Part shown: positions 1 through 64,000 of the stretch, piece by piece | Layout: each line of letters starts with the position of its first letter | Numbering within the stretch: position 1 is the stretch's first letter | IMG/VR virus record: IMGVR_UViG_3300032330_001742 | Location: 52,065-116,064 of that record | Length of the DNA stretch: 64,000 nucleotides | From: a virus | Taxonomy: Duplodnaviria; Caudoviricetes | Reading direction: 5' to 3' (one strand) | Made by a program: the position numbers and the translations under genes | The notes under the pieces: generated by a model | The model's input: only the letters and a program-made list of their open reading frames with translations | Databases searched by the model: none | What the model was told of the DNA's origin: nothing

Positions 1-2
1 GT

Positions 3-269
3 TTTGATAAACTGGTATCAGGTAATACAGGTGAATTAGACAGGCTTAGCGATTATGTTGGATCCAAGGTTGTCTTAAAGGATATTGAAAAGAGTAAAAA
101 GAAGTACAACGATGGTATAGTATTTCTTGGAGATCCTAACTTATGGAAGACCATTGTGTCTCAAGAGATAGCATCAGAGGTTGCAAAGATATTTCCAGAG
201 TACGATATGGAAACCTACAATCCATCACCTGTAGATGGTGATTGGCTTTTTAAACAACTTCTGGTATAA
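3..269 (+). CDS. 5'-truncated hypothetical protein
   Basis: Open frame from the window edge (FDKLVSG...FKQLLV) to TAA at 267-269. Confidence 0.6.
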   Translation, partial: FDKLVSGNTGELDRLSDYVGSKVVLKDIEKSKKKYNDGIVFLGDPNLWKTIVSQEIASEVAKIFPEYDMETYNPSPVDGDWLFKQLLV

Positions 270-275
270 TATATA

Positions 276-331
276 TACCTGCCTAAAAAGGGGGTACAAA
301 TAACTTATTCGCTTGAAAGGGGAATAATATG
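276..331 (+). promoter_or_regulatory. ROSE-like RNA thermometer 5' UTR of hsp20, after extended -10 TGGTATAAT (262-270)
   Basis: Hairpin TTATTCGCTT/AAGGGGAATAA (305-327) sequesters the SD with a UCGCU motif; second hairpin 276-296. Confidence 0.6.
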
Positions 332-733
332 ATGAAAGCAACACTGGATCTTTTTAATGATCCATTCTTTAATACCTTTAGCACAATTGCAAAGGTTCAA
401 AATACAACAAACTATCCACCTTATAATCAAATTAAAATAAATGACAAAGAGTATATTCTTTCATTTGCTTTGGCTGGTTTTACTAAGGATGATGTTTCTA
501 TTTCGCTAGATAACCGAACGCTCACAATTCGTGGTGATCGAAAGGAAATAGAATTACCAGAGGGTGCAGAGTATCTACATCGTGGAATTGCAGCACGTAA
601 GTTCACCGATATCTTTACCCTTCCTGAGTTTGTTGAAGTTGTGGGTGCGGATTTTAAAGATGGCATTTTAAATGTTAAACTTGAAAAACAAATCCCAGAA
701 GATAAACTACCGAAGATCATTGAAATTCAGTAG
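329..733 (+). CDS. hsp20: Small heat shock protein (Hsp20/IbpA family)
   Basis: YPPYN, ALAGF, YLHRGIAARKF, A.FKDGIL.V.L alpha-crystallin motifs. Confidence 0.95.
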   Translation: MMKATLDLFNDPFFNTFSTIAKVQNTTNYPPYNQIKINDKEYILSFALAGFTKDDVSISLDNRTLTIRGDRKEIELPEGAEYLHRGIAARKFTDIFTLPEFVEVVGADFKDGILNVKLEKQIPEDKLPKIIEIQ

Positions 734-745
734 TACAATGTAATT

Positions 746-862
746 GTCGGGGGAGACAGCGACATTAAATACCTGGTATGCCTCACGTAGGACCTTGGGA
801 TGGATTAGTTACCTATTCTATACGACCTGGGCCATTGTGCTTGAATCGCCTACGTGGGGCTC
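746..862 (+). ncRNA. Putative structured small RNA
   Basis: -10-like TAGTACAAT upstream; GTCG/CGAC hairpin; 12-bp stem GCCTCACGTAGG/CCTACGTGGGGC enclosing internal hairpins; GC-rich intergenic. Confidence 0.45.
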
Positions 863-889
863 TTAATATTTTGCGGTATAATATTATTA

Positions 890-1156
890 ATGACTAACAA
901 AGAGTTAGAGACATATAATAAGCAAGAGTATAAAAGAAAACTTGCTAAGATAAAAGAAGATTCTGGCTGTGTTGATTGTGGTGTATCTAATCATATAGTT
1001 TTAGATTTTGATCACCTTAGAGATAAAAAATATAATATATCAAGAATGATTCATGATGGTTTTTCTTGGAAGGCTATAAAAAAAGAAATAGAAAAGTGTG
1101 AAGTAGTATGTGCAAACTGCCATAGGGTGAGAACTCATAATAGGTTGACAGCGTAA
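890..1156 (+). CDS. HNH-like zinc-binding endonuclease family protein
   Basis: CVDCG...LDFDHL...KCEVVCANCH; leaderless ATG about 7 nt after TATAAT. Confidence 0.75.
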   Translation: MTNKELETYNKQEYKRKLAKIKEDSGCVDCGVSNHIVLDFDHLRDKKYNISRMIHDGFSWKAIKKEIEKCEVVCANCHRVRTHNRLTA

Positions 1157-1418
1157 ACAATTTAGTATACAATTAGAGTATACAAAGGGAGAATTATGAT
1201 ACACGCACTATTTCTTATTCCAGCATTTATAATGGGGTATGTAGCCTGTTATGTTGCAATGACTTATAAAGTAGATCAAAACTAATGCGTTCTGATTTTA
1301 TTGACGCATCTAATAATAATCTTAAAACATGTATGAAATGTTTAGACGATTCTAATGATGAAAATTTTTGGGAAAATCATCAGGAGATGCGTGACAATAT
1401 TATTTGGTGTGTTTCCAA

Positions 1419-1495
1419 AGGGCAGTAGTTCAGTTGGTTAGAGCACCACTCTTATAAGGTGGTTGTCGTGGGTTCAAGTCCCACCTGCCCTACCA
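1419..1495 (+). tRNA. tRNA-Ile(UAU)
   Basis: Acceptor AGGGCAG/CTGCCCT, anticodon arm CCACT-CT TAT AA-GGTGG, T loop TTCAAGT, ACCA end. Confidence 0.92.
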
Positions 1496-1496
1496 G

Positions 1497-1570
1497 TTCC
1501 CCTTCGTATAACGGCAATACGCCACCCTTTGGAGGTGGTCATCGTGGTTCGAATCCATGAGGGGAAGCCA
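1497..1570 (+). tRNA. tRNA-Gln(UUG)
   Basis: TTCCCCT/AGGGGAA acceptor, CCACC-CT TTG GA-GGTGG, TTCGAAT, GCCA end. Confidence 0.93.
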
Positions 1571-1591
1571 ATACTATGGTATAATTTTTAC

Positions 1592-2041
1592 ATGGAGTCA
1601 CTACTAAACATGCTTAAAGTTTTGCTTGCAGATAACATTACCCTTAAACTTAAAGCCCATGGCTATCACTGGAATGTTGAAGGAGATGATTTTCTTCAGT
1701 ATCATGAACTTTTTGAAAACATTTATACAGATTATGATGGTGCAACAGATACTTATGCTGAATGGCTTCGCAAGTTAGATACATATGCACCATTTAAACT
1801 TTCTCGCTTTATTGAACTTAATGAAGTTGGAGAACCAGATGTAACTTCAGATCCAATGATGATGGCAGCAGATTTACTTATGGCTAATGATATGGTTCTT
1901 TCTAAACTTATGGATGCTTTTGATATGGCAACAGCACAACGCCAACAAGCACTTGCAAACTTTTTTGCAGAAAGAATGGATATGCATCAAAGATGGCATT
2001 GGATGCTTTCGGTATCACTAAAAGAAGTAGGTATGGATTAA
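1592..2041 (+). CDS. dps: Dps/ferritin-like DNA protection protein
   Basis: KAHGYHWNVEG..F..YHELFE..Y, D.YAE.LR, H....WML; leaderless start 6 nt after TGGTATAAT (track start 1463 overlaps tRNAs). Confidence 0.9.
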   Translation: MESLLNMLKVLLADNITLKLKAHGYHWNVEGDDFLQYHELFENIYTDYDGATDTYAEWLRKLDTYAPFKLSRFIELNEVGEPDVTSDPMMMAADLLMANDMVLSKLMDAFDMATAQRQQALANFFAERMDMHQRWHWMLSVSLKEVGMD

Positions 2042-2577
2042 TGTCTGATTGCTGTCCAGAAATAATTAGTAAACAAGATCCATGTTGGGATGGTTATGTT
2101 CAGCGTGGCATGAAAGAACAAGGTGGAAAGATGGTTCCTAACTGTGTTCCTTCAGAAAAATCAGATGCACCTATGGATGTTGCTAATAACCCAACTATTA
2201 GTGACCCAACACCTGCAGCACCTAATGGATTAGGAATGAAAAGACCACAATACATGTTAAATCAAGCACGTCCAACAAAGCCCCTTAAAATTCACAATAA
2301 GCCTGGTGTAGATATTTGGGCTGGATCTGCTTTTGGATCAAAAAAGTATGACGAAATTGTAAAAGATAATCCAGTAATGCCAACTGACACATATCAGGTT
2401 CCCGAATATGATGGTTGTGGTTGTGAAACATGCATGGAACTAAATGTAAATTGTAATAATTGTCCTGTCTGTGGACCAACACAAGTAAATGATGTTTCAG
2501 AACTTGGAAAAAGTATTTTTAATTTAGAAACAGCAGCATCATTAATAACTAAACAAACAATAAGATGGGATAAGTAA
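2041..2577 (+). CDS. Cys-rich hypothetical protein with PCWxGY...GKMVPNCV motif
   Basis: ATG overlaps dps stop; motif recalled from large-phage proteins. Confidence 0.65.
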   Translation: MSDCCPEIISKQDPCWDGYVQRGMKEQGGKMVPNCVPSEKSDAPMDVANNPTISDPTPAAPNGLGMKRPQYMLNQARPTKPLKIHNKPGVDIWAGSAFGSKKYDEIVKDNPVMPTDTYQVPEYDGCGCETCMELNVNCNNCPVCGPTQVNDVSELGKSIFNLETAASLITKQTIRWDK

Positions 2578-2723
2578 TGCCAAAAAAGAAAGCGGGATCT
2601 TTTAACGATACTCAAATTAAGGATGGCTGGATAGTTAAGATTCGTAAAGATGGAACTATTAAGTCTAAAGTAGAAAGATACTTTAATAAAACTACACAAC
2701 TAAAACCAAAATCAGAAAGATAA
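2577..2723 (+). CDS. Small basic hypothetical protein (48 aa)
   Basis: TAATG coupling; MPKKKAGSFNDTQIKDGWIVKIRKDG. Confidence 0.55.
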   Translation: MPKKKAGSFNDTQIKDGWIVKIRKDGTIKSKVERYFNKTTQLKPKSER

Positions 2724-2729
2724 CTAGCC

Positions 2730-3749
2730 ATGCGCTTAGATAAAAATGGCATTGGAATTAATGATTCTGGTAAAGAGTATCTTTGGGATTTAACATATCA
2801 GTCAATATCATCTATAACAACTTCTGATTTAGATTTTTTTCATTTAACTTGGGCAAAAGATCCAGAAGGAATAGAAGAAAAATTTAATAATGCTGACAAT
2901 AGCATACATGGTAATACAAATGGTTATCTTCCAACGCTAATAAATTCAAAATATAATTATAGGTTTAAAGATACATATCATGTTTTAGATTGTGTTCCAG
3001 TAGATTGGGCAAAAGATAGAAATAAAGACAGACAAATAGAATATAGGTATAACTCTGATTGGTTTAGATCTGATCATTTTAAAAAAGAACATACAGGTAT
3101 ACACGTTTTGTTTTCTGGATGTTCAAATACAGAGGGTATTGGCGCTAACATTGAAAATACTTGGTCTCATATGTTATATAAAAAGATGTCAGAACAATAT
3201 TATATGGATGGATACTATAACCTTGGTCAAAGTGGTGCAGGAATTGAGTCGATAATTCATAATATAACAAAATATATTAATGAGTATGGAGCACCAAATT
3301 TTATATTTTTACTACTTCCGAATATACTGCGTGGTTGGAAATGGAATGAGGAAGAGTCCAGATGGTACTACCATCAAGATAATCCTTGGGAAGATAACCC
3401 AGTAAAAGAAGAAACAATTAAAAAGCATAGAGATAGGTTTCCTACCTGGCTTTTTACAATGAGTATGTTTTTAAATTATTGTAAGGATAAAGACATTAAG
3501 GTAATTTGGAGTACATGGGATACTTGGGAAACAGATAACTTAAAGTATGTTAAACAATTTGAGAATACCTTTTTGCCAATTTCAAAAATTACCATGGAAG
3601 ATATAGAAACAAAGTACATTGATCTAATAAAAAGAGAAGATGCTATGGAAGCCAGAGATGGACATGATGGATATATAACACAAACACACTGGTATAATCA
3701 TTTTAAGGAACTACTTGTTGCAAGGGGAACACTAAATGATAATAATTGA
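2730..3749 (+). CDS. SGNH/GDSL hydrolase-like protein
   Basis: YNSDWFRS, FSGCSNTEG, NLGQSGAG, C-terminal DGH. Confidence 0.65.
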   Translation: MRLDKNGIGINDSGKEYLWDLTYQSISSITTSDLDFFHLTWAKDPEGIEEKFNNADNSIHGNTNGYLPTLINSKYNYRFKDTYHVLDCVPVDWAKDRNKDRQIEYRYNSDWFRSDHFKKEHTGIHVLFSGCSNTEGIGANIENTWSHMLYKKMSEQYYMDGYYNLGQSGAGIESIIHNITKYINEYGAPNFIFLLLPNILRGWKWNEEESRWYYHQDNPWEDNPVKEETIKKHRDRFPTWLFTMSMFLNYCKDKDIKVIWSTWDTWETDNLKYVKQFENTFLPISKITMEDIETKYIDLIKREDAMEARDGHDGYITQTHWYNHFKELLVARGTLNDNN

Positions 3750-3831
3750 TTCAATAAGAAATATTATAAAAAAAAGAAAATTAAAAAAAATATTAAAAGA
3801 AATTAACAAACCAAGAAAGTATATCTACTAA
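3736..3831 (+). CDS. Small Lys-rich peptide ending in YIY
   Basis: MIIIDSIRNIIKKRKLKKILKEINKPRKYIY*, abuts both neighbours. Confidence 0.5.
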   Translation: MIIIDSIRNIIKKRKLKKILKEINKPRKYIY

Positions 3832-4458
3832 ATGTTAAGGGTAAACTCTTTCCCAAGAACCGCTAATATTTTTGTCTCTGGTTTTTTGCAGCAGTTTTTT
3901 ACAATAGAAGACAAAACATATACACCACAAACTATGCATGACCTAAGTTTGCTTGACAACAAAGAAGTAAAACAAATAGTTATTATAAGAAATCCAAAAG
4001 ACTGCATACCATCTTTTGAAATATTAAAAAAACTAAGTGATGAATATTGTGAAGAGCCAATTTTATATGCCATAAACGAATGGATTCGGTGGCATGAAAA
4101 AGTAATTGAAAATTCAGACCACTTGTTTTTATTTTCTTTTGAGCAAATCATCAATAATCCAGTAGACTGCTTAGTATCTGTTGCTGATATAAATAAAATT
4201 AAATACATGCCAAAATATGAAATGCACAATCACCATGGCAGATGGGTTAATGCAAAAACACAACTGGGACCAGATGATTCAATTAGAAGCACATCAAAAA
4301 ATAGCAAAGAGTATCAATCAAAAGTGGATGAGTATTTCAATCAAGATCCAGAAATTTTGGAAAGAGTAGAATTGCTTTATTCTAAATTAAAAGAAACCAT
4401 CATTATAAATCAAAAATTATTTGGAATAAAAATAAAAGAAATGGGGAAAAATGAATAA
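3832..4458 (+). CDS. Sulfotransferase-like/P-loop hypothetical protein
   Basis: SFPRTAN and IIRNPKDCIPS resemble PAPS-binding motifs. Confidence 0.5.
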   Translation: MLRVNSFPRTANIFVSGFLQQFFTIEDKTYTPQTMHDLSLLDNKEVKQIVIIRNPKDCIPSFEILKKLSDEYCEEPILYAINEWIRWHEKVIENSDHLFLFSFEQIINNPVDCLVSVADINKIKYMPKYEMHNHHGRWVNAKTQLGPDDSIRSTSKNSKEYQSKVDEYFNQDPEILERVELLYSKLKETIIINQKLFGIKIKEMGKNE

Positions 4459-5230
4459 AGGAAAACTTTTTTTAGTAGGAATGCCAATTGGTAATTGGGA
4501 AGATATGTCTGTCAGAGCATACAATTATATTAAAAATGCAAAAAATATTGTTATCGAAAGAGAAGAAGCCTTTAGAGAAATTTGGCCTGCTTTAAATTTA
4601 GATAGAAGTGATGCAAATATAATATCTATTGAGTTTGAATCAAATGAAGGTGAGCCCACAGGGATTCCATATGAACTGCATAATGCAGGAAAGATACTTG
4701 ATTTATTAAACAATGGAGAGGACGTGTTTGTAGTTTCTGATGAAGGAATGCCAGGAGTAGCAGATCCTGGAGCACACATCGTGGCAGAGGCAATTAAAGC
4801 AGGGGTAGAAATAACAGCAACACCTGGTCCTTCAGTAGTAATAGCAGCAGTTTCAGTTACTGGAACAATGCATAATTTTACTTTTGATTCATTTTTACCA
4901 TTTGAAAGAGAAGACAAAAGAGAATTTCTTAAACAAAGAGCAGGACTTGCAACCCCACTTGTTTTAGTATTAAGGACAGTTAAAAATACAGATGGACCTA
5001 ATCCAGTATCTATTTTTAGCAATGAAATTCCAGAGTTTTTAGAGGATGCCTGTGAAATATTTGGATCCAATAGGCATGCAGCACTTTGTTACAATTTAAC
5101 AAGAAAAGATGAAAAGGTAGTAAGAGGAACACTCAAATATCTTAAAGATTATTTTGCTACAGAGGAAAAAAATTTACGTGATCAGATCACTGTAGTTATT
5201 GATAAGAAGTTTGGATCAATGGCTATCTAA
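4451..5230 (+). CDS. rsmI: RsmI-like tetrapyrrole-methylase family SAM methyltransferase
   Basis: LFLVGMPIGNWEDMSVRA, VSDEGMPGVADPG, PGPS, LTR.DE.V.RGT. Confidence 0.8.
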   Translation: MNKGKLFLVGMPIGNWEDMSVRAYNYIKNAKNIVIEREEAFREIWPALNLDRSDANIISIEFESNEGEPTGIPYELHNAGKILDLLNNGEDVFVVSDEGMPGVADPGAHIVAEAIKAGVEITATPGPSVVIAAVSVTGTMHNFTFDSFLPFEREDKREFLKQRAGLATPLVLVLRTVKNTDGPNPVSIFSNEIPEFLEDACEIFGSNRHAALCYNLTRKDEKVVRGTLKYLKDYFATEEKNLRDQITVVIDKKFGSMAI

Positions 5231-6647
5231 TAATAGATTGCTTGTATGTTTTTTCCCATAGTTTAATGTCATTTTCGTCATTGAGCAAAGGCTGCCCCTT
5301 AATGTTTAAACTAGTATTAAGTAAAACTGGTACACCAGTTTCTAGATAAAATTTATTAACTGTTCTCCACAAGCCTCTATGATCATTTCTATTTACTGTT
5401 TGCACTCTAGATGTTCCATCAGCATGAACAACTGAAGGAATTTTTTCTGGTTGTAAACACTTAACAGTGTATTGCATATAAGGAGATGAGAAATCCATAT
5501 CAAACCATTTTGACGCACACTCTTCTAAAACAACTGGAGCAAATGGTCTAAATAGTTCACGTTTCTTAATCATGTTTACTTTATCTTTAATGTTTGGATC
5601 TCTTGGATCAGCCAAAATTGACCTATTGCCAAGTGCACGAGGACCATACTCTGCTCTACCAGTAGCAACAGCAGCAACTCCATCTTTTAATATTGTATCT
5701 ACTATCTTTTGTACTGGGTATTCTCCACCAAGATCATAGCCAAGATAAGGAGTTTCCCAATCAAGGTGCTTGCCATAAAGTGCTGCAGCAGCACCTAAAG
5801 AACTACCAGCATCACCTGGGTTTGGCATAATCCAAATCATATCGAAAAGTTTCCATAGCGCTGTATTAGCAGAAGAGTTGAGTGCACAACCACCCATAAA
5901 AACTAAATTCTTTTTACCAGTGATTGCTTTTGCTTCTGCCATAAACTCCATAAGCCTTGTCTGGTACACAACCTGAACAGCAGCAGCAATATCAAACTTA
6001 TCTTGTTCGCCCTTGATCCATCCCCAGTCAGTTATACCTTTGTGAAAGTTATAAGACTGGCTGCGAAAGTTAGGGAAGTACTCGTCAACTTCCTTATAGT
6101 ATCTACGCCAATCACCGTATGCAGCCATGCCCATCATAATGTACTCTTCTTGGTTTGGCATTAGACCAATCAACTGTGTAAATGCAGAGTAGAACAAACC
6201 AAAACTAACAGGATAGTTTTGCTTATATTTTAATTTAATCTTATCACCTTCGCCTACCCAAACGGTAGATGTATTATATTCTCCAATTGCATCTAAGACT
6301 ACAATTACTGCATCATTAAAAGGACTAGTATAGTATCCTGCAGCAGCATGTGAATAATGATGACCAAAAGATTTTCTAGGTACATTAGGAAGGTCAAAGC
6401 GTGGCTTCCAATCCCCTGAACCACCCTTTATAAGCAGCCTGGAGGCCTTTAGAAGGGGTTTTTCATAGTAGGCTATACGATCTGGTAGGCCATGCTGTAA
6501 AGCATCATTAACTAAACTATCATTAACATACCAATCGTTTTTGTTTTTGCTATATCTTTCAGCATGTCCAGCAAATAATATTTTGCCATCTTCAATTAAT
6601 GATACAGATGCATCATGTGAAGTTTCATTAATCCCTAAAATTCTCAT
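5223..6647 (-). CDS. Carbamoyltransferase (NodU/CmcH family)
   Basis: HDASVS, HHYSHAA, DAIGE, GGCALN, GDAG, EYGPRALGNRS, KKRELFRPFAP, LLNTSLN. Confidence 0.93.
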   Translation of the reverse strand: MRILGINETSHDASVSLIEDGKILFAGHAERYSKNKNDWYVNDSLVNDALQHGLPDRIAYYEKPLLKASRLLIKGGSGDWKPRFDLPNVPRKSFGHHYSHAAAGYYTSPFNDAVIVVLDAIGEYNTSTVWVGEGDKIKLKYKQNYPVSFGLFYSAFTQLIGLMPNQEEYIMMGMAAYGDWRRYYKEVDEYFPNFRSQSYNFHKGITDWGWIKGEQDKFDIAAAVQVVYQTRLMEFMAEAKAITGKKNLVFMGGCALNSSANTALWKLFDMIWIMPNPGDAGSSLGAAAALYGKHLDWETPYLGYDLGGEYPVQKIVDTILKDGVAAVATGRAEYGPRALGNRSILADPRDPNIKDKVNMIKKRELFRPFAPVVLEECASKWFDMDFSSPYMQYTVKCLQPEKIPSVVHADGTSRVQTVNRNDHRGLWRTVNKFYLETGVPVLLNTSLNIKGQPLLNDENDIKLWEKTYKQSIIR

Positions 6648-7312
6648 TCGGCACCAGTAGAATCTCTTTTGTCTTTTAGCGGTATATTGTGATACCAATT
6701 TGGAAGAGCATATCTTGGCCCTTTTGTTACGGGATAGACCTCATGAACATACAAAAAGTTTGATGGGAAGAACAAAACACTTCCAGCCTTTGGCTTAAAC
6801 TTTAATCCAGAGTGTCTAAATTCAATCTCACCACCTTCATAGTCATCATTTAGGTATAGTAGTACAGATAGAACTCTGCTACTTATCCCCTGATCTTGGT
6901 GGGCTGGTAAATGACCACTTTTATCATATTTCAAAAGATGCATTGTATGTTCTCTAGACTTAATATTCTTTTCAGCAAATGGGTATAGTTCTGTGGTGTA
7001 ATGGTTTAATGTTTTATCTAATGCACCAAAAAGTTGTGACGAAATGCTTGCTTGCTCTTCTCTATAAACATCATTGGCTGGTATGTGTTCAACTTGTGGA
7101 ATAAACTTTTGCCAACAAAACATTAATTTATTATCGCCTTCACCATATGTCCAAGCAACCCATGGCTTAACAGATGTTAGTTGAGGCTGTTTATCTTTTT
7201 CATATCTAGCATCTAATTCTTCAATTTGCTTAATCAAGGATGCAGGGTCTTTAATCACATTTGTATAATAGGCAATTCCTAAATCTAAAGTTTCAACATT
7301 AAATTCTTGCAA
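6644..7312 (-). CDS. 2OG-Fe(II) oxygenase (prolyl 4-hydroxylase-like)
   Basis: HQD...LYLNDDYEGGE...HEV..V..G.RY. Confidence 0.88.
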   Translation of the reverse strand: MQEFNVETLDLGIAYYTNVIKDPASLIKQIEELDARYEKDKQPQLTSVKPWVAWTYGEGDNKLMFCWQKFIPQVEHIPANDVYREEQASISSQLFGALDKTLNHYTTELYPFAEKNIKSREHTMHLLKYDKSGHLPAHQDQGISSRVLSVLLYLNDDYEGGEIEFRHSGLKFKPKAGSVLFFPSNFLYVHEVYPVTKGPRYALPNWYHNIPLKDKRDSTGAE

Positions 7313-7892
7313 GAGGGTAATCCTTTGCTTTCCATTTATTTATTCCAGGATGAAATTCTGGATCTACATGCTGTGGCAAAGATGTATGCATGTACAGTCC
7401 AGTATATCTATTACCCCTTGTAACCGTAGTTATACCATGAATGTGTTCTGTTCCAGAACTTGGAAAAAATACTGCAGAATATTGTTTTGGTTTATATTCA
7501 AATCCCTGATTTGGAAAATAAATTATTCCACCATCATAATCTTTTTCATTATTAAGATACATTACTGTACTAAACTCAATCCAAGGCTCTGGTCCTTGTG
7601 CATCAATATGAAGGTCACCTTTTGTTCCAGTTGCCCAATGAGATCCAAACCCTTTAAAAACATATATATCATTTTTAAAGCCGTACAGTTCTTTATGCAT
7701 AAGATTTGCTTTATGACCATACTTAATCATAATATCCATAACCGTTTTGTTATAAGGAAGAGATGTTCCTCCATATCGTTTGCTGTAGTATTCTGGGTAC
7801 GGATTGACCTCAGATGGATTAGTCTGTTCAGCAATCAGTGTTGCTGCATCTTCTGGTGAGATAAAGTTTTCTACTATATGTATTCTATGCAT
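7299..7892 (-). CDS. 2OG-Fe(II) oxygenase (P4H-like)
   Basis: HID...MYLN..YDGG...HGITTV..GNRY. Confidence 0.88.
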   Translation of the reverse strand: MHRIHIVENFISPEDAATLIAEQTNPSEVNPYPEYYSKRYGGTSLPYNKTVMDIMIKYGHKANLMHKELYGFKNDIYVFKGFGSHWATGTKGDLHIDAQGPEPWIEFSTVMYLNNEKDYDGGIIYFPNQGFEYKPKQYSAVFFPSSGTEHIHGITTVTRGNRYTGLYMHTSLPQHVDPEFHPGINKWKAKDYPLARI

Positions 7893-7913
7893 AACTCTAT
7901 TATAGCACTAGCC

Positions 7914-8612
7914 CTATGCTACCCTTTTTATATAAATATCATAAAAGCCTAAATTGTGTAACGCAATTCCGTCTACAATCCAGTTTTTATTTAAAAATAA
8001 AAATTCATTTACTGTTTGAAACGTTCCATATGGCTTTTCTTCAATAACACCATCATAAATAAGATAATCGTTTAAACCAATTATTCCACCAACACGAACT
8101 AACTTTGATGATTCTTTTAAGAGTTCTCTAGTTTGACTTCTTTCATTAGTTATATCAATATAAATAAAATCATATTTTCCATTTAGTTGTTTTGCTACAT
8201 TAATAGCATCACCCTTCATTGTTGCCACATTATCATGATAATTAAACTTATCAATAATATATTGTTGATGATTTTCTGGGGTATAAAGTAATTCATGCTT
8301 AAAGCCTTCACACTGGCAAGAGCCAAACTTACGCCAAGACCAACACTTCAGATCTTGATTGTATAGGTCAACTAAAAGTGCATGAGATGCTTTTGCTGTA
8401 TCAATAAATAGTTGTGCGGAGTAACCCCAGGCTACACCAAATTCTAAATACCTTATACCAAGTGGCAAACTTTTGGCATATTCCTCTCTAGATGAATATA
8501 ATTTAGCCAAATTTAATTGATCTTGAGATATTTTTTCTGAATCTTCAATTTCATCTTCAGCAAAATCTTTAAACTCATCAAACTTTAAACCACGAACTGG
8601 TTTTCTAGCCAT
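7914..8612 (-). CDS. Class I SAM methyltransferase (Methyltransf_24-like)
   Basis: LEFGVAWG, YDFIYID, GGIIGLNDY. Confidence 0.8.
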   Translation of the reverse strand: MARKPVRGLKFDEFKDFAEDEIEDSEKISQDQLNLAKLYSSREEYAKSLPLGIRYLEFGVAWGYSAQLFIDTAKASHALLVDLYNQDLKCWSWRKFGSCQCEGFKHELLYTPENHQQYIIDKFNYHDNVATMKGDAINVAKQLNGKYDFIYIDITNERSQTRELLKESSKLVRVGGIIGLNDYLIYDGVIEEKPYGTFQTVNEFLFLNKNWIVDGIALHNLGFYDIYIKRVA

Positions 8613-8820
8613 TTGAATGAGATCCATCACAAAATGGATAGGATTTTGATTGACCACATACACACAATTTTTTGCGTTTTAGGTTTTCTATTTTTTCAAC
8701 TACTTCTGTTGCATCTTTATAAAGTCTGAGCGTTGCTTCTGATTCATTGATAGAAAGAATTTCTGCTGCTTTATCTTTGTTTTCGCCTTCTAGAATTACT
8801 ACTAGATTACCTTGCTTCAT
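8605..8820 (-). CDS. CDGSH iron-sulfur domain protein
   Basis: LCVCGQSKSYPFCDGSH. Confidence 0.88.
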   Translation of the reverse strand: MKQGNLVVILEGENKDKAAEILSINESEATLRLYKDATEVVEKIENLKRKKLCVCGQSKSYPFCDGSHSNG

Positions 8821-8823
8821 ATA

Positions 8824-9591
8824 TTACCTTTCGAGTGTATTGTTTAGTCGTGCTTCTTCATAAAAATCAAAACGGCACCAATTAGAAAGTGTATACCTTA
8901 TACCTTTTGTAATAGGAGTAACGCCATGCACATAGTAAAGGCTTCCTGGAAACATCACTATTGATCCTCGTTCTGGTTTAAAGTGATAGTCAAAGTCTGG
9001 AAAGTATAACTCTCCGCCTTCAAAGTCGTCATTTATATATGCAAGTATTGCTAAATCACCACTCCACATGTTAGGCCAAGTCTTCAATTGTTCTTCTTGG
9101 CTTGGTCCCTCATCATGATCTGGATCATTATTTACATAATGAATATCTAATATGTCTGTATGTGGTGCTAAATATGTATTCTCTGGATGAACCATCATCA
9201 TACATTTTTGATCTGTAAGATTAGATAGTTTTTCATTCCATTCTTTTGCTGCAAAATCAATCATTCTTTTGCTCATCTTTTGCATAAACTTTTCATACTC
9301 AAAAGTTACTTTTGGCTTGTCATGGAATCCACGTGCCAATGTGAGTGGATAGCAGTGAGTGCGTTCAGACATAACCTCGTACTCTTTTACAATTTCCATA
9401 AACTCTTGAATTTCATCTTCAGTAAGGAAGTTTTTAATATATACAATGTTGTCAATACCCGTTCCATATTTTTCTGTAAATACATCTGCAACCTTTTTAT
9501 CTTGTTGCCCTTCAAAAAAATAAGGTCTTGGCGTATCAATACTTTTAAAAAGTTCATCTAGAACTGGTGTTTGAAATGGATAATTGCTCAT
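8824..9591 (-). CDS. 2OG-Fe(II) oxygenase (P4H-like)
   Basis: HTD...YINDDFEGGE...HGV..I..GIRY. Confidence 0.88.
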   Translation of the reverse strand: MSNYPFQTPVLDELFKSIDTPRPYFFEGQQDKKVADVFTEKYGTGIDNIVYIKNFLTEDEIQEFMEIVKEYEVMSERTHCYPLTLARGFHDKPKVTFEYEKFMQKMSKRMIDFAAKEWNEKLSNLTDQKCMMMVHPENTYLAPHTDILDIHYVNNDPDHDEGPSQEEQLKTWPNMWSGDLAILAYINDDFEGGELYFPDFDYHFKPERGSIVMFPGSLYYVHGVTPITKGIRYTLSNWCRFDFYEEARLNNTLER

Positions 9592-9610
9592 AAAACAATT
9601 ATACCATTAG

Positions 9611-9682
9611 CACCCCCAGTAGGATTCGAACCTACGACTTACTGCTTAGAAGGCAGTTACTCTTCCGCTGAGTTATGGAGGT
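9611..9682 (-). tRNA. tRNA-Arg(UCU)
   Basis: ACCTCCA/TGGGGGT, ACTGC-CT TCT AA-GCAGT, TTCGAAT; CCA not encoded. Confidence 0.92.
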
Positions 9683-9686
9683 AAAG

Positions 9687-9757
9687 TAGGCCTAGAAGGT
9701 AACGCTCCTTCTTCTCAGGATTAAAAGTCCTGAGCATCACTTTAATGCTTTAGGCCC
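9687..9757 (-). tRNA. tRNA-Lys(UUU), atypical T loop
   Basis: GGGCCTA/TAGGCCT, CAGGA-CT TTT AA-TCCTG, T arm GAAGG-AGCGTTA-CCTTC. Confidence 0.75.
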
Positions 9758-9899
9758 ATATGTCAGATCAGTTTATCTTTCACCACACTGTAAGGTTTTG
9801 TAACCGAGTGCTCTGACAACACCGTGTAGGTTGCTCTAGAAACCCCTACATATTAGCGTAAACTTCCAACCAATGAGAAGCCATACTAATGTTACTTTG

Positions 9900-9972
9900 T
9901 GCCCCCAACGGGATTCGAACCCGTGTTACCGCCGTGAAAGGGCGATGTCCTAGGCCTCTAGACGATGGGGAC
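9900..9972 (-). tRNA. tRNA-Glu(UUC)
   Basis: GTCCCCA/TGGGGGC, CT TTC AC loop, TTCGAAT. Confidence 0.93.
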
Positions 9973-9974
9973 CT

Positions 9975-10048
9975 TGGAGCGGATGATGAGAATCGAACTC
10001 ACCCCTTCTGCTTGGAAGGCAGAGGCACTACCAATATGCAACATCCGC
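9975..10048 (-). tRNA. tRNA-Gly(UCC)
   Basis: GCGGATG/CATCCGC, TCTGC-CT TCC AA-GCAGA, TCCA end. Confidence 0.94.
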
Positions 10049-10054
10049 AATACT

Positions 10055-10537
10055 TTAAACTTTTTTATCTTTAATTTTTTTATACATATTTTTGTTTGGA
10101 TATAACTTTTCCATTTCTGCATCAAAATCTTCTGAACCAATCCAAAATATTTTATCTGATACATGCCAACAAAAGTTAATGTTATTAGACAAACAATATG
10201 ATATACCCCAGGATAGCACATCCGAGTCCATTTTTCTACCAGCCTCAACAAGCAATAAATATTCTATTGAGTTAATATCCTTTTTAACAAAAATTGATCC
10301 AACAACAGAAGGCTTTAAAGCAAGTGGTACACGCTCATTAATAAGCCACTCACACTCAAAATTTTTACATGGGTGCTGTGGTCTATCTTCATATTCTTTG
10401 CAGCCTTTTCCAATTTCTAGAAAATGACAATTTTTGCCAGGGTACATCTTATGACCACGAATATCTCCAGCAAGCCAACCTTCACAGCAACGTGTACAGT
10501 CACCGCAAGTACGATTAAGTAATGGTAGTTGTGTCAT
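10055..10537 (-). CDS. YkgJ-like Cys-cluster (Fe-S/Zn) protein
   Basis: CGDCTRCC...CHFL...C..YEDRP..PC..F.C.W. Confidence 0.7.
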   Translation of the reverse strand: MTQLPLLNRTCGDCTRCCEGWLAGDIRGHKMYPGKNCHFLEIGKGCKEYEDRPQHPCKNFECEWLINERVPLALKPSVVGSIFVKKDINSIEYLLLVEAGRKMDSDVLSWGISYCLSNNINFCWHVSDKIFWIGSEDFDAEMEKLYPNKNMYKKIKDKKV

Positions 10538-10545
10538 TGTTCCTC

Positions 10546-10701
10546 TTAGTAATTAGGTATGGATTTAATTCTTTTATTACAGACAGTGCAATTTGTATAT
10601 GTTCTCATTGTGAATGGACATGAGGAATCTATGGTATGTTTATGCCTACATGCTGATTGCTTTAAAAGCATCAGCGTTACCTTAAAAAACTCTTTGATCA
10701 T
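10546..10701 (-). CDS. Small Cys-containing hypothetical protein
   Basis: Leaderless ATG 6 nt after TGCTATACT; C.H...CPFT...C..C. Confidence 0.5.
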   Translation of the reverse strand: MIKEFFKVTLMLLKQSACRHKHTIDSSCPFTMRTYTNCTVCNKRIKSIPNY

Positions 10702-10736
10702 TACTTTAGTATAGCATCACCTGCTATAATTGTAAA

Positions 10737-11288
10737 GTGCAACCATACATCATTAAAAATTTTATTAGCAATGAAGATGCTAATTTAATAATAGAGTTTA
10801 TTGAAAAAAATGATAAACAGGATAGTGATAAAATTAAAAGAAGACTTATTCGTTTTGGAATAGATAATTTTAATGGTACAACAGGAACAGTTGATGAGGC
10901 AGGCCAAATTGGCCAGTTGGTAAAGTCACACGCTCTAAATGTTATTAATCTAATTAAAGATAAGCATGAAGATTCTTCAGAAATTTATCTATCTACACTG
11001 TGGCTATCAAAACAAATACCAGGGTCCAATGTTTTGGCTCACAGAGATACAGATGGTGGTATGAGCATGCACTATAAATATAGCGGAATTATATATTTAA
11101 ATACACAAGAAAATGGTGGAGAAATATCTTTTCCTAAACTTGGTATTGATTATAAACCAGAGGGTTGTGATCTAGTTTTCTTTAATTGCAGAGATAGAAG
11201 GTCTGTGCATAAAGTTAAAGAAACAACTCAAAATAGATATGCAATCCCAATGTGGTTTACTGATGATCCAAAATTTGCAATGGCTTAA
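10737..11288 (+). CDS. 2OG-Fe(II) oxygenase (P4H-like)
   Basis: HRD...IYLN...GGE...HKV...RY; leaderless GTG. Confidence 0.85.
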   Translation: MQPYIIKNFISNEDANLIIEFIEKNDKQDSDKIKRRLIRFGIDNFNGTTGTVDEAGQIGQLVKSHALNVINLIKDKHEDSSEIYLSTLWLSKQIPGSNVLAHRDTDGGMSMHYKYSGIIYLNTQENGGEISFPKLGIDYKPEGCDLVFFNCRDRRSVHKVKETTQNRYAIPMWFTDDPKFAMA

Positions 11289-11685
11289 GGTATCTAACTT
11301 CATCAATAATTTTATGTTTAAGTGCCTGATTAATCATTTGGTCTGAATATGAGTTTGGTTCTGGTGTATCAGAAAAATATACTACATAATACATGTGGCT
11401 GTATATTGTTTTCATAATTGCCCCATTGGCAATTGCTTTTTTTACATTATCTGTTCTTTTTGCTCCAGGCCTTTTCTTTTCGCCCTCTAGGCCACCCTTG
11501 CATTCAACATATTCATATCTTTCACCTTTAGCAAGATAATCAACCTCGCAACCAGTATTTTTCATATAAACATTTTTTTCTATTTCTACAAATCCTCTAG
11601 TAACCAAATCATTAAATACTAAATCTTCAAAAGCATCTCCAGATTTTTTAGATTGAGATTGAAAATTATTTTGATTATAGTTCAT
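11257..11685 (-). CDS. PD-(D/E)XK nuclease-like protein
   Basis: GDAFE...EVDY...YVECKGG. Confidence 0.7.
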   Translation of the reverse strand: MNYNQNNFQSQSKKSGDAFEDLVFNDLVTRGFVEIEKNVYMKNTGCEVDYLAKGERYEYVECKGGLEGEKKRPGAKRTDNVKKAIANGAIMKTIYSHMYYVVYFSDTPEPNSYSDQMINQALKHKIIDEVRYLKPLQILDHQ

Positions 11686-11719
11686 TAAACAATGGTACCA
11701 CATCTGATATAATAATTCA

Positions 11720-12379
11720 ATGACTATTTTTTTTAATCCATTTAGAAATATTGATCACCCCTATATTGAAAACTTAACGATATCTGAGCGTCAACTCAAA
11801 AGGGCAAAAGTTTATGAGAGCAGGTGGGTCTGGCTTTCCTCATTAAATCCTGGCGGTGAGATAATGGAGGTTGGAGTTGCAGCAGGAGATTTTTCGGAAT
11901 CAATAATTAAAAAAGCAATGCCTGAAAAATTATACCTTGTAGACACATACGAGCAAGGAGATATACAGTTAGCAAATTCTGCAAGAAAGCCTAGATATGA
12001 TATTGGTGAAAATTTAGATTATATAAAAAACAAATTTAAAGATAAAAAAGAAGTAGTTATTTTAGAAGGTTTGAGTCAAGACATACTGCCAGTTCTTGCA
12101 CGTGGATCACATAAGTTTGATATGATCTATTTAGATGCAATGCATACATTTGAAGAGGTATGTACTGATATAGAAAACTCAATTCCGCTCTTAAAAAGAG
12201 ATGGTATTTTAGCAATTAATGATTACGTACTTCGTGATGAAAATGGTGAAAACTATGGAGTTGTACAGGCTGTAAATCAATTTCTTTATGCAAATCCTCA
12301 ATGGCAAGTAATAGGCTTGGCACTAGATAATAGAATGTATATGGATATTTATTTACAAAAGTCTTATGCACCGTTGTAG
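11720..12379 (+). CDS. Class I SAM methyltransferase (Methyltransf_24-like)
   Basis: MEVGVAAGDFS, FDMIYLDAMH, GILAINDY, YGVVQAVN. Confidence 0.85.
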   Translation: MTIFFNPFRNIDHPYIENLTISERQLKRAKVYESRWVWLSSLNPGGEIMEVGVAAGDFSESIIKKAMPEKLYLVDTYEQGDIQLANSARKPRYDIGENLDYIKNKFKDKKEVVILEGLSQDILPVLARGSHKFDMIYLDAMHTFEEVCTDIENSIPLLKRDGILAINDYVLRDENGENYGVVQAVNQFLYANPQWQVIGLALDNRMYMDIYLQKSYAPL

Positions 12380-12862
12380 CAAAGAATTATAAAGTTCCCA
12401 AGATTTTTCTAAATTATAATTCTTTGTATTTAGTTCTTGTTCAGGTCCACCTTCAGGCTCATACTTATTTACATGTACATCTGTTTTGTTTATTACATCA
12501 TTACGTAAAGACTCTCTTCCAGTCTTTGTTTTATAATTTTGTTCATCTAAGTTTAACTTATCAAACAAATCAATTATAAAGTAATTAGTTTTATTAACAA
12601 CATCGTCCTCATGATATAGATATTGCGCTTTTGCAGCATCTTCTAGTGTTTTGTTATATAAGGATATAAAAAGTTCTAGAGTTGGATTATCTTGTGCTCT
12701 TCCAATAGATTTAATTGGATCATCAATAATTGCTACAGTAACAACATCTTCTGTCTCACTATTAAACTTAAGAGGTACATGTGGAACTTGAATTCGCTGC
12801 TCAATATGAGCCTCTGCTATATTTTTTGCGGGACCAGGGTAAGAAATTAAGTTAAGATTCAT
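12353..12862 (-). CDS. Hypothetical protein
   Basis: 169-aa ORF with leaderless promoter TGGTATACT. Confidence 0.6.
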   Translation of the reverse strand: MNLNLISYPGPAKNIAEAHIEQRIQVPHVPLKFNSETEDVVTVAIIDDPIKSIGRAQDNPTLELFISLYNKTLEDAAKAQYLYHEDDVVNKTNYFIIDLFDKLNLDEQNYKTKTGRESLRNDVINKTDVHVNKYEPEGGPEQELNTKNYNLEKSWELYNSLLQRCIRLL

Positions 12863-12988
12863 AAGTATTAGTATACCAGAGCAGATTCAAAAGCATCGTC
12901 ATCATTTGTGCATTCAGAGTGGTACATGGCAAAAAATACTTTATCCCGATCTGTCTCATATGGCATTACCTTACCGCATACGCACTCT

Positions 12989-13198
12989 TTATTCATCACG
13001 CTTCCAGTGCATGTATGACCTTATGTAAGTGGCTGCATAAGCCAAGGATGCAAAGATAAAACCATATTGACGGGTAGTTATGGCATAAACCATCCACAAA
13101 CACTCATTAAACAAGAGTACAAACCAACCCCATATGGTCTTACGACCAACAAAGAAGATTCCTGTAACCCCAATCAGGGCTAGTACCCATGACCACAT
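12989..13198 (-). CDS. Small membrane protein, PnuC-like
   Basis: Three hydrophobic helices, K..WGW, W..YAI...QYGF. Confidence 0.55.
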   Translation of the reverse strand: MWSWVLALIGVTGIFFVGRKTIWGWFVLLFNECLWMVYAITTRQYGFIFASLAYAATYIRSYMHWKRDE

Positions 13199-13625
13199 TT
13201 ACTTTGAAGAAGCCAAAGCCATAACTGCGTCACATGGACAAATGATAGATTCTGGTAGTTCATGAACCTTTGTTGTAATTACAATAGATGTCTTGCATTC
13301 TTCACACTTATATGTATTTTTCATATATCAATCATACCATAGTTACGATACTAAGCCAATAACAACGTGGTCTTTACAAACAAGAGACATAAAATAGTCT
13401 GGATCTTCTCCAACTAACTGTGTATAATCACCTGGCTTATCGCAATAGTGACACTTATCTTGGGGTCTATTTTCAATCATTATCTGATTATATCATACTA
13501 GACCTTATTTGTTATGTTCTTCTACCTTATCTTTAGGCACCCAAACTTTTTTACCATCTTTATATACAGGCCAATAACCTAATGAACGCCAGTCCATATT
13601 CATAATTTTTGGATCTTTTGGCATT

Positions 13626-14159
13626 TTACTCGTATACGTTAATAATAATATGAATGCGTGGCTCAGTGCCATCATTTCTTACACCATGATTACGCAAATT
13701 ATCAATTTCCCAAACTGAGTTAAGTGGCATATTGAACTCACCATCTTCAAACCTATAGAAAGCCTGATCATTTGTTAAAATAGGGAAGTGAACACGGTGA
13801 ATATTTTCTAAGAAATCTCCACCATCTTGATGCATTTGAATTCTATGACCAACCCCCAAACGAGCAACAAGTGCAACATATTCACGCATATTTGGAAATT
13901 TGTTCTTTAGATAGTCTAAGTATGGTTGAAGCACTTTTTCATATTTATCAAAAAGTGGCATATTTTCAATAGTGTCGTTTGTATATTTTTTTGAATGTCT
14001 AAGAACAATAGAGTCATAAGAGGACTTGCCGTAATTGTCTACCATAGACTTTCGGTAATCAAGAACTCCCCAGTCCTCTTCATCCATTACGCTCATGAAG
14101 TTGGCAGCAAATTCTGCTGGAACATCTTCCATTCTGATATAAGGTACGTCTAAATGCAT
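13626..14159 (-). CDS. Aspartyl/asparaginyl beta-hydroxylase-like 2OG oxygenase
   Basis: HQD.G...HRVHFPILTN...WEIDN...HGVRN.G...RIHII. Confidence 0.85.
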   Translation of the reverse strand: MHLDVPYIRMEDVPAEFAANFMSVMDEEDWGVLDYRKSMVDNYGKSSYDSIVLRHSKKYTNDTIENMPLFDKYEKVLQPYLDYLKNKFPNMREYVALVARLGVGHRIQMHQDGGDFLENIHRVHFPILTNDQAFYRFEDGEFNMPLNSVWEIDNLRNHGVRNDGTEPRIHIIINVYE

Positions 14160-14244
14160 TTTAATCCTCCATTAATTCTTTTATTATACAGCAAATTTAT
14201 AATATTCCCAATCAATATTATTAATGCTAAGCCAATCTAAATAA

Positions 14245-14610
14245 TTAACTATCATTGCTTAAGGCCCTTGCTTCTGCTTTTCGCATAAAGGTTCTGTGTC
14301 TATGGCAATTGGCACAAACTATCTCACATTTTGCTATCTCAGCATTAACTGAGTCTAGACCTCTGCCTTTAACTCCAGAAGATGATAGAGCAAAAGACTT
14401 CTCAAACTCTGGTAAGTGATCAAAATCCAAAACATGCGGGGGATAATCAATTCCACAATCAACACAGATAGGATTATTAGCCTTATGGTCAGACACATAC
14501 TTTCTAATCCAAGAGACCTTAGATTTTATATCAATTAATCTTGCTTCTTTATTGCGCTGATACCATAAGCGCTGAACACGATTACGCTCTTCTCTATTTT
14601 TAATAGGCAT
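14245..14610 (-). CDS. HNH-like zinc-binding endonuclease family protein
   Basis: CVDCG...LDFDHL...EIAKCEIVCANCHRHRT; paralogue of 890-1156. Confidence 0.75.
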   Translation of the reverse strand: MPIKNREERNRVQRLWYQRNKEARLIDIKSKVSWIRKYVSDHKANNPICVDCGIDYPPHVLDFDHLPEFEKSFALSSSGVKGRGLDSVNAEIAKCEIVCANCHRHRTFMRKAEARALSNDS

Positions 14611-14831
14611 TAATAACCACCCATACACTCATTTCTTGTATGATATAGCCTAATCTTATTCATAATCTTTTTGTTAGGAGCATAGAGTTCTTCTCCACAG
14701 CAAGGTGTAGTTAGATGCCATTCTTTAGCAAAGAAGTCATAGACAAAGCCTTTAGCATTAGCATACTTGTTGGCTACAAAAATCTCAAATGGATCTGGAA
14801 TCTCTAGATTGATCATTGAGGCGGTACACAT
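14610..14831 (-). CDS. Hypothetical protein
   Basis: 73-aa ORF coupled to neighbour. Confidence 0.55.
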   Translation of the reverse strand: MCTASMINLEIPDPFEIFVANKYANAKGFVYDFFAKEWHLTTPCCGEELYAPNKKIMNKIRLYHTRNECMGGY

Positions 14832-15386
14832 TCAGAACAAAATGCTACACCTGTTTTAGCAACACGAGCATTGACAGGATTAACATAGACAGCATCTGCT
14901 TTATCAATATGTCTGCGACATACATAACATTTAGTCATTGGTGCTCTTTCTTAATATGATTAGTTAGAGTATGGTGTGCAAAAGGTGACCTAACCTCAAT
15001 CTCACGTTTACAGTTAGGACAGATAACGATTCTAGTACTCAATGCTAAACCAGAACCATAGGAAGTCTATGCTGAACTGATATCGATCAATACGAAAGCC
15101 TAGACCAAAGCCTTTAGAGTAGCCAATATGAACCCATTTGCCTTTGATATCAAACTCTTTATTCATTGGAGTATTCGTAATCTAATAGGTACTTAATGCT
15201 GTTCAAAAGTGCGAGGGCAATGAATGCACTCTTCCAATAATTAATCTTATCATCCATAAACGATAGTCCAAGAGCCATACCTAGTATAAAAGGCGCTCCG
15301 TTAATAAGGGATCTATATATTTTAGTCATAATACAATTGTATCAGATAGGGTGGTTTGGGTCAAGTGTGTTATACTGAAAATGCAA

Positions 15387-15457
15387 TTCGGGTTCGTATA
15401 ATGGTAGTACTCCAGGTTCCGAACCTGATAACGATGGATCGTAACCATCACCCGAAG
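15387..15457 (+). tRNA. tRNA with CCG anticodon (nominal Arg), atypical body
   Basis: TTCGGGT/ACCCGAA acceptor, CAGG-TT CCG AA-CCTG, T arm GATGG-ATCGTAA-CCATC; own promoter TGTTATACT just upstream. Confidence 0.7.
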
Positions 15458-15655
15458 CAATCTTTAAAGTTCGGCGCAAAATAGAGTTACCAAACCTTTC
15501 TATGCCCTACAAGGGCACTATCGGTTAGTCTTCTCAGTTTTACGCTTTTTCAAGGGGTAAACAAAAAGATACAGTAAACTCTCTATAATCGCTATACTAC
15601 AAACACCTAGCATAAAGTAAATCCAATAGATATATAGAACCCATACATCTTTCAT

Positions 15656-15844
15656 TTATTTACATGCCAAACAATAGTATGGGCTACGAAGGTTATCCAC
15701 ATGTGTTTGTATTCTTTGAGAACATTTAGAGCATGTAGCCAAAACCATGTTTGGATCTTTTTCTGATATTTCTATAGTAAATTGTTTTGTATAGTAGATT
15801 TTTGTAGCATACCATGTTGCTGCCATAAGGATTAAAGTAATCAT
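15656..15844 (-). CDS. Small TM + zinc-ribbon protein
   Basis: N-terminal hydrophobic helix, CSKC...CLAC. Confidence 0.55.
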   Translation of the reverse strand: MITLILMAATWYATKIYYTKQFTIEISEKDPNMVLATCSKCSQRIQTHVDNLRSPYYCLACK

Positions 15845-15876
15845 ATATACATCATATCACATCAAAGTTAACAGGT

Positions 15877-15929
15877 TTATCCACAGTTTAATAGGCTCAA
15901 AAATGTTAGTTATCCACATGTTATCCACA
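15877..15929 (+). promoter_or_regulatory. Three perfect DnaA boxes (TTATCCACA), candidate origin
   Basis: Exact 9-mers at 15877, 15910, 15921 in a 450-bp non-coding region with an AT-rich tract. Confidence 0.7.
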
Positions 15930-16299
15930 TATAAATCTTACTGATTATTTAATTAGATAGTCTAGAAGTGGAGTGTTGTGGAGGATAGTGGAGCATTGAG
16001 CACTTTAAAGAGGGCGTTCGTAATCCCCGCTTTTTTCAAACCTCCATATCCAAACCTTATACCACATATCCAAACCTTTGTCAAACCTTTATATCTGCCA
16101 AATTGGGATGCATTATATATCAAACATTAGTGTTTGTCAACTTTGTTTTGACACAAAACATTATGACATCGTAAAGGATTTTTGGCAAATTTTGAGTTAA
16201 ATCGTAATAAATTTAATTAGATTGTTTTAAATTAAAATATATCAAACAAAATGTTTGAAAACAATTAAATACTATTGTTTGTCTATATAGGAGTGTTTG

Positions 16300-16578
16300 T
16301 TACTCTTCAAAGGATGATAGATTATCAAAGAGATCTATTGGTATCCCCTGGGAAAATTGGTATACCTCTGCGTATGCCTGGCCTAGCGCCTCGGCTGCGT
16401 CTGAGTCCTTGTAGTCTATGGCATCGGCCAGAAAATCGGGGGTAAAAGAAAAGAAACGATTGACTATAGGAACATGCTTCGTAATAGATACAAAACTATT
16501 CCACATAGAGTTAGAAAATGCTTCATATTCTTTTGGTTGTTGCTTTGCATAGTTTGCAAAGTGATGTCTTGGACTCAT
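16300..16578 (-). CDS. Hypothetical protein
   Basis: Leaderless start MSPRHH 6 nt after TGGTATAAT. Confidence 0.55.
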   Translation of the reverse strand: MSPRHHFANYAKQQPKEYEAFSNSMWNSFVSITKHVPIVNRFFSFTPDFLADAIDYKDSDAAEALGQAYAEVYQFSQGIPIDLFDNLSSFEE

Positions 16579-16701
16579 AAAATTATTATACCATTGTTTG
16601 ACAAATAGAAGGTTTGGCGATATAATCCATGGATCGTAATATGGGGATCGTAAAGGTCGGTTCGTAATCCTTTTTAGCCGAAGCCGAGCCGAAACAAGTA
16701 A

Positions 16702-16717
16702 GGGGGCTTTCGCCCCC
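16702..16717. terminator. GC hairpin GGGGGC-TTTC-GCCCCC
   Basis: Perfect stem just downstream of the minus-strand early gene run. Confidence 0.55.
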
Positions 16718-16722
16718 AAACC

Positions 16723-16980
16723 TTATCCTATTGAAAATATCTCATTCAATGTTTCAAACCCTTTATCCTCTAGGCTCATAGCCTCTAGCAATAGGTCAAA
16801 GGATTCATTGATATAAGCCTCAGCCACTACTGTAGACTTTACAATATCCTCATGAATAGCAAAAGCCAAAGACAATCCCAAATCATTATATTCCATATAG
16901 TCTGATAGTTCTGTTTCATCTTTGTATTGCATCCACAGATCAGATAGGATTTCACAACGCTTCTCAATACTTGTATTCAT
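16723..16980 (-). CDS. Hypothetical acidic protein
   Basis: SD GAGAG; MNTSIEKRCEILSDLW. Confidence 0.65.
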   Translation of the reverse strand: MNTSIEKRCEILSDLWMQYKDETELSDYMEYNDLGLSLAFAIHEDIVKSTVVAEAYINESFDLLLEAMSLEDKGFETLNEIFSIG

Positions 16981-17161
16981 TATGGCTCTCTTCCTTTTCA
17001 TACTGTGCTGACTCTGCTACAGTTATAAGTCTATTATACACGACAGTAGGTGATATCTTTGCCAAGTATCTACCCACCATTTCTATATCTAGTCTTAGGT
17101 CTGATAAGATATTATTTAGTTTAATTACCGCTTTTTCTTCCTCTGTTATTCTGTGTCTCAT
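16964..17161 (-). CDS. Hypothetical protein
   Basis: SD AGGAG; MRHRITEEEK. Confidence 0.6.
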   Translation of the reverse strand: MRHRITEEEKAVIKLNNILSDLRLDIEMVGRYLAKISPTVVYNRLITVAESAQYEKEESHNEYKY

Positions 17162-17234
17162 ACTACTCCTAACGCTCCAGTATATCAAAAATAGGAGGAA
17201 GGGGCAAGCCACCCAATAGCCTGCCCCATTCCTA

Positions 17235-17606
17235 TTAGACGCTGAGGAGAGACCCAGTATCCTCAGCCACAGTGGCATATGCCGCCACAAACTTATCCCA
17301 AGTAACAGGGACATTATCAGTAACAGTCTTATTAGTAAAGTCAATGACTACGGTTTGTTCACCTAGGTCATAGTTCTCACCATTAACTGCATAAATTCCA
17401 AACCCTGTCTCATCCAAAACATTATGTTGAATAAGATAACTAATCATCATACGGGTGCCATATGAAGAATCAGACCAACGTGGACGTGCATGCTGCAGGG
17501 CACCTGCAATGTCAGTCTCCCAGCCATCTTGGCCCCAATGGCTGTATAAGACAACGCTAGGACCTGACTCTGAGTCTTTAAATACAAAGTTAATACGTGC
17601 TCCCAT
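17235..17606 (-). CDS. Conserved phage hypothetical protein
   Basis: MGARINFVF...VVLYSHWG...RWSDSSYGTR. Confidence 0.7.
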   Translation of the reverse strand: MGARINFVFKDSESGPSVVLYSHWGQDGWETDIAGALQHARPRWSDSSYGTRMMISYLIQHNVLDETGFGIYAVNGENYDLGEQTVVIDFTNKTVTDNVPVTWDKFVAAYATVAEDTGSLLSV

Positions 17607-17607
17607 T

Positions 17608-17799
17608 TTATTCCTCTTCCTCTTCTTCTTGCTCTTCTACGGATTCTACTTCTATAGGATACCAGTCAATGGCGTATTCTTCAATGTCACCTTCAAGTTC
17701 TAACTGTCTTACTTGATCTTCAGCATCCATCTCATCAGGTGCTTCAATCTCAAACTCGTAGTGGGTTTCTCGTGTTGCAGTAACTGTATATCTAGGCAT
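17608..17799 (-). CDS. Small acidic hypothetical protein
   Basis: ORF in operon; FEIEA.DE.DAE pattern. Confidence 0.6.
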   Translation of the reverse strand: MPRYTVTATRETHYEFEIEAPDEMDAEDQVRQLELEGDIEEYAIDWYPIEVESVEEQEEEEEE

Positions 17800-18223
17800 A
17801 TGCTTTCTCTACTTCCTCTAGTTGTTCGGGGGTTGCACATTCAGGGCAGCATTCGAAGTCATAGAACTTCTCATTAATTAGTTGGCCATCATCTTCAATC
17901 TCAGCACCGCAGCCTTCGCAGTAGTACCAATAGGAACTAACTTTGATTTGAATGGTAGTATCAGCGGGACAAGGGACCTCAGTAATGAAGTAACCAATAC
18001 GATTAACAAAAGACCAACCATTCCAAACATAACTACCACCATCATCGCCATCGCCATAAGTCCAGATATAAGAACCATCTTGCTCCTTTACAAAAGCAAC
18101 TTCGTCGCCATATGTTTCAAACATTGCTCCATCAAATGAGGCATTTGTATCTATATGGTTTTGAATAGGCTTGTATACATCACACCATTCATCAAAATCC
18201 ATTTCAATAAATGTATCAGGCAT
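17792..18223 (-). CDS. Hypothetical protein with C-terminal zinc ribbon
   Basis: MFETYG...IWT...G...VNRIGYFITE; CEGC...CPEC. Confidence 0.7.
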   Translation of the reverse strand: MPDTFIEMDFDEWCDVYKPIQNHIDTNASFDGAMFETYGDEVAFVKEQDGSYIWTYGDGDDGGSYVWNGWSFVNRIGYFITEVPCPADTTIQIKVSSYWYYCEGCGAEIEDDGQLINEKFYDFECCPECATPEQLEEVEKAYA

Positions 18224-18488
18224 TTGCGTATCTGTCCTTTACTTCTAGTAGGATTAGGTCTACATATTCTACAGCACCCTCTAGATAATTATATATTGGG
18301 TCTGCTCCATCTGCAAGTTCAAGGCGTTCTTCTAACTCATTTTTTTCATTCTCAATATAGTTAATGATACCCTCGATAAAATTAATAGCGTCGTCACGTT
18401 CACATGTGCCACATTGGGCTGTTTCATCATTTGTATAAGTTATGCTACAGCCACAACCTGCACACCATGATTCATCATGCATGCCCAT
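18216..18488 (-). CDS. Hypothetical zinc-binding protein
   Basis: CAGC...CGTC. Confidence 0.6.
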   Translation of the reverse strand: MGMHDESWCAGCGCSITYTNDETAQCGTCERDDAINFIEGIINYIENEKNELEERLELADGADPIYNYLEGAVEYVDLILLEVKDRYANA

Positions 18489-18718
18489 TAGAGTTCCTCG
18501 ATATCATTTTGGTCAACAATAGCGATTGGTGGATTGTATGCTTCTCCATATACTATTGCATATGCCATACCTAATCCTTCTGCATACCCTTGCGCTTCTG
18601 TACGTTCCATAGATTTCATTGCGTCTGAGTATCCGTCCTCTGCTTCCTCTGTAGCGATTTCATTAAAATCACTCCAAGCATTGGTAATCATTGTCTGTAG
18701 TGCTTCTTGTGGGTTCAT
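18488..18718 (-). CDS. Hypothetical protein
   Basis: Coupled ORF with SD. Confidence 0.6.
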   Translation of the reverse strand: MNPQEALQTMITNAWSDFNEIATEEAEDGYSDAMKSMERTEAQGYAEGLGMAYAIVYGEAYNPPIAIVDQNDIEEL

Positions 18719-18951
18719 TGGGTCTCCTCTATGTGTTTTCTGTCTATAGATAAATTATATGTCATAGCGTACATATTTGTCAAGGCTTCCATATAACCCT
18801 CAAGGAATCGATCAGGGTTATCTTTCATAGCCTCTTGGCACTCTAGCATTTCTACTTTAAGGTGTCCATGCATTAAATCAATTAATGGGATAGTTATATC
18901 TTCCAAACCTTTTATTAAATGTTCGGGGATGAAGGGATACTTATCGCTCAT
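18715..18951 (-). CDS. Hypothetical protein
   Basis: Coupled ORF with SD AGGAG. Confidence 0.6.
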   Translation of the reverse strand: MSDKYPFIPEHLIKGLEDITIPLIDLMHGHLKVEMLECQEAMKDNPDRFLEGYMEALTNMYAMTYNLSIDRKHIEETQ

Positions 18952-19102
18952 CTAATACTCCTAATATATGATTAAGAGCATACTGTTGTCCATTAAGGTG
19001 GATGATAGAATCTCTATCTCCGTCAGGTACCTTATCATAGTCTTGTTGGACACTGATAAGATGTATTTTTATATATTCTTTTAGTGTGTTTAGGTCCATA
19101 TA

Positions 19103-19318
19103 TTAATTATAGGGGTTTGAGTTGATTTTTACAAGGTTTGAAGGTGTGATACTAATCACAGGAGCCATCTGCTCAGGTTCTACGGCGGTACGGGTAACGA
19201 AGGTATCAATACCACATACACAGCCTGGATCCATCACGGGAGCCTTATTAGTAATAACCTCAATAAGAGAGTCACACTCAGTACATAGATAACTATACTT
19301 AGTCCACATATTATTCAT
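19103..19318 (-). CDS. Hypothetical zinc-ribbon protein
   Basis: Y.CTECD...CVCG. Confidence 0.6.
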   Translation of the reverse strand: MNNMWTKYSYLCTECDSLIEVITNKAPVMDPGCVCGIDTFVTRTAVEPEQMAPVISITPSNLVKINSNPYN

Positions 19319-19621
19319 CCCAATACTTTACAACAGTTCTAATGGTAGTATGGATATGGCAATCACAGTCTTCTGTGGCTTGATCAAAATGTTCTAAATT
19401 ATCCTCATAAATGAGAGTAACTAATTCGTCTATAGTATAAGGTTTGTATGTTTGGGTCATACATTAATTCTACCCTAAACCTGGCAAAAATACAAGTCCA
19501 TCGTAATTAAATTTTGGTTTGACATTTTGGGAAATATATGCCGACCTTCGTAATTGATTTTGATCATGACATTTTTAGCCGACCCGCATTTTTATGCATT
19601 GGCTTGCATATTTATTTATTG

Positions 19622-19695
19622 CGATTCCGACGGGACTTGAACCCGCAACCTCTACCGTGACAGGGTAGCGATCTAACCAATTGATCTACGGAATC
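19622..19695 (-). tRNA. tRNA-Asp(GUC)
   Basis: GATTCCG/CGGAATC, CTACC-CT GTC AC-GGTAG, TTCAAGT. Confidence 0.93.
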
Positions 19696-19731
19696 GTGTG
19701 AGCAGTTTTACATCATGCTCAGGATTTTGTG

Positions 19732-20754
19732 TTATGCGATTTGCATAACGTTTTGTACAACTTTAAGCAAACGATTCTTCTCTGCGTTAATTGCAGGGTC
19801 AAATCCACTTGCAGATGCTAACATGCTTTCATTGTTACCACCACGTGCAGAGCGATACCAATCAAGGCGTTCTGTAAGTGCATTAAATGCACCCCATGCG
19901 TTACCAGCAATCATACCATTAAATTCACCTGTGTAGATGTCGTTAATTGTATCGATTTTGTTTTCCCACTTAGTTAGCGCACCCTTTGCATCTTTTTCAG
20001 GCTTTGGGTATGCAGCGAGAATGATGTCATTGAAAGACTTAGCATTTACTTCTTTTTCAAAAAGTGCTTTAGCCATAACATCGAATTCGTCCATGTAAGC
20101 ATTAGCAAGACCAAGAGTCTCACGTGCAATTTGAACTTTTCCATTTGCTGTCTGTGTGTGGCGAATCTTGAATGATTGCTTGATATTCTTATTCTTCTTG
20201 CGACCAACGCCACCAAGAGCAAGATTAAGAGTATTAGCGCAAACAACACGAACAGGTGTGATGCTTGCTTGAATTGCGATTGAGCCATCGTGTGATGTGT
20301 TGATGAGCAAATAAGTTTTTACCTTATCTGCAACACCGCTAGGGTCTAGAACTGTCTCACGCTCAAGAGCAAGAGAGCCAAATACTACACGCCCACCCTT
20401 GATTGAACCAGCAGTTTCCCAACGTCCACCACCATCGAGAATGTTATCACCAAATGAAAATAAATCTTCATTCTGCAATGGGTGATAGCGTTCACCAACG
20501 ATTCCCAAAATATCTGTCTGGGTGTTATCTGTAGGGTTAGTACGCAAAACGTACTGATACGCCTTGTCGCTTGTTAGATGTGATGGGGCTTCTAAATCTT
20601 CAAGACGAACATTCCAACCATTAAGATTTGCTGCTTCGAGCATTTCTGTGGTAGACTTTTCTTCTGTGAAGACTGTACCCAATCCATGCCATGCAGGCTC
20701 ACGAAATGATGCAAAAGATGCTACGCCATTTTGTGTTTCGAGGTCATGTGCCAT
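19732..20754 (-). CDS. DUF932 / phage-plasmid TIGR03299-like protein
   Basis: REPAWHGLG, WETAGSIKGGR, YLLINTSHDGS, TPVRVVCANTL, IRHT. Confidence 0.88.
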   Translation of the reverse strand: MAHDLETQNGVASFASFREPAWHGLGTVFTEEKSTTEMLEAANLNGWNVRLEDLEAPSHLTSDKAYQYVLRTNPTDNTQTDILGIVGERYHPLQNEDLFSFGDNILDGGGRWETAGSIKGGRVVFGSLALERETVLDPSGVADKVKTYLLINTSHDGSIAIQASITPVRVVCANTLNLALGGVGRKKNKNIKQSFKIRHTQTANGKVQIARETLGLANAYMDEFDVMAKALFEKEVNAKSFNDIILAAYPKPEKDAKGALTKWENKIDTINDIYTGEFNGMIAGNAWGAFNALTERLDWYRSARGGNNESMLASASGFDPAINAEKNRLLKVVQNVMQIA

Positions 20755-20970
20755 GAGTTTCCTTCTTTCTGTTGTTGTTAATATAAGTATACATGCGCCC
20801 ACTGACAATGTCAAATAGGCTACGTAATGATTGGGGCAATTCAGACATTTCTTAAAGGTGATCTTAAACACAGTGTGATATTGATCACATGGGGCCGACT
20901 CAAAATTTTAAGGTTTTTAGAGGGGCCAGTTTTAATTCATGGCCCAGGAATTTGTTTAGTAGTCCCCCTA

Positions 20971-21381
20971 CTAAAAATCAATTCTGTCGACTGTAGCGCT
21001 AAGCCACGTGATGTTGTCAGAATTATAAGATACAGATTCAAAATCGATATCGTTAACAATTGATTCTACATCTTCGTCATATGGCACCTGAACTGTAACG
21101 TTGTAAGTAACTGAGACCTCAACTTCAACTTCCTTGGTAAGTTCAAAGCCCATTATTTCTGCAATTTCATTTGCTTGGTTTTCTGTAATTGCATCACGTT
21201 CTAGTTCTGCTAGCGTCCAGTGTTGCATGCCCTCTACCATACGGTTACGGTCCGCTGAATCAGAATATGAACGTTGGTTTAACCGCTGAATGAATTCATC
21301 CTTAGATGTAATTGACTCCTGCAGTGCAGTGATTTGTGTTTTGAGAAACTCTTCTGTTGCATTTACTATTGTTTGGTCCAT
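20971..21381 (-). CDS. Hypothetical protein (coiled coil + acidic C-terminus)
   Basis: Start MDQTIV after GAAAG SD. Confidence 0.65.
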   Translation of the reverse strand: MDQTIVNATEEFLKTQITALQESITSKDEFIQRLNQRSYSDSADRNRMVEGMQHWTLAELERDAITENQANEIAEIMGFELTKEVEVEVSVTYNVTVQVPYDEDVESIVNDIDFESVSYNSDNITWLSATVDRIDF

Positions 21382-21624
21382 GGGGGGCCTGCTTTCTGTT
21401 AGTTTGTTTATATTAATTGTACTCGTGGCCACTGACATTTGTCAAGGACCCCTTAGGGTGAGCCTTTTTGGATCGTGCTCAGGATGTCTGCTTCTTTAGG
21501 GCTGCAGTACCCTTGCTCTATAGTATTTCTATAATCGCCCTAATCAGCCTGGCGAATAATGAGAGTTCTTACTTACGACATTGGGCGAGAACACTCTCTA
21601 AACTGCCCCTGTTTCGTTATTTAG

Positions 21625-22047
21625 TTATAGGTAACGAGCAACTGCTTGATAAGTAGAAGTCGAAACTGTTTCCTCATCTGTCATCTGCAAGATACGGATT
21701 GCGTTAGAGATTTCCTCTTTTTGCTCACGATAGTTATAGATAGAGATTGACTCAAAATCCTTTACAGGCTCTTTAGGCAATTCCTTTTCTGCAACTGTGA
21801 TGTCGAAGTCAATGTTTAACTGATTGTTCCAAGAACGATAGTTAGTGCGGAAGTTTTCTGCCTTCTTGATGTTTGCTACTGCATAATCAACAAGTTCCTT
21901 CTGCCAAGCCTTACGAGCCTTTTCATACTTAGCCTCGTTTGCTTCTTGTGATGTGTAATCAAGTTCTAACTTTGCTAGTGCGCCTTCTAGTGCCTTGATA
22001 ACCTTTGGTGTTGCCACCTTTACTGAGATTGCTTTGCTTCGTGCCAT
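21625..22047 (-). CDS. Hypothetical protein
   Basis: SD AAGGA; 140 aa. Confidence 0.7.
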   Translation of the reverse strand: MARSKAISVKVATPKVIKALEGALAKLELDYTSQEANEAKYEKARKAWQKELVDYAVANIKKAENFRTNYRSWNNQLNIDFDITVAEKELPKEPVKDFESISIYNYREQKEEISNAIRILQMTDEETVSTSTYQAVARYL

Positions 22048-22126
22048 TTGGGTCTGTTTCCTTTTCTATTAGTTGGGGGGTGAGTGAGTAGTTTAATTAT
22101 CTCATACTCAGGAGATTTTTGTCAAT

Positions 22127-22294
22127 TTACTTTGCTGTCCAAGTTGTGTAACGAGGCTTTCCATCAACATCAAGTTTTACACGAACACTCTGTCCGTTCT
22201 TGTTTGGTGTGATTTCAAGAATTGTTCCTGTTACCTTTGACTTCTGTGTTGTGAACAAGTCGCCAACCTTGTAAGTTGCTGTATTTACTGCCAT
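22127..22294 (-). CDS. Small SH3/KOW-like protein (not in ORF track)
   Basis: MAVNTATYKVGDLFTTQKSKVTGTI...; own promoter and SD. Confidence 0.65.
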   Translation of the reverse strand: MAVNTATYKVGDLFTTQKSKVTGTILEITPNKNGQSVRVKLDVDGKPRYTTWTAK

Positions 22295-22367
22295 TTGTTT
22301 ATTTCCTTTTCTGTTAGGGGTTTTTGCTTACTGTATTAGTTTAACATTTTTTGGGGAAAATGTCAAA

Positions 22368-22538
22368 TTACTTAGAGGTCTTAACCATAGCCAAACGGCG
22401 TGAGCCATTTGCCAAGACTAGGCTAACTCTGGTAACCTTGTTACTGATTGGTGAGAAACCTGCGATACGACCTGTAACGCCTGTTTTGCTTGTTGTGAAC
22501 AAGTCACCAATTTGGTATGTGTATCCTGAGATTGTCAT
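22368..22538 (-). CDS. Small SH3/KOW-like protein, paralogue of 22127-22294
   Basis: MTISGYTYQIGDLFTTSKTGVTGRI... Confidence 0.65.
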   Translation of the reverse strand: MTISGYTYQIGDLFTTSKTGVTGRIAGFSPISNKVTRVSLVLANGSRRLAMVKTSK

Positions 22539-22768
22539 AGGGGTCTTGCCTTTCTGTTTGGGTTATAGTTTAATTCTACACTAAAAATGTCAAAAATACC
22601 AATCTAAGTGGCATTTTTGGGTGTGATAAAACTCACATCTTAAACAGCGTGTCGTAACTTGACAAGATCAAGATTTTGCGCCGACCCCATTTTCGGGGAC
22701 TTATCAAGTCATTGAATTAAAAATAAATAAAATATTAAGAGTGCAAGCATTAACCAGTACATGTTAAC

Positions 22769-23515
22769 TCATTTCTTACTCGCAGAAAATACAATGTCTG
22801 CTTTAGAGTATACACACAATGAACAAAAAACGCAAGCGCTACCTGCAGTGCTAATAAGTGGAATTGCTTTTTTATTTTCAGGACACTTAGCACCAGGCTT
22901 ACCAATCATTTCTTTCATGTCTGCTTGACCTATTGCGAAATTCTTAGCAAGGTATGCAAGGCGAACACCATTTTTAATTTTAAGGTCAACACCTACTTTT
23001 ACATTTTCGCTATCAGTACTAAAATAAAGAGACAGGTTAGGAATGTCTTTTAAGATAAGTGCTGCAGACTTAACACGTGTATATACCCAGAATTGAATAT
23101 CAGGTTGTTCTTCAATAACCATACGCCATGCGTTGGTATAGTCATCGTTAAAGAAATCTCCGTCCCAGTGAATGCGAAATAGCATAGGGGCGTCTTTCTT
23201 TACACAATCAGTTTTAAACTCAGCAATCATTTCTGAAAGTAGAGTGTACATCGTCTGCAGATCTGAATCTTTAAGTAGGTCCCAGTTATGCAATAGGTTA
23301 GTTTTTACACCCTTGAATAGTTTTTCCAATTTGCCTGCATAGCAAACACTTTCGCAGACAGACGTAGCGCCAGGACATGAATAGTCTTTTCCTGCAGGTA
23401 ATCCGAACGTATTAGCAATTGCGGCTTGCTTTCCATTTTTTGTGACAAGGTTAGCCACCTTTCTATCATTAGAGCGTTTTAATTTAAGTGTAAGTGTATT
23501 AGTAGTCAAGGCCAA
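22769..23515 (-). CDS. Gp88-like Cys-cluster (radical-SAM-related) phage protein
   Basis: FGLPAG..SCPGA..VC...CYA, FRIHWDGDFF, FWVYTR, NLSLYFS.D; exact start uncertain. Confidence 0.75.
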   Translation of the reverse strand: MALTTNTLTLKLKRSNDRKVANLVTKNGKQAAIANTFGLPAGKDYSCPGATSVCESVCYAGKLEKLFKGVKTNLLHNWDLLKDSDLQTMYTLLSEMIAEFKTDCVKKDAPMLFRIHWDGDFFNDDYTNAWRMVIEEQPDIQFWVYTRVKSAALILKDIPNLSLYFSTDSENVKVGVDLKIKNGVRLAYLAKNFAIGQADMKEMIGKPGAKCPENKKAIPLISTAGSACVFCSLCVYSKADIVFSASKK

Positions 23516-23675
23516 GACTCATTTCTAGAGCAATGTCTTCATTATAGGTTGCGGACATTTCTTCTAGCAAGCAATGAGTGCACATTTCTTCTACTTCATC
23601 CACAGCATTTTCATGACATGAAGGACAGGTTGTTGCGTAGTATTCGTCATAGAATTCATCTGCGATATTTCCCAT
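23499..23675 (-). CDS. Small zinc-binding acidic protein
   Basis: SD AGGAG; CPSC...CTHC. Confidence 0.55.
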   Translation of the reverse strand: MGNIADEFYDEYYATTCPSCHENAVDEVEEMCTHCLLEEMSATYNEDIALEMSLGLDY

Positions 23676-23679
23676 GGGG

Positions 23680-23838
23680 CTATTCTCCTTTTTGTTGATA
23701 TTTATATTGTAGCATTTGTGACTGACATTTTCTACCCTTGCGAGTATATGCCTTTTTAGAGGGCACAGCGGAAGCAGCGTTAGACCTACGTAACTCCATG
23801 AGTCTACGTAATTCTTCTTCTGTTTTCTTTTGCGTCAT
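23680..23838 (-). CDS. Small basic protein
   Basis: Leaderless after TTGACA...TAGGAT; ELRRSNAA...KKAYTRK. Confidence 0.55.
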   Translation of the reverse strand: MTQKKTEEELRRLMELRRSNAASAVPSKKAYTRKGRKCQSQMLQYKYQQKGE

Positions 23839-23949
23839 ATAACTATCCTAACACATAGGGGAAAAAATGTCAACTTCTTAAATGTGATTAATCTCACATG
23901 CGACACGCCGTCGGAGTCGGCTTGCATTTTTATGCAGAGTGATGAATTT

Positions 23950-24192
23950 TTATTCTTCTATATCTTCATCATGCGGATAGTATAAATTAAATGTTGCGTA
24001 GTCATCAACTTCAATTAAATCTGATTCTTCATAGTTATCTAAATACATTATTGCATAACCATCAGATAGTGGAGTAATGCCAACTACCTGCACAATTTCT
24101 CCATTGACTGAAATAAAATCATCAACTTCTAATTGATCAACGTTGAGTGTATCTACTTTTTTGAAATCCATAGTTTTTATTCTATCACCCAT
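23950..24192 (-). CDS. Hypothetical beta-rich protein
   Basis: ORF in operon. Confidence 0.6.
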   Translation of the reverse strand: MGDRIKTMDFKKVDTLNVDQLEVDDFISVNGEIVQVVGITPLSDGYAIMYLDNYEESDLIEVDDYATFNLYYPHDEDIEE

Positions 24193-24195
24193 TTT

Positions 24196-24486
24196 TTATT
24201 CCTCATCTTCTTCTGGGTTAATAAACCAATCAAGGTGGTGCTGTTCAATAATTGCCCACGCAGGTGCTTGCTTGCTACCCTTATAAGTAATTTGAAATTC
24301 ACCAACCATTGGCATATCAATCATTCGATTAAAGTCTTCTTCATAGGCTGCATCAATAGCATCTATGCAAGGCTTCACCATTTCTGCGGGGACAGGTGGA
24401 TAGTGATTACCTTTAAGGTGATAAAGTAACTGTGTTTCTAAATCAAGGACGCTATCTGCTAATCCAATTGCTGTAACTGAACCCAT
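24196..24486 (-). CDS. Conserved phage hypothetical protein
   Basis: HL.GNHYPPVP...AIIEQHHL. Confidence 0.7.
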   Translation of the reverse strand: MGSVTAIGLADSVLDLETQLLYHLKGNHYPPVPAEMVKPCIDAIDAAYEEDFNRMIDMPMVGEFQITYKGSKQAPAWAIIEQHHLDWFINPEEDEE

Positions 24487-24487
24487 A

Positions 24488-24697
24488 TTATTTCACGCTC
24501 ACATTTCCGTTGCGGTAGAAAGTCTTAGTGTACATCTTGCCAGTAGGGTCTGACAAGTTATAGGTTGCATATTCTTTAGCGTCACCAAAGTCTACACACT
24601 TATTCCATGCAGATACCATTTCAAGCATATCTGCACTTCGTGTTGTTGATACAAGTTCTCCGTCATAGGAGATAGTTAGTGAGTAGTTATATTCCAT
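24488..24697 (-). CDS. Hypothetical protein
   Basis: Coupled ORF. Confidence 0.6.
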   Translation of the reverse strand: MEYNYSLTISYDGELVSTTRSADMLEMVSAWNKCVDFGDAKEYATYNLSDPTGKMYTKTFYRNGNVSVK

Positions 24698-24840
24698 TAG
24701 TTAGCCTCTTTCGTTGTAAATAGTGCACCCTCATTAAGTAAGCCTAATTCTAAATTAAACTTCTCATCTTCATTTGCTTGCGCTAAGTCTATCCAACCTG
24801 CGCCATCGTTGTCAATTCTAAATATTTCTACATATCCCAT
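24697..24840 (-). CDS. Small hypothetical protein
   Basis: SD GGAG; MGYVEIFRIDNDGAGWIDL. Confidence 0.55.
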   Translation of the reverse strand: MGYVEIFRIDNDGAGWIDLAQANEDEKFNLELGLLNEGALFTTKEAN

Positions 24841-24843
24841 TAT

Positions 24844-25044
24844 TTATTCTCCTGTCTTTACTGCAATAGTGCGGAATGCGTATCCACCCATAGGCTTGCG
24901 TACTTCTACAAGATAACTTTCGCAATCTTGATACCAAACTGCATGAGGGTGCTTTTCTGCGGAGATAATTTCTCCTGTTAAAGTATTTGAGTAATACTGA
25001 GTTCCTACTAATAGGGACTCGATAGAGTAGACATTTGCTGACAT
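24844..25044 (-). CDS. Hypothetical protein
   Basis: Start MSANVY after GAAGG SD. Confidence 0.6.
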   Translation of the reverse strand: MSANVYSIESLLVGTQYYSNTLTGEIISAEKHPHAVWYQDCESYLVEVRKPMGGYAFRTIAVKTGE

Positions 25045-25324
25045 AGGGGTTACCTTCTTTTCTTTTGTTGATACTAGTATCCTATCAGATAGGGCTGACA
25101 TTTCCTAAACGACACGCCGTAACGATAGAATCTTTCTTTATTTATTTTTTCTTACTATGTAAGTCTAGCCTATAATGTCAAAAATATCAACTTACTAGCG
25201 AGTATTCTTAAATAATGAGACGCTCAAACTGTGTGAGAAAAATCACATCGTACGTAAACCACGACACGCCCGAGTGCGTCGGCCCCAAAAATGAGCAGTT
25301 TTAGATCATGCTCAGGATTTTATT

Positions 25325-25477
25325 TTATTTTCGGGAATCTAATTCGTTATAGAGTTCATTTAGTTCACGACGCAAATAAAAATTATCTACCATCGCATAA
25401 CTGATAACAACAATTGAACCAATGAGTGCAATTAACACAGCCCATACAGTTCCTAAATCAAAATAGTATTTATCCAT
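25325..25477 (-). CDS. Small membrane protein
   Basis: MDKYYFDLG + TM helix. Confidence 0.5.
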   Translation of the reverse strand: MDKYYFDLGTVWAVLIALIGSIVVISYAMVDNFYLRRELNELYNELDSRK

Positions 25478-25649
25478 TTTTTTCACAAGCCTCTCTGAAT
25501 TTTTCATAGTTAAAGTTTGGATTATCTGCAAAAAACATATCTCCAAAATCAGCGACCAAATCTTCAAAAACAACTTGGTCAATTAGATTTACATAGTCGT
25601 TAAGTAAATCAGCAACAGCGATAAAAGTTTTACGAGTATAAATTGCCAT
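25470..25649 (-). CDS. Small hypothetical protein
   Basis: TRKTFIAVADLL...F.ADNPNF..EKFREAC. Confidence 0.6.
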   Translation of the reverse strand: MAIYTRKTFIAVADLLNDYVNLIDQVVFEDLVADFGDMFFADNPNFNYEKFREACEKNG

Positions 25650-25831
25650 TACTTAGCAACTCCTCTCAAAGTACCACGAACGCCAAGAGCATCGCAGGAC
25701 ATACGAACAGAAATACCAACAGGCAATTGCTGAGGGTATTGTGAAATAAATTGAGCAACTGCACCCTTAGAAGGCAAGTTGATTTTGGAAGTTGAACCTG
25801 TGAAGGTTTCTAGTGTTATAGTGTAAGTCAT
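25649..25831 (-). CDS. Small hypothetical protein, paralogue of 27347-27541
   Basis: Shared I.L.T..G.T...FI..Y...LP.G..V pattern. Confidence 0.6.
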   Translation of the reverse strand: MTYTITLETFTGSTSKINLPSKGAVAQFISQYPQQLPVGISVRMSCDALGVRGTLRGVAK

Positions 25832-25891
25832 TTATTGACTACCTTTCTTTAGTTTGTTTATTAGGATAATTGTATCAGAGGGGACTGACAT

Positions 25892-26047
25892 TTACAAGCA
25901 ATTTATGCAATTGCATTGCTTAGAGCGTAGAAGGTAAGCAAGTACCTCTTTACGAGTGTAAGTATCTAGACCATATGAGGACTTTACTCCTCCGTTATGG
26001 TACTCGTGTACGATAGTAGAGAATAATTCTTCTGTTAGTGTAGTCAT
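25892..26047 (-). CDS. Small hypothetical protein
   Basis: SD GAAAGG; ends CNCINCL. Confidence 0.55.
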   Translation of the reverse strand: MTTLTEELFSTIVHEYHNGGVKSSYGLDTYTRKEVLAYLLRSKQCNCINCL

Positions 26048-26159
26048 TTTAGACCACCTTTCTTTGTTTGTTTATATAATTATATTATAGCAGGGGGGTC
26101 TGACATTTAGGGGGGTACAAAACGGACATATGGGATAAAGGGGATTGTGATGTACGTCA

Positions 26160-26210
26160 TGTGGATAACTTAAGCGTAACTTAAGGGTGTGATGTGCATC
26201 ATGTGGATAA
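26160..26210 (-). promoter_or_regulatory. Two DnaA boxes at the divergent promoter junction
   Basis: TGTGGATAA at 26160-26168 and 26202-26210 in a 42-bp tandem duplication. Confidence 0.55.
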
Positions 26211-26262
26211 CTTGAGTCGGCTTTTTGTGGTGTAGATCACATACAATATACGGCGTGTCGAC

Positions 26263-26546
26263 TTGACTTTTTGACATTTCTGTGCTATACTTCTAGTATA
26301 AAGAAAATAAAGAAAGGAGTTCAAATGAACTCACTGTTTGAAAATAGAAATAACCTAGGCTCTGCCTTTCCTCTCACCCCTTGCGATACCTGCGGAGGTC
26401 TCACAGCATGGACACGATGTGTCATGTGCGGTGGACAATTTGACCTCCATTGTCCACAAGGTAAGAACTATGTGGGCTAAATCACATAGAAAATGTCCGA
26501 ATTGTCCGTGTCTAAACTTGACTTTTTGACATTTCTATGCTATACT
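26263..26546 (+). promoter_or_regulatory. Two near-identical sigma70-type promoters
   Basis: TTGACT-TTTTGACATTTCTRTGC-TATACT at 26263-26291 and 26518-26546. Confidence 0.75.
26325..26480 (+). CDS. Small zinc-ribbon protein
   Basis: SD AAGGAG; CDTC...CVMC. Confidence 0.5.
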   Translation: MNSLFENRNNLGSAFPLTPCDTCGGLTAWTRCVMCGGQFDLHCPQGKNYVG

Positions 26547-26659
26547 TACAGTATTAAATAATTAAATAAGAAATCCTAGTGAGCCCTACATAGTAGGCAA
26601 ATAACCTAGGTCAAGGAAAAAGATAACACAAGGTTATCGAATTAAAGAAAGGTTATCAA

Positions 26660-26875
26660 ATGATAACACTAGATAAAAATAAAATCAAGTCCGCTAAGTA
26701 CGGACATCTAACACTAGATGAGCGAATTCAAGTCGCTGCACAAATGATGGCTGATGGTCATGTCATCTCTTTCAGAGGTGCTAGTGCTGAAACCTATAAA
26801 AAGGTTCAGACTCTTGCTAATCGCATTAAGCAGGAACGAGAGTTCCCATGGTGTCCATGTGAGGAGTGCCTCTAA
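26660..26875 (+). CDS. Hypothetical protein
   Basis: SD GAAAGG; ends CPCEECL. Confidence 0.6.
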   Translation: MITLDKNKIKSAKYGHLTLDERIQVAAQMMADGHVISFRGASAETYKKVQTLANRIKQEREFPWCPCEECL

Positions 26876-27346
26876 TGAATCCTTTTACATATCTAATAGA
26901 CTTACTAGATGAGCATGACTATATGGGTCCTGTAGGTGCATTTATTGGTGTTGCTATTGCTATAGTAGTTGCGGTAGTGACACGCTAATGAACCTCTACC
27001 TATGCCCCTCATGTAACACCCTTGCTATTGTCACCTATGACGGATATACTATTAACATTAACCCATGCACATGTATTAAGGAGAATAAATAAATGAAATG
27101 TATCGTTACTGATTGCGAATCAACAAGCCTAGTCTACTCAGGCACAGACGCCTTTATGTTAGGTGTACCTACAGAGAAGGTATGCTATGCACACGCTAAC
27201 ATCTATGCACAGGTAAGCGCATTAGCGCATGCTTAGTGAATTAGATAGGCGTAGGGCACACCTCGCAAGCGGGGGAACAATAGAAAACTATGATAGAACA
27301 CACTATCCACAATGGTATAAAGACAAATTAGAAAAGAGTATAACAA

Positions 27347-27541
27347 ATGATCAAAGTAAAACTAACATCAACATCAGGAACTACAAAGGAGATGACATTT
27401 GATAGCAAAGAAAATGTGCTTAAATTTATTGAAGAATATCGTGCCATCCTTCCGATTGGAACTGCAGTTTGCATTGACGCACCAATCATTGGAATCCACA
27501 ACGGATGGTTACAAGGTAAAAAAACACTAATGGGTGTGTAG
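27347..27541 (+). CDS. Small hypothetical protein
   Basis: Paralogue of 25649-25831. Confidence 0.6.
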   Translation: MIKVKLTSTSGTTKEMTFDSKENVLKFIEEYRAILPIGTAVCIDAPIIGIHNGWLQGKKTLMGV

Positions 27542-27560
27542 TATTAAACTCTAAGCGGTG

Positions 27561-27596
27561 GGTAGTGGGTGCTATTATGTGCTCACTATCTTTTTG
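27561..27596 (+). terminator. Intrinsic terminator ending the rightward early unit
   Basis: GGTAGTGGG...CTCACTATC stem followed by TTTTT. Confidence 0.65.
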
Positions 27597-27809
27597 CGTT
27601 ATTTGTTTTTAAATCATGTATCATGCATTTGGCAAAAATATTCAGATTTTAGCAAAAGTGAATTTTGAAAATTTTTTCAGATTTGTCGGTATAATAAATA
27701 CATGGCAATATTAGAAAACTTAGAAAATGCATGGGATGAAGAATTTCATTTTGAATCTAAGCCTATGCCTATTACTGACAATATGGGAAAAGAAAAGTTT
27801 TGGGAAGAT

Positions 27810-28127
27810 TTAGGCAGGCCCTAAACTAGCATACATAATTTTGACAAAACTAGGATCACCTATGAAGTGATCTTGATTATTTCGACGGTATGCTAAGTTA
27901 TAACTTTTATCTACAGAATCTGCTATATACCAATCAATCACTTCTTCATTTACTTCTGATCTAAGGTTTGTTAAAACAATATATTTTTGACCTCTACGTA
28001 ATGCTAAAACTCCAGATATCTCTGGTTTAAAATGATCTGGCAGATCAAGGTTTGAAACCCAAGTGCATTTGTTAAATTTTTTACATTCGGGGGGACAAAA
28101 GGTGCAAACCCTACTTAATGAGTCCAT
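27810..28127 (-). CDS. Hypothetical protein resembling C-terminal part of 10055-10537
   Basis: C..F.C.W....LP..FKP; EVIDW.I. Confidence 0.55.
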   Translation of the reverse strand: MDSLSRVCTFCPPECKKFNKCTWVSNLDLPDHFKPEISGVLALRRGQKYIVLTNLRSEVNEEVIDWYIADSVDKSYNLAYRRNNQDHFIGDPSFVKIMYASLGPA

Positions 28128-28308
28128 TTGAGTTCAATGCATCATATAGCAACTCATTAGCATATACCAATTGAGGCATAGCCTGTTCCAACCATGGCTC
28201 AATATCAACATTTTGCTCTGATGCCATCTTCTTATTCCACTCAACGACTGTTTGAGTCATTAAATTAACTACTTCTTGTTTATCCAATTTAATCTCCATT
28301 ATTGACAC
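28111..28308 (-). CDS. Hypothetical protein
   Basis: 65-aa ORF in operon. Confidence 0.55.
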   Translation of the reverse strand: MSIMEIKLDKQEVVNLMTQTVVEWNKKMASEQNVDIEPWLEQAMPQLVYANELLYDALNSNGLIK

Positions 28309-28982
28309 GGACCATTCATCATGGCTGCTTTTGCTCTTGAATTCATTAATAGTTTAGCATACTTTTCTGAGACATCGTTTGAATGGTCATCTCCATCAAG
28401 CCAATGCTCTTCTTCTAAAGGATTATCATCTAGGCTGCTATGTGTTTGACATAAGATAATATCGTAGTAATCTCCCTCTTGAAAATCATAGTCTGGTCTC
28501 CAATGGGCTTGGTGTGTACCGCTAAACCAAATACCCTTGTTTTTCTCCATAGTAAACTTTTCATCTTCTACATAAAAATCCCAATCAATGTTTGTATCTA
28601 GTTCTACAGTAAACATCAAAGCAACATGTGTTTCAGATCTATCTTGGTGTGGCATCAATGAGGGCATTTCACCGCTTTCAAGCGTATATCTTGCCCATAG
28701 TATGCCTATATGCCCTACAGGAGCATTAGCCTCTTTTTCGAATTTCGAACGAATTTTATTTTCGACTTCTTTGGATAATCCAGGTAGTGGACCTTGGCGA
28801 CGCTCCGAAAGAAAAACGACATTAAAACCATTGTTAGTATTTTTGCGGAAATGTTGCCATTTATCTCCCGAATCCTTAATTCCCATTTCCATGGTGTCGT
28901 TAATGGTCTTATAAATGGATGCGTATTCTTCTGTCGTAAAAAAATTTTTTTCTTCACGTGGGACGGTGGGCTCTATTATCAT
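28299..28982 (-). CDS. 2OG-Fe(II) oxygenase-like protein
   Basis: RY......PSL.PHQD...W...F.G..QAHWRP. Confidence 0.75.
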   Translation of the reverse strand: MIIEPTVPREEKNFFTTEEYASIYKTINDTMEMGIKDSGDKWQHFRKNTNNGFNVVFLSERRQGPLPGLSKEVENKIRSKFEKEANAPVGHIGILWARYTLESGEMPSLMPHQDRSETHVALMFTVELDTNIDWDFYVEDEKFTMEKNKGIWFSGTHQAHWRPDYDFQEGDYYDIILCQTHSSLDDNPLEEEHWLDGDDHSNDVSEKYAKLLMNSRAKAAMMNGPCQ

Positions 28983-29026
28983 AAAATCATTATACCACTA
29001 TGCTATAATTATAAAGAACAAAGGAG

Positions 29027-29305
29027 ATGCCAATGGCATTAGAAAAGATGAGTTTTGTAGAAACCGATTGGTATACAACTCAAAATGAAACAAGTCAAGC
29101 AAGAGACTTTATTTTTAAAGACTTTTGTGACTATATTATCGTAGTAAAGACATTTGCTGATAAATCAGACAATACCGTTCTACAGCGCACAGATGTAATT
29201 CACATCGACTCTAACCACGGTGGAGTTAATCACAAGAAGATCTCAGAACTTGATCCTCCGCTAATTGCTGCGTTGGATGCTGCGAACTTCCCTTATATCA
29301 AGTAA
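29027..29305 (+). CDS. Hypothetical protein
   Basis: Promoter TGCTATAAT and SD AAGGAG. Confidence 0.6.
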   Translation: MPMALEKMSFVETDWYTTQNETSQARDFIFKDFCDYIIVVKTFADKSDNTVLQRTDVIHIDSNHGGVNHKKISELDPPLIAALDAANFPYIK

Positions 29306-29921
29306 AAAATTTACTTACATAGAAGTCCGCTTTTGTTTGCATTGTTGCTCTATGAGCATCATCTAACATTAGCGGATTTTCTGTATCCTCATAAACTTGG
29401 CAGACAATGATGTCGTAATAGTCCGAATTGTCGAATTCTATATCTGGTCGCCAATGTATTTGGTGGCTTCCAGAAAATAAGACTGCTTGATTGTATTTCA
29501 AATCAAATTTATTTCCTTCTATATATAAGTCCCAAGGCTTAGTATGTTTTAACTGAATGCTTAGTGTGAATGAAGCCGATACCATACCAACATCATAGTG
29601 AGGCCTTAGAGAAGGCTTAGAACCCGATTCAAGGGTATATCTTGGCATATGGTTGCCGTCTTCTTTTACGTATATAGGAACCCTTTTTGCTATTTCATTT
29701 AAAATTTTTCTTCTAATATTGTATTCAAAAGGGTAAACACATGTTATGTACCCACAAGATGGATCTGTAAAAACATAATCACTTCCATCTCCATTTTTTT
29801 TACCAGGAGCAAGTTCAAACCTTGTTTTATAAATGCTTTCAATTTCTTCTTCGGTAAAAATATTATCTATTAGAATTGGTTTAAAATTAAAAAATGTATC
29901 TTTATTGTTCTGTATGGTCAT
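29298..29921 (-). CDS. 2OG-Fe(II) oxygenase-like protein
   Basis: PSLRPHYD...QAVLFSGSHQIHWRP. Confidence 0.75.
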   Translation of the reverse strand: MTIQNNKDTFFNFKPILIDNIFTEEEIESIYKTRFELAPGKKNGDGSDYVFTDPSCGYITCVYPFEYNIRRKILNEIAKRVPIYVKEDGNHMPRYTLESGSKPSLRPHYDVGMVSASFTLSIQLKHTKPWDLYIEGNKFDLKYNQAVLFSGSHQIHWRPDIEFDNSDYYDIIVCQVYEDTENPLMLDDAHRATMQTKADFYVSKFFT

Positions 29922-30573
29922 GCCATTGCCTCAAATCCATATCACGGTACATAGAATCTTTTTTGTCAAAATATTCTTGATCTATTGGCCATGCCGTAGT
30001 TCCTACAAAATCAAAATGCAAAACCATTATATCGTAAAAGTCTTCTTTGCTAAATTCTACTATTCTTGGTCTCCAGTGAGGGTATAGATTTGCAGAAAAG
30101 AATAAAGCCTGATTATCTTTTAAACTCCACCGATTTTTCTCTACACCTACATCCCATTCAACAGTAGATTTTAATTTTGATGTTAGCGACATTCTATAAT
30201 TTTCTCCAAATTTTGCCTCATCAAGATGTGGTGGCAATCCTGGAAAAAACCCAGACTCTCTAGAATATCTAGCAAAGTATCCACCTAAATTTTTTATTTC
30301 TTTTCCTAAAATATTAGATATTCTATTTCTTAGATCTTGCAAAAGTATATCGACTGTTGCATCATTACCAACATAGCCTTTGCCATCATGTTTGGGAAGA
30401 GGAAGCCTTTGCATACCATTTTGGTGAATAAAAAAGTATTTGTATTTATCACCTTCGGACTCTCCTAAAGTGGTTGTTTCTTCTACTATTGCATATATAT
30501 CTTTTAGATTTTGTTCAGAAAATAAATCATCATGAATTACTGGAGGAGTATTTAAAAGTTCCTTTGCATTCAT
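29902..30573 (-). CDS. 2OG-Fe(II) oxygenase-like protein
   Basis: LPPHLD...QALFFS...PHWRP; tandem paralogue. Confidence 0.75.
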   Translation of the reverse strand: MNAKELLNTPPVIHDDLFSEQNLKDIYAIVEETTTLGESEGDKYKYFFIHQNGMQRLPLPKHDGKGYVGNDATVDILLQDLRNRISNILGKEIKNLGGYFARYSRESGFFPGLPPHLDEAKFGENYRMSLTSKLKSTVEWDVGVEKNRWSLKDNQALFFSANLYPHWRPRIVEFSKEDFYDIMVLHFDFVGTTAWPIDQEYFDKKDSMYRDMDLRQWHDHTEQ

Positions 30574-30576
30574 TTT

Positions 30577-30777
30577 TTACCACTTTCCTATTGGGCATTT
30601 TGCTTGTTTCAGTGTAGATTTTAATTTCATAAAGCATCCACATTTTTTACATTTAATAAGTCTTTTATTAAACCATCCACAATCATTACAAATTGCTAAG
30701 CGAGATTCAATTAGTTCCTTGTCACTTCTTGGTTGACTTGGATCAAATAAATCGGTAAACTTAACATCTTCTGCCAT
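30577..30777 (-). CDS. Small six-Cys protein
   Basis: R..IC..C...C..CGCFM..K......CP.GKW. Confidence 0.75.
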   Translation of the reverse strand: MAEDVKFTDLFDPSQPRSDKELIESRLAICNDCGWFNKRLIKCKKCGCFMKLKSTLKQAKCPIGKW

Positions 30778-30824
30778 ATTTATATAATACCATATTTTAA
30801 ATAATCTAGTTATAATATATCATT

Positions 30825-31079
30825 ATGACACCTGCAGACTGGGCTGGACTTATTGTTAGCGTAACTACTATAGTTGCATCTATTGCATATGGTATTAAGT
30901 GGTTAACAAAACACTATTTGCAAGAATTAAAACCCAATGGTGGTTCAAGTTTAAAAGACTCAGTTAGACGCCTAGAGGAAAAAATATTAGAAGCAGATGA
31001 GCAGCGTTGCCGCATGGATCAAAAATTAGATAAGATGTATGATGTTTTGCTAGAGCATATTGCTTCAAATAATAAATAA
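30825..31079 (+). CDS. Membrane protein with PNGGSS motif (actinophage-type, possibly lysis-associated)
   Basis: N-terminal TM, ELKPNGGSSLKD, coiled coil. Confidence 0.65.
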   Translation: MTPADWAGLIVSVTTIVASIAYGIKWLTKHYLQELKPNGGSSLKDSVRRLEEKILEADEQRCRMDQKLDKMYDVLLEHIASNNK

Positions 31080-31080
31080 A

Positions 31081-31767
31081 TCAATACTGTAGATGGTTGT
31101 TTGGCAATTCATCTACGTGATATTGATGATCTCTATTAAAGAAATATTGAGTAGAATATCTAGATCCACTTTTTACTGGTTCAATGTTATGGTATATGTG
31201 TGAAGGGAAAACAACCATATCTCCAGCAACTGGCTTATACACATATGGTGGCTTTAATACATAAGGATTATTTAGATCTTGTTCTGACATCTCATTTTCT
31301 TGTTCTAGAGTTGGATCAATAAAATTCAACTCCCCACCTTCAAAATCATCATTCCAATAGAATACACACGACATAGTGATAGCAGTCATTCCGCCTTCTA
31401 GTCCAAAGTGTTTGGTATATGTTCCAGTTGGAATATCTCTATGTGTTCCCAACCACATGCCCTCAATTCTTTTATCGACAGTTAGCATTTCTTGTCCATA
31501 TGTTTCTAGATAGTTTGGTTTTTCTAATTTGATGTCATCTTTTTCTAGTTCAAAGTCTCTAGTGATTTTTGGAAGTATTGTGTTATGAGCCATCAAAACT
31601 GCTTTTGCTACTGGCACAGGCAAAAACTCTCTTAGTTGCAAAACTGGAGTATCAGTACAAACACTTTGTGTTAAAATTTCATTTGGGTAAAGTTCAAACA
31701 TTTCCATAGATCTTTTTATGATAGACTGATCTATTGTGTTCTTATAAATTCTAACTTGGTTTTTCAT
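31081..31767 (-). CDS. 2OG-Fe(II) oxygenase (P4H-like)
   Basis: HRD...YWNDDFEGGE...H.IEPV.SG.RY. Confidence 0.85.
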   Translation of the reverse strand: MKNQVRIYKNTIDQSIIKRSMEMFELYPNEILTQSVCTDTPVLQLREFLPVPVAKAVLMAHNTILPKITRDFELEKDDIKLEKPNYLETYGQEMLTVDKRIEGMWLGTHRDIPTGTYTKHFGLEGGMTAITMSCVFYWNDDFEGGELNFIDPTLEQENEMSEQDLNNPYVLKPPYVYKPVAGDMVVFPSHIYHNIEPVKSGSRYSTQYFFNRDHQYHVDELPNNHLQY

Positions 31768-31972
31768 ATTTTGATTATACCATATTTACTATATATAATA
31801 TATATTATATAAACCCTTTAGAGATAGTTCTTTTTCTTATATATATTAAAGTATACACTATTGATAACTGTGACAAATATATCTATAACCTGACAAAATG
31901 GACATTATGAATTGTAACAATTTGGTAAACTTTTATATCAATGTCCAAATAGTCCTGATATGATATACTTTT

Positions 31973-32022
31973 AAAGTACCTAGGATAGTCTCATCATACC
32001 CACCTATCCTAGGTATTTTTTT
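31973..32022 (+). terminator. 12-bp perfect hairpin with T tract (terminator or tiny RNA)
   Basis: TACCTAGGATAG/CTATCCTAGGTA then TTTTTTT; TGATATACT immediately upstream. Confidence 0.65.
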
Positions 32023-32047
32023 GTAATTTAATGGTATAATCAATGTT

Positions 32048-32425
32048 ATGACTATGTGTGGACCTGAAATTTTTGGTGCTAACCCAGTAAAAATTAAATG
32101 GAATGTTGTTAGAGGAGACTCTGCGTCCTTGAGAGTAGAGTTTTTAGAAAATGATGAACAGACTCGTTTTTCTACATCTGGATGGACATATAAAGCAAGT
32201 GCGTATGATCCAAAAGGTGACACAATTGATGAATTAGAAGTTGTCTCACATAATGGATATATTGATATAAAAGCAACTCCAGAAATTACTCAGTATTGGG
32301 GTACTGGATATACAACACAGGTAGCAGAACTAACCTTTGATCTTGAAGTAACAATTGACGAAGTAACTTGGACACCAGTAATTGGAACTGTTCTTGTTTA
32401 TGGTGATATTTCGGGGTCACTATAA
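32048..32425 (+). CDS. Putative virion structural protein (baseplate/adaptor-like)
   Basis: W.VVRGD motif shared with 40909 and (YYKGD) 33258. Confidence 0.6.
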   Translation: MTMCGPEIFGANPVKIKWNVVRGDSASLRVEFLENDEQTRFSTSGWTYKASAYDPKGDTIDELEVVSHNGYIDIKATPEITQYWGTGYTTQVAELTFDLEVTIDEVTWTPVIGTVLVYGDISGSL

Positions 32426-32520
32426 TGGCAGTAGTAAGAGTTACAACACCTAGGCCAGAATTACCACCAGTAATAAAAATTGAAAACAAAACTTATAAAA
32501 TAAATAAGTAGAGGAGAATT

Positions 32521-33240
32521 ATGGTTTCTAAAAGTGTAGATTTTCCTAAAAGTGCATATGCTTCTCAGGTTCTTCAACAACAAACGCCATCTACAGATGT
32601 AGCAACATACATACCAGTACCTGGGCCAGAAGGACCAAGAGGTTTACAAGGGCCAAAGGGGGAGCCAGGAAAAGATGGTGCTCCAGGAAAAGATGGAGAA
32701 CGTGGACCAAAAGGGGATAAAGGGTTTAAAGGTGATCCAGGACAAAGTTCATTATCTTCTTCTGGACAACAAGCAGGTTGGGCTTCTTATACAAATTTAA
32801 ATTCACCAGAAGCAAGGCTTGGTATTTCTAAAGGTGATGATGGATGGGTATCACTTGAACTTGCAGAAAAGGGATCAGTTAAAAATGAAACATTTATGCC
32901 AAGTTCTTCATTTGGAACAAGCCTATACAATTTTAACTCAAAATCTTTAACATTTAAACCATTAGAGATTGGCTCGATTGTAAATGTTACATATAATTTT
33001 GAATTAACCACATATACAAATAATACAGAAGTTTGGTTTAGAACAAATTTCCCACTAGCAAAATCTTCAGCATCTAAACTTGTTGGGTCTTTTAAGTATC
33101 AATACGTTTATGATATTTCTGTAGATCAACAGTTCTTTATTGAAAATCAAGGTATTTGGGGGTCTGGAGGAGTACCACAAATAAGAACAGATTTTGATGC
33201 AATAGCAATTTTAAAAAGCATATATGTTTCTGTTGTCTGA
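32521..33240 (+). CDS. Collagen-like Gly-X-Y repeat tail protein
   Basis: About 14 Gly-X-Y triplets then a beta-rich domain. Confidence 0.8.
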   Translation: MVSKSVDFPKSAYASQVLQQQTPSTDVATYIPVPGPEGPRGLQGPKGEPGKDGAPGKDGERGPKGDKGFKGDPGQSSLSSSGQQAGWASYTNLNSPEARLGISKGDDGWVSLELAEKGSVKNETFMPSSSFGTSLYNFNSKSLTFKPLEIGSIVNVTYNFELTTYTNNTEVWFRTNFPLAKSSASKLVGSFKYQYVYDISVDQQFFIENQGIWGSGGVPQIRTDFDAIAILKSIYVSVV

Positions 33241-33257
33241 CGTGGTATAATAATTCT

Positions 33258-33692
33258 ATGGCATTTCCAGCAACTTATAACTTTTCTTACTATAAAGGTG
33301 ATACCTTAGAGTTTAACATCTACCCTAAAAAGGCAGACGGAACAGTTTTTGATTTATCTCCATTTTTGCCATCCTATGATAATGATAATAATCAATCAAC
33401 GCCAAATATCGTTTATGATACCTCAAAGTTTGTTTTTTCTTTATCTAGGGGCTCTTCTGGCACTTCCTCTCAAGTAACTTGTTTTTCAAAAATATCTAAT
33501 GATGCAACACACATACTGTGTGCAATTAGGCCAGCAGACTCAGTTTCAATGGTTGCAGGAACACAGTATGTTTATGATGTTCAAGTTTCTACAAATACCT
33601 CTTCTAATGGCTATCCAATTGTCCATACACTTTTGACAGGGGTAATAACAGTAACTGATCAAGTGGCAACAGGATATGGAACTCCAAACTAA
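33258..33692 (+). CDS. Putative virion structural protein
   Basis: YYKGDT...YVYDVQV...LLTG.ITV. Confidence 0.6.
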   Translation: MAFPATYNFSYYKGDTLEFNIYPKKADGTVFDLSPFLPSYDNDNNQSTPNIVYDTSKFVFSLSRGSSGTSSQVTCFSKISNDATHILCAIRPADSVSMVAGTQYVYDVQVSTNTSSNGYPIVHTLLTGVITVTDQVATGYGTPN

Positions 33693-34282
33693 TGGTAGAT
33701 GTAATACTTTCCAATGAAGATTTAAGTATTTTGGGTGGTCCAGAAACAGTAAATGTTGAAGTTGATTTTGGTGCAACTGGATCACGAGGAAGCAGAATAT
33801 TTGTTAATTATGGCCAACCAGTAGTAGGGATTGATGGTCTTACATCACTAGCCCCAGACTGCAATCTATTTGACCTCTATATAAATATTCAAAGTACAGA
33901 TGATGAATATCAGTTTGTTTATCAATATCAAAATGTTCTTGGCACATTAACTTGGGTTAAACTTTTTAAACTAGTATCAACTATTCATAGCAAAAATTAT
34001 TCAGATACTTCTTTTGTATCTGGAACATGGACAAAAAATATTCCAGTAATAGATGTTTTGCCTTTAGATTTTGTTGGAACAGCAGAATCTGCCAACTTTA
34101 ATATTCAATATACTATACTAGGTGAAAATCCAATTGCTTCATCTTTATCTATAGCAGAAATATCAACATCTAGCGGAGCACTGGTATTGCCTTTAACTAT
34201 CAAAGCAAAAGAGTTTGTTGATGGGGCCTGGTCTAGTTTGTCTGGTACAAAAACAGTACAACTCTTTATTACTATGGTATAA
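33692..34282 (+). CDS. Putative virion structural protein
   Basis: G..G.RGS motif, structural context. Confidence 0.55.
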   Translation: MVDVILSNEDLSILGGPETVNVEVDFGATGSRGSRIFVNYGQPVVGIDGLTSLAPDCNLFDLYINIQSTDDEYQFVYQYQNVLGTLTWVKLFKLVSTIHSKNYSDTSFVSGTWTKNIPVIDVLPLDFVGTAESANFNIQYTILGENPIASSLSIAEISTSSGALVLPLTIKAKEFVDGAWSSLSGTKTVQLFITMV

Positions 34283-34290
34283 TCTTATGT

Positions 34291-34716
34291 ATGGCTACAG
34301 AAAATATAGGCTCTTTATACCCAACTAAAATCCCTGGATTTGATGAACCAGCCGATATTCAGGCAGCCCTTAAACTTTATCATTATGGAACAACAGAAAC
34401 AGTTTCTACAACAAATGACATTGTTGCTAATTCAGTAACTGGACATTTTAAGGCATTGGATGAAAGAGTTTCTGATCTTGAGTCTGATGGAATTGGATCT
34501 TCTATTTTATCTTCACAGCCAACAGGCGTACACGATGGTTATATTTGGATTGATTCTACAAGTTCTGGAACAAGTCAGGTTCAATATGCACAAGCATCTT
34601 ATCAGACCTCAGAACCAACAACTCCAACAATGGGAGCACTTTGGGTTGATTCAGATAGTACACCATTAACACTTTATGTTTGGTCTGGATCTGCATGGAG
34701 AGAGATTGGTGCATAA
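34291..34716 (+). CDS. Putative tail fibre-associated protein
   Basis: ADIQAALK; P...G.LWVD...LYVW.G..W fibre motif. Confidence 0.6.
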   Translation: MATENIGSLYPTKIPGFDEPADIQAALKLYHYGTTETVSTTNDIVANSVTGHFKALDERVSDLESDGIGSSILSSQPTGVHDGYIWIDSTSSGTSQVQYAQASYQTSEPTTPTMGALWVDSDSTPLTLYVWSGSAWREIGA

Positions 34717-34841
34717 TGGCTAAAGAAAAAACAACAGAAGAACAACTTCGTGAAAGCGGTATAGCAAAATTAATTTCTGCTACACAAATCACAGAAGCAG
34801 AGTTAAGAGCACTGGGGTTGACATCAAATGGCAGCAATTGA
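34716..34841 (+). CDS. Small tail-associated protein
   Basis: TAATG coupling; SGIAKL...TEAELRALG. Confidence 0.45.
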   Translation: MAKEKTTEEQLRESGIAKLISATQITEAELRALGLTSNGSN

Positions 34842-35457
34842 TAATAGCGGAAAAGTAGCATACATTTATAGTCAAGCAGATAATAAATGGTATTCAATTG
34901 CTGGAACAGTTAATCCAAATGCATCTTATACTTGGACAGCAAACCAACAGTTTTCAGCACCAGTAAATTTTGATATGGTAATTAATGCAAAAGCAGGCGT
35001 AAATAATTTTGCTAATCCAACAGCAAGAGATGCAGCACTTACATCTCCTACAAATGGTTTGGTTTGTTTTGTTAGACAAACAAACGCTGGATCAGTAATA
35101 AATCAAATTCAATATTACCACAATGGTGAGTGGAGATGGATAGGAGATTCAGCAGATCTCTCTTTAAAGACATCTAGTTTTACAATTACAAAAGATGATG
35201 CTGGGAAAACATTAAATGTTAGTTCTTCTTCAGACGTTGTAGTAACAATACCAGCAAATAGCACAACACCTTTTATTAATGGACAAAAAGTTGAAATTGT
35301 AAGAACTGGAACAGGTAATGTTTCCATTGAGGGCGCAGTTGGAGTTACAATAAATAGTAAGAATTCAAATAAGAAAATTTCTTCACAATATGTTGGTTGT
35401 GTATTAGTTAAAATAGATACAAATACCTGGTTGCTAATTGGCGATCTGACGGCGTAG
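34828..35457 (+). CDS. Tail fibre-like protein
   Basis: C-terminal domain (VTIP.N...Q.GTG.V...W.L.GDL) shared with 45120-46805. Confidence 0.7.
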   Translation: MAAIDNSGKVAYIYSQADNKWYSIAGTVNPNASYTWTANQQFSAPVNFDMVINAKAGVNNFANPTARDAALTSPTNGLVCFVRQTNAGSVINQIQYYHNGEWRWIGDSADLSLKTSSFTITKDDAGKTLNVSSSSDVVVTIPANSTTPFINGQKVEIVRTGTGNVSIEGAVGVTINSKNSNKKISSQYVGCVLVKIDTNTWLLIGDLTA

Positions 35458-35464
35458 GTAGAAG

Positions 35465-36976
35465 ATGCTAAATTTATTTCAATGGGCATCAAAAGGAATG
35501 GTAGCAGTACCAAATCTATCGACATTGACAATTACTCAAGCACAAACACTACTTACTTCTTTAGGTCTTGGTTTTATAAACTCTGGTTCTTCATCAACAT
35601 ATAATATTAATTTAGATACAACTATTGCAACACAATCAATTTCTGCAAACACCCTTGTTGATTATGGAACAAATATTAGTTTTACTTATTATGCATACGT
35701 AACTCCAGTTCCTACCCCAACTCCTACCCCTACACCTACACCAACGCCTACACCAACGCCTACACCAACGCCTACACCAACGCCTACACCAACCCCAACC
35801 CCTACACCAACTCCAACACCTACACCAAATGGTGTTGAATATTACATAGGAACATCTGCTTGTGCTGGAACAAGTGGGCTTTATTACAGTAGCCCATCAG
35901 TTTCTGGCCCATATTATTCCTCATCAATTCCATCAGATACAAGTTCTTATTCTAATGCAGTTGTAACAAAAACAGTTTATAGATCAACATCTGCAGCAGC
36001 ATTAGAGGCAGCAAAAAATGTTGCATGTGAAAATGTAACGCCTACTCCTACCCCAACTCCTACACCTACACCTACCCCAACACCTACCCCAACACCTACC
36101 CCAACCCCTACCCCAACCCCTACACCTTCACTTCCAACATGTCCAGGAACTCAAACAAAAGCAACATCTTATACATGTAATGAATTAGGTTTGGTATATC
36201 TTGGAGGACCATCGGACTATCAGGTTGGTGTTGGATATCAATGTTGTGGTGGCGCAATTCCTACCCCAACTCCAACGCCTACCCCTACACCTACACCAAC
36301 GCCTACACCAACTCCTACACCAACACCTACACCAACTCCTACACCAACACCTACCCCAACACCTACCCCAACACCTACACCATATTCATTTACAACAACA
36401 GTATATGGAATTAGATGTATTTCTGGTGACACATTTATTAGAGTTTTGCCAGGGGATGGAACTATAAATGTAGATGAAAATAATGGTGTTATTACACTAA
36501 AGGACAAAGATGGTAACACCGTTGCAAAACAGGCTAAAGATATAGTTATTGGTGATGAAATCATGACCACATCTTATTCTGAAATTGATCAAAACTCTCC
36601 AGATTACGAAATGTTCAATTGGAGTTCTGATTCTTTGACCTTTATAGAAAATGCTAAAACAACAATTGTTGATATTCAAGAAGATAATAAGAATCAGATT
36701 GCATACTTTAATAATGATCAATCAGCAAAATTTACACTAGAGCATCCAATTTTAGTTAATAGAAAAATTAATAACATTGATGATTGGAAATTCTTGATGG
36801 TTGCAGAAATTGAAGTAGGAGATATAATTGTTAAGTACGATTCAGAACTGGGAGTTTATAATAATGTGGTCATTGAATCAATTGACTTAATTCCATATGC
36901 AGAAACAGTTTATACATTTAGTGCTGAGCCAGTAGATTTAATTATTGCTGGAGATATCATTACTCACAATAAGTAG
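35465..36976 (+). CDS. PASTA-like + Pro-Thr repeat + C-terminal Hint domain protein
   Basis: VPNL...A...L...GL N-terminus; three (PT)n tracts; Hint from C318 (CISGDT) with FT.EHPIL and terminal HN. Confidence 0.85.
35701..36382 (+). repeat. Three coding (Pro-Thr)n tracts
   Basis: CCN-ACN hexamer repeats at about 35701-35828, 36035-36127, 36260-36382 with synonymous variation. Confidence 0.9.
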
Positions 36977-36981
36977 CGCAA

Positions 36982-37554
36982 ATGATTAAAGATCCTTATT
37001 TGATTCAAAATGTTTTATCTGACCAAGATTTATCAACACTATCTGACTACGCTTTCAAACTTTGGGAAACTGATAAAAGTACATACAATGAAGGTTTTGG
37101 TAGGCACCAATGGGCAATATGGGGAAATGATTTACCAGAAAAACTTCTTCCATTAAAATACATTCATACTAAATTGACAAAATTAGCAAAAAAAGAATTT
37201 GATTCAGAAACGCTTAAGCCTTCTTGGTGCCTGCTAAGTATTTATGAGGGTAAAGAGGCAAAACTTTGGAAGCATAAAGATGATAATGCTTGTACATATC
37301 ATATAAATTTAACTTTAATTTCTAAAACCCCTTGGGATTTTTATGTAGAAGGAGAAAAATTTACACCAGTCCCAAATGAAGCAGTTATTTCTTATGGAAA
37401 TGATCAAGAACACTGGAGAGAACAATTTCCAGATCCAGAAAATAATTTAGTTTGCAATGCATTCTTTTTTTATTGTGAGCCAGAGCATTGGTATTTTACA
37501 AAAGGACCTTCTTATTTATATACAGACATAAGAAAAGAAAAAACAAATGGATAA
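36982..37554 (+). CDS. 2OG-Fe(II) oxygenase
   Basis: L.KHKDDNACTY...W...G..QEHWR. Confidence 0.8.
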   Translation: MIKDPYLIQNVLSDQDLSTLSDYAFKLWETDKSTYNEGFGRHQWAIWGNDLPEKLLPLKYIHTKLTKLAKKEFDSETLKPSWCLLSIYEGKEAKLWKHKDDNACTYHINLTLISKTPWDFYVEGEKFTPVPNEAVISYGNDQEHWREQFPDPENNLVCNAFFFYCEPEHWYFTKGPSYLYTDIRKEKTNG

Positions 37555-38464
37555 AATTTTTATAAGTATTGCAGCCTATAGGGATCCAGATTTAGTAAAT
37601 ACAGTAAAAAGTTTTTATGACAATGCATATAATAGAGATAGTTTATTTTTTTCTTTAGTCTCTCATGAAGAAGAAGATAATATTTTAGATTTTAGTTTTT
37701 TACCAAAAAACCAATATTCTTATCAAAAAATTGATTATCGTTTAGCACAAGGAGTTTGTTCTGGAAGATATTTGGCAAACTCTTTGTTATCATCAGATTA
37801 TAAATATTTTATGCAAACAGATTCACATTCTAGAGTTATTAAAAACTGGGACCTAGAAGTAATCAAATGTTATATAAAATGTAAAAATAAATGGGGAAAT
37901 GATTTTTTATTTACTAAATACCCACACGGATTTAATTTTGATTGGAGCCTAGGTGACTATATAGCAGTTTTACCAGAAAATAATAACACTTTACACAAGG
38001 TTGTACCAGTATGGGATGATTTTGAAAGTTTATACTTACTTGAATGGAAGGAATTAGAAGATACAGAGTTTGGAGATTTAGTTTATGGCTTTGCTGCAAA
38101 CTGTGTATTTGGAAGTGCAGTTGCTATGTTAAAAATACCATATGATCCTTTTTTGTATTTTCATGGAGAAGAAATTACCTTGGGAGTTAGGGCTTATATA
38201 AACGATGTTCCCCTTGTATCGCCACCAATTAATTTTTTATACACAAATTATGATAGAGAAAATGGCAAAAGAAATTTTCACTGGGAAGATGATATAAGTT
38301 GGTCAATAAGGGATAAATATTCAAGAATTAGAATTAACAATATTTTTAAAAAGAAAAATTTGGGAATTTTTGGTTTAAATGATTTAAATAAATATGAAGA
38401 ACTTCAGAAAAATAGTGGAATAGATTTTGAAAATAAAACTCATATTAAAAATATTTATAGGTAA
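37547..38464 (+). CDS. GlcNAc-transferase, Gnt1/GT60-like
   Basis: IFISIAAYRDPDL, QTDSHSR...WD, PYDP.LYF.GEEI.L..R. Confidence 0.8.
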   Translation: MDKIFISIAAYRDPDLVNTVKSFYDNAYNRDSLFFSLVSHEEEDNILDFSFLPKNQYSYQKIDYRLAQGVCSGRYLANSLLSSDYKYFMQTDSHSRVIKNWDLEVIKCYIKCKNKWGNDFLFTKYPHGFNFDWSLGDYIAVLPENNNTLHKVVPVWDDFESLYLLEWKELEDTEFGDLVYGFAANCVFGSAVAMLKIPYDPFLYFHGEEITLGVRAYINDVPLVSPPINFLYTNYDRENGKRNFHWEDDISWSIRDKYSRIRINNIFKKKNLGIFGLNDLNKYEELQKNSGIDFENKTHIKNIYR

Positions 38465-38493
38465 ATATGCTATACTTTTTAAAAGGGGTAAGA

Positions 38494-38697
38494 ATGAACA
38501 AAAAAACAGTTAAGCCTTGGGATTTGCTAAATCCTAATAAGCCAAGATCTAATGATGAGATTGCAAAAGAAAGATATGACATTTGTAATTGGTGCCCAGA
38601 GTTTATTTCACTAACAAAACAATGTGCAAAATGTGGCTGTTTTATGCACCTTAAGGTAAAACTAGAAGAAGCAACATGTCCGTTAGGCAAATGGTAA
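38494..38697 (+). CDS. Small six-Cys protein, paralogue of 30577-30777
   Basis: RY.IC..C...C..CGCFM..K......CPLGKW. Confidence 0.75.
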   Translation: MNKKTVKPWDLLNPNKPRSNDEIAKERYDICNWCPEFISLTKQCAKCGCFMHLKVKLEEATCPLGKW

Positions 38698-38780
38698 TGA
38701 AATTATTTAATAGAATTATATTCAAGTATAAAGAATATAAAAAATATAAAAAAATAAAAAAGGGAACTTGGATATATTAA
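38697..38780 (+). CDS. Small Lys-rich peptide ending in WIY
   Basis: TAATG-coupled on both sides. Confidence 0.5.
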   Translation: MKLFNRIIFKYKEYKKYKKIKKGTWIY

Positions 38781-39727
38781 TGTTTTTTGATATATTTAAA
38801 CCTGGTATCGTACCTCATAATAGACCAAACAGTAATTATAGGTCTAGTGTTCTTGCTACTCATGCAGAGATAGAAAGATCAGAATACAACTATGACTGGA
38901 ATTCTGACGGTATAAGATCTATAGAGTTTTCAGAAAAACCACCAATCGTAACGCTTGGTTGCTCTATTACTCTTGGTCAAGGATTACCTATAGACTTAAT
39001 TTGGCCAGAAATGCTTGCTAAAAAAATCAATTTAAAAGTTGGAAATATATCATATAGTGGTGGATCTATTACTCAAATTATTTCAGGATTTTTTGGAATG
39101 ATTGCTCAATATAAATACAACCCAGAGTATGTAATTTGTAATTTTCCACCTTTTGATAGGTTTTATTTTATAAATGGCAAAGGTGATCAACTTAAAGACT
39201 ACAGGGCTGGTGTAAAAAAAAGAAAAACAAAGGATTCTGCGCCATGGGACTATGGTGCAACTATTCCATATGAATGGGCATATTACAGTAATTTGAATGC
39301 TTTGCAAATGCTTGAATCCTTCTGTGACTCAAATAATATTAAACTTATCTGGAGTACATGGTCAAATGCATTGTCTGAAGATCAAGAAGATTTTCTTATG
39401 GATAATTTTCAACACTATGTTAAAGACCCAGTAAGAAAAGAGTTTGCCCCACATTTTGAGTTCTGGGTTGATTCAAAAACGGTAGATGCGTTAGATGTTT
39501 TTTATAAAATGAAAAACTGGGATAAAGTTCAATGCCATACCAAAGAATTTATGATGCACAAAGAAATTTTTAATTATGCTTATGACTATCACAAAATAGG
39601 AGAAGCCCCAGATAAAGAGAAAGTTATTACTCGAACTCCTCATCCAGGGCTTCACAAGCATATTCATTACGTTGATTTTTATTATAACGAAATGTTAAAA
39701 AATGGTTTTAAAGAGGGAACTTCTTAA
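38780..39727 (+). CDS. SGNH/GDSL hydrolase-like protein
   Basis: WNSDGIRS.EF, TLGCSITLGQG, C-terminal HPG..H. Confidence 0.65.
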   Translation: MFFDIFKPGIVPHNRPNSNYRSSVLATHAEIERSEYNYDWNSDGIRSIEFSEKPPIVTLGCSITLGQGLPIDLIWPEMLAKKINLKVGNISYSGGSITQIISGFFGMIAQYKYNPEYVICNFPPFDRFYFINGKGDQLKDYRAGVKKRKTKDSAPWDYGATIPYEWAYYSNLNALQMLESFCDSNNIKLIWSTWSNALSEDQEDFLMDNFQHYVKDPVRKEFAPHFEFWVDSKTVDALDVFYKMKNWDKVQCHTKEFMMHKEIFNYAYDYHKIGEAPDKEKVITRTPHPGLHKHIHYVDFYYNEMLKNGFKEGTS

Positions 39728-40268
39728 TCCACATCTTTGTTTTAGCAGTAAGTCCATGCCAAGAGGACCAGTCCTGCCCACCGTTAGACATCCAGAACGC
39801 AACCTGTGCATTGATTACTGGATTGAAAAGATCTTGGTTATCACTAAGACCAAACTTTTTAATTCGGTCAGGACCAAGATCTCGGATCATATTAATTTGA
39901 AAGAGACCATATGATTTGTCTCCTGTTTTACCATTTTTGTTAAAAGCATATGGTCTACCATTACTTTCTTTTTTAGACACAGCCCAAGCCTCTTTTAGAT
40001 CTTTTCCTCTAAAACCAACTTGGTACAAAAGGTCTTTTAGTTCCTTGTCTGTCAATGAGTCATGACTAACATATTTTGTTAGTTTACTAAGATTTGCAGT
40101 TCTAGAAACCAAAAAAGCCCCAGAAGGGGCTATCACGGGCTGGACCTGTTCACTCTTAGTATTTGATGTAACTGTTACTGCATTAGCATTATTTGAAAAA
40201 ACGGCAAACATGCCAGTCACCGTAAGTATTCCAATGATTACTTGTTCTTTAAATTTCTCGTTCATCAT
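39708..40268 (-). CDS. Secreted lytic transglycosylase (lysozyme-like fold)
   Basis: Signal-like N-terminus, AV..KESNG, SYGLFQIN, LFNP..NA, W..W; SD AAGGAGG. Confidence 0.85.
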   Translation of the reverse strand: MMNEKFKEQVIIGILTVTGMFAVFSNNANAVTVTSNTKSEQVQPVIAPSGAFLVSRTANLSKLTKYVSHDSLTDKELKDLLYQVGFRGKDLKEAWAVSKKESNGRPYAFNKNGKTGDKSYGLFQINMIRDLGPDRIKKFGLSDNQDLFNPVINAQVAFWMSNGGQDWSSWHGLTAKTKMWIKKFPL

Positions 40269-40382
40269 AGTTTCCTCCTTAGAAAACAATAACACCTTGG
40301 TAGGTGTCTAGTATTAAGTATAACATAATTTTACCCACTTTTAACCTAAAAGTCAAGTTTTACCGTGGTATAATTATTTATT

Positions 40383-40889
40383 ATGGCAACAACTAATGAT
40401 GGATTGTTTAATTTACCTTTTCCAGAGTCAACTGATCCTGTTAATGTTCATGGTGATATAAAGGCTTTAGCAGATAGATTAAGGATTGTTTTACCACCAC
40501 TTGGAGTATCTGCTTTTCAACTTCCAGTAATAAATGATAGTGGACAAACCTTAAATGCTGGAACTCCAGTTTATGCAAAAGGTTTTACAACAAAAACAAC
40601 CATTGACAAATATTTGCCATCAAATACAAAACATGTTTTAGGATTACTTAAACAAGGATTAACAAATGGGTCCGAAGGTATTTGTATTGTTGCTGGAGTT
40701 CTAGAAGGTGTTAATACTTCTTCTTTTGCAAATGGAGATATTTTATATGCAGCCCCATCTGGTGGACTAACGGTAACACCTGACGGAGCAGCAGTTGGCA
40801 TTGTTGCCCATGCAGCATCTTCTGGAATTATTGTTGTGCAAGCAAAAGGCAACGGTACATGGGGAGCATTAAAGGCAGGGCTATCCTAA
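40383..40889 (+). CDS. Putative virion protein
   Basis: LPFP..TDPVNVHGDIKALA; structural context. Confidence 0.6.
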   Translation: MATTNDGLFNLPFPESTDPVNVHGDIKALADRLRIVLPPLGVSAFQLPVINDSGQTLNAGTPVYAKGFTTKTTIDKYLPSNTKHVLGLLKQGLTNGSEGICIVAGVLEGVNTSSFANGDILYAAPSGGLTVTPDGAAVGIVAHAASSGIIVVQAKGNGTWGALKAGLS

Positions 40890-40908
40890 TGAATGGTATA
40901 ATCTAATC

Positions 40909-41307
40909 ATGGCAACAACTCGTGGAGCAGCATCGTCTTATGATATTGGTAATAAACCACCTACAGTTATTTGGACAGTAGTTCGTGGTGATACTTCTGG
41001 TTTTAGAGTATATGCAACTGATGATGCAAAGCAACCATTAAATATTCCTGATTGGGATATATCCATGAAGTTTAAAAGACCAGTATTAAACCCTGGAGTT
41101 ATTTCAGATAATGCAACACTGGTTTTCACACTAACCCCAGCACCAGATGATGATGATCAAATTGGCGAGTTTACTGTATGGTTGACTGCAGCCCAATCTG
41201 CTCAACTTGAAACAGGAGACATTTTCGATATTCAGTTGTCTGACCCAACAAGAGTTTGGACTGTTGCTCAGGGCAGCATGAAGATTCTTGAAGATGTAAC
41301 AGATTAA
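40909..41307 (+). CDS. Putative virion structural protein
   Basis: WTVVRGDT; paralogue of 32048. Confidence 0.6.
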   Translation: MATTRGAASSYDIGNKPPTVIWTVVRGDTSGFRVYATDDAKQPLNIPDWDISMKFKRPVLNPGVISDNATLVFTLTPAPDDDDQIGEFTVWLTAAQSAQLETGDIFDIQLSDPTRVWTVAQGSMKILEDVTD

Positions 41308-41528
41308 TGGCAACAGCAGTAATTATTAATGACTTAAACAACTCAGTAAAGTTTATTGAGCCAAAAAACTATTCAGTAATAACAATTAAAGATCCCCAGC
41401 CTTCAGTAAAGATAGAAGAGATTCTTCCGTTTAGGATTAAATTTACAGCAGTTCAAATCCAAGATATTCGTGGTATGATTCCTGCAATTCCACTTCAGGT
41501 AATTGGCTATAGCAACTATATACTTTAA
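41307..41528 (+). CDS. Hypothetical protein
   Basis: Coupled ORF. Confidence 0.55.
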   Translation: MATAVIINDLNNSVKFIEPKNYSVITIKDPQPSVKIEEILPFRIKFTAVQIQDIRGMIPAIPLQVIGYSNYIL

Positions 41529-41562
41529 TTAAATTAGTTAAAATATATGTTATAATTACAAC

Positions 41563-42009
41563 ATGGCTAAAGTATCAATTGCATCAGTAAAGTCAAAATT
41601 CCAAACAGGTGACCGCCCAACACAGGCTGACTATGAGGATTTAATTGACACACTTGCAGGATCTGGATTTGATCTTGGATCTGCAGGTAATAATGAAAAC
41701 ACAATCAATGGAATTGAGAACCCAACGGTAATTGATAACTTTGATGCTACTGTTTGGCGTATGGTTAAGTATATGGTTTCTATCGCTAAAACATCAGCAG
41801 GGGACAATAAGTTCTATGCTACAGAATTAACAATTTTGGTTGATGGGCAAGATGTGTCTGTCAGCGAATATGGCACTATCGACAATGATGGGAATATTGG
41901 CACCATTAATGTCTCTCGCACTGGAAATACCGTGGCTTTAACAGTCACTCCAGATACTGCGATCAAGCCAGTCACTGTACGTTTTGCACGTATGGGACTT
42001 AAGGCATAA
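41563..42009 (+). CDS. Putative tail protein
   Basis: KFQTGDRPT..DY.DLIDT; SEYG domain shared with 42027 C-terminus. Confidence 0.65.
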   Translation: MAKVSIASVKSKFQTGDRPTQADYEDLIDTLAGSGFDLGSAGNNENTINGIENPTVIDNFDATVWRMVKYMVSIAKTSAGDNKFYATELTILVDGQDVSVSEYGTIDNDGNIGTINVSRTGNTVALTVTPDTAIKPVTVRFARMGLKA

Positions 42010-42026
42010 CTAAGGAGATATAAAAA

Positions 42027-43709
42027 ATGGCAACAGTAAACAAAGATTTTAAAATTAAGAGTGGTCTCGTCGTTGAAGGTACAACAGGTACAATCAACGG
42101 TTATGACATTCTTACAAAGAAGCAAAATGATCAAGATTATATTATTGGTCTTATTGGTGGAGCAGCAGATTCTGCAGCAACACCAGATACAGTAGTACTC
42201 CGTGATGGAGATGCTAACTTTGCTGCTAACAATGTTACAGTAAATGCACTCTATGTTGGTGGTTCAACTAATAATGGTATCGATGTTGTTGATGGAGATA
42301 CAGAAATTGGTTCTAATAATGGAATCGTTCTTACTGCATCAGGAGACATCGCACTTAACTCAGGCAATGGAGACATTGTTCTTAATCCAGATGGAAATTC
42401 ATACTTATGGACAAAGTCTAGTGGAAACCAGATTGCAACTCATGAATATGTAGATGGAGAAATTTCTTCTCTAGACACAGCAGCACAAGGCTATGCAGAT
42501 GCTGCAGAGACCGCTGCAAATGGCTATACAGACTCTGCAATTTCAACCGAAGTTACAAATCGTAACTCTGCAATTGCAACTGCAAAGGGTGAGGCTGAAG
42601 ATTATGCAGATACAGTTTCTGGAAATGCATATACAGATGCAACACAGTATACAGATTCTGCTATTACAAATCTTAATCTTTCTGGTACATACGATGCACT
42701 TGGTGCAGCAACTACAGCAGAAAATAATGCAAAGGCTTATACAGACCAGGAAGTTGCTGCTCTTGTAGATTCAGCACCAGCACTTCTTGACACACTTAAT
42801 GAGTTGGCTGCAGCAATTGCTGATAATCCAAATTATGCAACAGATGTTGCTAATCTTATTGCAGATAAGGCTGATACATCTTATGTAAACCAGGAACTAT
42901 CTGACCTAGATACAGCAGCACAGGGATATGCTTCAGCAGCAGATACTTCTGCTAGAGGATATGCAGATGGACTTATTTCAACAGAAGTTTCAGATCGCAA
43001 CTCAGCAATTTCTACAGCAATCACAAACCTTGATCTTGCTAATACATATGATGCAAAGGGTGCTGCTACAACAGCACAAAATAATGCTGCAACATATACA
43101 GATAACGCAATTAATGCACTCACAACATCTGATATTGAAGAAGGATCAAACCTTTACTTCACAGACTATGCTGCAAAGACATCAGCAGTTGATCTTTTGA
43201 CAAATGCTACAAAAAATAACATTGATATTACTTGGACTAACCAAGGTGGTCTTGTTATTACCGCAGAAAACGGTGTAGCAGATTCTACAACATCTGACCT
43301 TGCAGAAGGTTCACGCCTTTACTTTACAGATCAGAGAGCAGTAGATGCTCTCGAAGCAGTTGTTCCAAACTTCACAGCAGTTGAGTTGAACTCAGTTGCT
43401 AAGCAGGTTGCAGCAACTCTATCAGCACCAACAGCAGGAATTCAGGTAGCACATGCTTTCGCAAAGTCTGACTACCGTTCAGCAGAATACCTTGTAAAGG
43501 TTGCCTACGGAACACACACTGAAATCTCAAAGGTCCTTTTGACACTTGATTCTTCAGACAATATTGCAATTACTGAATACGGAATTGTTGGAACAAATGG
43601 CTCAGCGTCATCAATTTCAGCAGGTATCTTAGGATCAGATGTACAACTTCAGGTAACAACTGTCAACAATAACTCAACAGTTACTGTTGTCGGAACACTT
43701 GTTGCGTAA
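42027..43709 (+). CDS. Tail fibre protein
   Basis: KDFKIKSGL, APALLDTLNELAAAI, EGSNLYFT repeats. Confidence 0.8.
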   Translation: MATVNKDFKIKSGLVVEGTTGTINGYDILTKKQNDQDYIIGLIGGAADSAATPDTVVLRDGDANFAANNVTVNALYVGGSTNNGIDVVDGDTEIGSNNGIVLTASGDIALNSGNGDIVLNPDGNSYLWTKSSGNQIATHEYVDGEISSLDTAAQGYADAAETAANGYTDSAISTEVTNRNSAIATAKGEAEDYADTVSGNAYTDATQYTDSAITNLNLSGTYDALGAATTAENNAKAYTDQEVAALVDSAPALLDTLNELAAAIADNPNYATDVANLIADKADTSYVNQELSDLDTAAQGYASAADTSARGYADGLISTEVSDRNSAISTAITNLDLANTYDAKGAATTAQNNAATYTDNAINALTTSDIEEGSNLYFTDYAAKTSAVDLLTNATKNNIDITWTNQGGLVITAENGVADSTTSDLAEGSRLYFTDQRAVDALEAVVPNFTAVELNSVAKQVAATLSAPTAGIQVAHAFAKSDYRSAEYLVKVAYGTHTEISKVLLTLDSSDNIAITEYGIVGTNGSASSISAGILGSDVQLQVTTVNNNSTVTVVGTLVA

Positions 43710-43742
43710 TAAAAATAAAATAGTTGGAAGAGGGAGAAGTAA

Positions 43743-44201
43743 ATGACAACATCAGTGACAGTCGATAAAGACTTCAGAGTTAAGAATGGCTTAGTCGTAG
43801 CAAACGGCGGTTCATTCGGCGGAGCAGTTGAAGTAGGAACACCTACTATTAATACTCACGCAGCAACCAAGGAGTATGTCGATAATCGCTCAATGGCTGT
43901 CGGAGATACTGCTCCCTCTTCACCAACAAATGGTACACAATGGTTAGATACACTAACAAACAGAATTAACTTTTACTATGAAGGTTCTTGGTACACCCAA
44001 GCAACAATTGAAGATACACATAATATTCCAGATCACATCCACGATACCGCAATTGATGGCAATGGCCTTATTGTAAGTATGTTCGTAGATTCTGGATTTT
44101 TTGATAGTCCAATGACAGCCAGCACAGATTCTGGTAGCGCATTGGACACAGTTTTTACCTCAACCATAGATGGTGGAGTAGCAATAGATAATTTCAATTA
44201 A
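43743..44201 (+). CDS. Tail fibre-associated protein
   Basis: KDFRVKNGL, HAATKEYVD, P.SP.NG..WLD. Confidence 0.7.
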   Translation: MTTSVTVDKDFRVKNGLVVANGGSFGGAVEVGTPTINTHAATKEYVDNRSMAVGDTAPSSPTNGTQWLDTLTNRINFYYEGSWYTQATIEDTHNIPDHIHDTAIDGNGLIVSMFVDSGFFDSPMTASTDSGSALDTVFTSTIDGGVAIDNFN

Positions 44202-44255
44202 TAAATTGATGTTATAATAAGATACATATGGGCAGCACCCATGAGGAGGAAGTAA

Positions 44256-45062
44256 ATGGCAGTTAGACAACAGCAACGTAGAGGTACAGCCTCTCAATGG
44301 GCAACAGCAAACCCAATTCTTGCAGCAGCAGAAATCGGTTTTGAAGTTGATACAAATAAATTTAAGATTGGTGATGGAACAAATCGCTGGGAAGACCTTG
44401 TTTACTTTACCGCAGACGCTGCTCAGGCTATCCAAGACCTTCTTGATGGAGCACCTGGTGTTCTAGATACACTCAATGAACTTGCAGCATCACTTGGAGA
44501 TAATCCAGATTTCATTGGCACAATGACAACAAATCTTGCAGCAAAGGCTCCAATAGCATCACCAACATTTACAGGAACTGTATCTGGTGTAACTAAGGCA
44601 CATGTTGGACTAGGCAATGTTGACAATACATCAGATGCAAATAAGCCAGTTTCAACAGCAACACAGACTGCTCTTGATGCAAAGGCTTCAAACACTGCTC
44701 TTTCAAACCATGAAGCAGATACAACAAATATCCATGGAATCGCTGATACTTCAGCGCTTGCTACAAAGACTTATGCTGACGGAGCAGTAACAACTGCAGT
44801 AGCAGCACTAACAAAGTCTTCAGTAGGACTTGGAAATGTTGACAATACTTCAGATGGAAATAAGCCAATCTCAAGCGCTACACAAACAGCACTTGATGCA
44901 AAGGCACCAAAGAATAGTCCAGAATTTTCTGGTACACCAACAGCACCAACAGCAACTAATGTTACAAACAGCACACAGATTGCAACAACTGCATATGTAA
45001 GATCTGTTATTACAGATATTGCTTCATTTGATCTAGTTCTAGATGGTGGCGGTGTTGCATAA
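44256..45062 (+). CDS. Tail fibre protein with Mtd_N/hyaluronidase-N-like domain
   Basis: QRRGT...W...NP.L...EIG.E.DT..FKIGDG; VGLGNVDNTSD repeats. Confidence 0.8.
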   Translation: MAVRQQQRRGTASQWATANPILAAAEIGFEVDTNKFKIGDGTNRWEDLVYFTADAAQAIQDLLDGAPGVLDTLNELAASLGDNPDFIGTMTTNLAAKAPIASPTFTGTVSGVTKAHVGLGNVDNTSDANKPVSTATQTALDAKASNTALSNHEADTTNIHGIADTSALATKTYADGAVTTAVAALTKSSVGLGNVDNTSDGNKPISSATQTALDAKAPKNSPEFSGTPTAPTATNVTNSTQIATTAYVRSVITDIASFDLVLDGGGVA

Positions 45063-45119
45063 TGCAAAATTTAACACAAATTAGAAAGTCGTACGCAGCC
45101 CGTACAGAGGAGAGATAAC

Positions 45120-46805
45120 ATGACAACAAGAATGCAACAGCGTAGAGGAACCTCTACACAATGGACTACAACAGACCCAGTACTTGCTGCTGGTGAAATT
45201 GGAGTAGAAACAGACACAAACCAATTTAAACTTGGTGATGGCGTGTCAACATGGAGCGATCTCTCATACTTTAAGAATCTTGATGACCTTGGAGCATCTC
45301 TTGATGATTATGTTCCACTATCATCAAAGGCTGCTGCAAATGGTGTAGCATCACTTGATTCTACAGGAAATATTCCTGCATCACAACTTGGTAACATTAT
45401 CGATGGTGCACCTGCAGCATACGATACACTTAAGGAAATTTCAGATATTCTTGGAGACAACGGAAGTCTTTCAGGAAGTATAATCACACATATTTCTGGA
45501 GTAGAGTCTGGTCTAGCAACACACTCACAACTAGATACAAACGTTCACGGAATTGCTTCAACAGCAGCACTTGCAACTAAGACATATTCTGATACAGCAG
45601 CATCTACTGCAGTGTCAACACACAACTCAGCAACAACTTCTGTACACGGAATTGCTGATACTTCAGCACTTGCAACAAAAGCATATGCTGATGGCAAGGT
45701 GTCAACACACGAAGCAGATACAACAGATATTCACGGAATTGCAGATACTTCACTTCTTGCAACAAAGTCTTATGCAGATGGAAAGGCTTCAGATGCACAA
45801 ACAGCAGCAACTGGTGCAGCCACAACAGCAATTGGAACACACAATTCTGCAACAACTTCTGTGCATGGTATTTCAAATACTGCAAACCTTGTGTACACAT
45901 CTGACTCAAGACTTTCAGATACACGTACACCAACAGATTCAACTGTTACAGCAGCAAAGATTGCAGCAGATGCAGTTACAACTGCCAAGATCCTTGATGC
46001 AAATGTTACAACATCAAAGATTAATGATGGAGCAGTTACAACTGCTAAGGTTGCAGACTCTGCAATTACATCAGCAAAAATTGCAGATGCAACAATTGTA
46101 GATGGAGATATTTCTTCATCAGCAGCAATTGCAACATCTAAGATCTCAGGTCTTGATACAGCACTTAGCGCAAAGGCCCCATTGGCTTCACCAGCACTAA
46201 CTGGTACACCAACAGCACCTACTGCTTCTGCTGGTACAGCAACAACTCAGATTGCAACTACTGCATTCGTAGGAACAGCAGTATCAAACCTTGTAGCATC
46301 AGCACCAGCAGCGCTTGACACTCTTAATGAGTTAGCAACTGCTCTTGGAAATGATGCTTCATTCTCAACAACAGTTACAAATGCTCTCGCTGCAAAAGCA
46401 CCACTTGCTTCACCTACATTTACAGGTACAGTAACATTGCCAGCAGCAGGAATTGTTTTCTCTGACGGAACTCAGTCAAAGGAAGGCGTACCATCACGTA
46501 CACCAATTGTTTCAAAGACAGCATCTTACACACTTTCAGCACTTACAGAGCGTGACTCAGTAATTGAAGTTAACTCTGCATCTGCAGTAACAATTACAGT
46601 ACCTACAAACTCAACAATTGCTTATCCAGTCGGAACATCTATTGATATTCTTCAAACTGGAGCGGGACAGATTACTGTCGCAGGAGCATCAGGAGTTACA
46701 GTTAACGCAACACCAGGTTTGAAGTTAAGAACACAATGGTCAGGAGCAACTCTATTCAAGAGAGCAACAGATACATGGGTTCTTTACGGAGACTTGTCAG
46801 CATAA
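45120..46805 (+). CDS. Tail fibre protein with Mtd_N-like domain
   Basis: Same N-terminus; H...TT.VHGIADT and VT.AKI.D repeats. Confidence 0.8.
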   Translation: MTTRMQQRRGTSTQWTTTDPVLAAGEIGVETDTNQFKLGDGVSTWSDLSYFKNLDDLGASLDDYVPLSSKAAANGVASLDSTGNIPASQLGNIIDGAPAAYDTLKEISDILGDNGSLSGSIITHISGVESGLATHSQLDTNVHGIASTAALATKTYSDTAASTAVSTHNSATTSVHGIADTSALATKAYADGKVSTHEADTTDIHGIADTSLLATKSYADGKASDAQTAATGAATTAIGTHNSATTSVHGISNTANLVYTSDSRLSDTRTPTDSTVTAAKIAADAVTTAKILDANVTTSKINDGAVTTAKVADSAITSAKIADATIVDGDISSSAAIATSKISGLDTALSAKAPLASPALTGTPTAPTASAGTATTQIATTAFVGTAVSNLVASAPAALDTLNELATALGNDASFSTTVTNALAAKAPLASPTFTGTVTLPAAGIVFSDGTQSKEGVPSRTPIVSKTASYTLSALTERDSVIEVNSASAVTITVPTNSTIAYPVGTSIDILQTGAGQITVAGASGVTVNATPGLKLRTQWSGATLFKRATDTWVLYGDLSA

Positions 46806-46838
46806 TAAAATTCTATTAGGAATAGGGAGATATAAAAC

Positions 46839-48227
46839 ATGGCAGTAAATAAGAAAATTGGTGGTCACGCACAAGGTGCTAATGACTTTTTGGCACCTTA
46901 TGCACCAACTATTGGAACAGCAACCAACGTTCCATCTGGAAGAGCATTTAATAATGGACGGGCTGATGTAACATTTACACCTGACGCTATAAATGCAGCA
47001 ACATCCTTTACTGTTACATCTTCTCCTGGAGGTTATACAGGAACTGGATCAGCATCTCCTATTACTGTTACTGGTCTTCAATCTAATACATCTTATACAT
47101 TTACTGTAACTGGAGCAAATGCTGCAGGAACATCTGCTGCATCTGCTGCATCTAATAGCATAACTGCTACTACAGTTCCAGATACAGTTGCTACTCCTTC
47201 AGTATCTACAGCAGCATCTGGAGATGCGACGGTCCCTCAGGGAACTGCTAATACTGCAACAGATACAGTTTCATGGTCAGCACCAGCAAATGGTGGATCA
47301 GCAATCACAAACTACCACTGGACTTCGTCTGATGGAAAGTCTGGAGATACAGGTTCTACATCTATCACTGTTGCTCAAGAATCAGGAACAGGACAAACAT
47401 ATTCTGTTTATGCAACCAATACTAATGGAAATGGTGGAACTGGTACATCTGGTTCAATTACATCAGCATTCTCATTTACACCATTCTCAGTATTTGGATT
47501 CTCTCCGTTCTCAGTATTTGGATTCTCACCGTTTGGTGTATTCGGATTCTCACCATTTGGCTTCTCACCATTTGGAGTGTTTGGCTTCTCACCATTTGGA
47601 GTGTTTGGCTTCTCACCATTTGGATTCTCTCCATACGGATTCTCAACAACAGTATACGGAATTCGTTGTATTGATGGAGAAACATTTATTAGAGTTAAGT
47701 CAGGACAAGGAACAGAATCAGTTGATTCCGAAACTGGCAAGGTAACACTTAAAAACTCCGCAGGAGAAGTTGTTGCTAAAAAGGCTAAGGATATTGTTGT
47801 AGGAGATACAGTTCTGTCAGCAAGCATTACAGAAATTGATCCAGCATCACCAGACTACGAAGTATTTACATGGAAGTCAGATTCTTTAACATTTGTTGAA
47901 GATACTGAGACAACAATTGTAGATATTGAAGAACAGTCAAAGATTCAGGCTATTTATTTTAATGGAGATGAGTCCTCACAGTTTACTCTTGAGCACCCTA
48001 TCTTGGTTAAGAAAACAGTTGATGGCGTTTCAGAATATGCATTCTCAATGGTTGCAGAAATTGAAATTGGAAACTCAATTCTAAAGTATAATCCATCTAC
48101 TGACTCATACGATGAAACTGTTATTAACAGCATTGATATTAGTTCTGGAGAAAAGACAGTTTATACATTCAGCGCAGAGCCACACGATCTTATCATCGCT
48201 GGCGATATTATTACTCACAATAAGTAA
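46839..48227 (+). CDS. FN3 domains + FGFSP repeats + C-terminal Hint domain protein
   Basis: VTGL...TSYTFTV...N..G.S and WSAP.NGGS.IT.Y; F(G/S)FSP units; Hint from C277 (CIDGET) ending HN. Confidence 0.85.
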   Translation: MAVNKKIGGHAQGANDFLAPYAPTIGTATNVPSGRAFNNGRADVTFTPDAINAATSFTVTSSPGGYTGTGSASPITVTGLQSNTSYTFTVTGANAAGTSAASAASNSITATTVPDTVATPSVSTAASGDATVPQGTANTATDTVSWSAPANGGSAITNYHWTSSDGKSGDTGSTSITVAQESGTGQTYSVYATNTNGNGGTGTSGSITSAFSFTPFSVFGFSPFSVFGFSPFGVFGFSPFGFSPFGVFGFSPFGVFGFSPFGFSPYGFSTTVYGIRCIDGETFIRVKSGQGTESVDSETGKVTLKNSAGEVVAKKAKDIVVGDTVLSASITEIDPASPDYEVFTWKSDSLTFVEDTETTIVDIEEQSKIQAIYFNGDESSQFTLEHPILVKKTVDGVSEYAFSMVAEIEIGNSILKYNPSTDSYDETVINSIDISSGEKTVYTFSAEPHDLIIAGDIITHNK

Positions 48228-48232
48228 TAAAA

Positions 48233-48904
48233 ATGCGTGGAGATAAACATCCAAAAGCATCTGAATTTTGGCTAAGTACATATGCCATGTCGTTTGCTGA
48301 AATTGTAAACAAAAGCAACTGTAATAGAAACTTTGTTGAATATCAGTATGTGATTGGAAATCCAGATCTTTCTAATTCAATTATAAAACCAGTAAATGAC
48401 TATGCCTATAATCTTTATAAGGCTCCAGAACTAATTAAATATGAAGATGGTTATGTGTTTTTAAGACAAAAAACACATGCTGAAATATGGGTTAAAAGAG
48501 ATTATAAACAAGGTTTTTATTTTTTAGATCGCCCACACATTAGGCAGTTTTATACATCTGACACCATATTTAAAGCAGAAAATACATTCATGATGCCATA
48601 TAGATTTTATGTTCCTTGGTTTATTGATAATGGATCAGAGTTTGAAGTATTACAGGTAAATGATGAGTATTCTCCATTTGTTATAAAAGAAAACTTATAT
48701 GATCCAATTAATACCAACTCAACAATAATTGAGCCTGCTTTTGTTCATTTTTTATTTAAAAAAACTGGGGAGCACATGCTAAATCCAAGTCATGGTAAAA
48801 TTAGTATAGGAACTCCTATGTTTGATATAAAGATAAAGATGGATAAAAGAGAGTTTGTCCAACTAAATGATTTTTATAAAAAGTATAAGTTTTCTAAATT
48901 TTAA
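48233..48904 (+). CDS. Hypothetical protein
   Basis: 223-aa ORF; I..GTPMF motif shared with next two genes. Confidence 0.6.
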   Translation: MRGDKHPKASEFWLSTYAMSFAEIVNKSNCNRNFVEYQYVIGNPDLSNSIIKPVNDYAYNLYKAPELIKYEDGYVFLRQKTHAEIWVKRDYKQGFYFLDRPHIRQFYTSDTIFKAENTFMMPYRFYVPWFIDNGSEFEVLQVNDEYSPFVIKENLYDPINTNSTIIEPAFVHFLFKKTGEHMLNPSHGKISIGTPMFDIKIKMDKREFVQLNDFYKKYKFSKF

Positions 48905-48914
48905 AGGAGAAAAA

Positions 48915-49634
48915 GTGCCAATAATTGAATTTCATCCATGGAGTGATGATACAGAAGGTCTTATAGATAAGCCAACACCAACACATAGAAACGTACCAGA
49001 ATGGTACCGTAAACAACCTGCATATGTCAATAAAGATGAATTTTTGAAGAAGGGTGTTTCTGGATCTACAATTAAGAAGTGCATGCCAGTGTTTGATGCA
49101 ATGACTGCTGGATATACTTTATATTGCCCTGTTGATATATATGTTGACGCAACAAATCCTGCAAAACTTGAATATAATATTCCAGTAGCAGTTGCAGGCC
49201 TAAAGAAAGAACTATTTACTACACATTCTCCAGAACAAATTACTCACTATCCTATGTCACCAAATACACACAAAGATGTATTGAGAATTAATCCTATGTG
49301 GTCAATAAAAACTTCAGATGGCTACAGCACATTATTTACAAAGCCAATGCATCAAGAGCACTATCCTTTTGAAATTGTTCCTGGAGTAATAGATACAGAC
49401 TCTTACATGAGTGAAGGATTTTTATCTTTTAAAATTGATAATACTTTTAAGGGTATTATTGAAAAAGGAACTCCAATTGCACAGTTGATTCCATTTAAAA
49501 GAGAGTCTTGGGAAAGCAAGCATATCGATTACTCAGACTCTAAAACCTTTCAAAGAAAACAAAGAATGCTTATTCGTAGTAAATTCTTTAATTATTATAA
49601 AAAGAACTTTTGGCATAAAAAGGTATGGAATTGA
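48915..49634 (+). CDS. Beta-barrel protein (DUF6065-like)
   Basis: P.WYR...TIKKCMP..DAMTAGY...PG.IDTD...KGTP..Q.IPFKRE.W; GTG after AAGGAG. Confidence 0.65.
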   Translation: MPIIEFHPWSDDTEGLIDKPTPTHRNVPEWYRKQPAYVNKDEFLKKGVSGSTIKKCMPVFDAMTAGYTLYCPVDIYVDATNPAKLEYNIPVAVAGLKKELFTTHSPEQITHYPMSPNTHKDVLRINPMWSIKTSDGYSTLFTKPMHQEHYPFEIVPGVIDTDSYMSEGFLSFKIDNTFKGIIEKGTPIAQLIPFKRESWESKHIDYSDSKTFQRKQRMLIRSKFFNYYKKNFWHKKVWN

Positions 49635-50362
49635 TAAATAAAATAAAGTTTCATCCTACATCTTTAGAGATGTATGATAATTTTGATATATTGCATCCAG
49701 AGCCAGCAATTAAAAATATTCCAGAATGGTATAAAGATCTTGCACAGCACTATGATACCAATGACGTTGAGTTTTTAAACCCTGTAAATGATCGTGGAAC
49801 AGATGGTGCAAATGTTTCAACAAAAATGTGTTATCCTTTTAGAGATGCAATGACAGCGGGTTATGTATATAAACTTACTCAGGATATTCATGTATCTTTA
49901 GATCCAGATGGTAAGCCTCACCTTTCTTGGGAACTAGATAATTTAATGATGCTAGATAAAAGATATATTTTAGATATGGTTCCACCAGAAGGCTGTCATC
50001 CAGTTCATTTTGGCTTAAGAATGCATTGGTACTATGAGACGCCACCAGGCTACTCAGTGTTGATTACACACCCAATGAATCGCTATGACTTGCCATTTGT
50101 TATACCTTCTGGTATTATTGAATCAGATTTAATGGGAATTCCAGTATTTTTGTCATTATTTTTAAAGAAAAATTTTATTGGAACCATACCAAAAGGCACT
50201 CCAATGTTTCAAATTTTTCCTTTTAAGAGAGAAGACTGGGAAATGGAAGTTAGCCTAGATGCAAAAGAAATATTAAAAAAAGAGTATGAGTTAGAAAATA
50301 GAAGAACTAGGCTTTTTGCATATTATAAAAAATTTGCATGGAGAAAGAAAAATTACCTATAG
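49625..50362 (+). CDS. Paralogue of 48915-49634
   Basis: PEWYK...KMC.PF.DAMTAGY...TPPGYS...KGTP..Q.FPFKRE.W. Confidence 0.65.
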   Translation: MELINKIKFHPTSLEMYDNFDILHPEPAIKNIPEWYKDLAQHYDTNDVEFLNPVNDRGTDGANVSTKMCYPFRDAMTAGYVYKLTQDIHVSLDPDGKPHLSWELDNLMMLDKRYILDMVPPEGCHPVHFGLRMHWYYETPPGYSVLITHPMNRYDLPFVIPSGIIESDLMGIPVFLSLFLKKNFIGTIPKGTPMFQIFPFKREDWEMEVSLDAKEILKKEYELENRRTRLFAYYKKFAWRKKNYL

Positions 50363-50391
50363 TGTATAATAGAAAGAAAAAGGGAGCAGTT

Positions 50392-51015
50392 ATGAAAGAC
50401 CATAAATTCTTTGAAAGAATGCTAGACACAGATACAGATCGTCTTGCATTTTATTTAAGCAGACAATATGAAAATATTCAAAATTTAACTTTGCCAGGTA
50501 TTAAAGAAGTGGGCAAACAAGAAATTTGGACAGAGTCTGGAAGTTTATCTACAGTAAAATGGAGAGAGTATAACGTCTTTCAGTTTTTAAATCCAGATAT
50601 TCATAAGTTGTATAAAACTCTTGCAGAAGTAATGCGTGAAGCGTGTGACTACTATGAGATTAACTTTGACGAACAAGAATATATGGTTCAAGGCTGGTTT
50701 AATATTAATCACAAGAAGGCTGGCAAATTAGACTGGCATGACCATGGTGGTCCATATGCCCCACATTTTCATGGATACTATTGTGTTAAGGCTGAGCCAT
50801 CTACAACTCATTACAGACTATTTGGTGATCCAAACAGAGAAGTTGAAAACAAAAACATTGATAATAGAATGATTGTGTCTGAAATGGGTCATCCACATGC
50901 ACAAGCAGACTGGGATTGGGAAGGTCCAAGAATTACAATCGCATATGATATTGTTCCTCTTAAATCTCTTGCACAAGCACGTCAATCAGAACAGCATTGG
51001 ATTCCATTATGCTAA
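50392..51015 (+). CDS. 2OG-Fe(II) oxygenase-like protein
   Basis: GWFN..., WHDH, FHGYYCV.AEPS, GHPH, RITIAYD. Confidence 0.7.
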   Translation: MKDHKFFERMLDTDTDRLAFYLSRQYENIQNLTLPGIKEVGKQEIWTESGSLSTVKWREYNVFQFLNPDIHKLYKTLAEVMREACDYYEINFDEQEYMVQGWFNINHKKAGKLDWHDHGGPYAPHFHGYYCVKAEPSTTHYRLFGDPNREVENKNIDNRMIVSEMGHPHAQADWDWEGPRITIAYDIVPLKSLAQARQSEQHWIPLC

Positions 51016-51638
51016 AAGAACATAAATTTTTTGATAGGTTCTTGCAAAATGATCTAGTTTCTTTATCAAAATTTTTGCAAGAAAAAATGCATGGTTTTGA
51101 AAATGGAACAATTCCAAACGTAACTAAAGAAGATTTTGATTCTTTAGATAATAGATCTCCAGCAACTAATTTGGGTCCAAAATACAATATATTTCAGTTC
51201 CATGATGAATCTATTTTTAATATTTACCGTGCAGTTTCAGAAATGACAAAAGAAGCCTGTGAGTATTATGGCGTTAACTTTAATGATCAGTACTATATGA
51301 TTCAAGGTTGGTTTAATTTTGACAAATATGAAAAGCCAGATCCTCTGCCAGATGATTTCTTGCATGACCACCTTGGAGGAGAGGGTGCTCCAGATTTTCA
51401 CGGTTACTATTGTGTAAATGCAGAACCATCCAATACATATTATAAGATAGGTGGCATTGACGGGGTAAGGTTTACAAATGTAAATAGAAACAACCGTGCA
51501 GTGTTATCAGAAACAGGACATCCACACGGAATTCAAAGTTGGACACAAGATCATTTTAGAATTACTATTGCGTACGATGTAACTCCACTTAGTAAAATTA
51601 GAACAGCACAGGAGCAACATTGGATACCACTAATATAA
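51009..51638 (+). CDS. 2OG-Fe(II) oxygenase-like protein (paralogue)
   Basis: HDH, FHGYYCVNAEPS, GHPH, RITIAYD. Confidence 0.7.
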   Translation: MLKEHKFFDRFLQNDLVSLSKFLQEKMHGFENGTIPNVTKEDFDSLDNRSPATNLGPKYNIFQFHDESIFNIYRAVSEMTKEACEYYGVNFNDQYYMIQGWFNFDKYEKPDPLPDDFLHDHLGGEGAPDFHGYYCVNAEPSNTYYKIGGIDGVRFTNVNRNNRAVLSETGHPHGIQSWTQDHFRITIAYDVTPLSKIRTAQEQHWIPLI

Positions 51639-52489
51639 AAAATATTCTTGTAAATATTTATTCTTATAAAGAAAAAGATCTAATTTCTTTTATTGACTCT
51701 TTGATTGAAAAAAGTTCTAAAAATAATAATATTTATTTTTATATTAATGATCAAAATAACTTAACAAGATTAAGAAAATTTGTTGGGTATAAAAATGTTT
51801 TTTATAATGTAATCTGGTGGGATGAATTACAAAGTCCAAACTATCATATTGCAAAAACAATAGATGAAAACTCAGCAGGAAATTATGATTATGCATTAAT
51901 CATTAAGAGAAGTATTGGGATGCCACAAAATTGGGACCAGGACTTAATAAGTAATTTACCAGAAAACTCTGTTTTATCTGGCATGGGTACCGTAAATCCA
52001 AAAATTAAAAACAATTTTTATATAGATAAAAATATTGGAATAAGCAATACAATAACAAAAACATCTTATGCTGATTCATCTTTTATGTTTGGTAAGTATT
52101 CAGATATTCTTAAAATTGAAAAACCATTATTTATAAAATATTATGGTGAAGATGAATACATCTCAATGTCCTTGTTGAATCAAAAAATTGATATATTGTC
52201 TCTTCCTTCTGGCTATTATACGTATCAAACACCAGAACTTCACAAGCGTGGCTATGTGCCATTTTCATTGCATCATAACTATAATGAGGTAATTAGACTA
52301 CTTCTTGGCAAATCAACTACTAAAATAAAGCCAATATCTCCAAATCAATTTATAGAGTCAAATAATTTAGTTTTGGACGGTCTAAATGAATTACCATTTG
52401 ACTTTAATGATATTGAGTATGATAGATCTTCTCCTTTAGATAATATTGGTGGTAAAAGATATATAGATACATTAAATGAGGTATCATGA
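51620..52489 (+). CDS. Divergent GlcNAc-transferase-like protein
   Basis: ILVNIYSYKEKDL, NWD..L, YYGEDE echo 37547; DSH motif absent. Confidence 0.55.
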   Translation: MDTTNIKNILVNIYSYKEKDLISFIDSLIEKSSKNNNIYFYINDQNNLTRLRKFVGYKNVFYNVIWWDELQSPNYHIAKTIDENSAGNYDYALIIKRSIGMPQNWDQDLISNLPENSVLSGMGTVNPKIKNNFYIDKNIGISNTITKTSYADSSFMFGKYSDILKIEKPLFIKYYGEDEYISMSLLNQKIDILSLPSGYYTYQTPELHKRGYVPFSLHHNYNEVIRLLLGKSTTKIKPISPNQFIESNNLVLDGLNELPFDFNDIEYDRSSPLDNIGGKRYIDTLNEVS

Positions 52490-53139
52490 GTCATAAAATA
52501 TTTGATCGTCATCTATCAATCAATCTAGTTGAATTAACTGAGTATTTAGATTTAAAGCATGATGAGATTCTTTCAAATACAATGAAAGAAGAAAACTATA
52601 TAACAGATCTAATGGTAAAAAGATATACTAGAGAGCACAACCTACCATCTAAACTTAATAAAAAATATAATGTTTTTAAATTTGATAATAGTTTAATTAA
52701 AGAGTTTTATGATGGTGTAAAAGATTGCTTTATGGAAGTTTGCGAGTTTTACAATATTGATTTTAATGATCAAAATTATATGATACGTGGTTGGTTTAAT
52801 TATGATAAAACAAGCAAGAATGGTTTTTCCGTTGATCCAAGAACAAATCCTAGATATTTCCATGATCACTTAGGTGGACATGGTGTTCCAGATTTTCATG
52901 GATACTATTGTGTTAATGCAGAACCTTCAAAAACTTTTTATAAAATGAAAGATGATTCAATATATGAAAATGAAAATAAAAACAATAGGCTTGTAATATG
53001 TTCAAATGGTTTTCCACATGGAAGAGATGACTGGTACTTTGATTCACCAAGAATTACAATTGCCTATGACATTGTTCCATTTAGCAGATTAGTTGCAGAG
53101 CAAGTAGATTCAAATAGTAATTGGTTAAAGTTTTCTTAA
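52486..53139 (+). CDS. 2OG-Fe(II) oxygenase-like protein (paralogue)
   Basis: HDH, FHGYYCVNAEPS, FPH, RITIAYD. Confidence 0.7.
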   Translation: MSHKIFDRHLSINLVELTEYLDLKHDEILSNTMKEENYITDLMVKRYTREHNLPSKLNKKYNVFKFDNSLIKEFYDGVKDCFMEVCEFYNIDFNDQNYMIRGWFNYDKTSKNGFSVDPRTNPRYFHDHLGGHGVPDFHGYYCVNAEPSKTFYKMKDDSIYENENKNNRLVICSNGFPHGRDDWYFDSPRITIAYDIVPFSRLVAEQVDSNSNWLKFS

Positions 53140-53227
53140 CAGTAAAGTAATGCTTTAGGTAAGAGTTTTGCTTTTTACAAAACTCTGCTATAATTAGGTC
53201 TATTCCGTTTTTGAAAGGACGATACAC

Positions 53228-55258
53228 ATGTCAGATTTTTTTAGTTTTAAACTTCCAGAAGATTTTGTAGAGAAGTACTCTTTTGCCCCTAATCCATTTG
53301 GATTTAAAGATGCAGCAGAAAACTCTCTTGGAGAAATTACTTTTATTCGCACATATTCTCGTGTGAAGGAGGATGGAACTAAGGAACGCTGGCATGAAGT
53401 TTGTCGTCGTGTAATTGAGGGTATGTACTCAGTACAGAAAAATCATGCTAAAGAAAATCGTCTTCCATGGAATGACTACAAGGCTCAAAAGTCAGCACAA
53501 GAAGCATTCCAAAGAATGTTTGAACTTAAGTGGACACCACCAGGCAGAGGAATGTGGACATTTGGAACAGCCATGACAATGGAAAAGAAAAACTCTGCAG
53601 CACTTCAAAATTGTGCAATGGTTTCTACCAAGGACCTTGATAAAAATGATCCAGGAGCACTGTTTGCGTGGGTTATGGATGCACTTATGCTTGGTATTGG
53701 TGTAGGCTTTGATACTGTAGGACAGGAAAAGAATTTTCAGATCTATGCCCCTACAGAACCAGCAGCGATCTTCGATATACCAGACACTCGTGAAGGTTGG
53801 GTAGAGTCAGTACGTATTTTGCTAAATTCTTACCTTCGTGCGAATCAGCCAATTCAAAAGTTTAACTATGACCTTATCCGTCCTCTAGGAGCACCAATTA
53901 AGGGCTTTGGTGGGGTCGCTAGCGGTCCAGCGCCACTGATTCAACTACATACACAGATAGACAAAGTAATCGGCGGTAGGGCAGGAGAAACCCTAGACAG
54001 CCGTGCCATTACAGATATTATTAACCTTATTGGAACCTGTGTAGTTTCAGGAAACGTTCGTCGCTCTGCAACACTTGCTTTAGGTGCAGGAGGAGATGAA
54101 GATTTTATTAATCTTAAGAATGCAGAAGTGTTCCCAGATAGAAACTCATTTGATCCAAAAAACCCAGGATGGGCATGGATGTCAAACAACTCAATTTCTG
54201 CAACAGTCGGAATGGACTATGAAAAGTACACCGATCTGATTGTTAATAACGGAGAGCCAGGTTTTATCTGGCTTGATGTTGCTCGTAACTATGGTCGTCT
54301 AGCAGATCCTGCAGATGGAAAAGACTATCGTGTTATGGGCTTCAATCCTTGTGCGGAGCAGCCATTGGAGTCGTACGAACTTTGTACTCTTGTAGAAGTT
54401 CACTTAAACCGACATGAATCCAAGGAGGACTTCCTCAAGACATTGAAGTTTGCTTACCTTTATGGTAAGACTGTTACATTGCTTCCAACACATTGGCAAC
54501 AGACAAACGGTATCATGCAACGCAACCGTCGAATTGGTACATCACTTACAGGTATTGCTTCATTTGCTGATCAAAAAGGCCTTCCTATTGTTCGTGAATG
54601 GATGGACGAAGGATACAACACAATCCGTAAGTATGACCGTCAATACTCAGAATGGCTTTGTGTTCGTGAATCAATTCGTGTAACAACTGTTAAGCCATCA
54701 GGGTCTGTATCAATTCTTTCTGGTGCAACCCCTGGAGTTCACTGGGGTCCTGGAGGAAATTTCTTCCTTCGTGCAATTCGTTTTGGAGATACAGATCCAA
54801 TGCTTCATTTGTTTAAAGCAGCAGGTTACAAGATTGAAAAGGATATTGTATCAGCAAATACCCAGGTAGTATACTTCCCTGTAAAATCTGGACATCCTCG
54901 CTCTGAAAAAGATGTAACACTATTTGAGAAGATTGCCCTTGCAGCAACTGCTCAAAAGTACTGGTCTGATAATGGTGTTTCTGTAACACTTTCATTTGAC
55001 AAGGAAACAGAGTCAAAGCATGTTGCCCCAGCACTTCATATGTACGAGGGACAGTTGAAGGCAGTTTCATTCCTTCCAATGGGAAATACTGTTTATCCTC
55101 AGCAACCTTATACACAGATTACTGAAGAAGAGTATGAATCATATGTTGGAGTTCTGAAGCATATTGATTTTAGTGCTATTTACGATGGCAATGAAAATCT
55201 AGAAGCAATGGGTGAGGCATATTGCACAACAGACTACTGTGAAATAAAGGTAAACTAA
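53228..55258 (+). CDS. nrdJ: Class II (B12-dependent) ribonucleotide reductase
   Basis: RTYSR, PPGRG, LQNC, GNVRRSA, NPCAEQ.L..YELC, TVKPSG, C-terminal C..DYC. Confidence 0.93.
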   Translation: MSDFFSFKLPEDFVEKYSFAPNPFGFKDAAENSLGEITFIRTYSRVKEDGTKERWHEVCRRVIEGMYSVQKNHAKENRLPWNDYKAQKSAQEAFQRMFELKWTPPGRGMWTFGTAMTMEKKNSAALQNCAMVSTKDLDKNDPGALFAWVMDALMLGIGVGFDTVGQEKNFQIYAPTEPAAIFDIPDTREGWVESVRILLNSYLRANQPIQKFNYDLIRPLGAPIKGFGGVASGPAPLIQLHTQIDKVIGGRAGETLDSRAITDIINLIGTCVVSGNVRRSATLALGAGGDEDFINLKNAEVFPDRNSFDPKNPGWAWMSNNSISATVGMDYEKYTDLIVNNGEPGFIWLDVARNYGRLADPADGKDYRVMGFNPCAEQPLESYELCTLVEVHLNRHESKEDFLKTLKFAYLYGKTVTLLPTHWQQTNGIMQRNRRIGTSLTGIASFADQKGLPIVREWMDEGYNTIRKYDRQYSEWLCVRESIRVTTVKPSGSVSILSGATPGVHWGPGGNFFLRAIRFGDTDPMLHLFKAAGYKIEKDIVSANTQVVYFPVKSGHPRSEKDVTLFEKIALAATAQKYWSDNGVSVTLSFDKETESKHVAPALHMYEGQLKAVSFLPMGNTVYPQQPYTQITEEEYESYVGVLKHIDFSAIYDGNENLEAMGEAYCTTDYCEIKVN

Positions 55259-55789
55259 ATGGAGGATTACGTGTCACAAATACATCATATTGAAAATTTT
55301 ATGGATCCAGCAGATGCTGAGATAATCCATCAACATTCTGTTAGGTTTGATAATAGTTTTAATATGCATGGGAATAATGAAAAAGAGTTTAAAGTTTATA
55401 CATATCACGAAATTGAAGCCAATGAAAAGCCAGTTTTAGATATGATGCAAGAATATGCTCTTAAGGTTTATAACCATGTTTTAAAAACTTATGGAGGACC
55501 TTTTGAAGAGTTTAATCCTCACAAAACACATATTGCAAGGTTTGAAGAGGGACATGGCATGCATGACCATTTTGACTCTTCAAGACCAAACGATATTGCA
55601 ACATTAGTATATTTAAATGATAACTATGAGGGTGGAGAAATTTATTTCCCAGATTACAACATTTCTATTAAGCCAAAACCTGGAGACTTGCTTTGTTTTC
55701 CAGATCAGCCAAGATTTGTTCATGGAGTTAAGCCAATTATAAAAGGAACAAGATATACAACACCACGCTGGTTTACTCGCATAGTGTGA
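55259..55789 (+). CDS. 2OG-Fe(II) oxygenase (P4H-like)
   Basis: HFD...YLNDNYEGGE...HGV....GTRY. Confidence 0.88.
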   Translation: MEDYVSQIHHIENFMDPADAEIIHQHSVRFDNSFNMHGNNEKEFKVYTYHEIEANEKPVLDMMQEYALKVYNHVLKTYGGPFEEFNPHKTHIARFEEGHGMHDHFDSSRPNDIATLVYLNDNYEGGEIYFPDYNISIKPKPGDLLCFPDQPRFVHGVKPIIKGTRYTTPRWFTRIV

Positions 55790-55804
55790 TAAAATAGACT
55801 TATA

Positions 55805-58800
55805 ATGTCTACTCCATCAAACCTATATGCAGAGAAAGTGTTTTCTGAACACCCTATTGCTTTGTGGGCTTTAGATGATAAAGTAGACTATGTATCTTTA
55901 ATATCTGAGCAACAAAGGTCTTTGTCTACTTGGACAATAACTAATGGAACAAATTCGGTAGTTACAAATGTAACAGATGAGCCTTTTATTTCAAGTGTTA
56001 TAAATCAAGTTACTGGCAATCCAGTAGATTCAACAAATCAGGCAGTAGAGTGTATTGGTCCAGATATATTTAACTTTACTACTATTAATCAGGATCTAGA
56101 AACATTTTCTTTAGGTGCCTATGTATACTCTTTAACACCATATGTTACTGGTTTTGATATTGGATATGAGTATTATGATTCTACAACTGGTACAAATATA
56201 CAACAATTAAAACACTACGAAACATCTATTTCTGAAAAATGGATCTTTATATCTGAAACTTTTGTTTCACCAAAAGACAATACGACAATGAGACCAGTAC
56301 TCAAGTTCTATTATATTGATGGAGCAAATGATTCAACTCAATATAAATTTTTAGTTAATGGAATAACTATAGGTCAATGGTCAGAAGAATTTAATACTTT
56401 TTCTTTAGGAATTACACCAACAAATCTTCCATCAAATATTAACCTTCCACAGTTAAAGGGTATAGAGGCAAAAGCATATGGACTTCAAGATAACTCTGGA
56501 TACTATATAACTGATGAATCATCTCTTTGTGCAAAAAATTCTGGTGTTCCTATGGTTTATGGAGCAAGCAATACAACTACTATATTCCCAAATGATCTTG
56601 GTGCTCCAGGTATCATTATTCCTGGAAATGGGTTTTTAAATGAATCTGGAAAATTTAATGATTATACTTTTGAAACTTGGTTAAGGGTCGAAGGCGATTC
56701 ATTGCAGCCAAGAAAAATTTTTGGACCAATAGCATCAACTGATGGTATATATGTTGATGGACCATTTTTAACTTTAAAAATAGGAAGGTCCTATGATTCA
56801 TTTTGTGTTGGCGAATGGTCAAAACCAATGCTTATTCAAATTAGATATACAAAGCAATATGCATCTTTAGTTCTTAATGGAGAACAAGTTATCTACATAC
56901 CACTTGACATAAATAGTATTTCTTTTCCAGATCAACTTGTAAATAATAAAAGTAATGACTGGCTTGCATTCTATGCGTATGATGATCTTTCCCCAATTGA
57001 AATTGATTGTGTTGGAATATATTCTTATATAGTTCCAAACATAGTTGCAAAGAAAAGATTTGTTTATGGTCAAGGAGTTCAAATACCAGAAAATATTAAT
57101 AGTGCATACAGTGGCTCTTCTGTTTTTATTGATTATCCATTTGCTAATTATTCCAATAACTATTCTTATCCAGATTTAGCAAAATGGTCTCAGGCAAATA
57201 TTGATAACCTTAAGGTAGAAAATAATTCTTTATCGTTGCCAGATTATGATCTTCCAAGTTTTGTTTCTACAAATAAAACAACAGCAAATTTATGTTTAGA
57301 TAATAACTCAGTTCAAACAAGTTCTAACTTATTTATTAGTTTAAAGCCTACCGCTTCTTGGGCATCTACTGAATCTTATTTGTTTTTTGATAAAATTCCT
57401 AACATCAATAGCAGTTTGGCATGCGTTTACGGTGTTTTTCAATATAACAACTACACCCTAACTCCTCAGACCTTAATACGTATTGAAGACTCTTCTTCAC
57501 AAAACTATTTATCTTTAGATTTAATTGGAGATGTAGTTTTTTATAAGTTAAAATATGGAAATCAAATAAAGACAATTTATGAATCAGATTCTATAATTCT
57601 TGGCGATAAATTTTCTACTGGTTTAAACTTAAACAATTTTTCAAAATATTTTGGTGGTAATGTTTCTTCTTTGTTAGAAAATAGATCTGGACTAAAAGTT
57701 TATGTGGGTGGAAATAAACAACTACAGAATACTTTTTCTGGAAATATATATTCTATAAACTTTTTAACTGATAAAAACTTTTCTTTGGTTTCTGATTTAT
57801 TTGATGATAGCGGAGTTCCACTAGAATATGAAAATGTTTTTAATCAGTATTACCAAACAATAGACTATGATGGTGGATCACCAGCAACAAGTTTTTGGGA
57901 TGATTTAATTGGAGAAGATGGTAGTGATGAAGCAGGCTTGCCAACAACGGTAGATAGATTATCTAGTCATTCACCAAGTTATAGATTTAAGCCATCGAAG
58001 AAATTTAACATATATAAACTTGACGTAGATCTTAATGGAACATGGGAAGATAATATTCCACTTACATATTTTGCTAAATATGAGTTAGATGAATTAGGTA
58101 ATAAAAAATATTCATTAAACTTCTTGCAATTTAATTTAGATTATCCACGTCCAAAAAATTATGAAGAAGCAATTACTTATTCTATATGGAATTATGGAGA
58201 ATTAAAACAAAAATATGCTTCACCAACCCAAAGAGACTACTCTTCATTAGATAATCAACTTTACACTGGATACGCTAACTATTCTGATCTGGCATCAAAC
58301 GTATCTAAAGTTTTTAATTTTGATACGTCCAGGTCTTTGGTAAAGTCATATATTTCTTTTCAGTACACTGCATCAGGAGCAAACACTCCTGCAAATGTTT
58401 TTAAGTATAAGGTTAAGCCTCAAGCAAATGGAATCATAAACCCAGGCTCTTATATTGTGGATAAAAAAATAAATTCAAGTGGTCAAATTGTATTAATCAA
58501 TGACAGCATTATGAATACTAAATATGAAATAGTAAATAATACAATCATCTATCCACCATCTGGAATTGATTTTCAAGATTTGTCAATTGTCATACATATA
58601 GAGTATGATGTTGAGTCTGCAATATCTAAGCCATTATTTATAAAATCACTTCAACTTTGTTCTCAATCATTTAGTTCTGGAATCAATGAAATAGGTACAC
58701 GTTTTGGAAACTCAATATATCCATACAAAAAGAGTGGAATTTATTATGATTATAAAACACAAAATCCTTTTTCAATTTATAAGGGCAGTTCGCCATATTT

Positions 58801-59569
58801 ATACTTAACTGATACAAGTGGAATTCAAGTTCGTGGAACTATAGATCCACAAATAAATAGAGGGGTTGCAGTACCAATAAATAATAAAATGTCTGCTAAT
58901 TATAAAGTAATGGCTATGCAACTTGCAGTTAAGTATACAGATCCAGTGTTTCCATTTTCACCAACATCAATTTTTGAGATTGAAAGCAAAAATGGTACAA
59001 TAAAATTTTTCATAGTTGCAGATAGTCCAAACGGTAAAAGAGGAAAAATATATGCAATAAACGCCAGTACTGGAAAACTTGAAGACGGCATTGTATTTTA
59101 TTTAAATGGTAACCTAGTTAGTGATCCAGTAATCAATACATACGAGTGGGCTTTTATAGGAATTGCATTTTCTAATATATTAAATTTCAATAGTTACGTT
59201 GGTGCCTTTAGGATAAATGGTCCACTTTTAATTAATTTAATATCACATTATAAGTCAACAAACTTACAAGAGGTTCAAAATGTAATTAGTAGGCCATGGT
59301 TTAAGGTTAAATATTCTGGAAACTTAACTCTTGATTGGGATTTTTGGGATGTTGCATATAAGTGGCAGGGCGTACTTGTCCTATCTTCCACATCCTACTA
59401 TGGAGTCAAGCCATCAGATATTTATAAAGCGTATGCAGGAACTAACAAGATCATCGTTGATGATTACAGCCTTTCTGATCAGTTGCCTAAAATTCTTAAT
59501 TTTAAAGACTATGAATATAACATTTATAAAGATATTCAGTGGCAATCTTATGTTCAGAATCCAGTATAA
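55805..59569 (+). CDS. Large virion structural protein (LamG-like segments)
   Basis: 1254 aa, HPIALWALD start, beta-rich, upstream of portal. Confidence 0.6.
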   Translation: MSTPSNLYAEKVFSEHPIALWALDDKVDYVSLISEQQRSLSTWTITNGTNSVVTNVTDEPFISSVINQVTGNPVDSTNQAVECIGPDIFNFTTINQDLETFSLGAYVYSLTPYVTGFDIGYEYYDSTTGTNIQQLKHYETSISEKWIFISETFVSPKDNTTMRPVLKFYYIDGANDSTQYKFLVNGITIGQWSEEFNTFSLGITPTNLPSNINLPQLKGIEAKAYGLQDNSGYYITDESSLCAKNSGVPMVYGASNTTTIFPNDLGAPGIIIPGNGFLNESGKFNDYTFETWLRVEGDSLQPRKIFGPIASTDGIYVDGPFLTLKIGRSYDSFCVGEWSKPMLIQIRYTKQYASLVLNGEQVIYIPLDINSISFPDQLVNNKSNDWLAFYAYDDLSPIEIDCVGIYSYIVPNIVAKKRFVYGQGVQIPENINSAYSGSSVFIDYPFANYSNNYSYPDLAKWSQANIDNLKVENNSLSLPDYDLPSFVSTNKTTANLCLDNNSVQTSSNLFISLKPTASWASTESYLFFDKIPNINSSLACVYGVFQYNNYTLTPQTLIRIEDSSSQNYLSLDLIGDVVFYKLKYGNQIKTIYESDSIILGDKFSTGLNLNNFSKYFGGNVSSLLENRSGLKVYVGGNKQLQNTFSGNIYSINFLTDKNFSLVSDLFDDSGVPLEYENVFNQYYQTIDYDGGSPATSFWDDLIGEDGSDEAGLPTTVDRLSSHSPSYRFKPSKKFNIYKLDVDLNGTWEDNIPLTYFAKYELDELGNKKYSLNFLQFNLDYPRPKNYEEAITYSIWNYGELKQKYASPTQRDYSSLDNQLYTGYANYSDLASNVSKVFNFDTSRSLVKSYISFQYTASGANTPANVFKYKVKPQANGIINPGSYIVDKKINSSGQIVLINDSIMNTKYEIVNNTIIYPPSGIDFQDLSIVIHIEYDVESAISKPLFIKSLQLCSQSFSSGINEIGTRFGNSIYPYKKSGIYYDYKTQNPFSIYKGSSPYLYLTDTSGIQVRGTIDPQINRGVAVPINNKMSANYKVMAMQLAVKYTDPVFPFSPTSIFEIESKNGTIKFFIVADSPNGKRGKIYAINASTGKLEDGIVFYLNGNLVSDPVINTYEWAFIGIAFSNILNFNSYVGAFRINGPLLINLISHYKSTNLQEVQNVISRPWFKVKYSGNLTLDWDFWDVAYKWQGVLVLSSTSYYGVKPSDIYKAYAGTNKIIVDDYSLSDQLPKILNFKDYEYNIYKDIQWQSYVQNPV

Positions 59570-59587
59570 TATGGTATACTAATGGTT

Positions 59588-59992
59588 ATGAACTTAGAGA
59601 ATCCAAATAAAAAGCGTAAAAACCTTCCCAAGATGAAGGGTCAAGTGGGCGAATCACGTGCAAAGATTATTGAAAAGCACTATGATTGGGGCCTATATGT
59701 ATACAAAAAGGCAAATGGAAAATGGTTTACAGATGGATCTGGATCCGTTCTTAACATTGAGTCTATGAAAGGTGATATTTTGCAAATTGCTAAACTCAAA
59801 GATGCAGCAAAATATTATGGGGATGAGGGTGACGGAGAATGTGTTTTTGTTCCAGGACTAACAAGAATTTCAGAAGAAGAGTATTCTGAGCAAAAGCAAA
59901 GAATGGCAGAGGGTTATATTCCATCAATGAATGACCTTGGTGCTTGGAAGGCTGCCCAGGATACAGTTGATAAATATGGAAGTGGCGACTAA
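59588..59992 (+). CDS. Hypothetical protein upstream of portal
   Basis: Leaderless ATG 7 nt after TGGTATACT. Confidence 0.65.
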   Translation: MNLENPNKKRKNLPKMKGQVGESRAKIIEKHYDWGLYVYKKANGKWFTDGSGSVLNIESMKGDILQIAKLKDAAKYYGDEGDGECVFVPGLTRISEEEYSEQKQRMAEGYIPSMNDLGAWKAAQDTVDKYGSGD

Positions 59993-61614
59993 TGTCAGAA
60001 GAAAATGAATATTTGATTCGTGCCTCAATGGATGAGTTTCCTCAAGAAGCAGATGTATTTAAAGAGCAGGATCCGTTTAATAAAACATGGGACGAACTAA
60101 AAACACTTTCTGGTTTAGACAATAACTTTAAACGTCGTGCATCTAGATTTGCAACAACTCCAATTGCTAAAGGTGAAGCAACTCCACAATATATGGATAG
60201 CGCACTTGCTGTAAAAAGCGGTAAAGATGGAACAAAGTCAAAAGAAATTAATCCAGGAACTATATATAGAAATGGCTATGGACTATTTGATGTAATTACT
60301 CCACCTTGGAACCTTTATGAACTTGCAAGTTTTTATGATACATCATTTGCTAATCATGCTGCAATTGATGCAAAGGTAGAAAATATTGTTGGTCTTGGAT
60401 ATGATTTTGAGATCTCTCCTCGTACAATGTTAAAGTTAGAAGCAGCACAAGCAAAGACTGCAGAAAATGCTCGTAAAAGAATTGAACGTGCCAAGGTTGA
60501 ATTAACTGACTGGCTTGAAAGTTTAAACCAAGAAGACTCTTTTACAACAATTATGGAAAAAGTTTATACAGATGTTCAAGCAACAGGTAATGGATACATT
60601 GAAGTTGGTAGAACAGTTAAGGGTCAGATTGGTTATATTGGTCACATCCCAGCAGTAACTATGAGAGTTCGTAGATTGCGTGATGGGTTTGTACAGGTTA
60701 TTGGAAATAAAGTTGTTTACTTCCGTAACTTTGGTGCAAAAAATCCAAACCCAGTGACAGCAGATACACGTCCAAATGAGATTATTCATTTTAGAGAATA
60801 CTCACCACTAAATACATTTTATGGAGTACCAGATATTATCTCTGCAATTACAGCATTGCATGGGGATATGCTTGCATCACAATACAACATTGACTACTTC
60901 AGCAATAAGGCTGTTCCAAGATATGTTGTAACGTTGAAGGGTGCAAAACTTTCTGGAGAAGCAGAAGATAAAATGTTTAGATTTTTGCAAACTGGAATGA
61001 AGGGCCAAAACCATAGAACTCTTTATATTCCATTGCCAGGAGACTCAGATACAAACAAGGTTGAATTTAAAATGGAGCCAATTGAAAATGGTGTACAAGA
61101 GGGTTCATTTGAAAAGTATCGCAAGCAAAACCGTGATGATATTTTAGTAGCACACCAGGTTCCACTTTCAAAACTTGGAGGATCAGATTCATCTGCAATT
61201 GCAGCAGCACTTGCACAAGACAGAACATTTAAAGAACAGGTTGCACGTCCAGCACAAAGAGAACTTGAAAAGCCAATCAATAAAATTATTCGTGAACAAA
61301 CAGATATTCTACAATTTAAGTTTAACGAACTAACATTAACAGATGAAATTGCACAGTCACAAATTCTTGAGCGCTATGTTAAGAATCAAATCATGGTTCC
61401 AAACGAAGCAAGAACAATTTTGCGTATGCCACAGCGTGACGGCGGAGATGAGCCACTAGATCTTAAGCCACAGCAAGCAGCAGATGCAACTACTACAAGA
61501 GCAAGAGATGGTCAAAGAACAAACAATCAGTCTGATGGATCAGCAACAGTTGCTGGAAGAAATCCAAAAGGCGAAGGTCGAAAATCTAATGATCTGTCTG
61601 AATTGTCCGAATAG
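59992..61614 (+). CDS. Portal protein
   Basis: GNGYIEV.R, NEIIHF, FYGVP, YFSN.AVP, IL.AH.VP, PNEAR; position in head module. Confidence 0.9.
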   Translation: MSEENEYLIRASMDEFPQEADVFKEQDPFNKTWDELKTLSGLDNNFKRRASRFATTPIAKGEATPQYMDSALAVKSGKDGTKSKEINPGTIYRNGYGLFDVITPPWNLYELASFYDTSFANHAAIDAKVENIVGLGYDFEISPRTMLKLEAAQAKTAENARKRIERAKVELTDWLESLNQEDSFTTIMEKVYTDVQATGNGYIEVGRTVKGQIGYIGHIPAVTMRVRRLRDGFVQVIGNKVVYFRNFGAKNPNPVTADTRPNEIIHFREYSPLNTFYGVPDIISAITALHGDMLASQYNIDYFSNKAVPRYVVTLKGAKLSGEAEDKMFRFLQTGMKGQNHRTLYIPLPGDSDTNKVEFKMEPIENGVQEGSFEKYRKQNRDDILVAHQVPLSKLGGSDSSAIAAALAQDRTFKEQVARPAQRELEKPINKIIREQTDILQFKFNELTLTDEIAQSQILERYVKNQIMVPNEARTILRMPQRDGGDEPLDLKPQQAADATTTRARDGQRTNNQSDGSATVAGRNPKGEGRKSNDLSELSE

Positions 61615-61646
61615 TAAGATATTGTTAAAAAGGGGTTTATAATATA

Positions 61647-62969
61647 ATGGTGAGCAGCATATCTAAAGCCCATTGGAATTCAGATGGGGAGAATCTTCGT
61701 CTTTCTATGCCTTTTGCCAAGGTAGATAAAGAAAGACGTATTGTATCAGGTTTTGCATCTTTGGATAACATTGATAAGCAAGACGACATTGTAACAGCAG
61801 AAGCATCAATGGATGCCTTTGCACGTTTCCGTGGAAATATTAGAGAAATGCATCAGCCACTTGCAGTAGGCAAGATGGTTTCATTTAAAGAAGATAAGTA
61901 TTTTGATCCAGAATCTAAGAAATTTTATTCTGGTGTTTTTGTTTCTGCCTACGTTTCAAAAGGTGCACAAGATACATGGGAAAAAGTTCTTGATGGTACA
62001 TTGACTGGTTTTTCAATTGGCGGAAGAATGAATAAGTGGGACGATGCTTATGATGAAAAATCAGATAAAGCAATTAGAGTTATTAAGCAATATGATTTAG
62101 TTGAGTTGAGTCTTGTAGATTCCCCAGCAAATCAATTTGCAAATATTGTTTCTGTAGAAAAAGTTGATGGTGTAAATGTTATCAAAGCAGATGAAACAGT
62201 ATTGGAAAATGTTTTTTACGATAAAGAGGCAGGTCTTGTTTTGGTTTCAGAAAATGAATCTGAAAAGAATCCTTTGACTGGCTCCACAATGGAAAATATA
62301 GGTTTCGTTGAAAAAACGGATAATGAAAAAACAGATATGATAAAGTTCTTAGTTGATAGTGCTAAAGGCATTAATACTTCTAAGATTAACAAGGAGGCAA
62401 ATCCTATGAACGAAACAACAAATGAAATAGTAGAAGAGATCGTTGAGAAATCTGACGCTACAGTTGTAGAAACACAGGTCGCAACCGAGGCTATTGTCGA
62501 AGAATCAACAGACGCTGAAAAGGCTATGAAGCCAGCAGCAGATGAAGAAGAATCAGCAGCAGAAGCAGCATCAGAAACTCAAGCAGATGAAGATGCAGAA
62601 GCAGCAAAAGACAAAGCAAAGAAGTCAGATGAAATTGTAGCAGCAGTTGCAACAATTAATGACAATCTTACAACAGCCTTTAGCGATCTATTATCAACAG
62701 TTAAGTCATTGCAGGCAGAAGTAGAACTTCTAAAGTCTACAAAGGTTGACGTTGAAGCAGTACGGTCTTCATTCGAAGATGTTGCAAAAGATATTGCAGC
62801 AGCAAAGGGTGAAGTAAATGAATTTGGAAAGCGTGTTGACGCAGTAGAAGCAGATACCGCATTCCGAAAGTCTGGTGATCTCGGAGAGATTATCCAGGAT
62901 CAGCCTGAAATGGTTGAAAAATCCCTATGGGGCGGACGTTTCCTCAAAACAGCCGATCTATTTAATTAG
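61647..62969 (+). CDS. Prohead protease with C-terminal scaffold-like coiled coil
   Basis: VSGFAS...D.Q.D, IREMH, GFSIGG, ELSLVD.PAN; acidic Ala-rich tail. Confidence 0.88.
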   Translation: MVSSISKAHWNSDGENLRLSMPFAKVDKERRIVSGFASLDNIDKQDDIVTAEASMDAFARFRGNIREMHQPLAVGKMVSFKEDKYFDPESKKFYSGVFVSAYVSKGAQDTWEKVLDGTLTGFSIGGRMNKWDDAYDEKSDKAIRVIKQYDLVELSLVDSPANQFANIVSVEKVDGVNVIKADETVLENVFYDKEAGLVLVSENESEKNPLTGSTMENIGFVEKTDNEKTDMIKFLVDSAKGINTSKINKEANPMNETTNEIVEEIVEKSDATVVETQVATEAIVEESTDAEKAMKPAADEEESAAEAASETQADEDAEAAKDKAKKSDEIVAAVATINDNLTTAFSDLLSTVKSLQAEVELLKSTKVDVEAVRSSFEDVAKDIAAAKGEVNEFGKRVDAVEADTAFRKSGDLGEIIQDQPEMVEKSLWGGRFLKTADLFN

Positions 62970-62993
62970 AAAATCACTTGGAGGTGAACAAAT

Positions 62994-64000
62994 ATGTCAG
63001 AAGAAATTAAGAAGAACCAGCCAGGTACATCTGGTAACATTGGTGGAACTGCGCCAGGACTCTATCAGGGTCAGGGAGCATTTGCATCAGGATCAGACGC
63101 AGCAGCGAACGTACCAGGAAATTACACTGATGGAGGCGTACTAGGAAATATCCCTACAGCACTATCAGGAGTAACAACAGGACCAAATGCAGTCAATCCT
63201 TCAGGTGATGCCGCTAGCGGAATCCTTCGCCCTGAACAAGCACGTCAGTTTATTGACTACGTGTGGGATGCAACAATTCTTGCTCAAGATGGACGTAGAG
63301 TCACAATGAGAGCAAACACAATGGAACTTGAAAAGGTTAACGTTGGAGAACGTGTTATTCGTGCAGCAGCGCAAGCAGTTGGCGATTACACAAACGCAGG
63401 AGCAACCTTCTCAAAGGTTGAACTTACCACAAAGAAGATTCGTCTTGACTGGGAAGTAACTGCAGAAGCACTAGAAGATAACATCGAAGGTGCAGCACTT
63501 GAAGATCACATCGTTCGTCTTATGACAAACGCATTCGGTAATGATATCGAAGATCTTGCAATTAACGGTGATGGATCAACAGGAAACTTCTTGTCTATCA
63601 TGGACGGATTTATCCACCGTGCAAAGACAGAAGGAGACGCTCACGAGTCAGTTGTAACAGTTACAAATGGCGGATGGACTCCAGAAGTTATGCAGAACAT
63701 CATCCTTGCAATGCCACGTAAATATCGTGCACTTAAGAACAACCTAAAGTTCTATGCAGGTACAGACGTATTCCAGGGTATCGTTAAGAACAACGGTACA
63801 CTTGCTGATGCAATCGCAGAAGCATTTGGATCACATGCTGGTGCAGCAGGTACTGCAGCAAACCGTCAGGCATACCTCGATGGTAACGCACAGACATTCG
63901 GTGGAGCACGTACAACTCGTGTCCTCGGAATCGACGTACAAGAAGTTCCTTACTACCCTGCAGGATATGTCGACTTGACATTCCCACAGAACCGTGTATG
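62994..64000 (+). CDS. Major capsid protein (HK97 fold), 3'-truncated; absent from ORF track
   Basis: SD GGAGG; open frame MSEEIKK...GILRPEQARQFID...VELTTKKIRL..EVT.EALEDNIEG...DLAINGD to window end. Confidence 0.9.
   Translation, partial: MSEEIKKNQPGTSGNIGGTAPGLYQGQGAFASGSDAAANVPGNYTDGGVLGNIPTALSGVTTGPNAVNPSGDAASGILRPEQARQFIDYVWDATILAQDGRRVTMRANTMELEKVNVGERVIRAAAQAVGDYTNAGATFSKVELTTKKIRLDWEVTAEALEDNIEGAALEDHIVRLMTNAFGNDIEDLAINGDGSTGNFLSIMDGFIHRAKTEGDAHESVVTVTNGGWTPEVMQNIILAMPRKYRALKNNLKFYAGTDVFQGIVKNNGTLADAIAEAFGSHAGAAGTAANRQAYLDGNAQTFGGARTTRVLGIDVQEVPYYPAGYVDLTFPQNRV

Follow-up and report, generated by a model that had tools for sequence, protein, structure and literature searches.

A compact H-type RNA pseudoknot that has no Rfam entry, yet is shared by hundreds of phages and bacteria, occurs five times on the minus strand of the window, i.e., the 64-kb stretch of phage DNA that was analyzed. 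We document here its fold, its spread, and its placement; the genomic context marks the knot as a 3′-untranslated-region (3′-UTR) element. Its sequence and scaffold closely match those of coremin (xrRNA-C), an RNA of eukaryotic RNA viruses, and it shares its scaffold with the Watson-Crick variant of coremin (xrRNA-WCC). As its function we favor, at a probability of roughly 40%, a cis-acting and protein-independent mechanical roadblock, which may mark and shield the 3′ boundary of the upstream message.

Five copies of the knot on the minus strand

All five copies, each 27 to 32 bases long (Table 1), were present where the initial annotation had placed them, and a covariance model found no other in the window: the five scored 33 to 52 bits and everything else at most 13 bits, whereby only the gap to other sequence is informative, since the copies sit in the training set of the model. 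A loose anchor pattern gave six matches in the window versus 0.83 expected; the sixth (position 622, plus strand) was a chance match. No further copies were found in the whole 116-kb genome. The stems were likewise as annotated, except that stem 2 of copy 3 has 5 bp with an A·G at its inner end. The initial annotation had assigned the element to no named family and had suggested an Rfam search. The Rfam 15 covariance models returned nothing above the gathering threshold in the window, and between positions 19500 and 25500 no match with an E value of up to 10 overlapped a knot; the absence of a family thus holds for Rfam, but a named relative exists in coremin/xrRNA-WCC.

Table 1. Knot copies and neighboring features in the window (stem arms are given as 5′ arm/3′ arm)
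Feature	Position	Strand	Stem 1	Loop 1	Stem 2	Loop 2	Loop 3	Setting
Pseudoknot copy 1	25292..25318	-	ATC/GAT	C	TGAGCA/TGCTCA	T	CTAAAAC	Past TAA of ORF 25325-25582
Pseudoknot copy 2	22085..22116	-	ATCTC/GAGAT		TGAGTA/TACTCA		AATTAAAC	Past stop of 55-aa ORF 22127-22294
Pseudoknot copy 3	21459..21485	-	ATC/GAT		5 bp (GAGC.../GGCTC-type register)	C	ends in AAAAAG	140 nt past its ORF
Pseudoknot copy 4	20923..20952	-	AATTC/GAATT	CT	GGGCCA/TGGCCC		AAAAC	Past stop of ORF 20971-21438
Pseudoknot copy 5	19699..19725	-	ATC/GAT		TGAGCA/TGCTCA		GTAAAAC	Past TAA of DUF932-like ORF 19732-20766
tRNA-Asp (GTC)	19621..19695	-						Directly 3′ of copy 5
Conserved noncoding stretch	21486..21556	-						Ends in copy 3; conserved in at least 13 related loci

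As previously noted, four copies start 6 to 18 nt past a stop codon (spacers between stop and stem 1 of 6, 10, 18, and 6 nt in copies 1, 2, 4, and 5, respectively), and one, copy 5, lies just 5′ of tRNA-Asp, with a gap of 3 nt; the order of gene, knot, and tRNA-Asp is kept in about 40 related contigs. The accompanying claim that no copy has a U tract was wrong: TTTTT lies directly 3′ of copy 1, followed by a GC hairpin, a TGTGA-N6-TCACA site, and a promoter. Copy 2 ends 37 nt before the ATG of ORF 21625-22047 and is overlapped by a promoter-like TTGACA-18-GATAAT (22125-22096). The conserved noncoding stretch between copy 3 and its ORF comprises a TTCGCC..GGGCGA hairpin, a CTATAG..CTATAG hairpin, and a variable hairpin with its own loop-to-tail pairing; its counterpart is also preceded by a knot in two related loci (L029 and L040). 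On the 3′ side of copy 3 lies a small CCC-TAAG-GGG hairpin, and the -35 element of a promoter (21445-21416) comes 13 nt further on. Copies 1, 3, and 4 each form the final structured element ahead of the following promoter. The knot-bearing genes belong to the early genes of this phage.

Fold and covariation

Stem 1 of the knot measures 3 to 5 bp and stem 2 measures 6 bp. Loops 1 (a C) and 2 are single bases, and the A-rich loop 3, which ends in AAAC, is expected to occupy the minor groove of stem 1. The proposal that both stems change compensatorily was strongly confirmed with the relatives, and covariation fully supports a compact H-type pseudoknot under selection. The closing pair of stem 1 is C-G in 174 of 187 copies, and the second pair is U-A in 349, A-U in 70, and C-G in 8 of 427 relatives. 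The third pair, which no search pattern constrained, is Watson-Crick in 423 of these 427, with all four types (A-U, G-C, U-A, and C-G) represented, and in 148 of 149 copies of another set. In an unbiased test with the 3′ arm left free, stem-2 pairing was bimodal. Four of the six stem-2 pairs have changed on both sides, yielding compensated variants such as TAAGCA/TGCTTA, TGGACA/TGTCCA, TGGGCA/TGCCCA, and GGGCCA/TGGCCC, and orthologous copies carry double compensatory changes; stem 2 of the copy 2 ortholog in locus L034, for example, reads TGAGCA/TGCTCA where the window has TGAGTA/TACTCA.

Conservation extends to the unpaired positions. The first loop base (C) and the penultimate A are invariant, and the last loop base is U in 265, A in 106, C in 45, and G in 6 cases. 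Within the spacer, AAA never varies and is followed by a C and a U with at least 90% conservation each. The base after stem 2, where a G would pair with loop 1, is almost never G (1 of 152 and 10 of 427 copies). At least 10 positions of the knot do not vary at all, and the same 21 bases are fixed in copies from different phyla.

Genomic context and spread

The gene upstream of the knot points the same way as the knot in 290 cases and the opposite way in 17. Convergent junctions with a knot are fivefold more frequent than divergent ones (38 versus 7), and the knot is rare in 5′ UTRs at operon starts. Among 236 distances between stop codon and knot core, 4 are shorter than 7 nt, 49 are exactly 7 nt, and 29 are 8 nt; copy 3 and about a third of the relatives lie more than 40 nt from any ORF end. 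A tRNA within 30 nt was found 45 times on the 3′ side of the knot and never on the 5′ side, often at a gap of 1 to 13 nt (6 nt or less in 31 of a first set of 41 cases), and the DUF2800 RNA (RF02960) follows the knot at a distance of 0 nt. Of 447 copies, 54 have a run of at least five T's in the 14 nt on their 3′ side, compared to 7 in a control window (∼8-fold). An intrinsic (Rho-independent) terminator was rejected, given that such a run accompanies only these 54 copies, copy 1 alone in the window, and that a scan of the window for canonical terminators was not above chance. Of the functions proposed in the initial annotation, 3′-end protection or processing fits these statistics best because of the co-oriented upstream gene, the 7-nt minimum, the excess of convergent junctions, and the tRNA or T tract downstream, whereas antitermination is unsupported because the copies sit at gene ends and not behind promoters.

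A different arrangement was found in at least 30 bacterial loci, in which a conserved ORF of 19 to 23 codons stops at the UGA within the knot or at a stop codon in frame with it. Since the knot overlaps the stop codon of these micro-ORFs and a separate terminator hairpin follows 15 to 40 nt further on, it is neither safe from the ribosome nor located at the 3′ end of the RNA. With phage ORFs, the UGA of the knot is out of frame, the modal distances of 7 to 8 nt not being multiples of 3.

At least 118 IMG/VR contigs carry the knot, as do at least 117 GTDB genomes from many phyla, but it was found in none of 5,426 Escherichia coli genomes. Carriers among cultured phages infect Mycobacterium, Lactobacillus, and cyanobacteria; in Lactobacillus phage KC5a, a knot followed by TTTTT lies 3′ of the head-protein gene. 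Three related loci (L147, L213, and L009) have tandem knots. RNase J, known in Firmicutes, Actinobacteria, and Cyanobacteria, was found in three of five carrier genomes and not in two carrier metagenome-assembled genomes (MAGs), both of which may be incomplete.

Resemblance to coremin and xrRNA-WCC

Coremin (GUCCGAAGACGUUAAACUAC), known from beny-, cucumo-, and other eukaryotic RNA viruses, halts both Xrn1 and ribosomes and needs no protein cofactor to do so (Dilweg et al. 2019, PMC6546385; 2023, PMC10520033). It blocks scanning ribosomes and stimulates -1 frameshifting, for which variants have been screened in E. coli, and one octaloop variant kept Xrn1 resistance (Dilweg et al.). Up to 17 of its 20 positions are colinear and identical in the knot (GUCC plus AAGACGUUAAACU); GUCC..AGACGUUAAACU is present exactly in 11 genome copies and in phage D6E. 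The hp1 hairpin of coremin (3 to 4 bp, GUC/GAC, with U-A and closing C-G pairs) recurs as stem 1, with exact GUC/GAC in 73 of 117 genome copies, whereas the window copies have AUC/GAU, CUC/GAG, and UUC/GAA. Common to both are the first loop base C, which must stay unpaired, an A and then a variable base ahead of the 3′ arm, a spacer ending in UAAAC and followed by U, and a usual location in the 3′ UTR just past an ORF. The 8- to 10-nt spacer of coremin, GUUAAACUAC, is matched by GACGUUAAACU, identical in 11 genome copies and phage D6E, although its final AC is replaced by the 3′ arm of stem 2.

One difference concerns the loop, where the single base G6 of coremin is expanded to five bases (UGAGC) that, with the next A, pair with the sequence 3′ of the spacer as a 6-bp Watson-Crick stem 2. 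The coremin loop rule (YGAD for 4 nt and YGNNAD for 6 nt) is therefore only partly kept in the 8-nt loop of the knot (C-UGAGCA-N), with G at position 3 instead of 2 and C, which is outside D, among the last bases. The hp2 hairpin, obligatory for the Xrn1 resistance of coremin, is not a regular feature of the knot: a hairpin 0 to 3 nt after stem 2 was found in 16 of 152 copies versus 17.9 ± 4.0 in shuffled sequences, and a small tetraloop hairpin at this place is confined to a subset that includes copy 3. Moreover, coremin belongs to eukaryotic RNA viruses, the knot to DNA phages and bacteria, which are without Xrn1. A Watson-Crick stem 2 also occurs in xrRNA-WCC (Hit1, Hit2, and Sanxia picorna-like virus 5), which stimulates frameshifting without hp2 but needs hp2 to stall Xrn1 (Dilweg et al. 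2023, PMC10321173). It has the hp1/spacer scaffold of the knot; its stem 2 joins loop bases to spacer bases by canonical antiparallel pairing (3 bp, versus 6 bp in the knot), and its loop 1 is one bridging base that tolerates no substitution (G, versus a likewise single C in the knot).

A putative shield of message 3′ ends

The knot is presumably transcribed together with the upstream gene. If it is a roadblock at the 3′ boundary, a 3′ end would be formed just downstream, by an RNase P cut at the adjacent tRNA (copy 5), by termination at the following T tract (copy 1), or, in copies 2 to 4, by cleavage or read-out ahead of whichever promoter or cistron follows. The knot would then keep 3′-to-5′ exonucleases, e.g., PNPase, out of the coding region. 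The terminating ribosome should abut the core without melting it because the core begins at least 7 nt past the stop codon, approximately at the end of the ribosomal mRNA channel. The roadblock property is suggested by the near-identity to coremin and its cofactor-free stalling of Xrn1 and ribosomes. Comparable structured message ends, which become 3′ terminal after cleavage just downstream and shield the RNA, are the stabilizing stem-loops left by processing at T7 RNase III sites and REP elements, and the MALAT1 triple helix, which is followed by the tRNA-like mascRNA and becomes a 3′-terminal shield upon RNase P cleavage. T7 sites and REP elements are, however, plain hairpins and MALAT1 is a U-rich triple helix, unlike the knot, for which we infer processing and subsequent shielding. 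Several observations count against a 3′-end shield: folding calculations give the nested part a modest stability (-4.6 to -10 kcal/mol), copy 2 and many relatives lie between cistrons and show no obvious signal for 3′-end formation, and the bacterial micro-ORF contexts place the knot over a stop codon. Coremin resistance, in turn, has been demonstrated for 5′-to-3′ machinery, whereas the shield would face 3′-to-5′ exonucleases. Since a plain GC hairpin could serve as a cap and conservation is extreme, a more specific partner or tertiary fold is suggested.

It is conceivable, albeit doubtful, that the knot represents the first exoribonuclease- or ribosome-resistant RNA native to prokaryotes, a coremin-like fold common to DNA phages, bacteria of many phyla, and eukaryotic RNA viruses by descent or convergence, and a general protein-free insulator at gene boundaries. 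Phages and cells would then stop processive machinery (RNase J, scanning RNase E, PNPase, and ribosomes) at these boundaries, and the bacterial knot would in addition be wired to a conserved 20-codon micro-ORF with its stop codon inside the knot.

Alternative functions

We consider it rather unlikely that the knot is a true prokaryotic xrRNA, blocking 5′-to-3′ decay by the RNase J exonuclease or by 5′-end-dependent scanning of RNase E, and thereby saving RNA downstream (a tRNA precursor, the DUF2800 RNA, a small RNA, the next cistron, or a short 3′-UTR fragment like flaviviral sfRNA or BNYVV ncRNA3). Its spacing is tied to the upstream stop codon and not to downstream features, its preference for convergent junctions and rarity at operon starts are contrary to such a role, and downstream of three of the five window copies comes a promoter, which leaves nothing to protect. 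The hairpin that coremin requires is not enriched, ordinary frameshifting H-type knots do not stall Xrn1, a tRNA leader would be removed by RNase P regardless, and RNase J was not found in the two possibly incomplete MAGs. In favor of an xrRNA are the colinear identity with coremin, the stalling of Xrn1 by coremin and xrRNA-WCC, the 3′-UTR location of coremin itself, and the position of the knot immediately 5′ of tRNAs and the DUF2800 RNA, as well as the hosts of the cultured phages, which belong to phyla with RNase J and do not include E. coli.

An element directed at the ribosome that finishes the upstream ORF seems improbable. It might hold or slow the ribosome at the stop codon, bar read-through or post-termination sliding into a tRNA, small RNA, or terminator, or, in the bacterial micro-ORFs, stall the ribosome a few codons before the stop. 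All contexts indeed have an ORF end in common, the minimum and modal distance of 7 nt equals the spacer of frameshift and read-through knots and puts the knot at the mRNA entry site with the stop codon in the A site, and both the effects of coremin on ribosomes and the bacterial micro-ORFs are consistent with it. The luteovirus-type and retroviral -1 frameshifting knots (BWYV, PLRV, and SRV-1) are also compact H-type structures; their short loop 1 occupies the deep groove of stem 2, an A-rich loop lines the minor groove of stem 1, and the knots lie 5 to 9 nt from the ribosomal site. That site is a stop codon here instead of a slippery heptamer, and there is no sequence similarity. A stimulator of programmed -1 frameshifting was rejected, as the knots follow stop codons, beyond which the -1 and +1 frames run on for medians of 8 and 5 codons, respectively, and no slippery heptamer was noticed upstream of the copies read by eye. 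The out-of-frame UGA in phages and the copies far from ORF ends also argue against a ribosome-directed role.

Very improbable, finally, is a protein-binding site (an operator of the T4 gene 32 type or an endonuclease site) or a small self-cleaving or RNase P-cleaved signal separating ORFs from adjacent RNAs. The carriers, phages and cells of unrelated phyla, have no obvious accessory protein in common, the coremin relative works without protein, no Rfam ribozyme family matched, no NCCA is conserved after stem 2, and 27 nt is smaller than any known natural self-cleaver. Such a site would account for invariant positions in excess of what a simple roadblock needs, for the location at boundaries of ORFs with tRNAs or structured RNAs, and for the tandem copies. 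It would also agree with the phage T4 gene 32 mRNA pseudoknot, an H-type structure whose 1-nt loop 1 over a 7-bp stem 2 and loop 3 of roughly 7 nt resemble the knot; the T4 structure, however, has no sequence similarity to it and is not found at gene ends, but occurs once per genome, in the 5′ leader of a single gene, where it nucleates gp32 autoregulation.

Five pseudoknot copies in the window

The phage genome is a single contig of 116,064 bp with 36% GC, and the window is its 3' 64 kb; a DUF932-like protein of this phage shows about 52% identity to Streptomyces phage proteins. Five copies of an H-type RNA pseudoknot (here, the knot) were located on the minus strand, all in a 5.6-kb island whose small early genes have promoter-like sites of their own (see table). 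The copies share a common plan: the stem 1 5' arm, a single C (loop 1), the stem 2 5' arm of the type U[G/A][A/G]NNA, one base, the stem 1 3' arm, at least two bases plus AAAC (the A-rich loop 3), and the stem 2 3' arm. Copy 3 is an exception in that its loop 3 ends in AAAAAG. A loose anchor pattern matched six times in the window versus 0.83 expected; an anchor-free search for 3-bp plus 6-bp pseudoknots gave 52 matches in the genome and is uninformative, since chance matches swamp it. Using a covariance model built from relatives and the five copies, the copies scored 33 to 52 bits and the next best window match 13 bits, of which only the gap is informative because the copies belong to the training set. 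No further copy was found in the rest of the 116,064-bp genome. Nested folding recovered the stem 2 hairpin alone (z-scores from -1.5 to -2.4), and minimum-free-energy folding is blind to the knot. Rfam 15, searched at the gathering threshold and at E<=10, returned no family, and the 6-kb island had no megablast match among cultured phages.

The initial annotation had claimed five covarying minus-strand pseudoknots and had suggested both the covariance-model search and the Rfam check. Both were run: the five copies stand clear of other window sequence, Rfam 15 is without a match, and the claim holds by coordinates, covariance-model gap and the stem covariation in relatives described below.

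Coordinates of the knots and neighboring features in the window and in contigs of relatives (L-numbers; from IMG/VR or GTDB)
Feature	Position	Strand	Surroundings or content
Knot copy 1	25292-25318	minus	TTTTT directly 3', then regulatory region of next promoter
Knot copy 2	22085-22116	minus	intercistronic; overlapped by promoter-like site
Knot copy 3	21459-21485	minus	closes conserved non-coding stretch; 13 nt before -35 box
Knot copy 4	20923-20952	minus	promoter region next downstream
Knot copy 5	19699-19725	minus	tRNA-Asp 3 nt downstream
Conserved non-coding stretch, ~70 nt	21486-21556	minus	ends in copy 3; homologs in L008, L014, L018, L029, L040, L044, L065, L066, L077, L083, L086, L098, L109
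Promoter-like site	22096-22125	minus	near-consensus TTGACA-18-GATAAT, with TG; its -10 box is the copy 2 stem 1 3' arm; overlap also in L034
Adjacent paralogous ORFs	22127-22294; 22368-22538	minus	55-56 aa, ..Y.(V/I)GDLFTT.K..VTG..; one promoter-like site apiece; homologs upstream of knots in several related contigs
Palindromes and GC hairpin	20880-25270	minus	TGTGA-N6-TCACA (CRP/GlxR-like) and a recurring GC hairpin containing GGCGTGTCG, both between knots and next TTGACA promoters; related contigs have TTATCCACA (DnaA-box-like) repeats there
Promoter-like sites	21416-21445; 20786-20814	minus	TGTCAGTG in spacer directly after TTGACA, e.g., TTGACAaaTGTCAGTGg...TACAAT; motif also downstream of knot in L018, L051, L066, L083, L109
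Tandem knots, 5-86 nt apart	L147 4178-4251; L213 2569-2630; L009 7400-7512; L067 1501-1596; L073 1083-1203		L213: TGAGCA copy plus TGGGCA/TGCCCA copy
Knot + DUF2800 RNA	L142 5051-5234; L167 886-1071; L182 1-163		
Knot + DUF2800 RNA, by sequence	L169, L174, L187, L203, L234		
Micro-gene contigs	L127, L131, L132, L135, L138, L140, L151, L156, L159, L161-L163, L171, L172, L177, L179, L181, L183, L188, L197, L205, L211, L213, L214, L216, L217, L223, L227, L230, L233		
Knot between ~35-nt direct repeats	L144 about 5980-6090; L145 about 5045-5150		Leptolyngbyaceae MAG (L144); Cloacimonadota MAG (L145)

Covariation in relatives

Relatives were collected by an exact-pattern scan of IMG/VR (at least 118 contigs) and of one genome per GTDB species (at least 117 contigs). 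A broad descriptor, fixing only the closing C-G pair, the loop 1 C and the AAA[ACG] tail, detected 447 elements in 2.07 Mb of these listed contigs, compared to 21 in shuffled sequence. Stem 1 was assessed without bias at positions left free by every pattern: the third pair (n = 427) was A-U in 194 elements, G-C in 151, U-A in 39, C-G in 39, U.G in 2 and unpaired in 2, and it was paired in 148 of the 149 sequences of an alignment. The second pair was U-A (349), A-U (70) or C-G (8). With its 3' arm left free, stem 2 was bimodal, having either 0 to 3 pairs (background) or 5 to 6, and non-consensus 5' arms were accompanied by compensated 3' arms (TAAGCA/TGCTTA, TGGACA/TGTCCA, TAGACA/TGTCTA, TGGGCA/TGCCCA and GGGCCA/TGGCCC). 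At orthologous sites, TGAGTA/TACTCA of copy 2 faces TGAGCA/TGCTCA in L034, with stem 1 and loop 3 identical, and TGAGCA/TGCTCA of copy 1 faces TGAACA/TGTTC- in L044. Shifting the partner columns by 1 to 3 lowered the paired cells from 93% to 25 to 42%. The base directly after stem 2 was rarely G (1/152 and 10/427), so the loop 1 C stays unpaired. Two crossing helices that both covary indicate a folded single strand, and strict co-orientation with genes identifies this strand as RNA. The knot is a conserved, compact H-type RNA pseudoknot with a sequence like that of coremin (xrRNA-C), an Xrn1-stalling RNA of eukaryotic RNA viruses.

Two other readings were discarded. A DNA-level site (cruciform, nick or integration site) is incompatible with covarying crossing helices and strict co-orientation with the upstream gene, and UGCUCA and UCCU are not boxA-like or anti-Shine-Dalgarno sequences, since those bases covary as stems.

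Placement relative to genes

In relatives, the knot and the nearest upstream gene share a strand 290 times and lie on opposite strands 17 times. Where the coding strand changes, convergent junctions, i.e., the ends of gene blocks, hold 38 knots and divergent ones 7. Spacing between stop codon and conserved knot core was measured at 236 knots close to the end of an ORF of 60 or more codons: it was below 7 nt in 4, exactly 7 nt in 49 and 8 nt in 29, and the larger values reached up to 29 nt; downstream distances are not fixed in this manner. The knot belongs to the 3' UTR of the gene upstream, and its start should coincide with the expected end of the mRNA channel of the terminating ribosome. 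In 45 cases a tRNA gene begins no more than 30 nt downstream, mostly in a conserved DUF932-gene/knot/tRNA-Asp synteny, with tRNA-Asn, Arg, Thr and Glu also represented, and the gap to the tRNA 5' end was 6 nt or less in 31/41 cases. No tRNA was found within 30 nt upstream of a knot in relatives. Runs of five or more T's lay no more than 14 nt downstream of 54 of the 447 knots versus 7 in the control window; in the window island, a scan for canonical terminators was not above chance.

Shifted reading frames close quickly past the stop codons preceding the knots, which argues against a frameshift signal, and a frameshift or read-through stimulator was rejected on this ground. Selenocysteine insertion at the UGA of the knot was also dismissed, as this UGA is out of frame with the phage ORFs and UGG variants exist. 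To our knowledge, the knot has no apparent SECIS-like apical loop.

Comparison with coremin and xrRNA-WCC

The coremin sequence is GUCCGAAGACGUUAAACUAC, consisting of a 3- to 4-bp hairpin (GUC/GAC) with a YGAD or YGNNAD loop and, beyond a conserved spacer, another hairpin (hp2) needed for Xrn1 stalling (PMC6546385; PMC10520033). In its Watson-Crick variant, xrRNA-WCC, three loop bases pair with spacer bases 18 to 20, and bridging base 5 tolerates no substitution; besides Xrn1, coremin stops scanning ribosomes, and it induces -1 frameshifting, for which variants were screened in E. coli (PMC10321173). The three-dimensional structure of coremin was described as unsolved in 2023 (PMC10520033; PMC10321173). 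The form of the knot found in bacteria and in phage D6E, GUCC-UGAGC-AAGACGUUAAACU-GCUCA, equals coremin in which five bases take the place of G6; these and the A that follows them pair with the sequence after U19 of coremin. Up to 17/20 coremin positions are colinear and identical, and the bases in common are those invariant in the phage alignment (UC/GA pairs, loop 1 C, the A before loop 2 and AAAC-U). Exact GUCC and AGACGUUAAACU were present in 11 genome copies among the matches listed.

In contrast to coremin, stem 2 of the knot is a 6-bp canonical helix, the YGAD/YGNNAD loop rule is kept only in part, hp2 is not enriched after the knot (16 observed versus 17.9 expected), and the knot is carried by DNA phages and bacteria instead of eukaryotic RNA viruses. 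The knot is therefore classed as a new variant related to coremin and xrRNA-WCC, and not as a member. Literature searches by knot sequence returned unrelated primers only, and those combining coremin with phage or xrRNA with bacteriophage returned nothing relevant; none of the papers searched describes coremin or an xrRNA occurring naturally in phages or bacteria. In one study flaviviral xrRNAs reportedly also stopped bacterial RNase J1 in vitro. The knot is absent from Rfam and the searchable literature; it is widespread and new to the catalogues searched.

Carriers and bacterial micro-ORFs

Mycobacterium phage Labelle has one knot, 8 nt past the gp85 stop. Lactobacillus phages KC5a, Lj771 and phi jlb1 have it behind a head-protein gene, followed by TTTTT, the deep-sea thermophilic phage D6E at the portal/scaffold junction, and the crAss-like cr7_1 also carries it. 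Nostoc, Synechococcus, Moorella, Anoxybacillus and Streptomyces phages were named by BLAST matches and are taken by name alone. GTDB carriers among the matches listed include many Saccharibacteria, Actinomycetes, Acidimicrobiia, Deltaproteobacteria/Syntrophaceae, Aminicenantes, Firmicutes (including an isolate) and others; some of these contigs certainly come from phages and ended up in MAG bins. A search of 5,426 complete E. coli genomes for the knot was negative. In two MAGs (L144 and L145), knots between direct repeats look like CRISPR spacers acquired from a knot-carrying phage.

On GTDB contigs of Deltaproteobacteria, Aminicenantes, Actinomycetes, Acidimicrobiia and Coriobacteriia, the knot closes a stand-alone conserved micro-gene with a promoter-like site, a strong AGGAGG Shine-Dalgarno sequence, an ORF of 19 to 23 codons and usually an intrinsic terminator downstream. 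The peptides are of two types, M(K/R)R(F/Y)x(I/V)PRxAHCx(E/D)GCxxxS and MRWMFPHATHCS(A/T)CGSxRxS, and had sub-threshold zinc-ribbon matches only, with no family in Pfam or NCBIfam. Translation ends at the knot-internal UGA or at another stop codon in its frame; a ribosome translating the micro-ORF must melt the knot. Neighborhoods are not conserved (MerA-like reductase, SerRS, ArsM-like methyltransferase and others).

Proposed function

Hairpins, terminators and RNase sites are the usual explanation for the boundaries of bacterial and phage mRNAs, and we know of no natural nuclease-proof tertiary fold in prokaryotes. We propose that the knot would act as a protein-independent mechanical roadblock. 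Tentatively, with a probability of about 0.4, it would shield the 3' end of the upstream message. This is favored because all placement statistics couple the knot to the ORF upstream of it, because it is commonest where nothing co-directional comes next, and because a 3'-end-creating feature, either a tRNA 5' end or a T-tract, so often lies directly downstream. RNase P cutting at the tRNA 5' end would create a 3' end (with a tail of at most 6 nt in the same 31 cases), and the T-tract would be the other source. Also in favor, the 7-nt minimum matches the need of a 3' cap to escape melting at each termination. The 3'-end idea of the initial annotation is partly supported, by placement (upstream-gene coupling, convergent excess and tRNA or T-tract downstream).

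The main rival is that the knot stops 5'->3' decay by RNase J or scanning RNase E, so that RNA further downstream, or a short piece of the 3' UTR, would survive. Its homology to coremin, its position in front of stable RNAs and its absence from E. coli argue for such a block; however, the excess of convergent over divergent junctions, the lack of hp2 and the failure to detect RNase J in two carrier MAGs weaken this explanation, which we regard as possible but doubtful. The stop-to-knot spacing and the micro-ORF family would fit a ribosome-directed role, which seems unlikely, and protein binding, or self- or RNase P-cleavage at the knot, is more improbable still.

A 27-nt knot of almost coremin sequence, positioned to the nucleotide behind stop codons in hundreds of phages and also in cellular genomes, links phage and bacterial gene ends with the xrRNA fold of eukaryotic RNA viruses. 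If it resists exonucleases or ribosomes, the xrRNA concept would reach DNA phages and bacteria, and the knot would provide a natural Watson-Crick version of coremin with rich covariation for modeling, as well as a tiny portable part to stabilize or insulate transcripts in Gram-positive and actinobacterial hosts. It is directly testable in the cultured carriers Labelle, KC5a and D6E.

Neighboring non-coding RNAs

In Firmicute prophage-like loci, the knot lies 7 to 9 nt past an ORF ending in ..SELYAIE(A/T)(D/E)L(R/D) (an ending seen in five loci) and directly adjoins the 5' end of the DUF2800 RNA (RF02960). Since no gap separates the two, the Rfam model RF02960 may lack a conserved 5' module. 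The ~70-nt stretch that ends in copy 3 is without an Rfam match and is a candidate small RNA. It comprises, in order, a TTCGCC..GGGCGA hairpin, a CTATAG-AAATA-CTATAG hairpin and a variable hairpin with loop bases paired to a tract further downstream. A knot of the AAAAAG-GCTC subtype is always found at its end, sometimes with another knot ahead.

Follow-up and report, generated by a model that had tools for sequence, protein, structure and literature searches.

Six minus-strand sites with the geometry of bacterial DNA-damage promoters lie within a few kilobases of a lake phage genome, and the question raised by this locus is which regulator reads them. The window analyzed here is the whole 64,000-nt stretch from position 52,065 to 116,064 of IMG/VR record IMGVR_UViG_3300032330_001742 (Duplodnaviria; Caudoviricetes); the record is a complete phage genome of 116,064 bp with 36% GC. 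Its source is an uncultured freshwater (lake) actinophage that is abundant and lytic-looking, from a lineage common in lakes worldwide. The phage genes include those for DnaE, DnaB, primase, RecA and WhiB, the last of which implies an actinobacterial host, along with dozens of small unannotated proteins; ten small proteins tested against PHROGs gave no match. A blastn search against GenBank phages matched nothing but a tRNA and revealed no close cultured relative. The mycobacterial host implied by the initial annotation was not supported, and identity as a mycobacteriophage was rejected on the 36% GC, the lake origin and the lack of close cultured relatives.

The six exact TGTCAG-N10-TAnnnT sites described in the initial annotation were all recovered, spanning 20786-26105 on the minus strand, and their geometry was invariant. 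The exact motif occurred 7 times in the window against 0.99 expected, and none of 100 shuffles reached 7; the seventh match (4510-4531, plus strand) lies inside an ORF and is in line with chance expectation. A scan of the full 116,064-bp genome still yielded only 7 exact sites, 6 of them packed into 5.3 kb. Each of the six is located 35-45 nt 5' of a same-strand Shine-Dalgarno sequence and ATG, and the TGTCRG hexamer occupies -28 to -23, in place of the -35 box at most sites. The promoters and genes of this block are as follows.

26084-26105, minus strand: P1, TGTCAG-N10-TATAAT, extended -10 (TGn), -35 absent; first leftward promoter of a divergent control region
25892-26047, minus strand: 51-aa orphan gene downstream of P1, without a PHROG match
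25869-25890, minus strand: P2, TGTCAG-N10-TACAAT with TGn; only a weak TTGTAA as -35
25325-25831, minus strand: three small orphan genes after P2 (60, 59 and 50 aa), the 50-aa product being membrane-like
25079-25100, minus strand: P3, TGTCAG-N10-TAGGAT, TGn present, -35 absent; a canonical TTGACA promoter lies about 85 nt upstream
23950-25044, minus strand: five small orphan genes after P3 (66, 47, 69, 96 and 80 aa)
23706-23727, minus strand: P4, TGTCAG-N10-TACAAT, TGn present, -35 absent; a 52-aa ORF (23680-23838) overlaps it with its 3' end
22769-23675, minus strand: 58-aa Cys-rich gene and GP88-family gene (248 aa) after P4; Pfam GP88, E 3.2e-51
21416-21445, minus strand: P5, hybrid, TTGACA-aa-TGTCAGTG...TACAAT; -26 element together with a -35 (21440-21445), spacer 18 nt, exact motif at 21416-21437
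20971-21381, minus strand: 136-aa orphan gene after P5
20786-20814, minus strand: P6, hybrid, TTGACA-t-TGTCAGTG...TATACT; -26 element together with a -35 (20809-20814), spacer 17 nt, exact motif at 20786-20807
19732-20754, minus strand: DUF932 gene (340 aa) after P6; Pfam DUF932, E 1.7e-45
25181-25154, 23873-23845, 22366-22338 and 22125-22096, minus strand: interleaved ordinary sigma-A-type promoters, TTGACA-N16-18-TAnnnT

The division into four sites lacking a canonical -35 (P1-P4) and two carrying TTGACA (P5 and P6) was borne out, as were the DUF932 and Gp88-like identities proposed for two of the downstream genes. The TTGACA-N16-18-TAnnnT promoters between 22096 and 25181 constitute a second promoter class within the same block. 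The phage contains no LexA boxes, so dual LexA/PafBC control of the kind found at host recA was rejected for these promoters.

The element was conserved in related loci from freshwater metagenomes, among which 80-160 were compared. Sites numbered 621 on the coding strand and 41 on the opposite strand, and TAnnnT followed at N10 in 73% and 15% of TGTCRG contexts, respectively. Analysis of the distance from hexamer to -10 revealed 383 distinct contexts at N10 and no more than 16 at any other spacing within N6-N14, whereas the sequence of the 10-nt spacer was unconstrained. The hexamer tolerated a single substitution, G for A at position 5 (35 contexts versus 3 on the opposite strand), with A strongly preferred there (92%). 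Of 41 relatives, 37 kept the orthologue of P6, the DUF932 promoter, and R varied between A and G among them; in these orthologous promoters TGTCRG and the -10 stayed constant and the spacer was free to change. Across the family, a TGn extended -10 was present in 61% of promoters and absent in 39%, a -35-like box was present in 18% and absent in 82%, and 27% had neither.

These properties (TGTCRG with R alone variable, exact 10-nt spacing, TAnnnT and mostly no -35) bear out the assignment of the motif to the RecA-NDp/PafBC type. The PafBC consensus of M. smegmatis is tGTCgg(N10)tA(N3)T with the element at -23 to -28 (PMC8635444), and PafBC-dependent promoters, also called RecA-NDp or recA P1-type, operate by sigma adaptation in Mycobacterium and other Actinobacteria (PMC8635444, PMC6789036, PMC11804915).

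The host pool is likely freshwater planktonic actinobacteria, and 28 small rhodopsin-bearing (acI-like) actinobacterial genomes from a class-level sample served as candidates. WYL genes were present in all 28 and an adjacent WYL pair in 26; in the two genomes inspected, the pair is arranged as WYL+WCX, then HTH_PafC+WYL+WCX, then tatC. The one PafB-like protein inspected, from genome G502, matched M. smegmatis PafB (7P5X, 9FND) with E 7e-34, and the stretch RMFERDK, which includes both DNA-reading arginines, is identical between the two. With these reading residues conserved, M. smegmatis or Corynebacterium could stand in for a natural host that is difficult to culture. The motif was found 5' of recA in 26 of 27 acI-like genomes, usually as TGTCAG... 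with a LexA box directly after it, and in G502 also ahead of carD, a LysM gene, a DUF6504/imuB-like cassette and a DnaQ-like exonuclease gene. Exact sites numbered only 11-16 per acI-type genome, indicating the motif of a small regulon rather than a general promoter feature; this total was not higher than that of a backwards-pattern control, and the host-side evidence is therefore orthologous conservation and gene identity. Phage and host sites have in common A/T at -1 to -3, a CTGnTA extended -10 and a G/C-rich spacer start (82-89% G/C, despite the 36% GC of the phage). Host islands contained clusters of the same promoters before leaderless genes, one of which resembles a C5 DNA methyltransferase gene.

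Several routes gave no narrower host assignment. The only WhiB matches in genome contigs came from phage contigs that had been binned wrongly, in MAGs of unrelated phyla, and a DNA search of an auxiliary-gene-rich 15-kb phage segment against the 28 acI-like genomes gave short low-complexity matches only, which provide no host link. A phylum-level sample centred on an Acidimicrobiaceae MAG contained no acI-like genomes, as none with rhodopsin was 1.6 Mb or smaller, and the motif was not found near recA in its 29 small genomes. Two low-GC genomes with WYL pairs (G022 and G242) looked unlike acI; in one of them, a chemotaxis receptor is a neighbour of the pair. The class-level sample above was used instead.

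The initial annotation had left the reader to either a host PafBC or a phage WYL factor. The first option is matched by the adjacent WYL pairs of the candidate pool; for the second, WYL, HTH_11, HTH_PafC and Sigma70 r2/r4 profiles gave no match in the complete phage genome, a direct query with acI-type PafB found nothing there, and WYL was absent from five complete relatives, so that this option is not supported. In a Pfam scan of 142 phage ORFs, WhiB was the sole regulator among the matches listed. The lack of a detected phage reader points to use of the host's alarm regulator as a timing switch, and we consider it probable, as judged from sequence, that the six sites are RecA-NDp (PafBC-dependent) promoters read in this way by host PafBC.

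In the proposed mechanism, host RNA polymerase with the housekeeping sigma factor would bind the -10, and the host PafBC heterodimer, loaded with ssDNA, would fit between sigma region 4 and the DNA to read TGTCRG. Possible sources of the ssDNA are the phage genome as it enters or is resected, phage replication or recombination, and host DNA damage; the signal would activate DUF932, the Gp88-family operon and some dozen tiny orphan genes. The hybrids P5 and P6, with both TTGACA and TGTCAG, could probably also fire without PafBC, and the interleaved canonical TTGACA promoters would give expression independent of it. Against this reading, the occurrence of TGn in 61% and of a -35-like box in 18% of family promoters suggests that many could fire by sigma A alone. 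It may equally well be true as not that the lineage, having no transcription factor of its own for this gene class, borrows PafBC so that DNA entry or replication licenses small, possibly anti-defence genes.

The distribution of the motif in cultured phages bears on an alternative in which the reader is a phage-encoded adaptor. The five large Streptomyces/Rhodococcus phages nearest by WhiB had 0-1 sites each, with no enrichment, and the motif was absent 5' of DUF932 in ten cultured Streptomyces, Rhodococcus, Gordonia, Arthrobacter, Microbacterium and Mycobacterium phages; it is thus not general among actinophages with PafBC-bearing hosts. A promoter class confined to the present lineage among those sampled is also expected from a lineage-specific phage factor. 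An orphan small protein, with or without the phage WhiB, would in this case recognize TGTCAG while bound to region 4 of sigma-A, in the manner of MotA/AsiA sigma appropriation in T4, and the RecA-NDp likeness would be convergence or mimicry. The WhiB family binds sigma-A region 4, the dozens of unannotated small proteins offer candidates, and rigid spacing to the -10 would suit any adaptor on the holoenzyme. Such an adaptor, however, would have had to arrive independently at a host motif that already serves recA in the likely host clade, matching its hexamer, its one degenerate position and its 10-nt spacing exactly. Searches of the phage also gave no HTH, sigma, WYL or PafB-like protein (among the matches listed, in the case of Pfam). 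No WhiB-family protein is known to recognize a specific hexamer. We regard the adaptor as unlikely.

Activator-free initiation by sigma A at an extended -10 (TGnTAnnnT), with TGTCAG as a spacer element or else bound by a PafBC-unrelated factor such as a repressor, is comparably improbable. TGn at 4 of 6 sites and in most of the family, and TTGACA at the other two, would fit it. An operator, however, needs no single-base precision relative to the -10, yet this precision was held across the 383 distinct promoters; moreover, the family members lacking TGn, or both TGn and a -35-like box, and the rarity of the element in the host argue against it. That the sites are decoys titrating host PafBC on replicating phage DNA, dampening repair and defence-island genes with promoter use secondary, would suit the 5-14 sites per genome among relatives and the host islands with the same promoter clusters, but appears very improbable, as a pure decoy would need neither promoter distance, nor coding-strand placement, nor a conserved -10.

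If host PafBC does read these promoters, this would be the first known case of a virus exploiting sigma adaptation, a host-encoded counterpart to T4 sigma appropriation. To our knowledge, PafBC has so far been known solely as a regulator of cellular DNA-damage genes, and a literature search found no report of PafBC-type promoters on a phage. The phage promoters may also compete with PafBC-controlled host islands. Under such a use of PafBC, WYL-type ssDNA sensors would be a phage-host battleground, in which host islands and phage genes answer the same alarm. P1-P6 would provide a concrete promoter set for studying sigma adaptation beyond mycobacteria.

Compared with known systems, the phage sites most closely follow PafBC promoters in having TGTCRG at -28 to -23, 10 nt before TAnnnT and usually without a -35, as a non-palindromic motif that also occurs at recA in acI-type genomes. 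Unlike PafBC promoters, they drive small orphan genes, DUF932 and GP88 instead of repair genes, have no adjoining LexA box, lie in an AT-rich context with A favoured at R, and often carry a TGn extended -10, some being hybrids with a -35. T4 middle promoters, in which a MotA box at -30 plus a -10 is read via MotA/AsiA sigma appropriation, are similar in two respects: the -35 gives way to a box set at a short, constant distance from a sigma-70-type -10, and the phage times a gene class by them. The T4 adaptors are phage-encoded and remodel sigma region 4, whereas here the box matches the site of a host regulator and no adaptor appeared among the general Pfam matches listed. The Frpo/ssi elements in the leading regions of conjugative plasmids are single-strand-activated entry promoters in which the single strand itself folds into the promoter; here, in contrast, ssDNA would be the allosteric ligand of a host protein, and the promoter an ordinary duplex.

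Pattern counting with shuffling found 7 TGTCAG-N10-TAnnnT matches in the window against 0.99 expected, a number reached by 0 of 100 shuffles, and a scan of the whole 116,064-bp IMG/VR record (rated complete by CheckV; the window is bases 52065–116064) returned the same 7 sites, 6 of them within 5.3 kb. All six minus-strand sites reported in the initial annotation were recovered (P1–P6), interleaved with ordinary promoters:

26084, minus strand: P1, exact TGTCAG-N10-TAnnnT by pattern match
25869, minus strand: P2, same pattern
25181, minus strand: ordinary TTGACA-N16-18-TAnnnT promoter
25079, minus strand: P3, exact TGTCAG-N10-TAnnnT
23873, minus strand: ordinary promoter
23706, minus strand: P4, exact TGTCAG-N10-TAnnnT
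22366, minus strand: ordinary promoter
22125, minus strand: ordinary promoter
21416, minus strand: P5, exact TGTCAG-N10-TAnnnT
20786, minus strand: P6, exact TGTCAG-N10-TAnnnT
4510–4531, plus strand: seventh exact TGTCAG-N10-TAnnnT, ~60 nt inside the ORF 4451–5230

The seventh, intra-ORF site probably fits chance expectation. Read on the minus strand, each of P1–P6 is followed, 35–45 nt downstream, by an A-rich leader that carries a Shine-Dalgarno sequence and leads to an ATG. P1–P4 lack a canonical −35 and all have a TGn extended −10, whereas P5 and P6 carry TTGACA with spacers of 18 and 17 nt, ending 2 and 1 nt upstream of TGTCAG, respectively; this is the four-to-two division originally described, and Pfam bore out the DUF932 and Gp88-like genes placed behind these promoters (DUF932 behind P6, GP88 behind P4). 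The 3′ end of a basic 52-aa ORF with a canonical promoter ahead (23680–23838, minus strand) lies inside P4; if this ORF is real, the promoter shares sequence with a coding region.

The block that holds P1–P6 spans 26 kb of the minus strand, consists mostly of small genes and is transcribed away from a divergent control region (~26105–26320); none of 10 small proteins tested had a PHROG match. Just upstream of P1, the control region holds two direct copies, 42 nt apart, of the 25–26-nt element AAGTTATCCACATGAYGYACATCACA (26146–26213, minus strand), which could be an operator or iteron. Five exact 16-nt CRP/GlxR-type palindromes, TGTGA-N6-TCACA (19145, 20874, 22622, 23883 and 25232), make up the whole-genome total, and all are in this block, upstream of promoters. 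Two paralogous genes of 55–56 aa (22127–22294 and 22368–22538, minus strand) have the common motif YxxGDLFTT and each its own canonical TTGACA promoter. Elsewhere, one phage ORF (phage genome G000 ~41–57 kb, locus L216, window 1–5230) weakly matched a proteasome subunit in Pfam (E 1.7e-5), which is of note since in actinobacteria PafBC, the WYL heterodimer activator, has a link with the Pup-proteasome locus.

Among the phage genes is one for WhiB, scoring above the Pfam cut-off; WhiB usually marks phages of actinobacteria (PMC6802176, PMC10914622). Others encode DnaE-type Pol III alpha, DnaB, primase, RecA, cysC, thioredoxin, Hsp20 and ferritin. A mycobacteriophage is ruled out by the genome GC of 35.9% and by GenBank phage matches limited to a single tRNA. 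More than 400 relatives were present in IMG/VR, many of ~110–119 kb, and copies mis-binned into lake MAGs, including Lake Mendota bins, show that the origin is freshwater.

Extension of the scan to relatives confirmed the observation for the whole phage family. In 80 loci around DUF932 homologues, the coding strand held 621 sites and the other strand 41 (5–14 per locus); among distinct contexts, N10 accounted for 383 and each other spacing from N6 to N14 for at most 16. The single-base substitution scan revealed that only TGTCAG to TGTCGG was tolerated (35 contexts versus 3 on the opposite strand), and that every other variant stayed at background level. Tallied over 160 loci, TAnnnT stood at exactly N10 after TGTCRG in 73% of cases on the coding strand versus 15% on the other, and the orthologous DUF932 promoter retained both the −10 and TGTCRG (R being A or G) in 37 of 41 alignable relatives while its 10-nt spacer changed freely. 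These findings in relatives argue that the TGTCRG element is under selection. Its distance to the −10 is kept to the single base over hundreds of diverged promoters, a precision that an operator would not need and that indicates a reader acting inside the complex of the RNA polymerase holoenzyme.

We hold with moderate confidence that P1–P6 are PafBC-type promoters at which host PafBC acts by sigma adaptation: ssDNA produced during infection or by damage would signal to host PafBC, which would turn on DUF932, the Gp88 operon and the orphan genes; the 'early' timing of these genes and the host identity are ones we infer. Some promoter activity without PafBC is likely, since TGn occurs in 61% and a −35-like box in 18% of the family's promoters (160 loci).

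As a plausible host pool, 28 small (1.3–1.7 Mb), rhodopsin-positive genomes were drawn from 401 actinobacterial genomes sampled at class level; they fit an acI/Nanopelagicales profile, assigned by size, rhodopsin, contig and GC properties alone. Most are complete single contigs with 44–49% GC at the examined loci, and four have 58–63%. Unpublished genomes entered the class-level tally (G334, G336) and that of another sample (G003, G020, G050, G084, G090, G122, G150, G176, G228, G241, G270); none is among the 28. WYL was found in 28/28 and an adjacent pair of proteins (~300–340 aa each) in 26/28. In two genomes checked, the order was WYL+WCX, HTH_PafC+WYL+WCX, then tatC, as in the mycobacterial pafB-pafC-tat order. 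The leading protein of one such pair, in G502, aligned over its whole length with M. smegmatis PafB (PDB 7P5X, 9FND; E 7e-34), with identical RMFERDK, whose two arginines, four residues apart, read the GTC triplet (PMC8635444).

An exact TGTCRG-N10-TAnnnT motif, usually TGTCAGTGGCGCCTGCTACCTT, preceded recA in 26 of 27 acI-like genomes, with spacers differing by subgroup. A LexA box usually starts directly after the −10 (G502:C1 ~803.5 kb, L251; 26 other recA loci, L259–L285), a compact dual-control design. Elsewhere in G502 the motif stands ahead of carD, of a LysM gene and a DUF6504/imuB-like cassette that each have a LexA box as well, of a leaderless DnaQ-like exonuclease gene and of a protease gene. 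At only 11–16 exact sites per genome, it belongs to a small regulon and is no general element of promoters; since this total does not exceed the backwards-pattern control, the host-side case relies on orthologous conservation and on the identity of the genes. Two genomes contain islands of 8–9 PafBC-type promoters (G565:C1 ~432–460 kb, L257 and L258; G412:C1 ~462–510 kb); in G565 they serve leaderless genes, most of the promoters sit 6 nt ahead of the start codon, and one of them is followed by a gene for a C5 DNA methyltransferase-like protein. Phage and host sites have in common A/T at −1 to −3, CTGnTA and a G/C-rich spacer start, which is 82–89% G/C despite the 36% GC of the phage genome.

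The design is not general among actinophages. By WhiB the nearest are five large Streptomyces/Rhodococcus phages, which had 0–1 sites each, and ten cultured actinophages had no motif upstream of DUF932, several having plain TTGACA promoters there. Among cultured phages, the DUF932 homologues closest to this one (~52% identity) belong to Streptomyces phages (NC_042012.1 and similar), with two copies per record, one near the left end (1.2–2.6 kb), possibly a sign of a terminal repeat. A phage-encoded adaptor would likewise give a promoter class restricted to one lineage; we nevertheless regard such a reader as improbable, because it would have to converge independently on a motif already in use among the candidate hosts, down to the hexamer, its single degenerate position and its exact spacing. 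Bulk Pfam scans of 142 phage ORFs returned WhiB as the sole regulator among the families listed (25 per list). The alternative first suggested, a WYL factor that the phage encodes beyond the window, is rejected, since the complete genome had no WYL, HTH_11, HTH_PafC or Sigma70 region 2 or region 4 match even at E up to 1 and no match to an acI-type PafB query at E up to 10, and five further complete relatives had no WYL.

No report of PafBC-type promoters on a phage was found in the literature searched. In M. smegmatis, the ChIP consensus is tGTCgg(N10)tA(N3)T, the PafB HTH contacts −23 to −28, and PafBC inserts between sigma-A domain 4 and DNA at promoters without a −35 (PMC8635444); PafBC is activated when its WYL domains bind ssDNA (PMC11804915). 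If the T of TAnnnT is numbered −12, the hexamer in the phage falls at −28 to −23, and the R degeneracy of the known motif, not visible from the six TGTCAG sites alone, was independently reproduced by the phage family.

What the first reader, a model, noticed from the sequence alone, without database searches (positions are those of the whole stretch)
35465..38464. Candidate phage hydroxyproline-glycosylation cassette: Pro-Thr repeat Hint protein + 2OG oxygenase + Gnt1-like GlcNAc transferase
Seen: a tail-module protein with about 55 Pro-Thr dipeptides in three tracts and a C-terminal Hint domain, followed directly by a 2OG-Fe(II) oxygenase and a glycosyltransferase with IFISIAAYRD/QxDSH/GEE motifs. 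Known: in Dictyostelium a prolyl 4-hydroxylase (PhyA) and GT60 enzyme (Gnt1) build Hyp-O-GlcNAc on Skp1, and related GT60 enzymes initiate mucin-type Thr O-GlcNAc. Inference: the phage makes a mucin/extensin-like glycosylated virion appendage from substrate and enzymes encoded together.
Basis: partly seen in the sequence, partly recalled or inferred. Interest (0 to 1): 0.88.

Follow-up and report, generated by a model that had tools for sequence, protein, structure and literature searches.

The report
Phage fibre-tailoring cassette: hydroxylase plus GT60
An uncultured 116-kb phage encodes a tail appendage protein with long Pro-Thr linkers, directly followed by an iron/2-oxoglutarate oxygenase, a GT60-type protein sugar transferase and a small six-cysteine helper; comparison with related phages suggests these enzymes decorate the linkers, which has not been described for a phage and has not been tested at the bench.

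Summary
Observation confirmed. ORF 35465-36976 has 54 PT dipeptides in three tracts, a PASTA-like N-terminus and a C-terminal Hint domain of the BIL kind. ORF 36982-37554 has no Pfam hit but folds as a 2OG-Fe(II) oxygenase. ORF 37547-38464 is a clear PF11397 member, the Pfam family that (from memory) corresponds to CAZy GT60. A fourth member was missed: DUF6171 (38467-38697), which other phages fuse in frame to the transferase or to the oxygenase.

Interpretation partly supported. In loci found through an unrelated anchor gene, 32 of 33 fibres with Pro-containing linkers are followed by DUF6171 plus an oxygenase; 0 of 9 fibres without such linkers are. Poly-Thr phages keep DUF6171 and the transferase but have no oxygenase on contigs up to 92 kb. 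The transferase is optional (8 of 33) and occurs only with Thr-rich tracts. The closest relative has the same cassette without it.

This fits two separable modifications better than an obligate PhyA-then-Gnt1 relay: Pro hydroxylation, and HexNAc most likely on Thr. Few lineages are independent, so the associations are not statistically proven, and no chemistry is shown. Earlier notes of this scan report GT60 genes beside Thr/Pro fibres in other phage genomes. I found no publication on it.

The parts
34828..35457 (+). Tail-fibre domain protein (209 aa). In many relatives it is fused N-terminally to the Pro/Thr-rich protein.
   Evidence: PHROG tail-fibre, minor-tail and virion-structural families. 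Fused forms occur in L008, L016, L027, L053 and others.
35465..36976 (+). PT-Hint appendage protein (503 aa) and proposed substrate. Order: PASTA-like N-terminus (residues 13-74), (PT)n tract, Cys-containing segment, (PT)n tract, Cys-containing segment, (PT)n tract, Hint domain.
   Evidence: PASTA scores 24.5 bits against a cut-off of 23.2. Orthologue in the closest relative, L088 4493-5929.
35711..35824 (+). PT tract 1 (residues 83-120)
36038..36127 (+). PT tract 2 (residues 192-221)
36260..36379 (+). PT tract 3 (residues 266-305)
36416..36976 (+). C-terminal Hint domain of the BIL kind. It runs from Cys318 (motif R|CISGDT) through TLEHP to THN-K-stop. There is no +1 nucleophile.
   Evidence: Invariant C, TxxH and HNK. 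Model pLDDT 88. Foldseek top hits 2lwy (BIL), 6y75 (BIL2), mini-inteins and 1at0. A 60%-identical paralogue ends ORF 46839-48227.
36982..37554 (+). 2OG-Fe(II) oxygenase of an uncharacterised, mostly viral family (190 aa). H98, D100 and H144 are invariant.
   Evidence: Alignment, model pLDDT 95, fold matches. 224 cluster representatives at E<=0.001.
37547..38464 (+). PF11397 glycosyltransferase (305 aa), GT60-like, with no N-terminal extension. It overlaps the oxygenase gene by 8 nt.
   Evidence: Pfam E 2e-33. Invariant D92-x-H94 and G207-E-E. No solved relative by sequence.
38467..38697 (+). DUF6171 (76 aa) with six invariant cysteines, starting 2 nt after the transferase stop. Proposed shared accessory module of the enzymes.
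   Evidence: Pfam and PHROG hits. Alignment. In-frame fusions to the transferase in L029 and L036 and to the oxygenase family in P0021 and P0037.
38768..39727 (+). Unknown 319-aa protein, last gene of the + strand run. Possible SGNH/GDSL-type hydrolase (weak lead only). Membership of the cassette is uncertain.
   Evidence: No Pfam, PHROG or NCBIfam hit. Weak GDSL leads. Kept with the cassette in L088 and L139.
31081..31767 (-). PF13640 (P4H-type) 2OG-Fe(II) oxygenase, divergent from the fibre operon. In relatives the same family sits in the slot next to the transferase.
   Evidence: Pfam E 2.6e-9. Slot enzymes of relatives hit PF13640 at E 6e-18. Same family by jackhmmer.
30577..30777 (-). Second DUF6171 copy, directly upstream of an oxygenase paralogue
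   Evidence: Pfam E 3.6e-9; alignment
28299..30573 (-). Three paralogues of the 190-aa oxygenase family: 28299-28982, 29298-29921 and 29902-30573
   Evidence: hmmsearch with the family profile gives E 1e-11, 5e-13 and 1e-6; pairwise BLASTP agrees.

Best explanation
Positions 35465-38697 hold a late-operon cassette that makes a tail appendage protein and probably tailors it in the host cytoplasm.

The protein starts with a PASTA-like domain, a type known for binding peptidoglycan. Three (PT)15-20 linkers then separate small Cys-containing segments, and a BIL-type Hint domain closes the chain.

Proposed steps, all inferred:
1. 2OG/Fe(II) oxygenases hydroxylate prolines in the linkers. Candidates are the 190-aa enzyme in the cassette and the PF13640 enzyme upstream.
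2. The soluble GT60-like transferase adds a HexNAc, probably GlcNAc from UDP-GlcNAc, to the linkers. Thr is the more likely acceptor; Hyp is possible.
3. DUF6171, a six-cysteine and probably zinc-binding module, works with both enzymes as an adaptor.
4. The Hint domain makes a thioester at Arg317-Cys318. It then cuts itself off, or passes the fibre's C-terminus to another nucleophile.

Shown here: the domain identities, the gene order, the gene fusions, and the co-occurrence of enzymes with linker type.

Not shown: every chemical step, the acceptor residue, the sugar, and whether the protein is in the virion.
For: Identities:
- PF11397 at E 2e-33.
- 2OG oxygenase fold, Z 15-17, with invariant HxD...H.
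- Hint fold with invariant catalytic residues.

Operon: intergenic distances are 7, 5, -8 and 2 nt. The only + strand terminator-like site in the run lies inside the PT-Hint ORF (at 35855) and is probably a chance match.

Synteny in GT-anchored loci: the order is tail-fibre domain, hypervariable P/T-rich Cys-domain protein, DUF6171, optional oxygenase, transferase, lysozyme-like (SLT) gene on the minus strand.

Anchor-independent sample (42 loci with the slot visible, found through ORF 40909-41307):
- 32 of 33 Pro-linker fibres have DUF6171 plus an oxygenase in the slot.
- None of 8 aromatic-repeat or no-repeat fibres, nor the one poly-Thr fibre, has an oxygenase there.
- L090 is counted as a Pro-linker.

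Whole-contig check: six contigs of the poly-Thr-type clades (24-92 kb; in one, G003, the fibre gene itself is off the contig) contain no PF13640 and no 190-aa-family oxygenase. The Pro-rich sister clade has 1-4 and 1-2 of them.

Transferase: it occurs only where tract residues are at least 32% Thr, or poly-Thr. It is absent from all tracts with 3-31% Thr.

Fusions:
- DUF6171 to the transferase (L029, L036).
- DUF6171 to the oxygenase (P0021, P0037).
- 190-aa family to PF13640.

Independent contexts:
- L085 carries a (PPVT)9 protein, then DUF6171, then an oxygenase fusion.
- A separate lineage carries TP-linker giant proteins, then one or two PF11397 genes, an epimerase, a methyltransferase and, in different loci, a GT2 or GT25 gene.

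Family knowledge: GT60 contains both a Hyp-specific enzyme and mucin-type Thr enzymes (PMC6939170, PMC8724618).
Against: No biochemical evidence exists for any step.

On the transferase tree only 3-5 contrasts are independent. Their direction is never opposite, but the sign test cannot reach significance. The large raw counts are inflated by relatedness.

The 190-aa oxygenase is not detectably related by sequence to prolyl hydroxylases. By fold it ties with halogenases, epimerases and AlkB.

The transferase is dispensable. The closest relative, L088, has the same fibre, oxygenase and DUF6171 but no transferase.

One Pro-linker locus (L157) has no recognised oxygenase in the slot. One 88%-complete PT phage (G011) has none on its contig.

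Shared ancestry could explain part of the gene order within the lineage. PT linkers are also common as unmodified spacers.
Confidence: 0.55

Rival explanations
1. A strict relay as in the protist Skp1 pathway. The oxygenase makes 4-Hyp in the PT tracts, and the GT60 enzymes need that Hyp as acceptor, giving Hyp-O-GlcNAc.
For: In the window the oxygenase and transferase genes overlap by 8 nt. Gnt1 of GT60 is Hyp-specific (PMC6939170). PF13640 (P4H-type) enzymes sit next to the transferase in many relatives. Some oxygenase-bearing relatives have (AP)n or (PV)n tracts without Thr or Ser, where only Hyp could carry an O-glycan. Those loci, however, carry other sugar genes and no GT60.
Against: Poly-Thr phages keep the transferase and DUF6171 but have no oxygenase on contigs up to 92 kb. 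G011 has a PT fibre and the transferase without an oxygenase. The transferase follows Thr content, not Pro content. Most Pro-linker loci with oxygenases lack GT60.
Confidence: 0.15
2. The PT tracts are plain flexible spacers, and the enzymes act on something else: the collagen-like fibre protein (32521-33240), other virion proteins, or host proteins or cell-wall material. On this view the adjacency is inherited gene order.
For: A collagen-like gene with Pro and Lys in its Gly-X-Y repeats lies in the same operon. From general knowledge, viral P4H and collagen-modifying enzymes are known in giant viruses, and 2OG oxygenases are common phage auxiliary genes. Few contrasts are independent. The transferase is dispensable in the closest relative.
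Against: The collagen-like gene is also present in poly-Thr and aromatic-repeat phages that lack oxygenases. Enzyme content tracks the repeat type of the adjacent slot protein. The same pairing recurs in contexts with no other shared genes. The transferase has no membrane or signal segment; the ORF begins directly with the conserved IFISIAAYRD block.
Confidence: 0.2
3. DNA hypermodification: a TET/JBP-like oxygenase plus a glycosyltransferase decorate phage DNA bases.
For: Pairs of a phage 2OG oxygenase and a glycosyltransferase are known to modify DNA (general knowledge; Pyle et al. 2024 as cited in PMC12619734). Foldseek rank 1 for the oxygenase is AlkB, tied with PHD2.
Against: No TET/JBP entry appears among the listed fold matches. 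PF11397 is a polypeptide transferase family. The genes lie in the tail-fibre operon, not among replication genes. Their presence follows the fibre repeat type.
Confidence: 0.03

Closest known systems
Skp1 hydroxyproline glycosylation pathway of Dictyostelium and Toxoplasma (PhyA prolyl 4-hydroxylase, then Gnt1 of CAZy GT60)
   Same: A cytoplasmic 2OG oxygenase is encoded with a soluble enzyme of the Gnt1 Pfam family (PF11397) (PMC6939170).
   Different: There is no Skp1. The proposed substrate is a repetitive phage fibre protein. The transferase and the oxygenase occur without each other in relatives. The cassette's oxygenase is not a recognisable PhyA/PHD member by sequence. An extra DUF6171 module is present.
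Mucin-type O-GlcNAc initiation by GT60 polypeptide alpha-GlcNAc transferases (Trypanosoma cruzi, Dictyostelium)
   Same: The same Pfam family as these GT60 enzymes, paired with Thr/Pro-rich repetitive acceptors. The phage transferase tracks the Thr content of the tracts (PMC8724618).
   Different: Those enzymes are Golgi membrane proteins of eukaryotes. This one is a 305-aa soluble phage enzyme that would act in a bacterial cytoplasm. Its donor and acceptor are untested.
Mycobacteriophage virion glycosylation (Freeman et al. 2023, PMC10527164, as cited in PMC12619734)
   Same: Phage-encoded glycosyltransferases that decorate the phage's own structural proteins.
   Different: There the glycans sit on the C-termini of capsid and tail-tube subunits. 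No hydroxylation, no GT60, no repeat linkers and no Hint domain are involved (from the citation and my own knowledge; I did not read the paper here).
Plant hydroxyproline-rich glycoproteins (extensins, arabinogalactan proteins) and chlorovirus PBCV-1 prolyl 4-hydroxylase
   Same: Dipeptide modules such as TP, AP and SP combined with a P4H-type 2OG oxygenase. The PBCV-1 enzyme (5c5t) is among the fold matches.
   Different: The plant Hyp glycosyltransferases belong to other families (GT95, GT31, GT77; my knowledge). No glycosylation partner is known for the chlorovirus enzyme. Here the setting is a bacteriophage tail fibre.
Bacterial intein-like (BIL) domains and the Hedgehog HINT domain
   Same: The fold and the catalytic Cys1, TxxH and HN residues. 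The domain sits at the end of a variable surface protein and lacks a C-extein nucleophile.
   Different: It terminates a phage fibre protein. The +1 residue is an invariant Lys followed by the stop codon. Its reaction (cleavage or transfer) is unknown.

Membership tests
PF11397, the Pfam family of Gnt1 (CAZy GT60) | Match to the family profile above the curated cut-off over most of its length | tested here: met
   116.6 bits against a cut-off of 21, E 2.2e-33; profile positions 97-311 and 2-41.
PF11397, the Pfam family of Gnt1 (CAZy GT60) | Metal-binding DxH/DxD motif of a GT-A enzyme, conserved | tested here: met
   D92-S-H94 is invariant in 24 homologues down to 39% identity, as is G207-E208-E209. 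That DxH is the GT27/GT60 motif comes from my own knowledge. The GT-A fold itself was not modelled.
PF11397, the Pfam family of Gnt1 (CAZy GT60) | UDP-GlcNAc donor, retaining alpha transfer to a polypeptide hydroxyl (Thr or Hyp) | not testable with these tools
   Needs an enzyme assay. No solved relative exists by sequence.
PF11397, the Pfam family of Gnt1 (CAZy GT60) | Placement relative to characterised members (Gnt1 against the pp-alphaGlcNAc transferases) | not tested
2OG-Fe(II) oxygenase superfamily (ORF 36982-37554) | Double-stranded beta-helix fold | tested here: met
   Model pLDDT 95. Z 15-17, rmsd 2.1-3.3 over 157-175 residues to 6n1f, SnoN, HalB, PHD2 and P4H.
2OG-Fe(II) oxygenase superfamily (ORF 36982-37554) | HxD/E...H iron-binding triad | tested here: met
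   H98, D100 and H144 are invariant in 45 sequences. The only hhalign segment aligns HKDD with the HIDD of the PF13640 enzymes. Their 3D proximity was not inspected.
2OG-Fe(II) oxygenase superfamily (ORF 36982-37554) | Basic residue that binds the 2OG C5 carboxylate | tested here: inconclusive
   R146 and R41 are invariant, but no Arg or Lys lies at the usual +9 to +17 from the distal His.
Prolyl 4-hydroxylase (PF13640 / P4Hc), asked of ORF 36982-37554 | Sequence membership | tested here: not met
   No Pfam or NCBIfam hit. hhalign against the PF13640 slot enzymes gives 0.1% probability.
Prolyl 4-hydroxylase (PF13640 / P4Hc), asked of ORF 36982-37554 | Fold closer to PHD/P4H than to other 2OG oxygenases | tested here: inconclusive
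   PHD2, Dictyostelium PhyA (6t8m), vCPH and bacterial P4H score Z about 15, tied with halogenases, SnoN and 6n1f.
Prolyl 4-hydroxylase (PF13640 / P4Hc), asked of ORF 31081-31767 and of the relatives' slot enzymes | Sequence membership | tested here: met
   38.3 bits against a cut-off of 27. The relatives' enzymes score 66 bits.
Hint superfamily, BIL-like autoprocessing domain | Hint fold with Cys1, TxxH and terminal His-Asn | tested here: met
Splicing intein | Cys, Ser or Thr at +1 and a C-extein to ligate | tested here: not met
   HN is followed by an invariant Lys and then the stop codon.
Skp1-type sequential Hyp-O-GlcNAc pathway | The transferase depends on the hydroxylase, so the two genes should travel together | tested here: not met
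   Transferase without any oxygenase in the poly-Thr phages and in G011. Oxygenases without the transferase in 24 Pro-linker loci.
PASTA domain (N-terminus of the PT-Hint protein) | Profile match above the cut-off | tested here: met
   24.5 bits against 23.2, which is marginal. PF03793 is also precomputed on ten homologues.

The most novel reading that the evidence does not exclude
Freshwater phages build extensin- or mucin-like glycoprotein fibres. P4H-type and novel 2OG oxygenases make hydroxyproline in (PT)n, (AP)n and (VTPA)n linkers. GT60 enzymes, or other sugar modules that swap into the same slot, glycosylate Thr and Hyp. DUF6171 is a new zinc-ribbon adaptor that brings these enzymes to their substrate. 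A terminal Hint domain uses its thioester to attach the finished glycosylated stalk covalently to the virion or to the cell wall. This would be the first hydroxyproline glycoprotein system in a bacterial virus.
Probability: 0.2. Interest if true: 0.88.

Novelty: new variant of a known kind. Interest (0 to 1): 0.74.

Why it matters
2OG-Fe(II) oxygenases are among the most common unexplained genes in aquatic phages. Here two oxygenase families follow Pro-containing fibre linkers from genome to genome, which gives them a concrete substrate to test.

If confirmed, phage host-recognition appendages would carry eukaryote-style modifications (hydroxyproline and mucin-type HexNAc). These could affect stiffness, protease resistance, adhesion to mucus or cell walls, and recognition by host defences.

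The cassette also offers three tools:
- a soluble bacterial-cytoplasm GT60 enzyme;
- a compact new oxygenase family;
- a self-cleaving Hint module with its natural substrate encoded beside it.

DUF6171 gains a first functional context.

Tried and rejected
Searches that found nothing:
- blastn of the cassette against GenBank phages: no match. tblastn with the transferase: only four jumbo Xanthomonas and Stenotrophomonas phages at 24-27% identity.
- Sequence search of the PDB with the transferase profile, and with the Hint domain alone: nothing useful.
- Local jackhmmer for the Hint domain in the first locus set: only the window's own copy.
- NCBIfam on the cassette proteins: nothing, or low-complexity noise such as TonB and internalin on the PT tracts.
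- Literature searches for phage with GT60, prolyl hydroxylase, tail fibre or Thr-rich: no relevant paper. One query failed on syntax.

Tests that were not significant:
- hhalign of the 190-aa oxygenase family against the PF13640 slot enzymes.
- The phylogenetically corrected association test on the transferase tree: only 3-5 independent pairs, so too few.

- Complex prediction for DUF6171 with the transferase. Nothing was folded, so binding rests on the gene fusions only.
- The look-up of sequencing runs.

Rejected or corrected:
- The PHROG label 'ferrochelatase' for the oxygenase family is a mis-annotation; the fold is a 2OG oxygenase.
- My first regular expression missed (VTPA)n and (VTP)n repeats and wrongly listed 11 loci as having no repeat protein. 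This was corrected. L090 was still missed there and is counted.
Full report
**Setting.** The window is the second half of a 116-kb IMG/VR virus record rated 100% complete. GC content is about 35% and there are eight tRNA genes. The capsid maturation protease is about 43% identical to those of large Streptomyces siphophages. Positions 32048-39727 form one tightly packed + strand run. It holds a collagen-like gene, several small fibre genes, a 209-aa gene that matches PHROG tail-fibre families, and then the genes in question. More fibre genes with Mtd_N domains follow. Intergenic distances inside the cassette are 7, 5, -8 and 2 nt. The only + strand terminator-like site in the run lies inside the PT-Hint ORF (at 35855) and is probably a chance match.

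**The repeat protein.** ORF 35465-36976 (503 aa) has 54 PT dipeptides in three tracts. The DNA of the tracts is an imperfect repeat built from mixed synonymous codons, while the peptide repeat is perfect. This argues for selection on the peptide. The N-terminus scores just above threshold for PASTA, and homologues carry the same annotation.

The last 186 residues are a Hint domain. In 27 homologues the invariant residues are Cys1 (R|CISGDT), T-x-x-H (TLEHP) and the terminal H-N-K. The model has pLDDT 88. Its best matches are a Clostridium BIL domain, Tetrahymena BIL2, mini-inteins and Hedgehog HINT. The terminal Asn is followed by an invariant Lys and the stop codon, so the domain cannot splice. 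It can cleave, or transfer the upstream chain.

A paralogue of this domain, 60% identical and with the same junction and the same ending, terminates a second fibre protein with FN3 and FGFSP-type repeats (46839-48227).

**The oxygenase.** ORF 36982-37554 has no Pfam or NCBIfam hit but belongs to a sizeable metagenomic family. H98, D100 and H144 are invariant. The model (pLDDT 95) is a 2OG-Fe(II) oxygenase by two aligners. Prolyl hydroxylases (PHD2, Dictyostelium PhyA, chlorovirus vCPH, Pseudomonas P4H) are among the matches. They tie with AlkB, SnoN, BesD/Hal enzymes and an uncharacterised Burkholderia protein. Profile-profile comparison with the PF13640 enzymes of related phages is not significant. 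The fold is therefore established and the substrate class is not.

The window carries three more paralogues of this family and one PF13640 (P4H-type) oxygenase on the minus strand, just upstream of the fibre operon, next to a second DUF6171 gene.

**The transferase.** From memory, PF11397 is the Pfam family of Gnt1 and corresponds to CAZy GT60. GT60 holds both the Hyp-specific Skp1 enzyme Gnt1 (PMC6939170) and the mucin-type Thr-directed polypeptide GlcNAc transferases of protists (PMC8724618). Family membership alone therefore does not say which residue is used. The ORF begins directly with the first conserved block, so the enzyme should be soluble.

**A fourth member.** DUF6171 (38467-38697) starts 2 nt after the transferase stop. 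It has six invariant cysteines and is almost wholly viral. It is fused in frame to the N-terminus of the transferase in two phages (L029, L036) and to the oxygenase family in others (P0021, P0037). It also precedes oxygenases of both families in unrelated contigs. I read it as an accessory module shared by the enzymes.

**Linkage, transferase-anchored sample.** Eighty loci were found through the transferase. They share the order: fibre domain, hypervariable P/T-rich protein with small Cys domains (470-1090 aa), DUF6171, optional oxygenase, transferase, lysozyme-like (SLT) gene on the minus strand.
- Wherever an oxygenase sits beside the transferase and the fibre is visible, the fibre is Pro-rich (26 of 26).
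- The 13 poly-Thr fibres have no oxygenase.

**Linkage, anchor-independent sample.** To avoid selecting on the transferase, I collected 79 new loci through the unrelated gene 40909-41307. In 42 of them the slot is visible.
- 33 have short-period Pro linkers of the types PT, VTPA, VTP, PA, PV or SPVG. Of these, 32 have DUF6171 plus one or two oxygenases in the slot, and 8 also have the transferase.
- 8 have aromatic repeats (PFFPPFF or YSFTP types) or no repeat protein. None has an oxygenase or the transferase in the slot.
- 1 is poly-Thr and has DUF6171 and the transferase only.

One locus, L090, was classed by hand.

The transferase occurs only where Thr makes up at least 32% of tract residues. 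Tracts with 3-31% Thr never have it. Some PT-rich loci lack it as well.

Where GT60 is absent, the slot often carries other sugar genes. These include an NAD-dependent epimerase/dehydratase, an NTP-transferase, a weak O-FucT-like protein and unknown proteins of 260-350 aa. The slot therefore looks like a variable tailoring island.

**Whole-contig checks.** Six contigs of the poly-Thr-type clades (24-92 kb; in one, G003, the fibre gene itself is off the contig) contain no PF13640 and no 190-aa-family oxygenase anywhere. The Pro-rich sister clade of one poly-Thr group has 1-4 and 1-2 of them elsewhere in the genome.

Counter-examples exist. An 88%-complete 27.7-kb phage has a PT fibre, DUF6171 and the transferase but no oxygenase. 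One Pro-linker locus has no recognised oxygenase in the slot.

The closest relative of the window phage is L088, with flanking genes about 90% identical. It has the orthologous PT-Hint protein, the oxygenase, DUF6171 and the 319-aa gene, but no transferase.

**Independent contexts.**
- A separate phage lineage shares none of the other tail-module genes I searched for, and its transferases are only about 30% identical. It places one or two PF11397 genes directly after giant TP-linker proteins. An epimerase, a methyltransferase and, in different loci, a GT2 or GT25 gene follow.
- Elsewhere, a (PPVT)9 protein is followed by DUF6171 and a fusion of the 190-aa family to PF13640.

**Statistics.** The raw tables are striking, but the phages are related. 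On a transferase tree only 3-5 independent contrasts exist. All informative ones point the same way, and that is too few for significance. I treat the associations as consistent, repeated and unproven.

**Reading.** The evidence fits two separable modifications of the fibre linkers. One is hydroxylation, which is tied to proline. The other is HexNAc addition, which is tied to threonine. DUF6171 serves both. DNA modification and host-directed roles are unlikely, given where the genes sit and how they co-vary with fibre type.

**Prior knowledge.** Phage virion glycosylation is published only for mycobacteriophage capsid and tail-tube termini (Freeman 2023, cited in PMC12619734). My literature searches found nothing on phage GT60, phage prolyl hydroxylation of fibres, or DUF6171. 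Earlier notes of this scan describe GT60 genes beside Thr/Pro fibres, and hydroxylases that travel with Pro linkers, in other phage genomes. I used them as leads only. My own data agree with them. New in this window are the DUF6171 fusions, the non-Pfam oxygenase family, the Hint terminus, and a close relative that naturally lacks the transferase.

Noticed in passing
window 46839-53139: A second cassette with the same logic. An FN3 protein with FGFSP-type aromatic repeats ends in a paralogous Hint domain (60% identical, same junction and same THNK end). Seven genes without Pfam hits follow: two DUF6065-like paralogues, three mutually 37-44% identical paralogues with HDH...HGYY...HPH motifs, and a divergent PF11397-like gene at 51620-52489 (E 2e-8 against my transferase profile).
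   Followed up: partly
window 28299-31767 (minus strand): A cluster of four oxygenase genes (three paralogues of the 190-aa family and one PF13640) with a second DUF6171 copy. It is divergent from the fibre operon. The same cluster type is seen in a freshwater contig (L083).
   Followed up: partly
window 38768-39727: A 319-aa gene with no family hit. Weak SGNH/GDSL hydrolase leads: GCSIT near residue 65, a language-model neighbour cluster with 15% Lipase_GDSL, and a PDB esterase at E 0.44. It stays with the cassette in L088 and L139, where it is duplicated.
   Followed up: partly
L125, L129, L162 (slot proteins); L030, L038, L095: Other slot proteins end in different Hint-like modules. One type has VCIDEDT ... 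VVHNS-KV, with Ser at +1. Another type lacks an obvious Cys1. C-terminal autoprocessing modules seem to be a general feature of these hypervariable fibre proteins.
   Followed up: no
L004, L053, L099, L102 and others: Odd aromatic-proline repeats (PPFFPPFFPFFP) and YSFTP or FSVFSFTPA repeats replace or accompany the PT linkers. Loci with only these repeats lack the slot oxygenases and GT60.
   Followed up: partly
L105 4295-7739; L089 5730-7807; L114 6313-7761: Where GT60 is absent, the slot holds a JmjC-like gene, a weak O-FucT-like gene (E 0.0026), GDP-mannose-dehydratase-like epimerases, an NTP-transferase and unknown 260-350-aa genes. This may be an alternative fibre-glycosylation module.
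   Followed up: partly
Fold search atlas result for ORF 36982-37554: A bacterial (Pseudomonadota) cluster with the same oxygenase fold (TM 0.79) carries a SEC-C zinc motif (PF02810) in 94% of members. This parallels the Cys-rich DUF6171 that accompanies the phage enzymes.
   Followed up: no
window 1419-19695: Eight tRNA genes (Ile-TAT, Gln, Arg x2, Lys, Glu, Gly, Asp) in the left part of the window.
   Followed up: no
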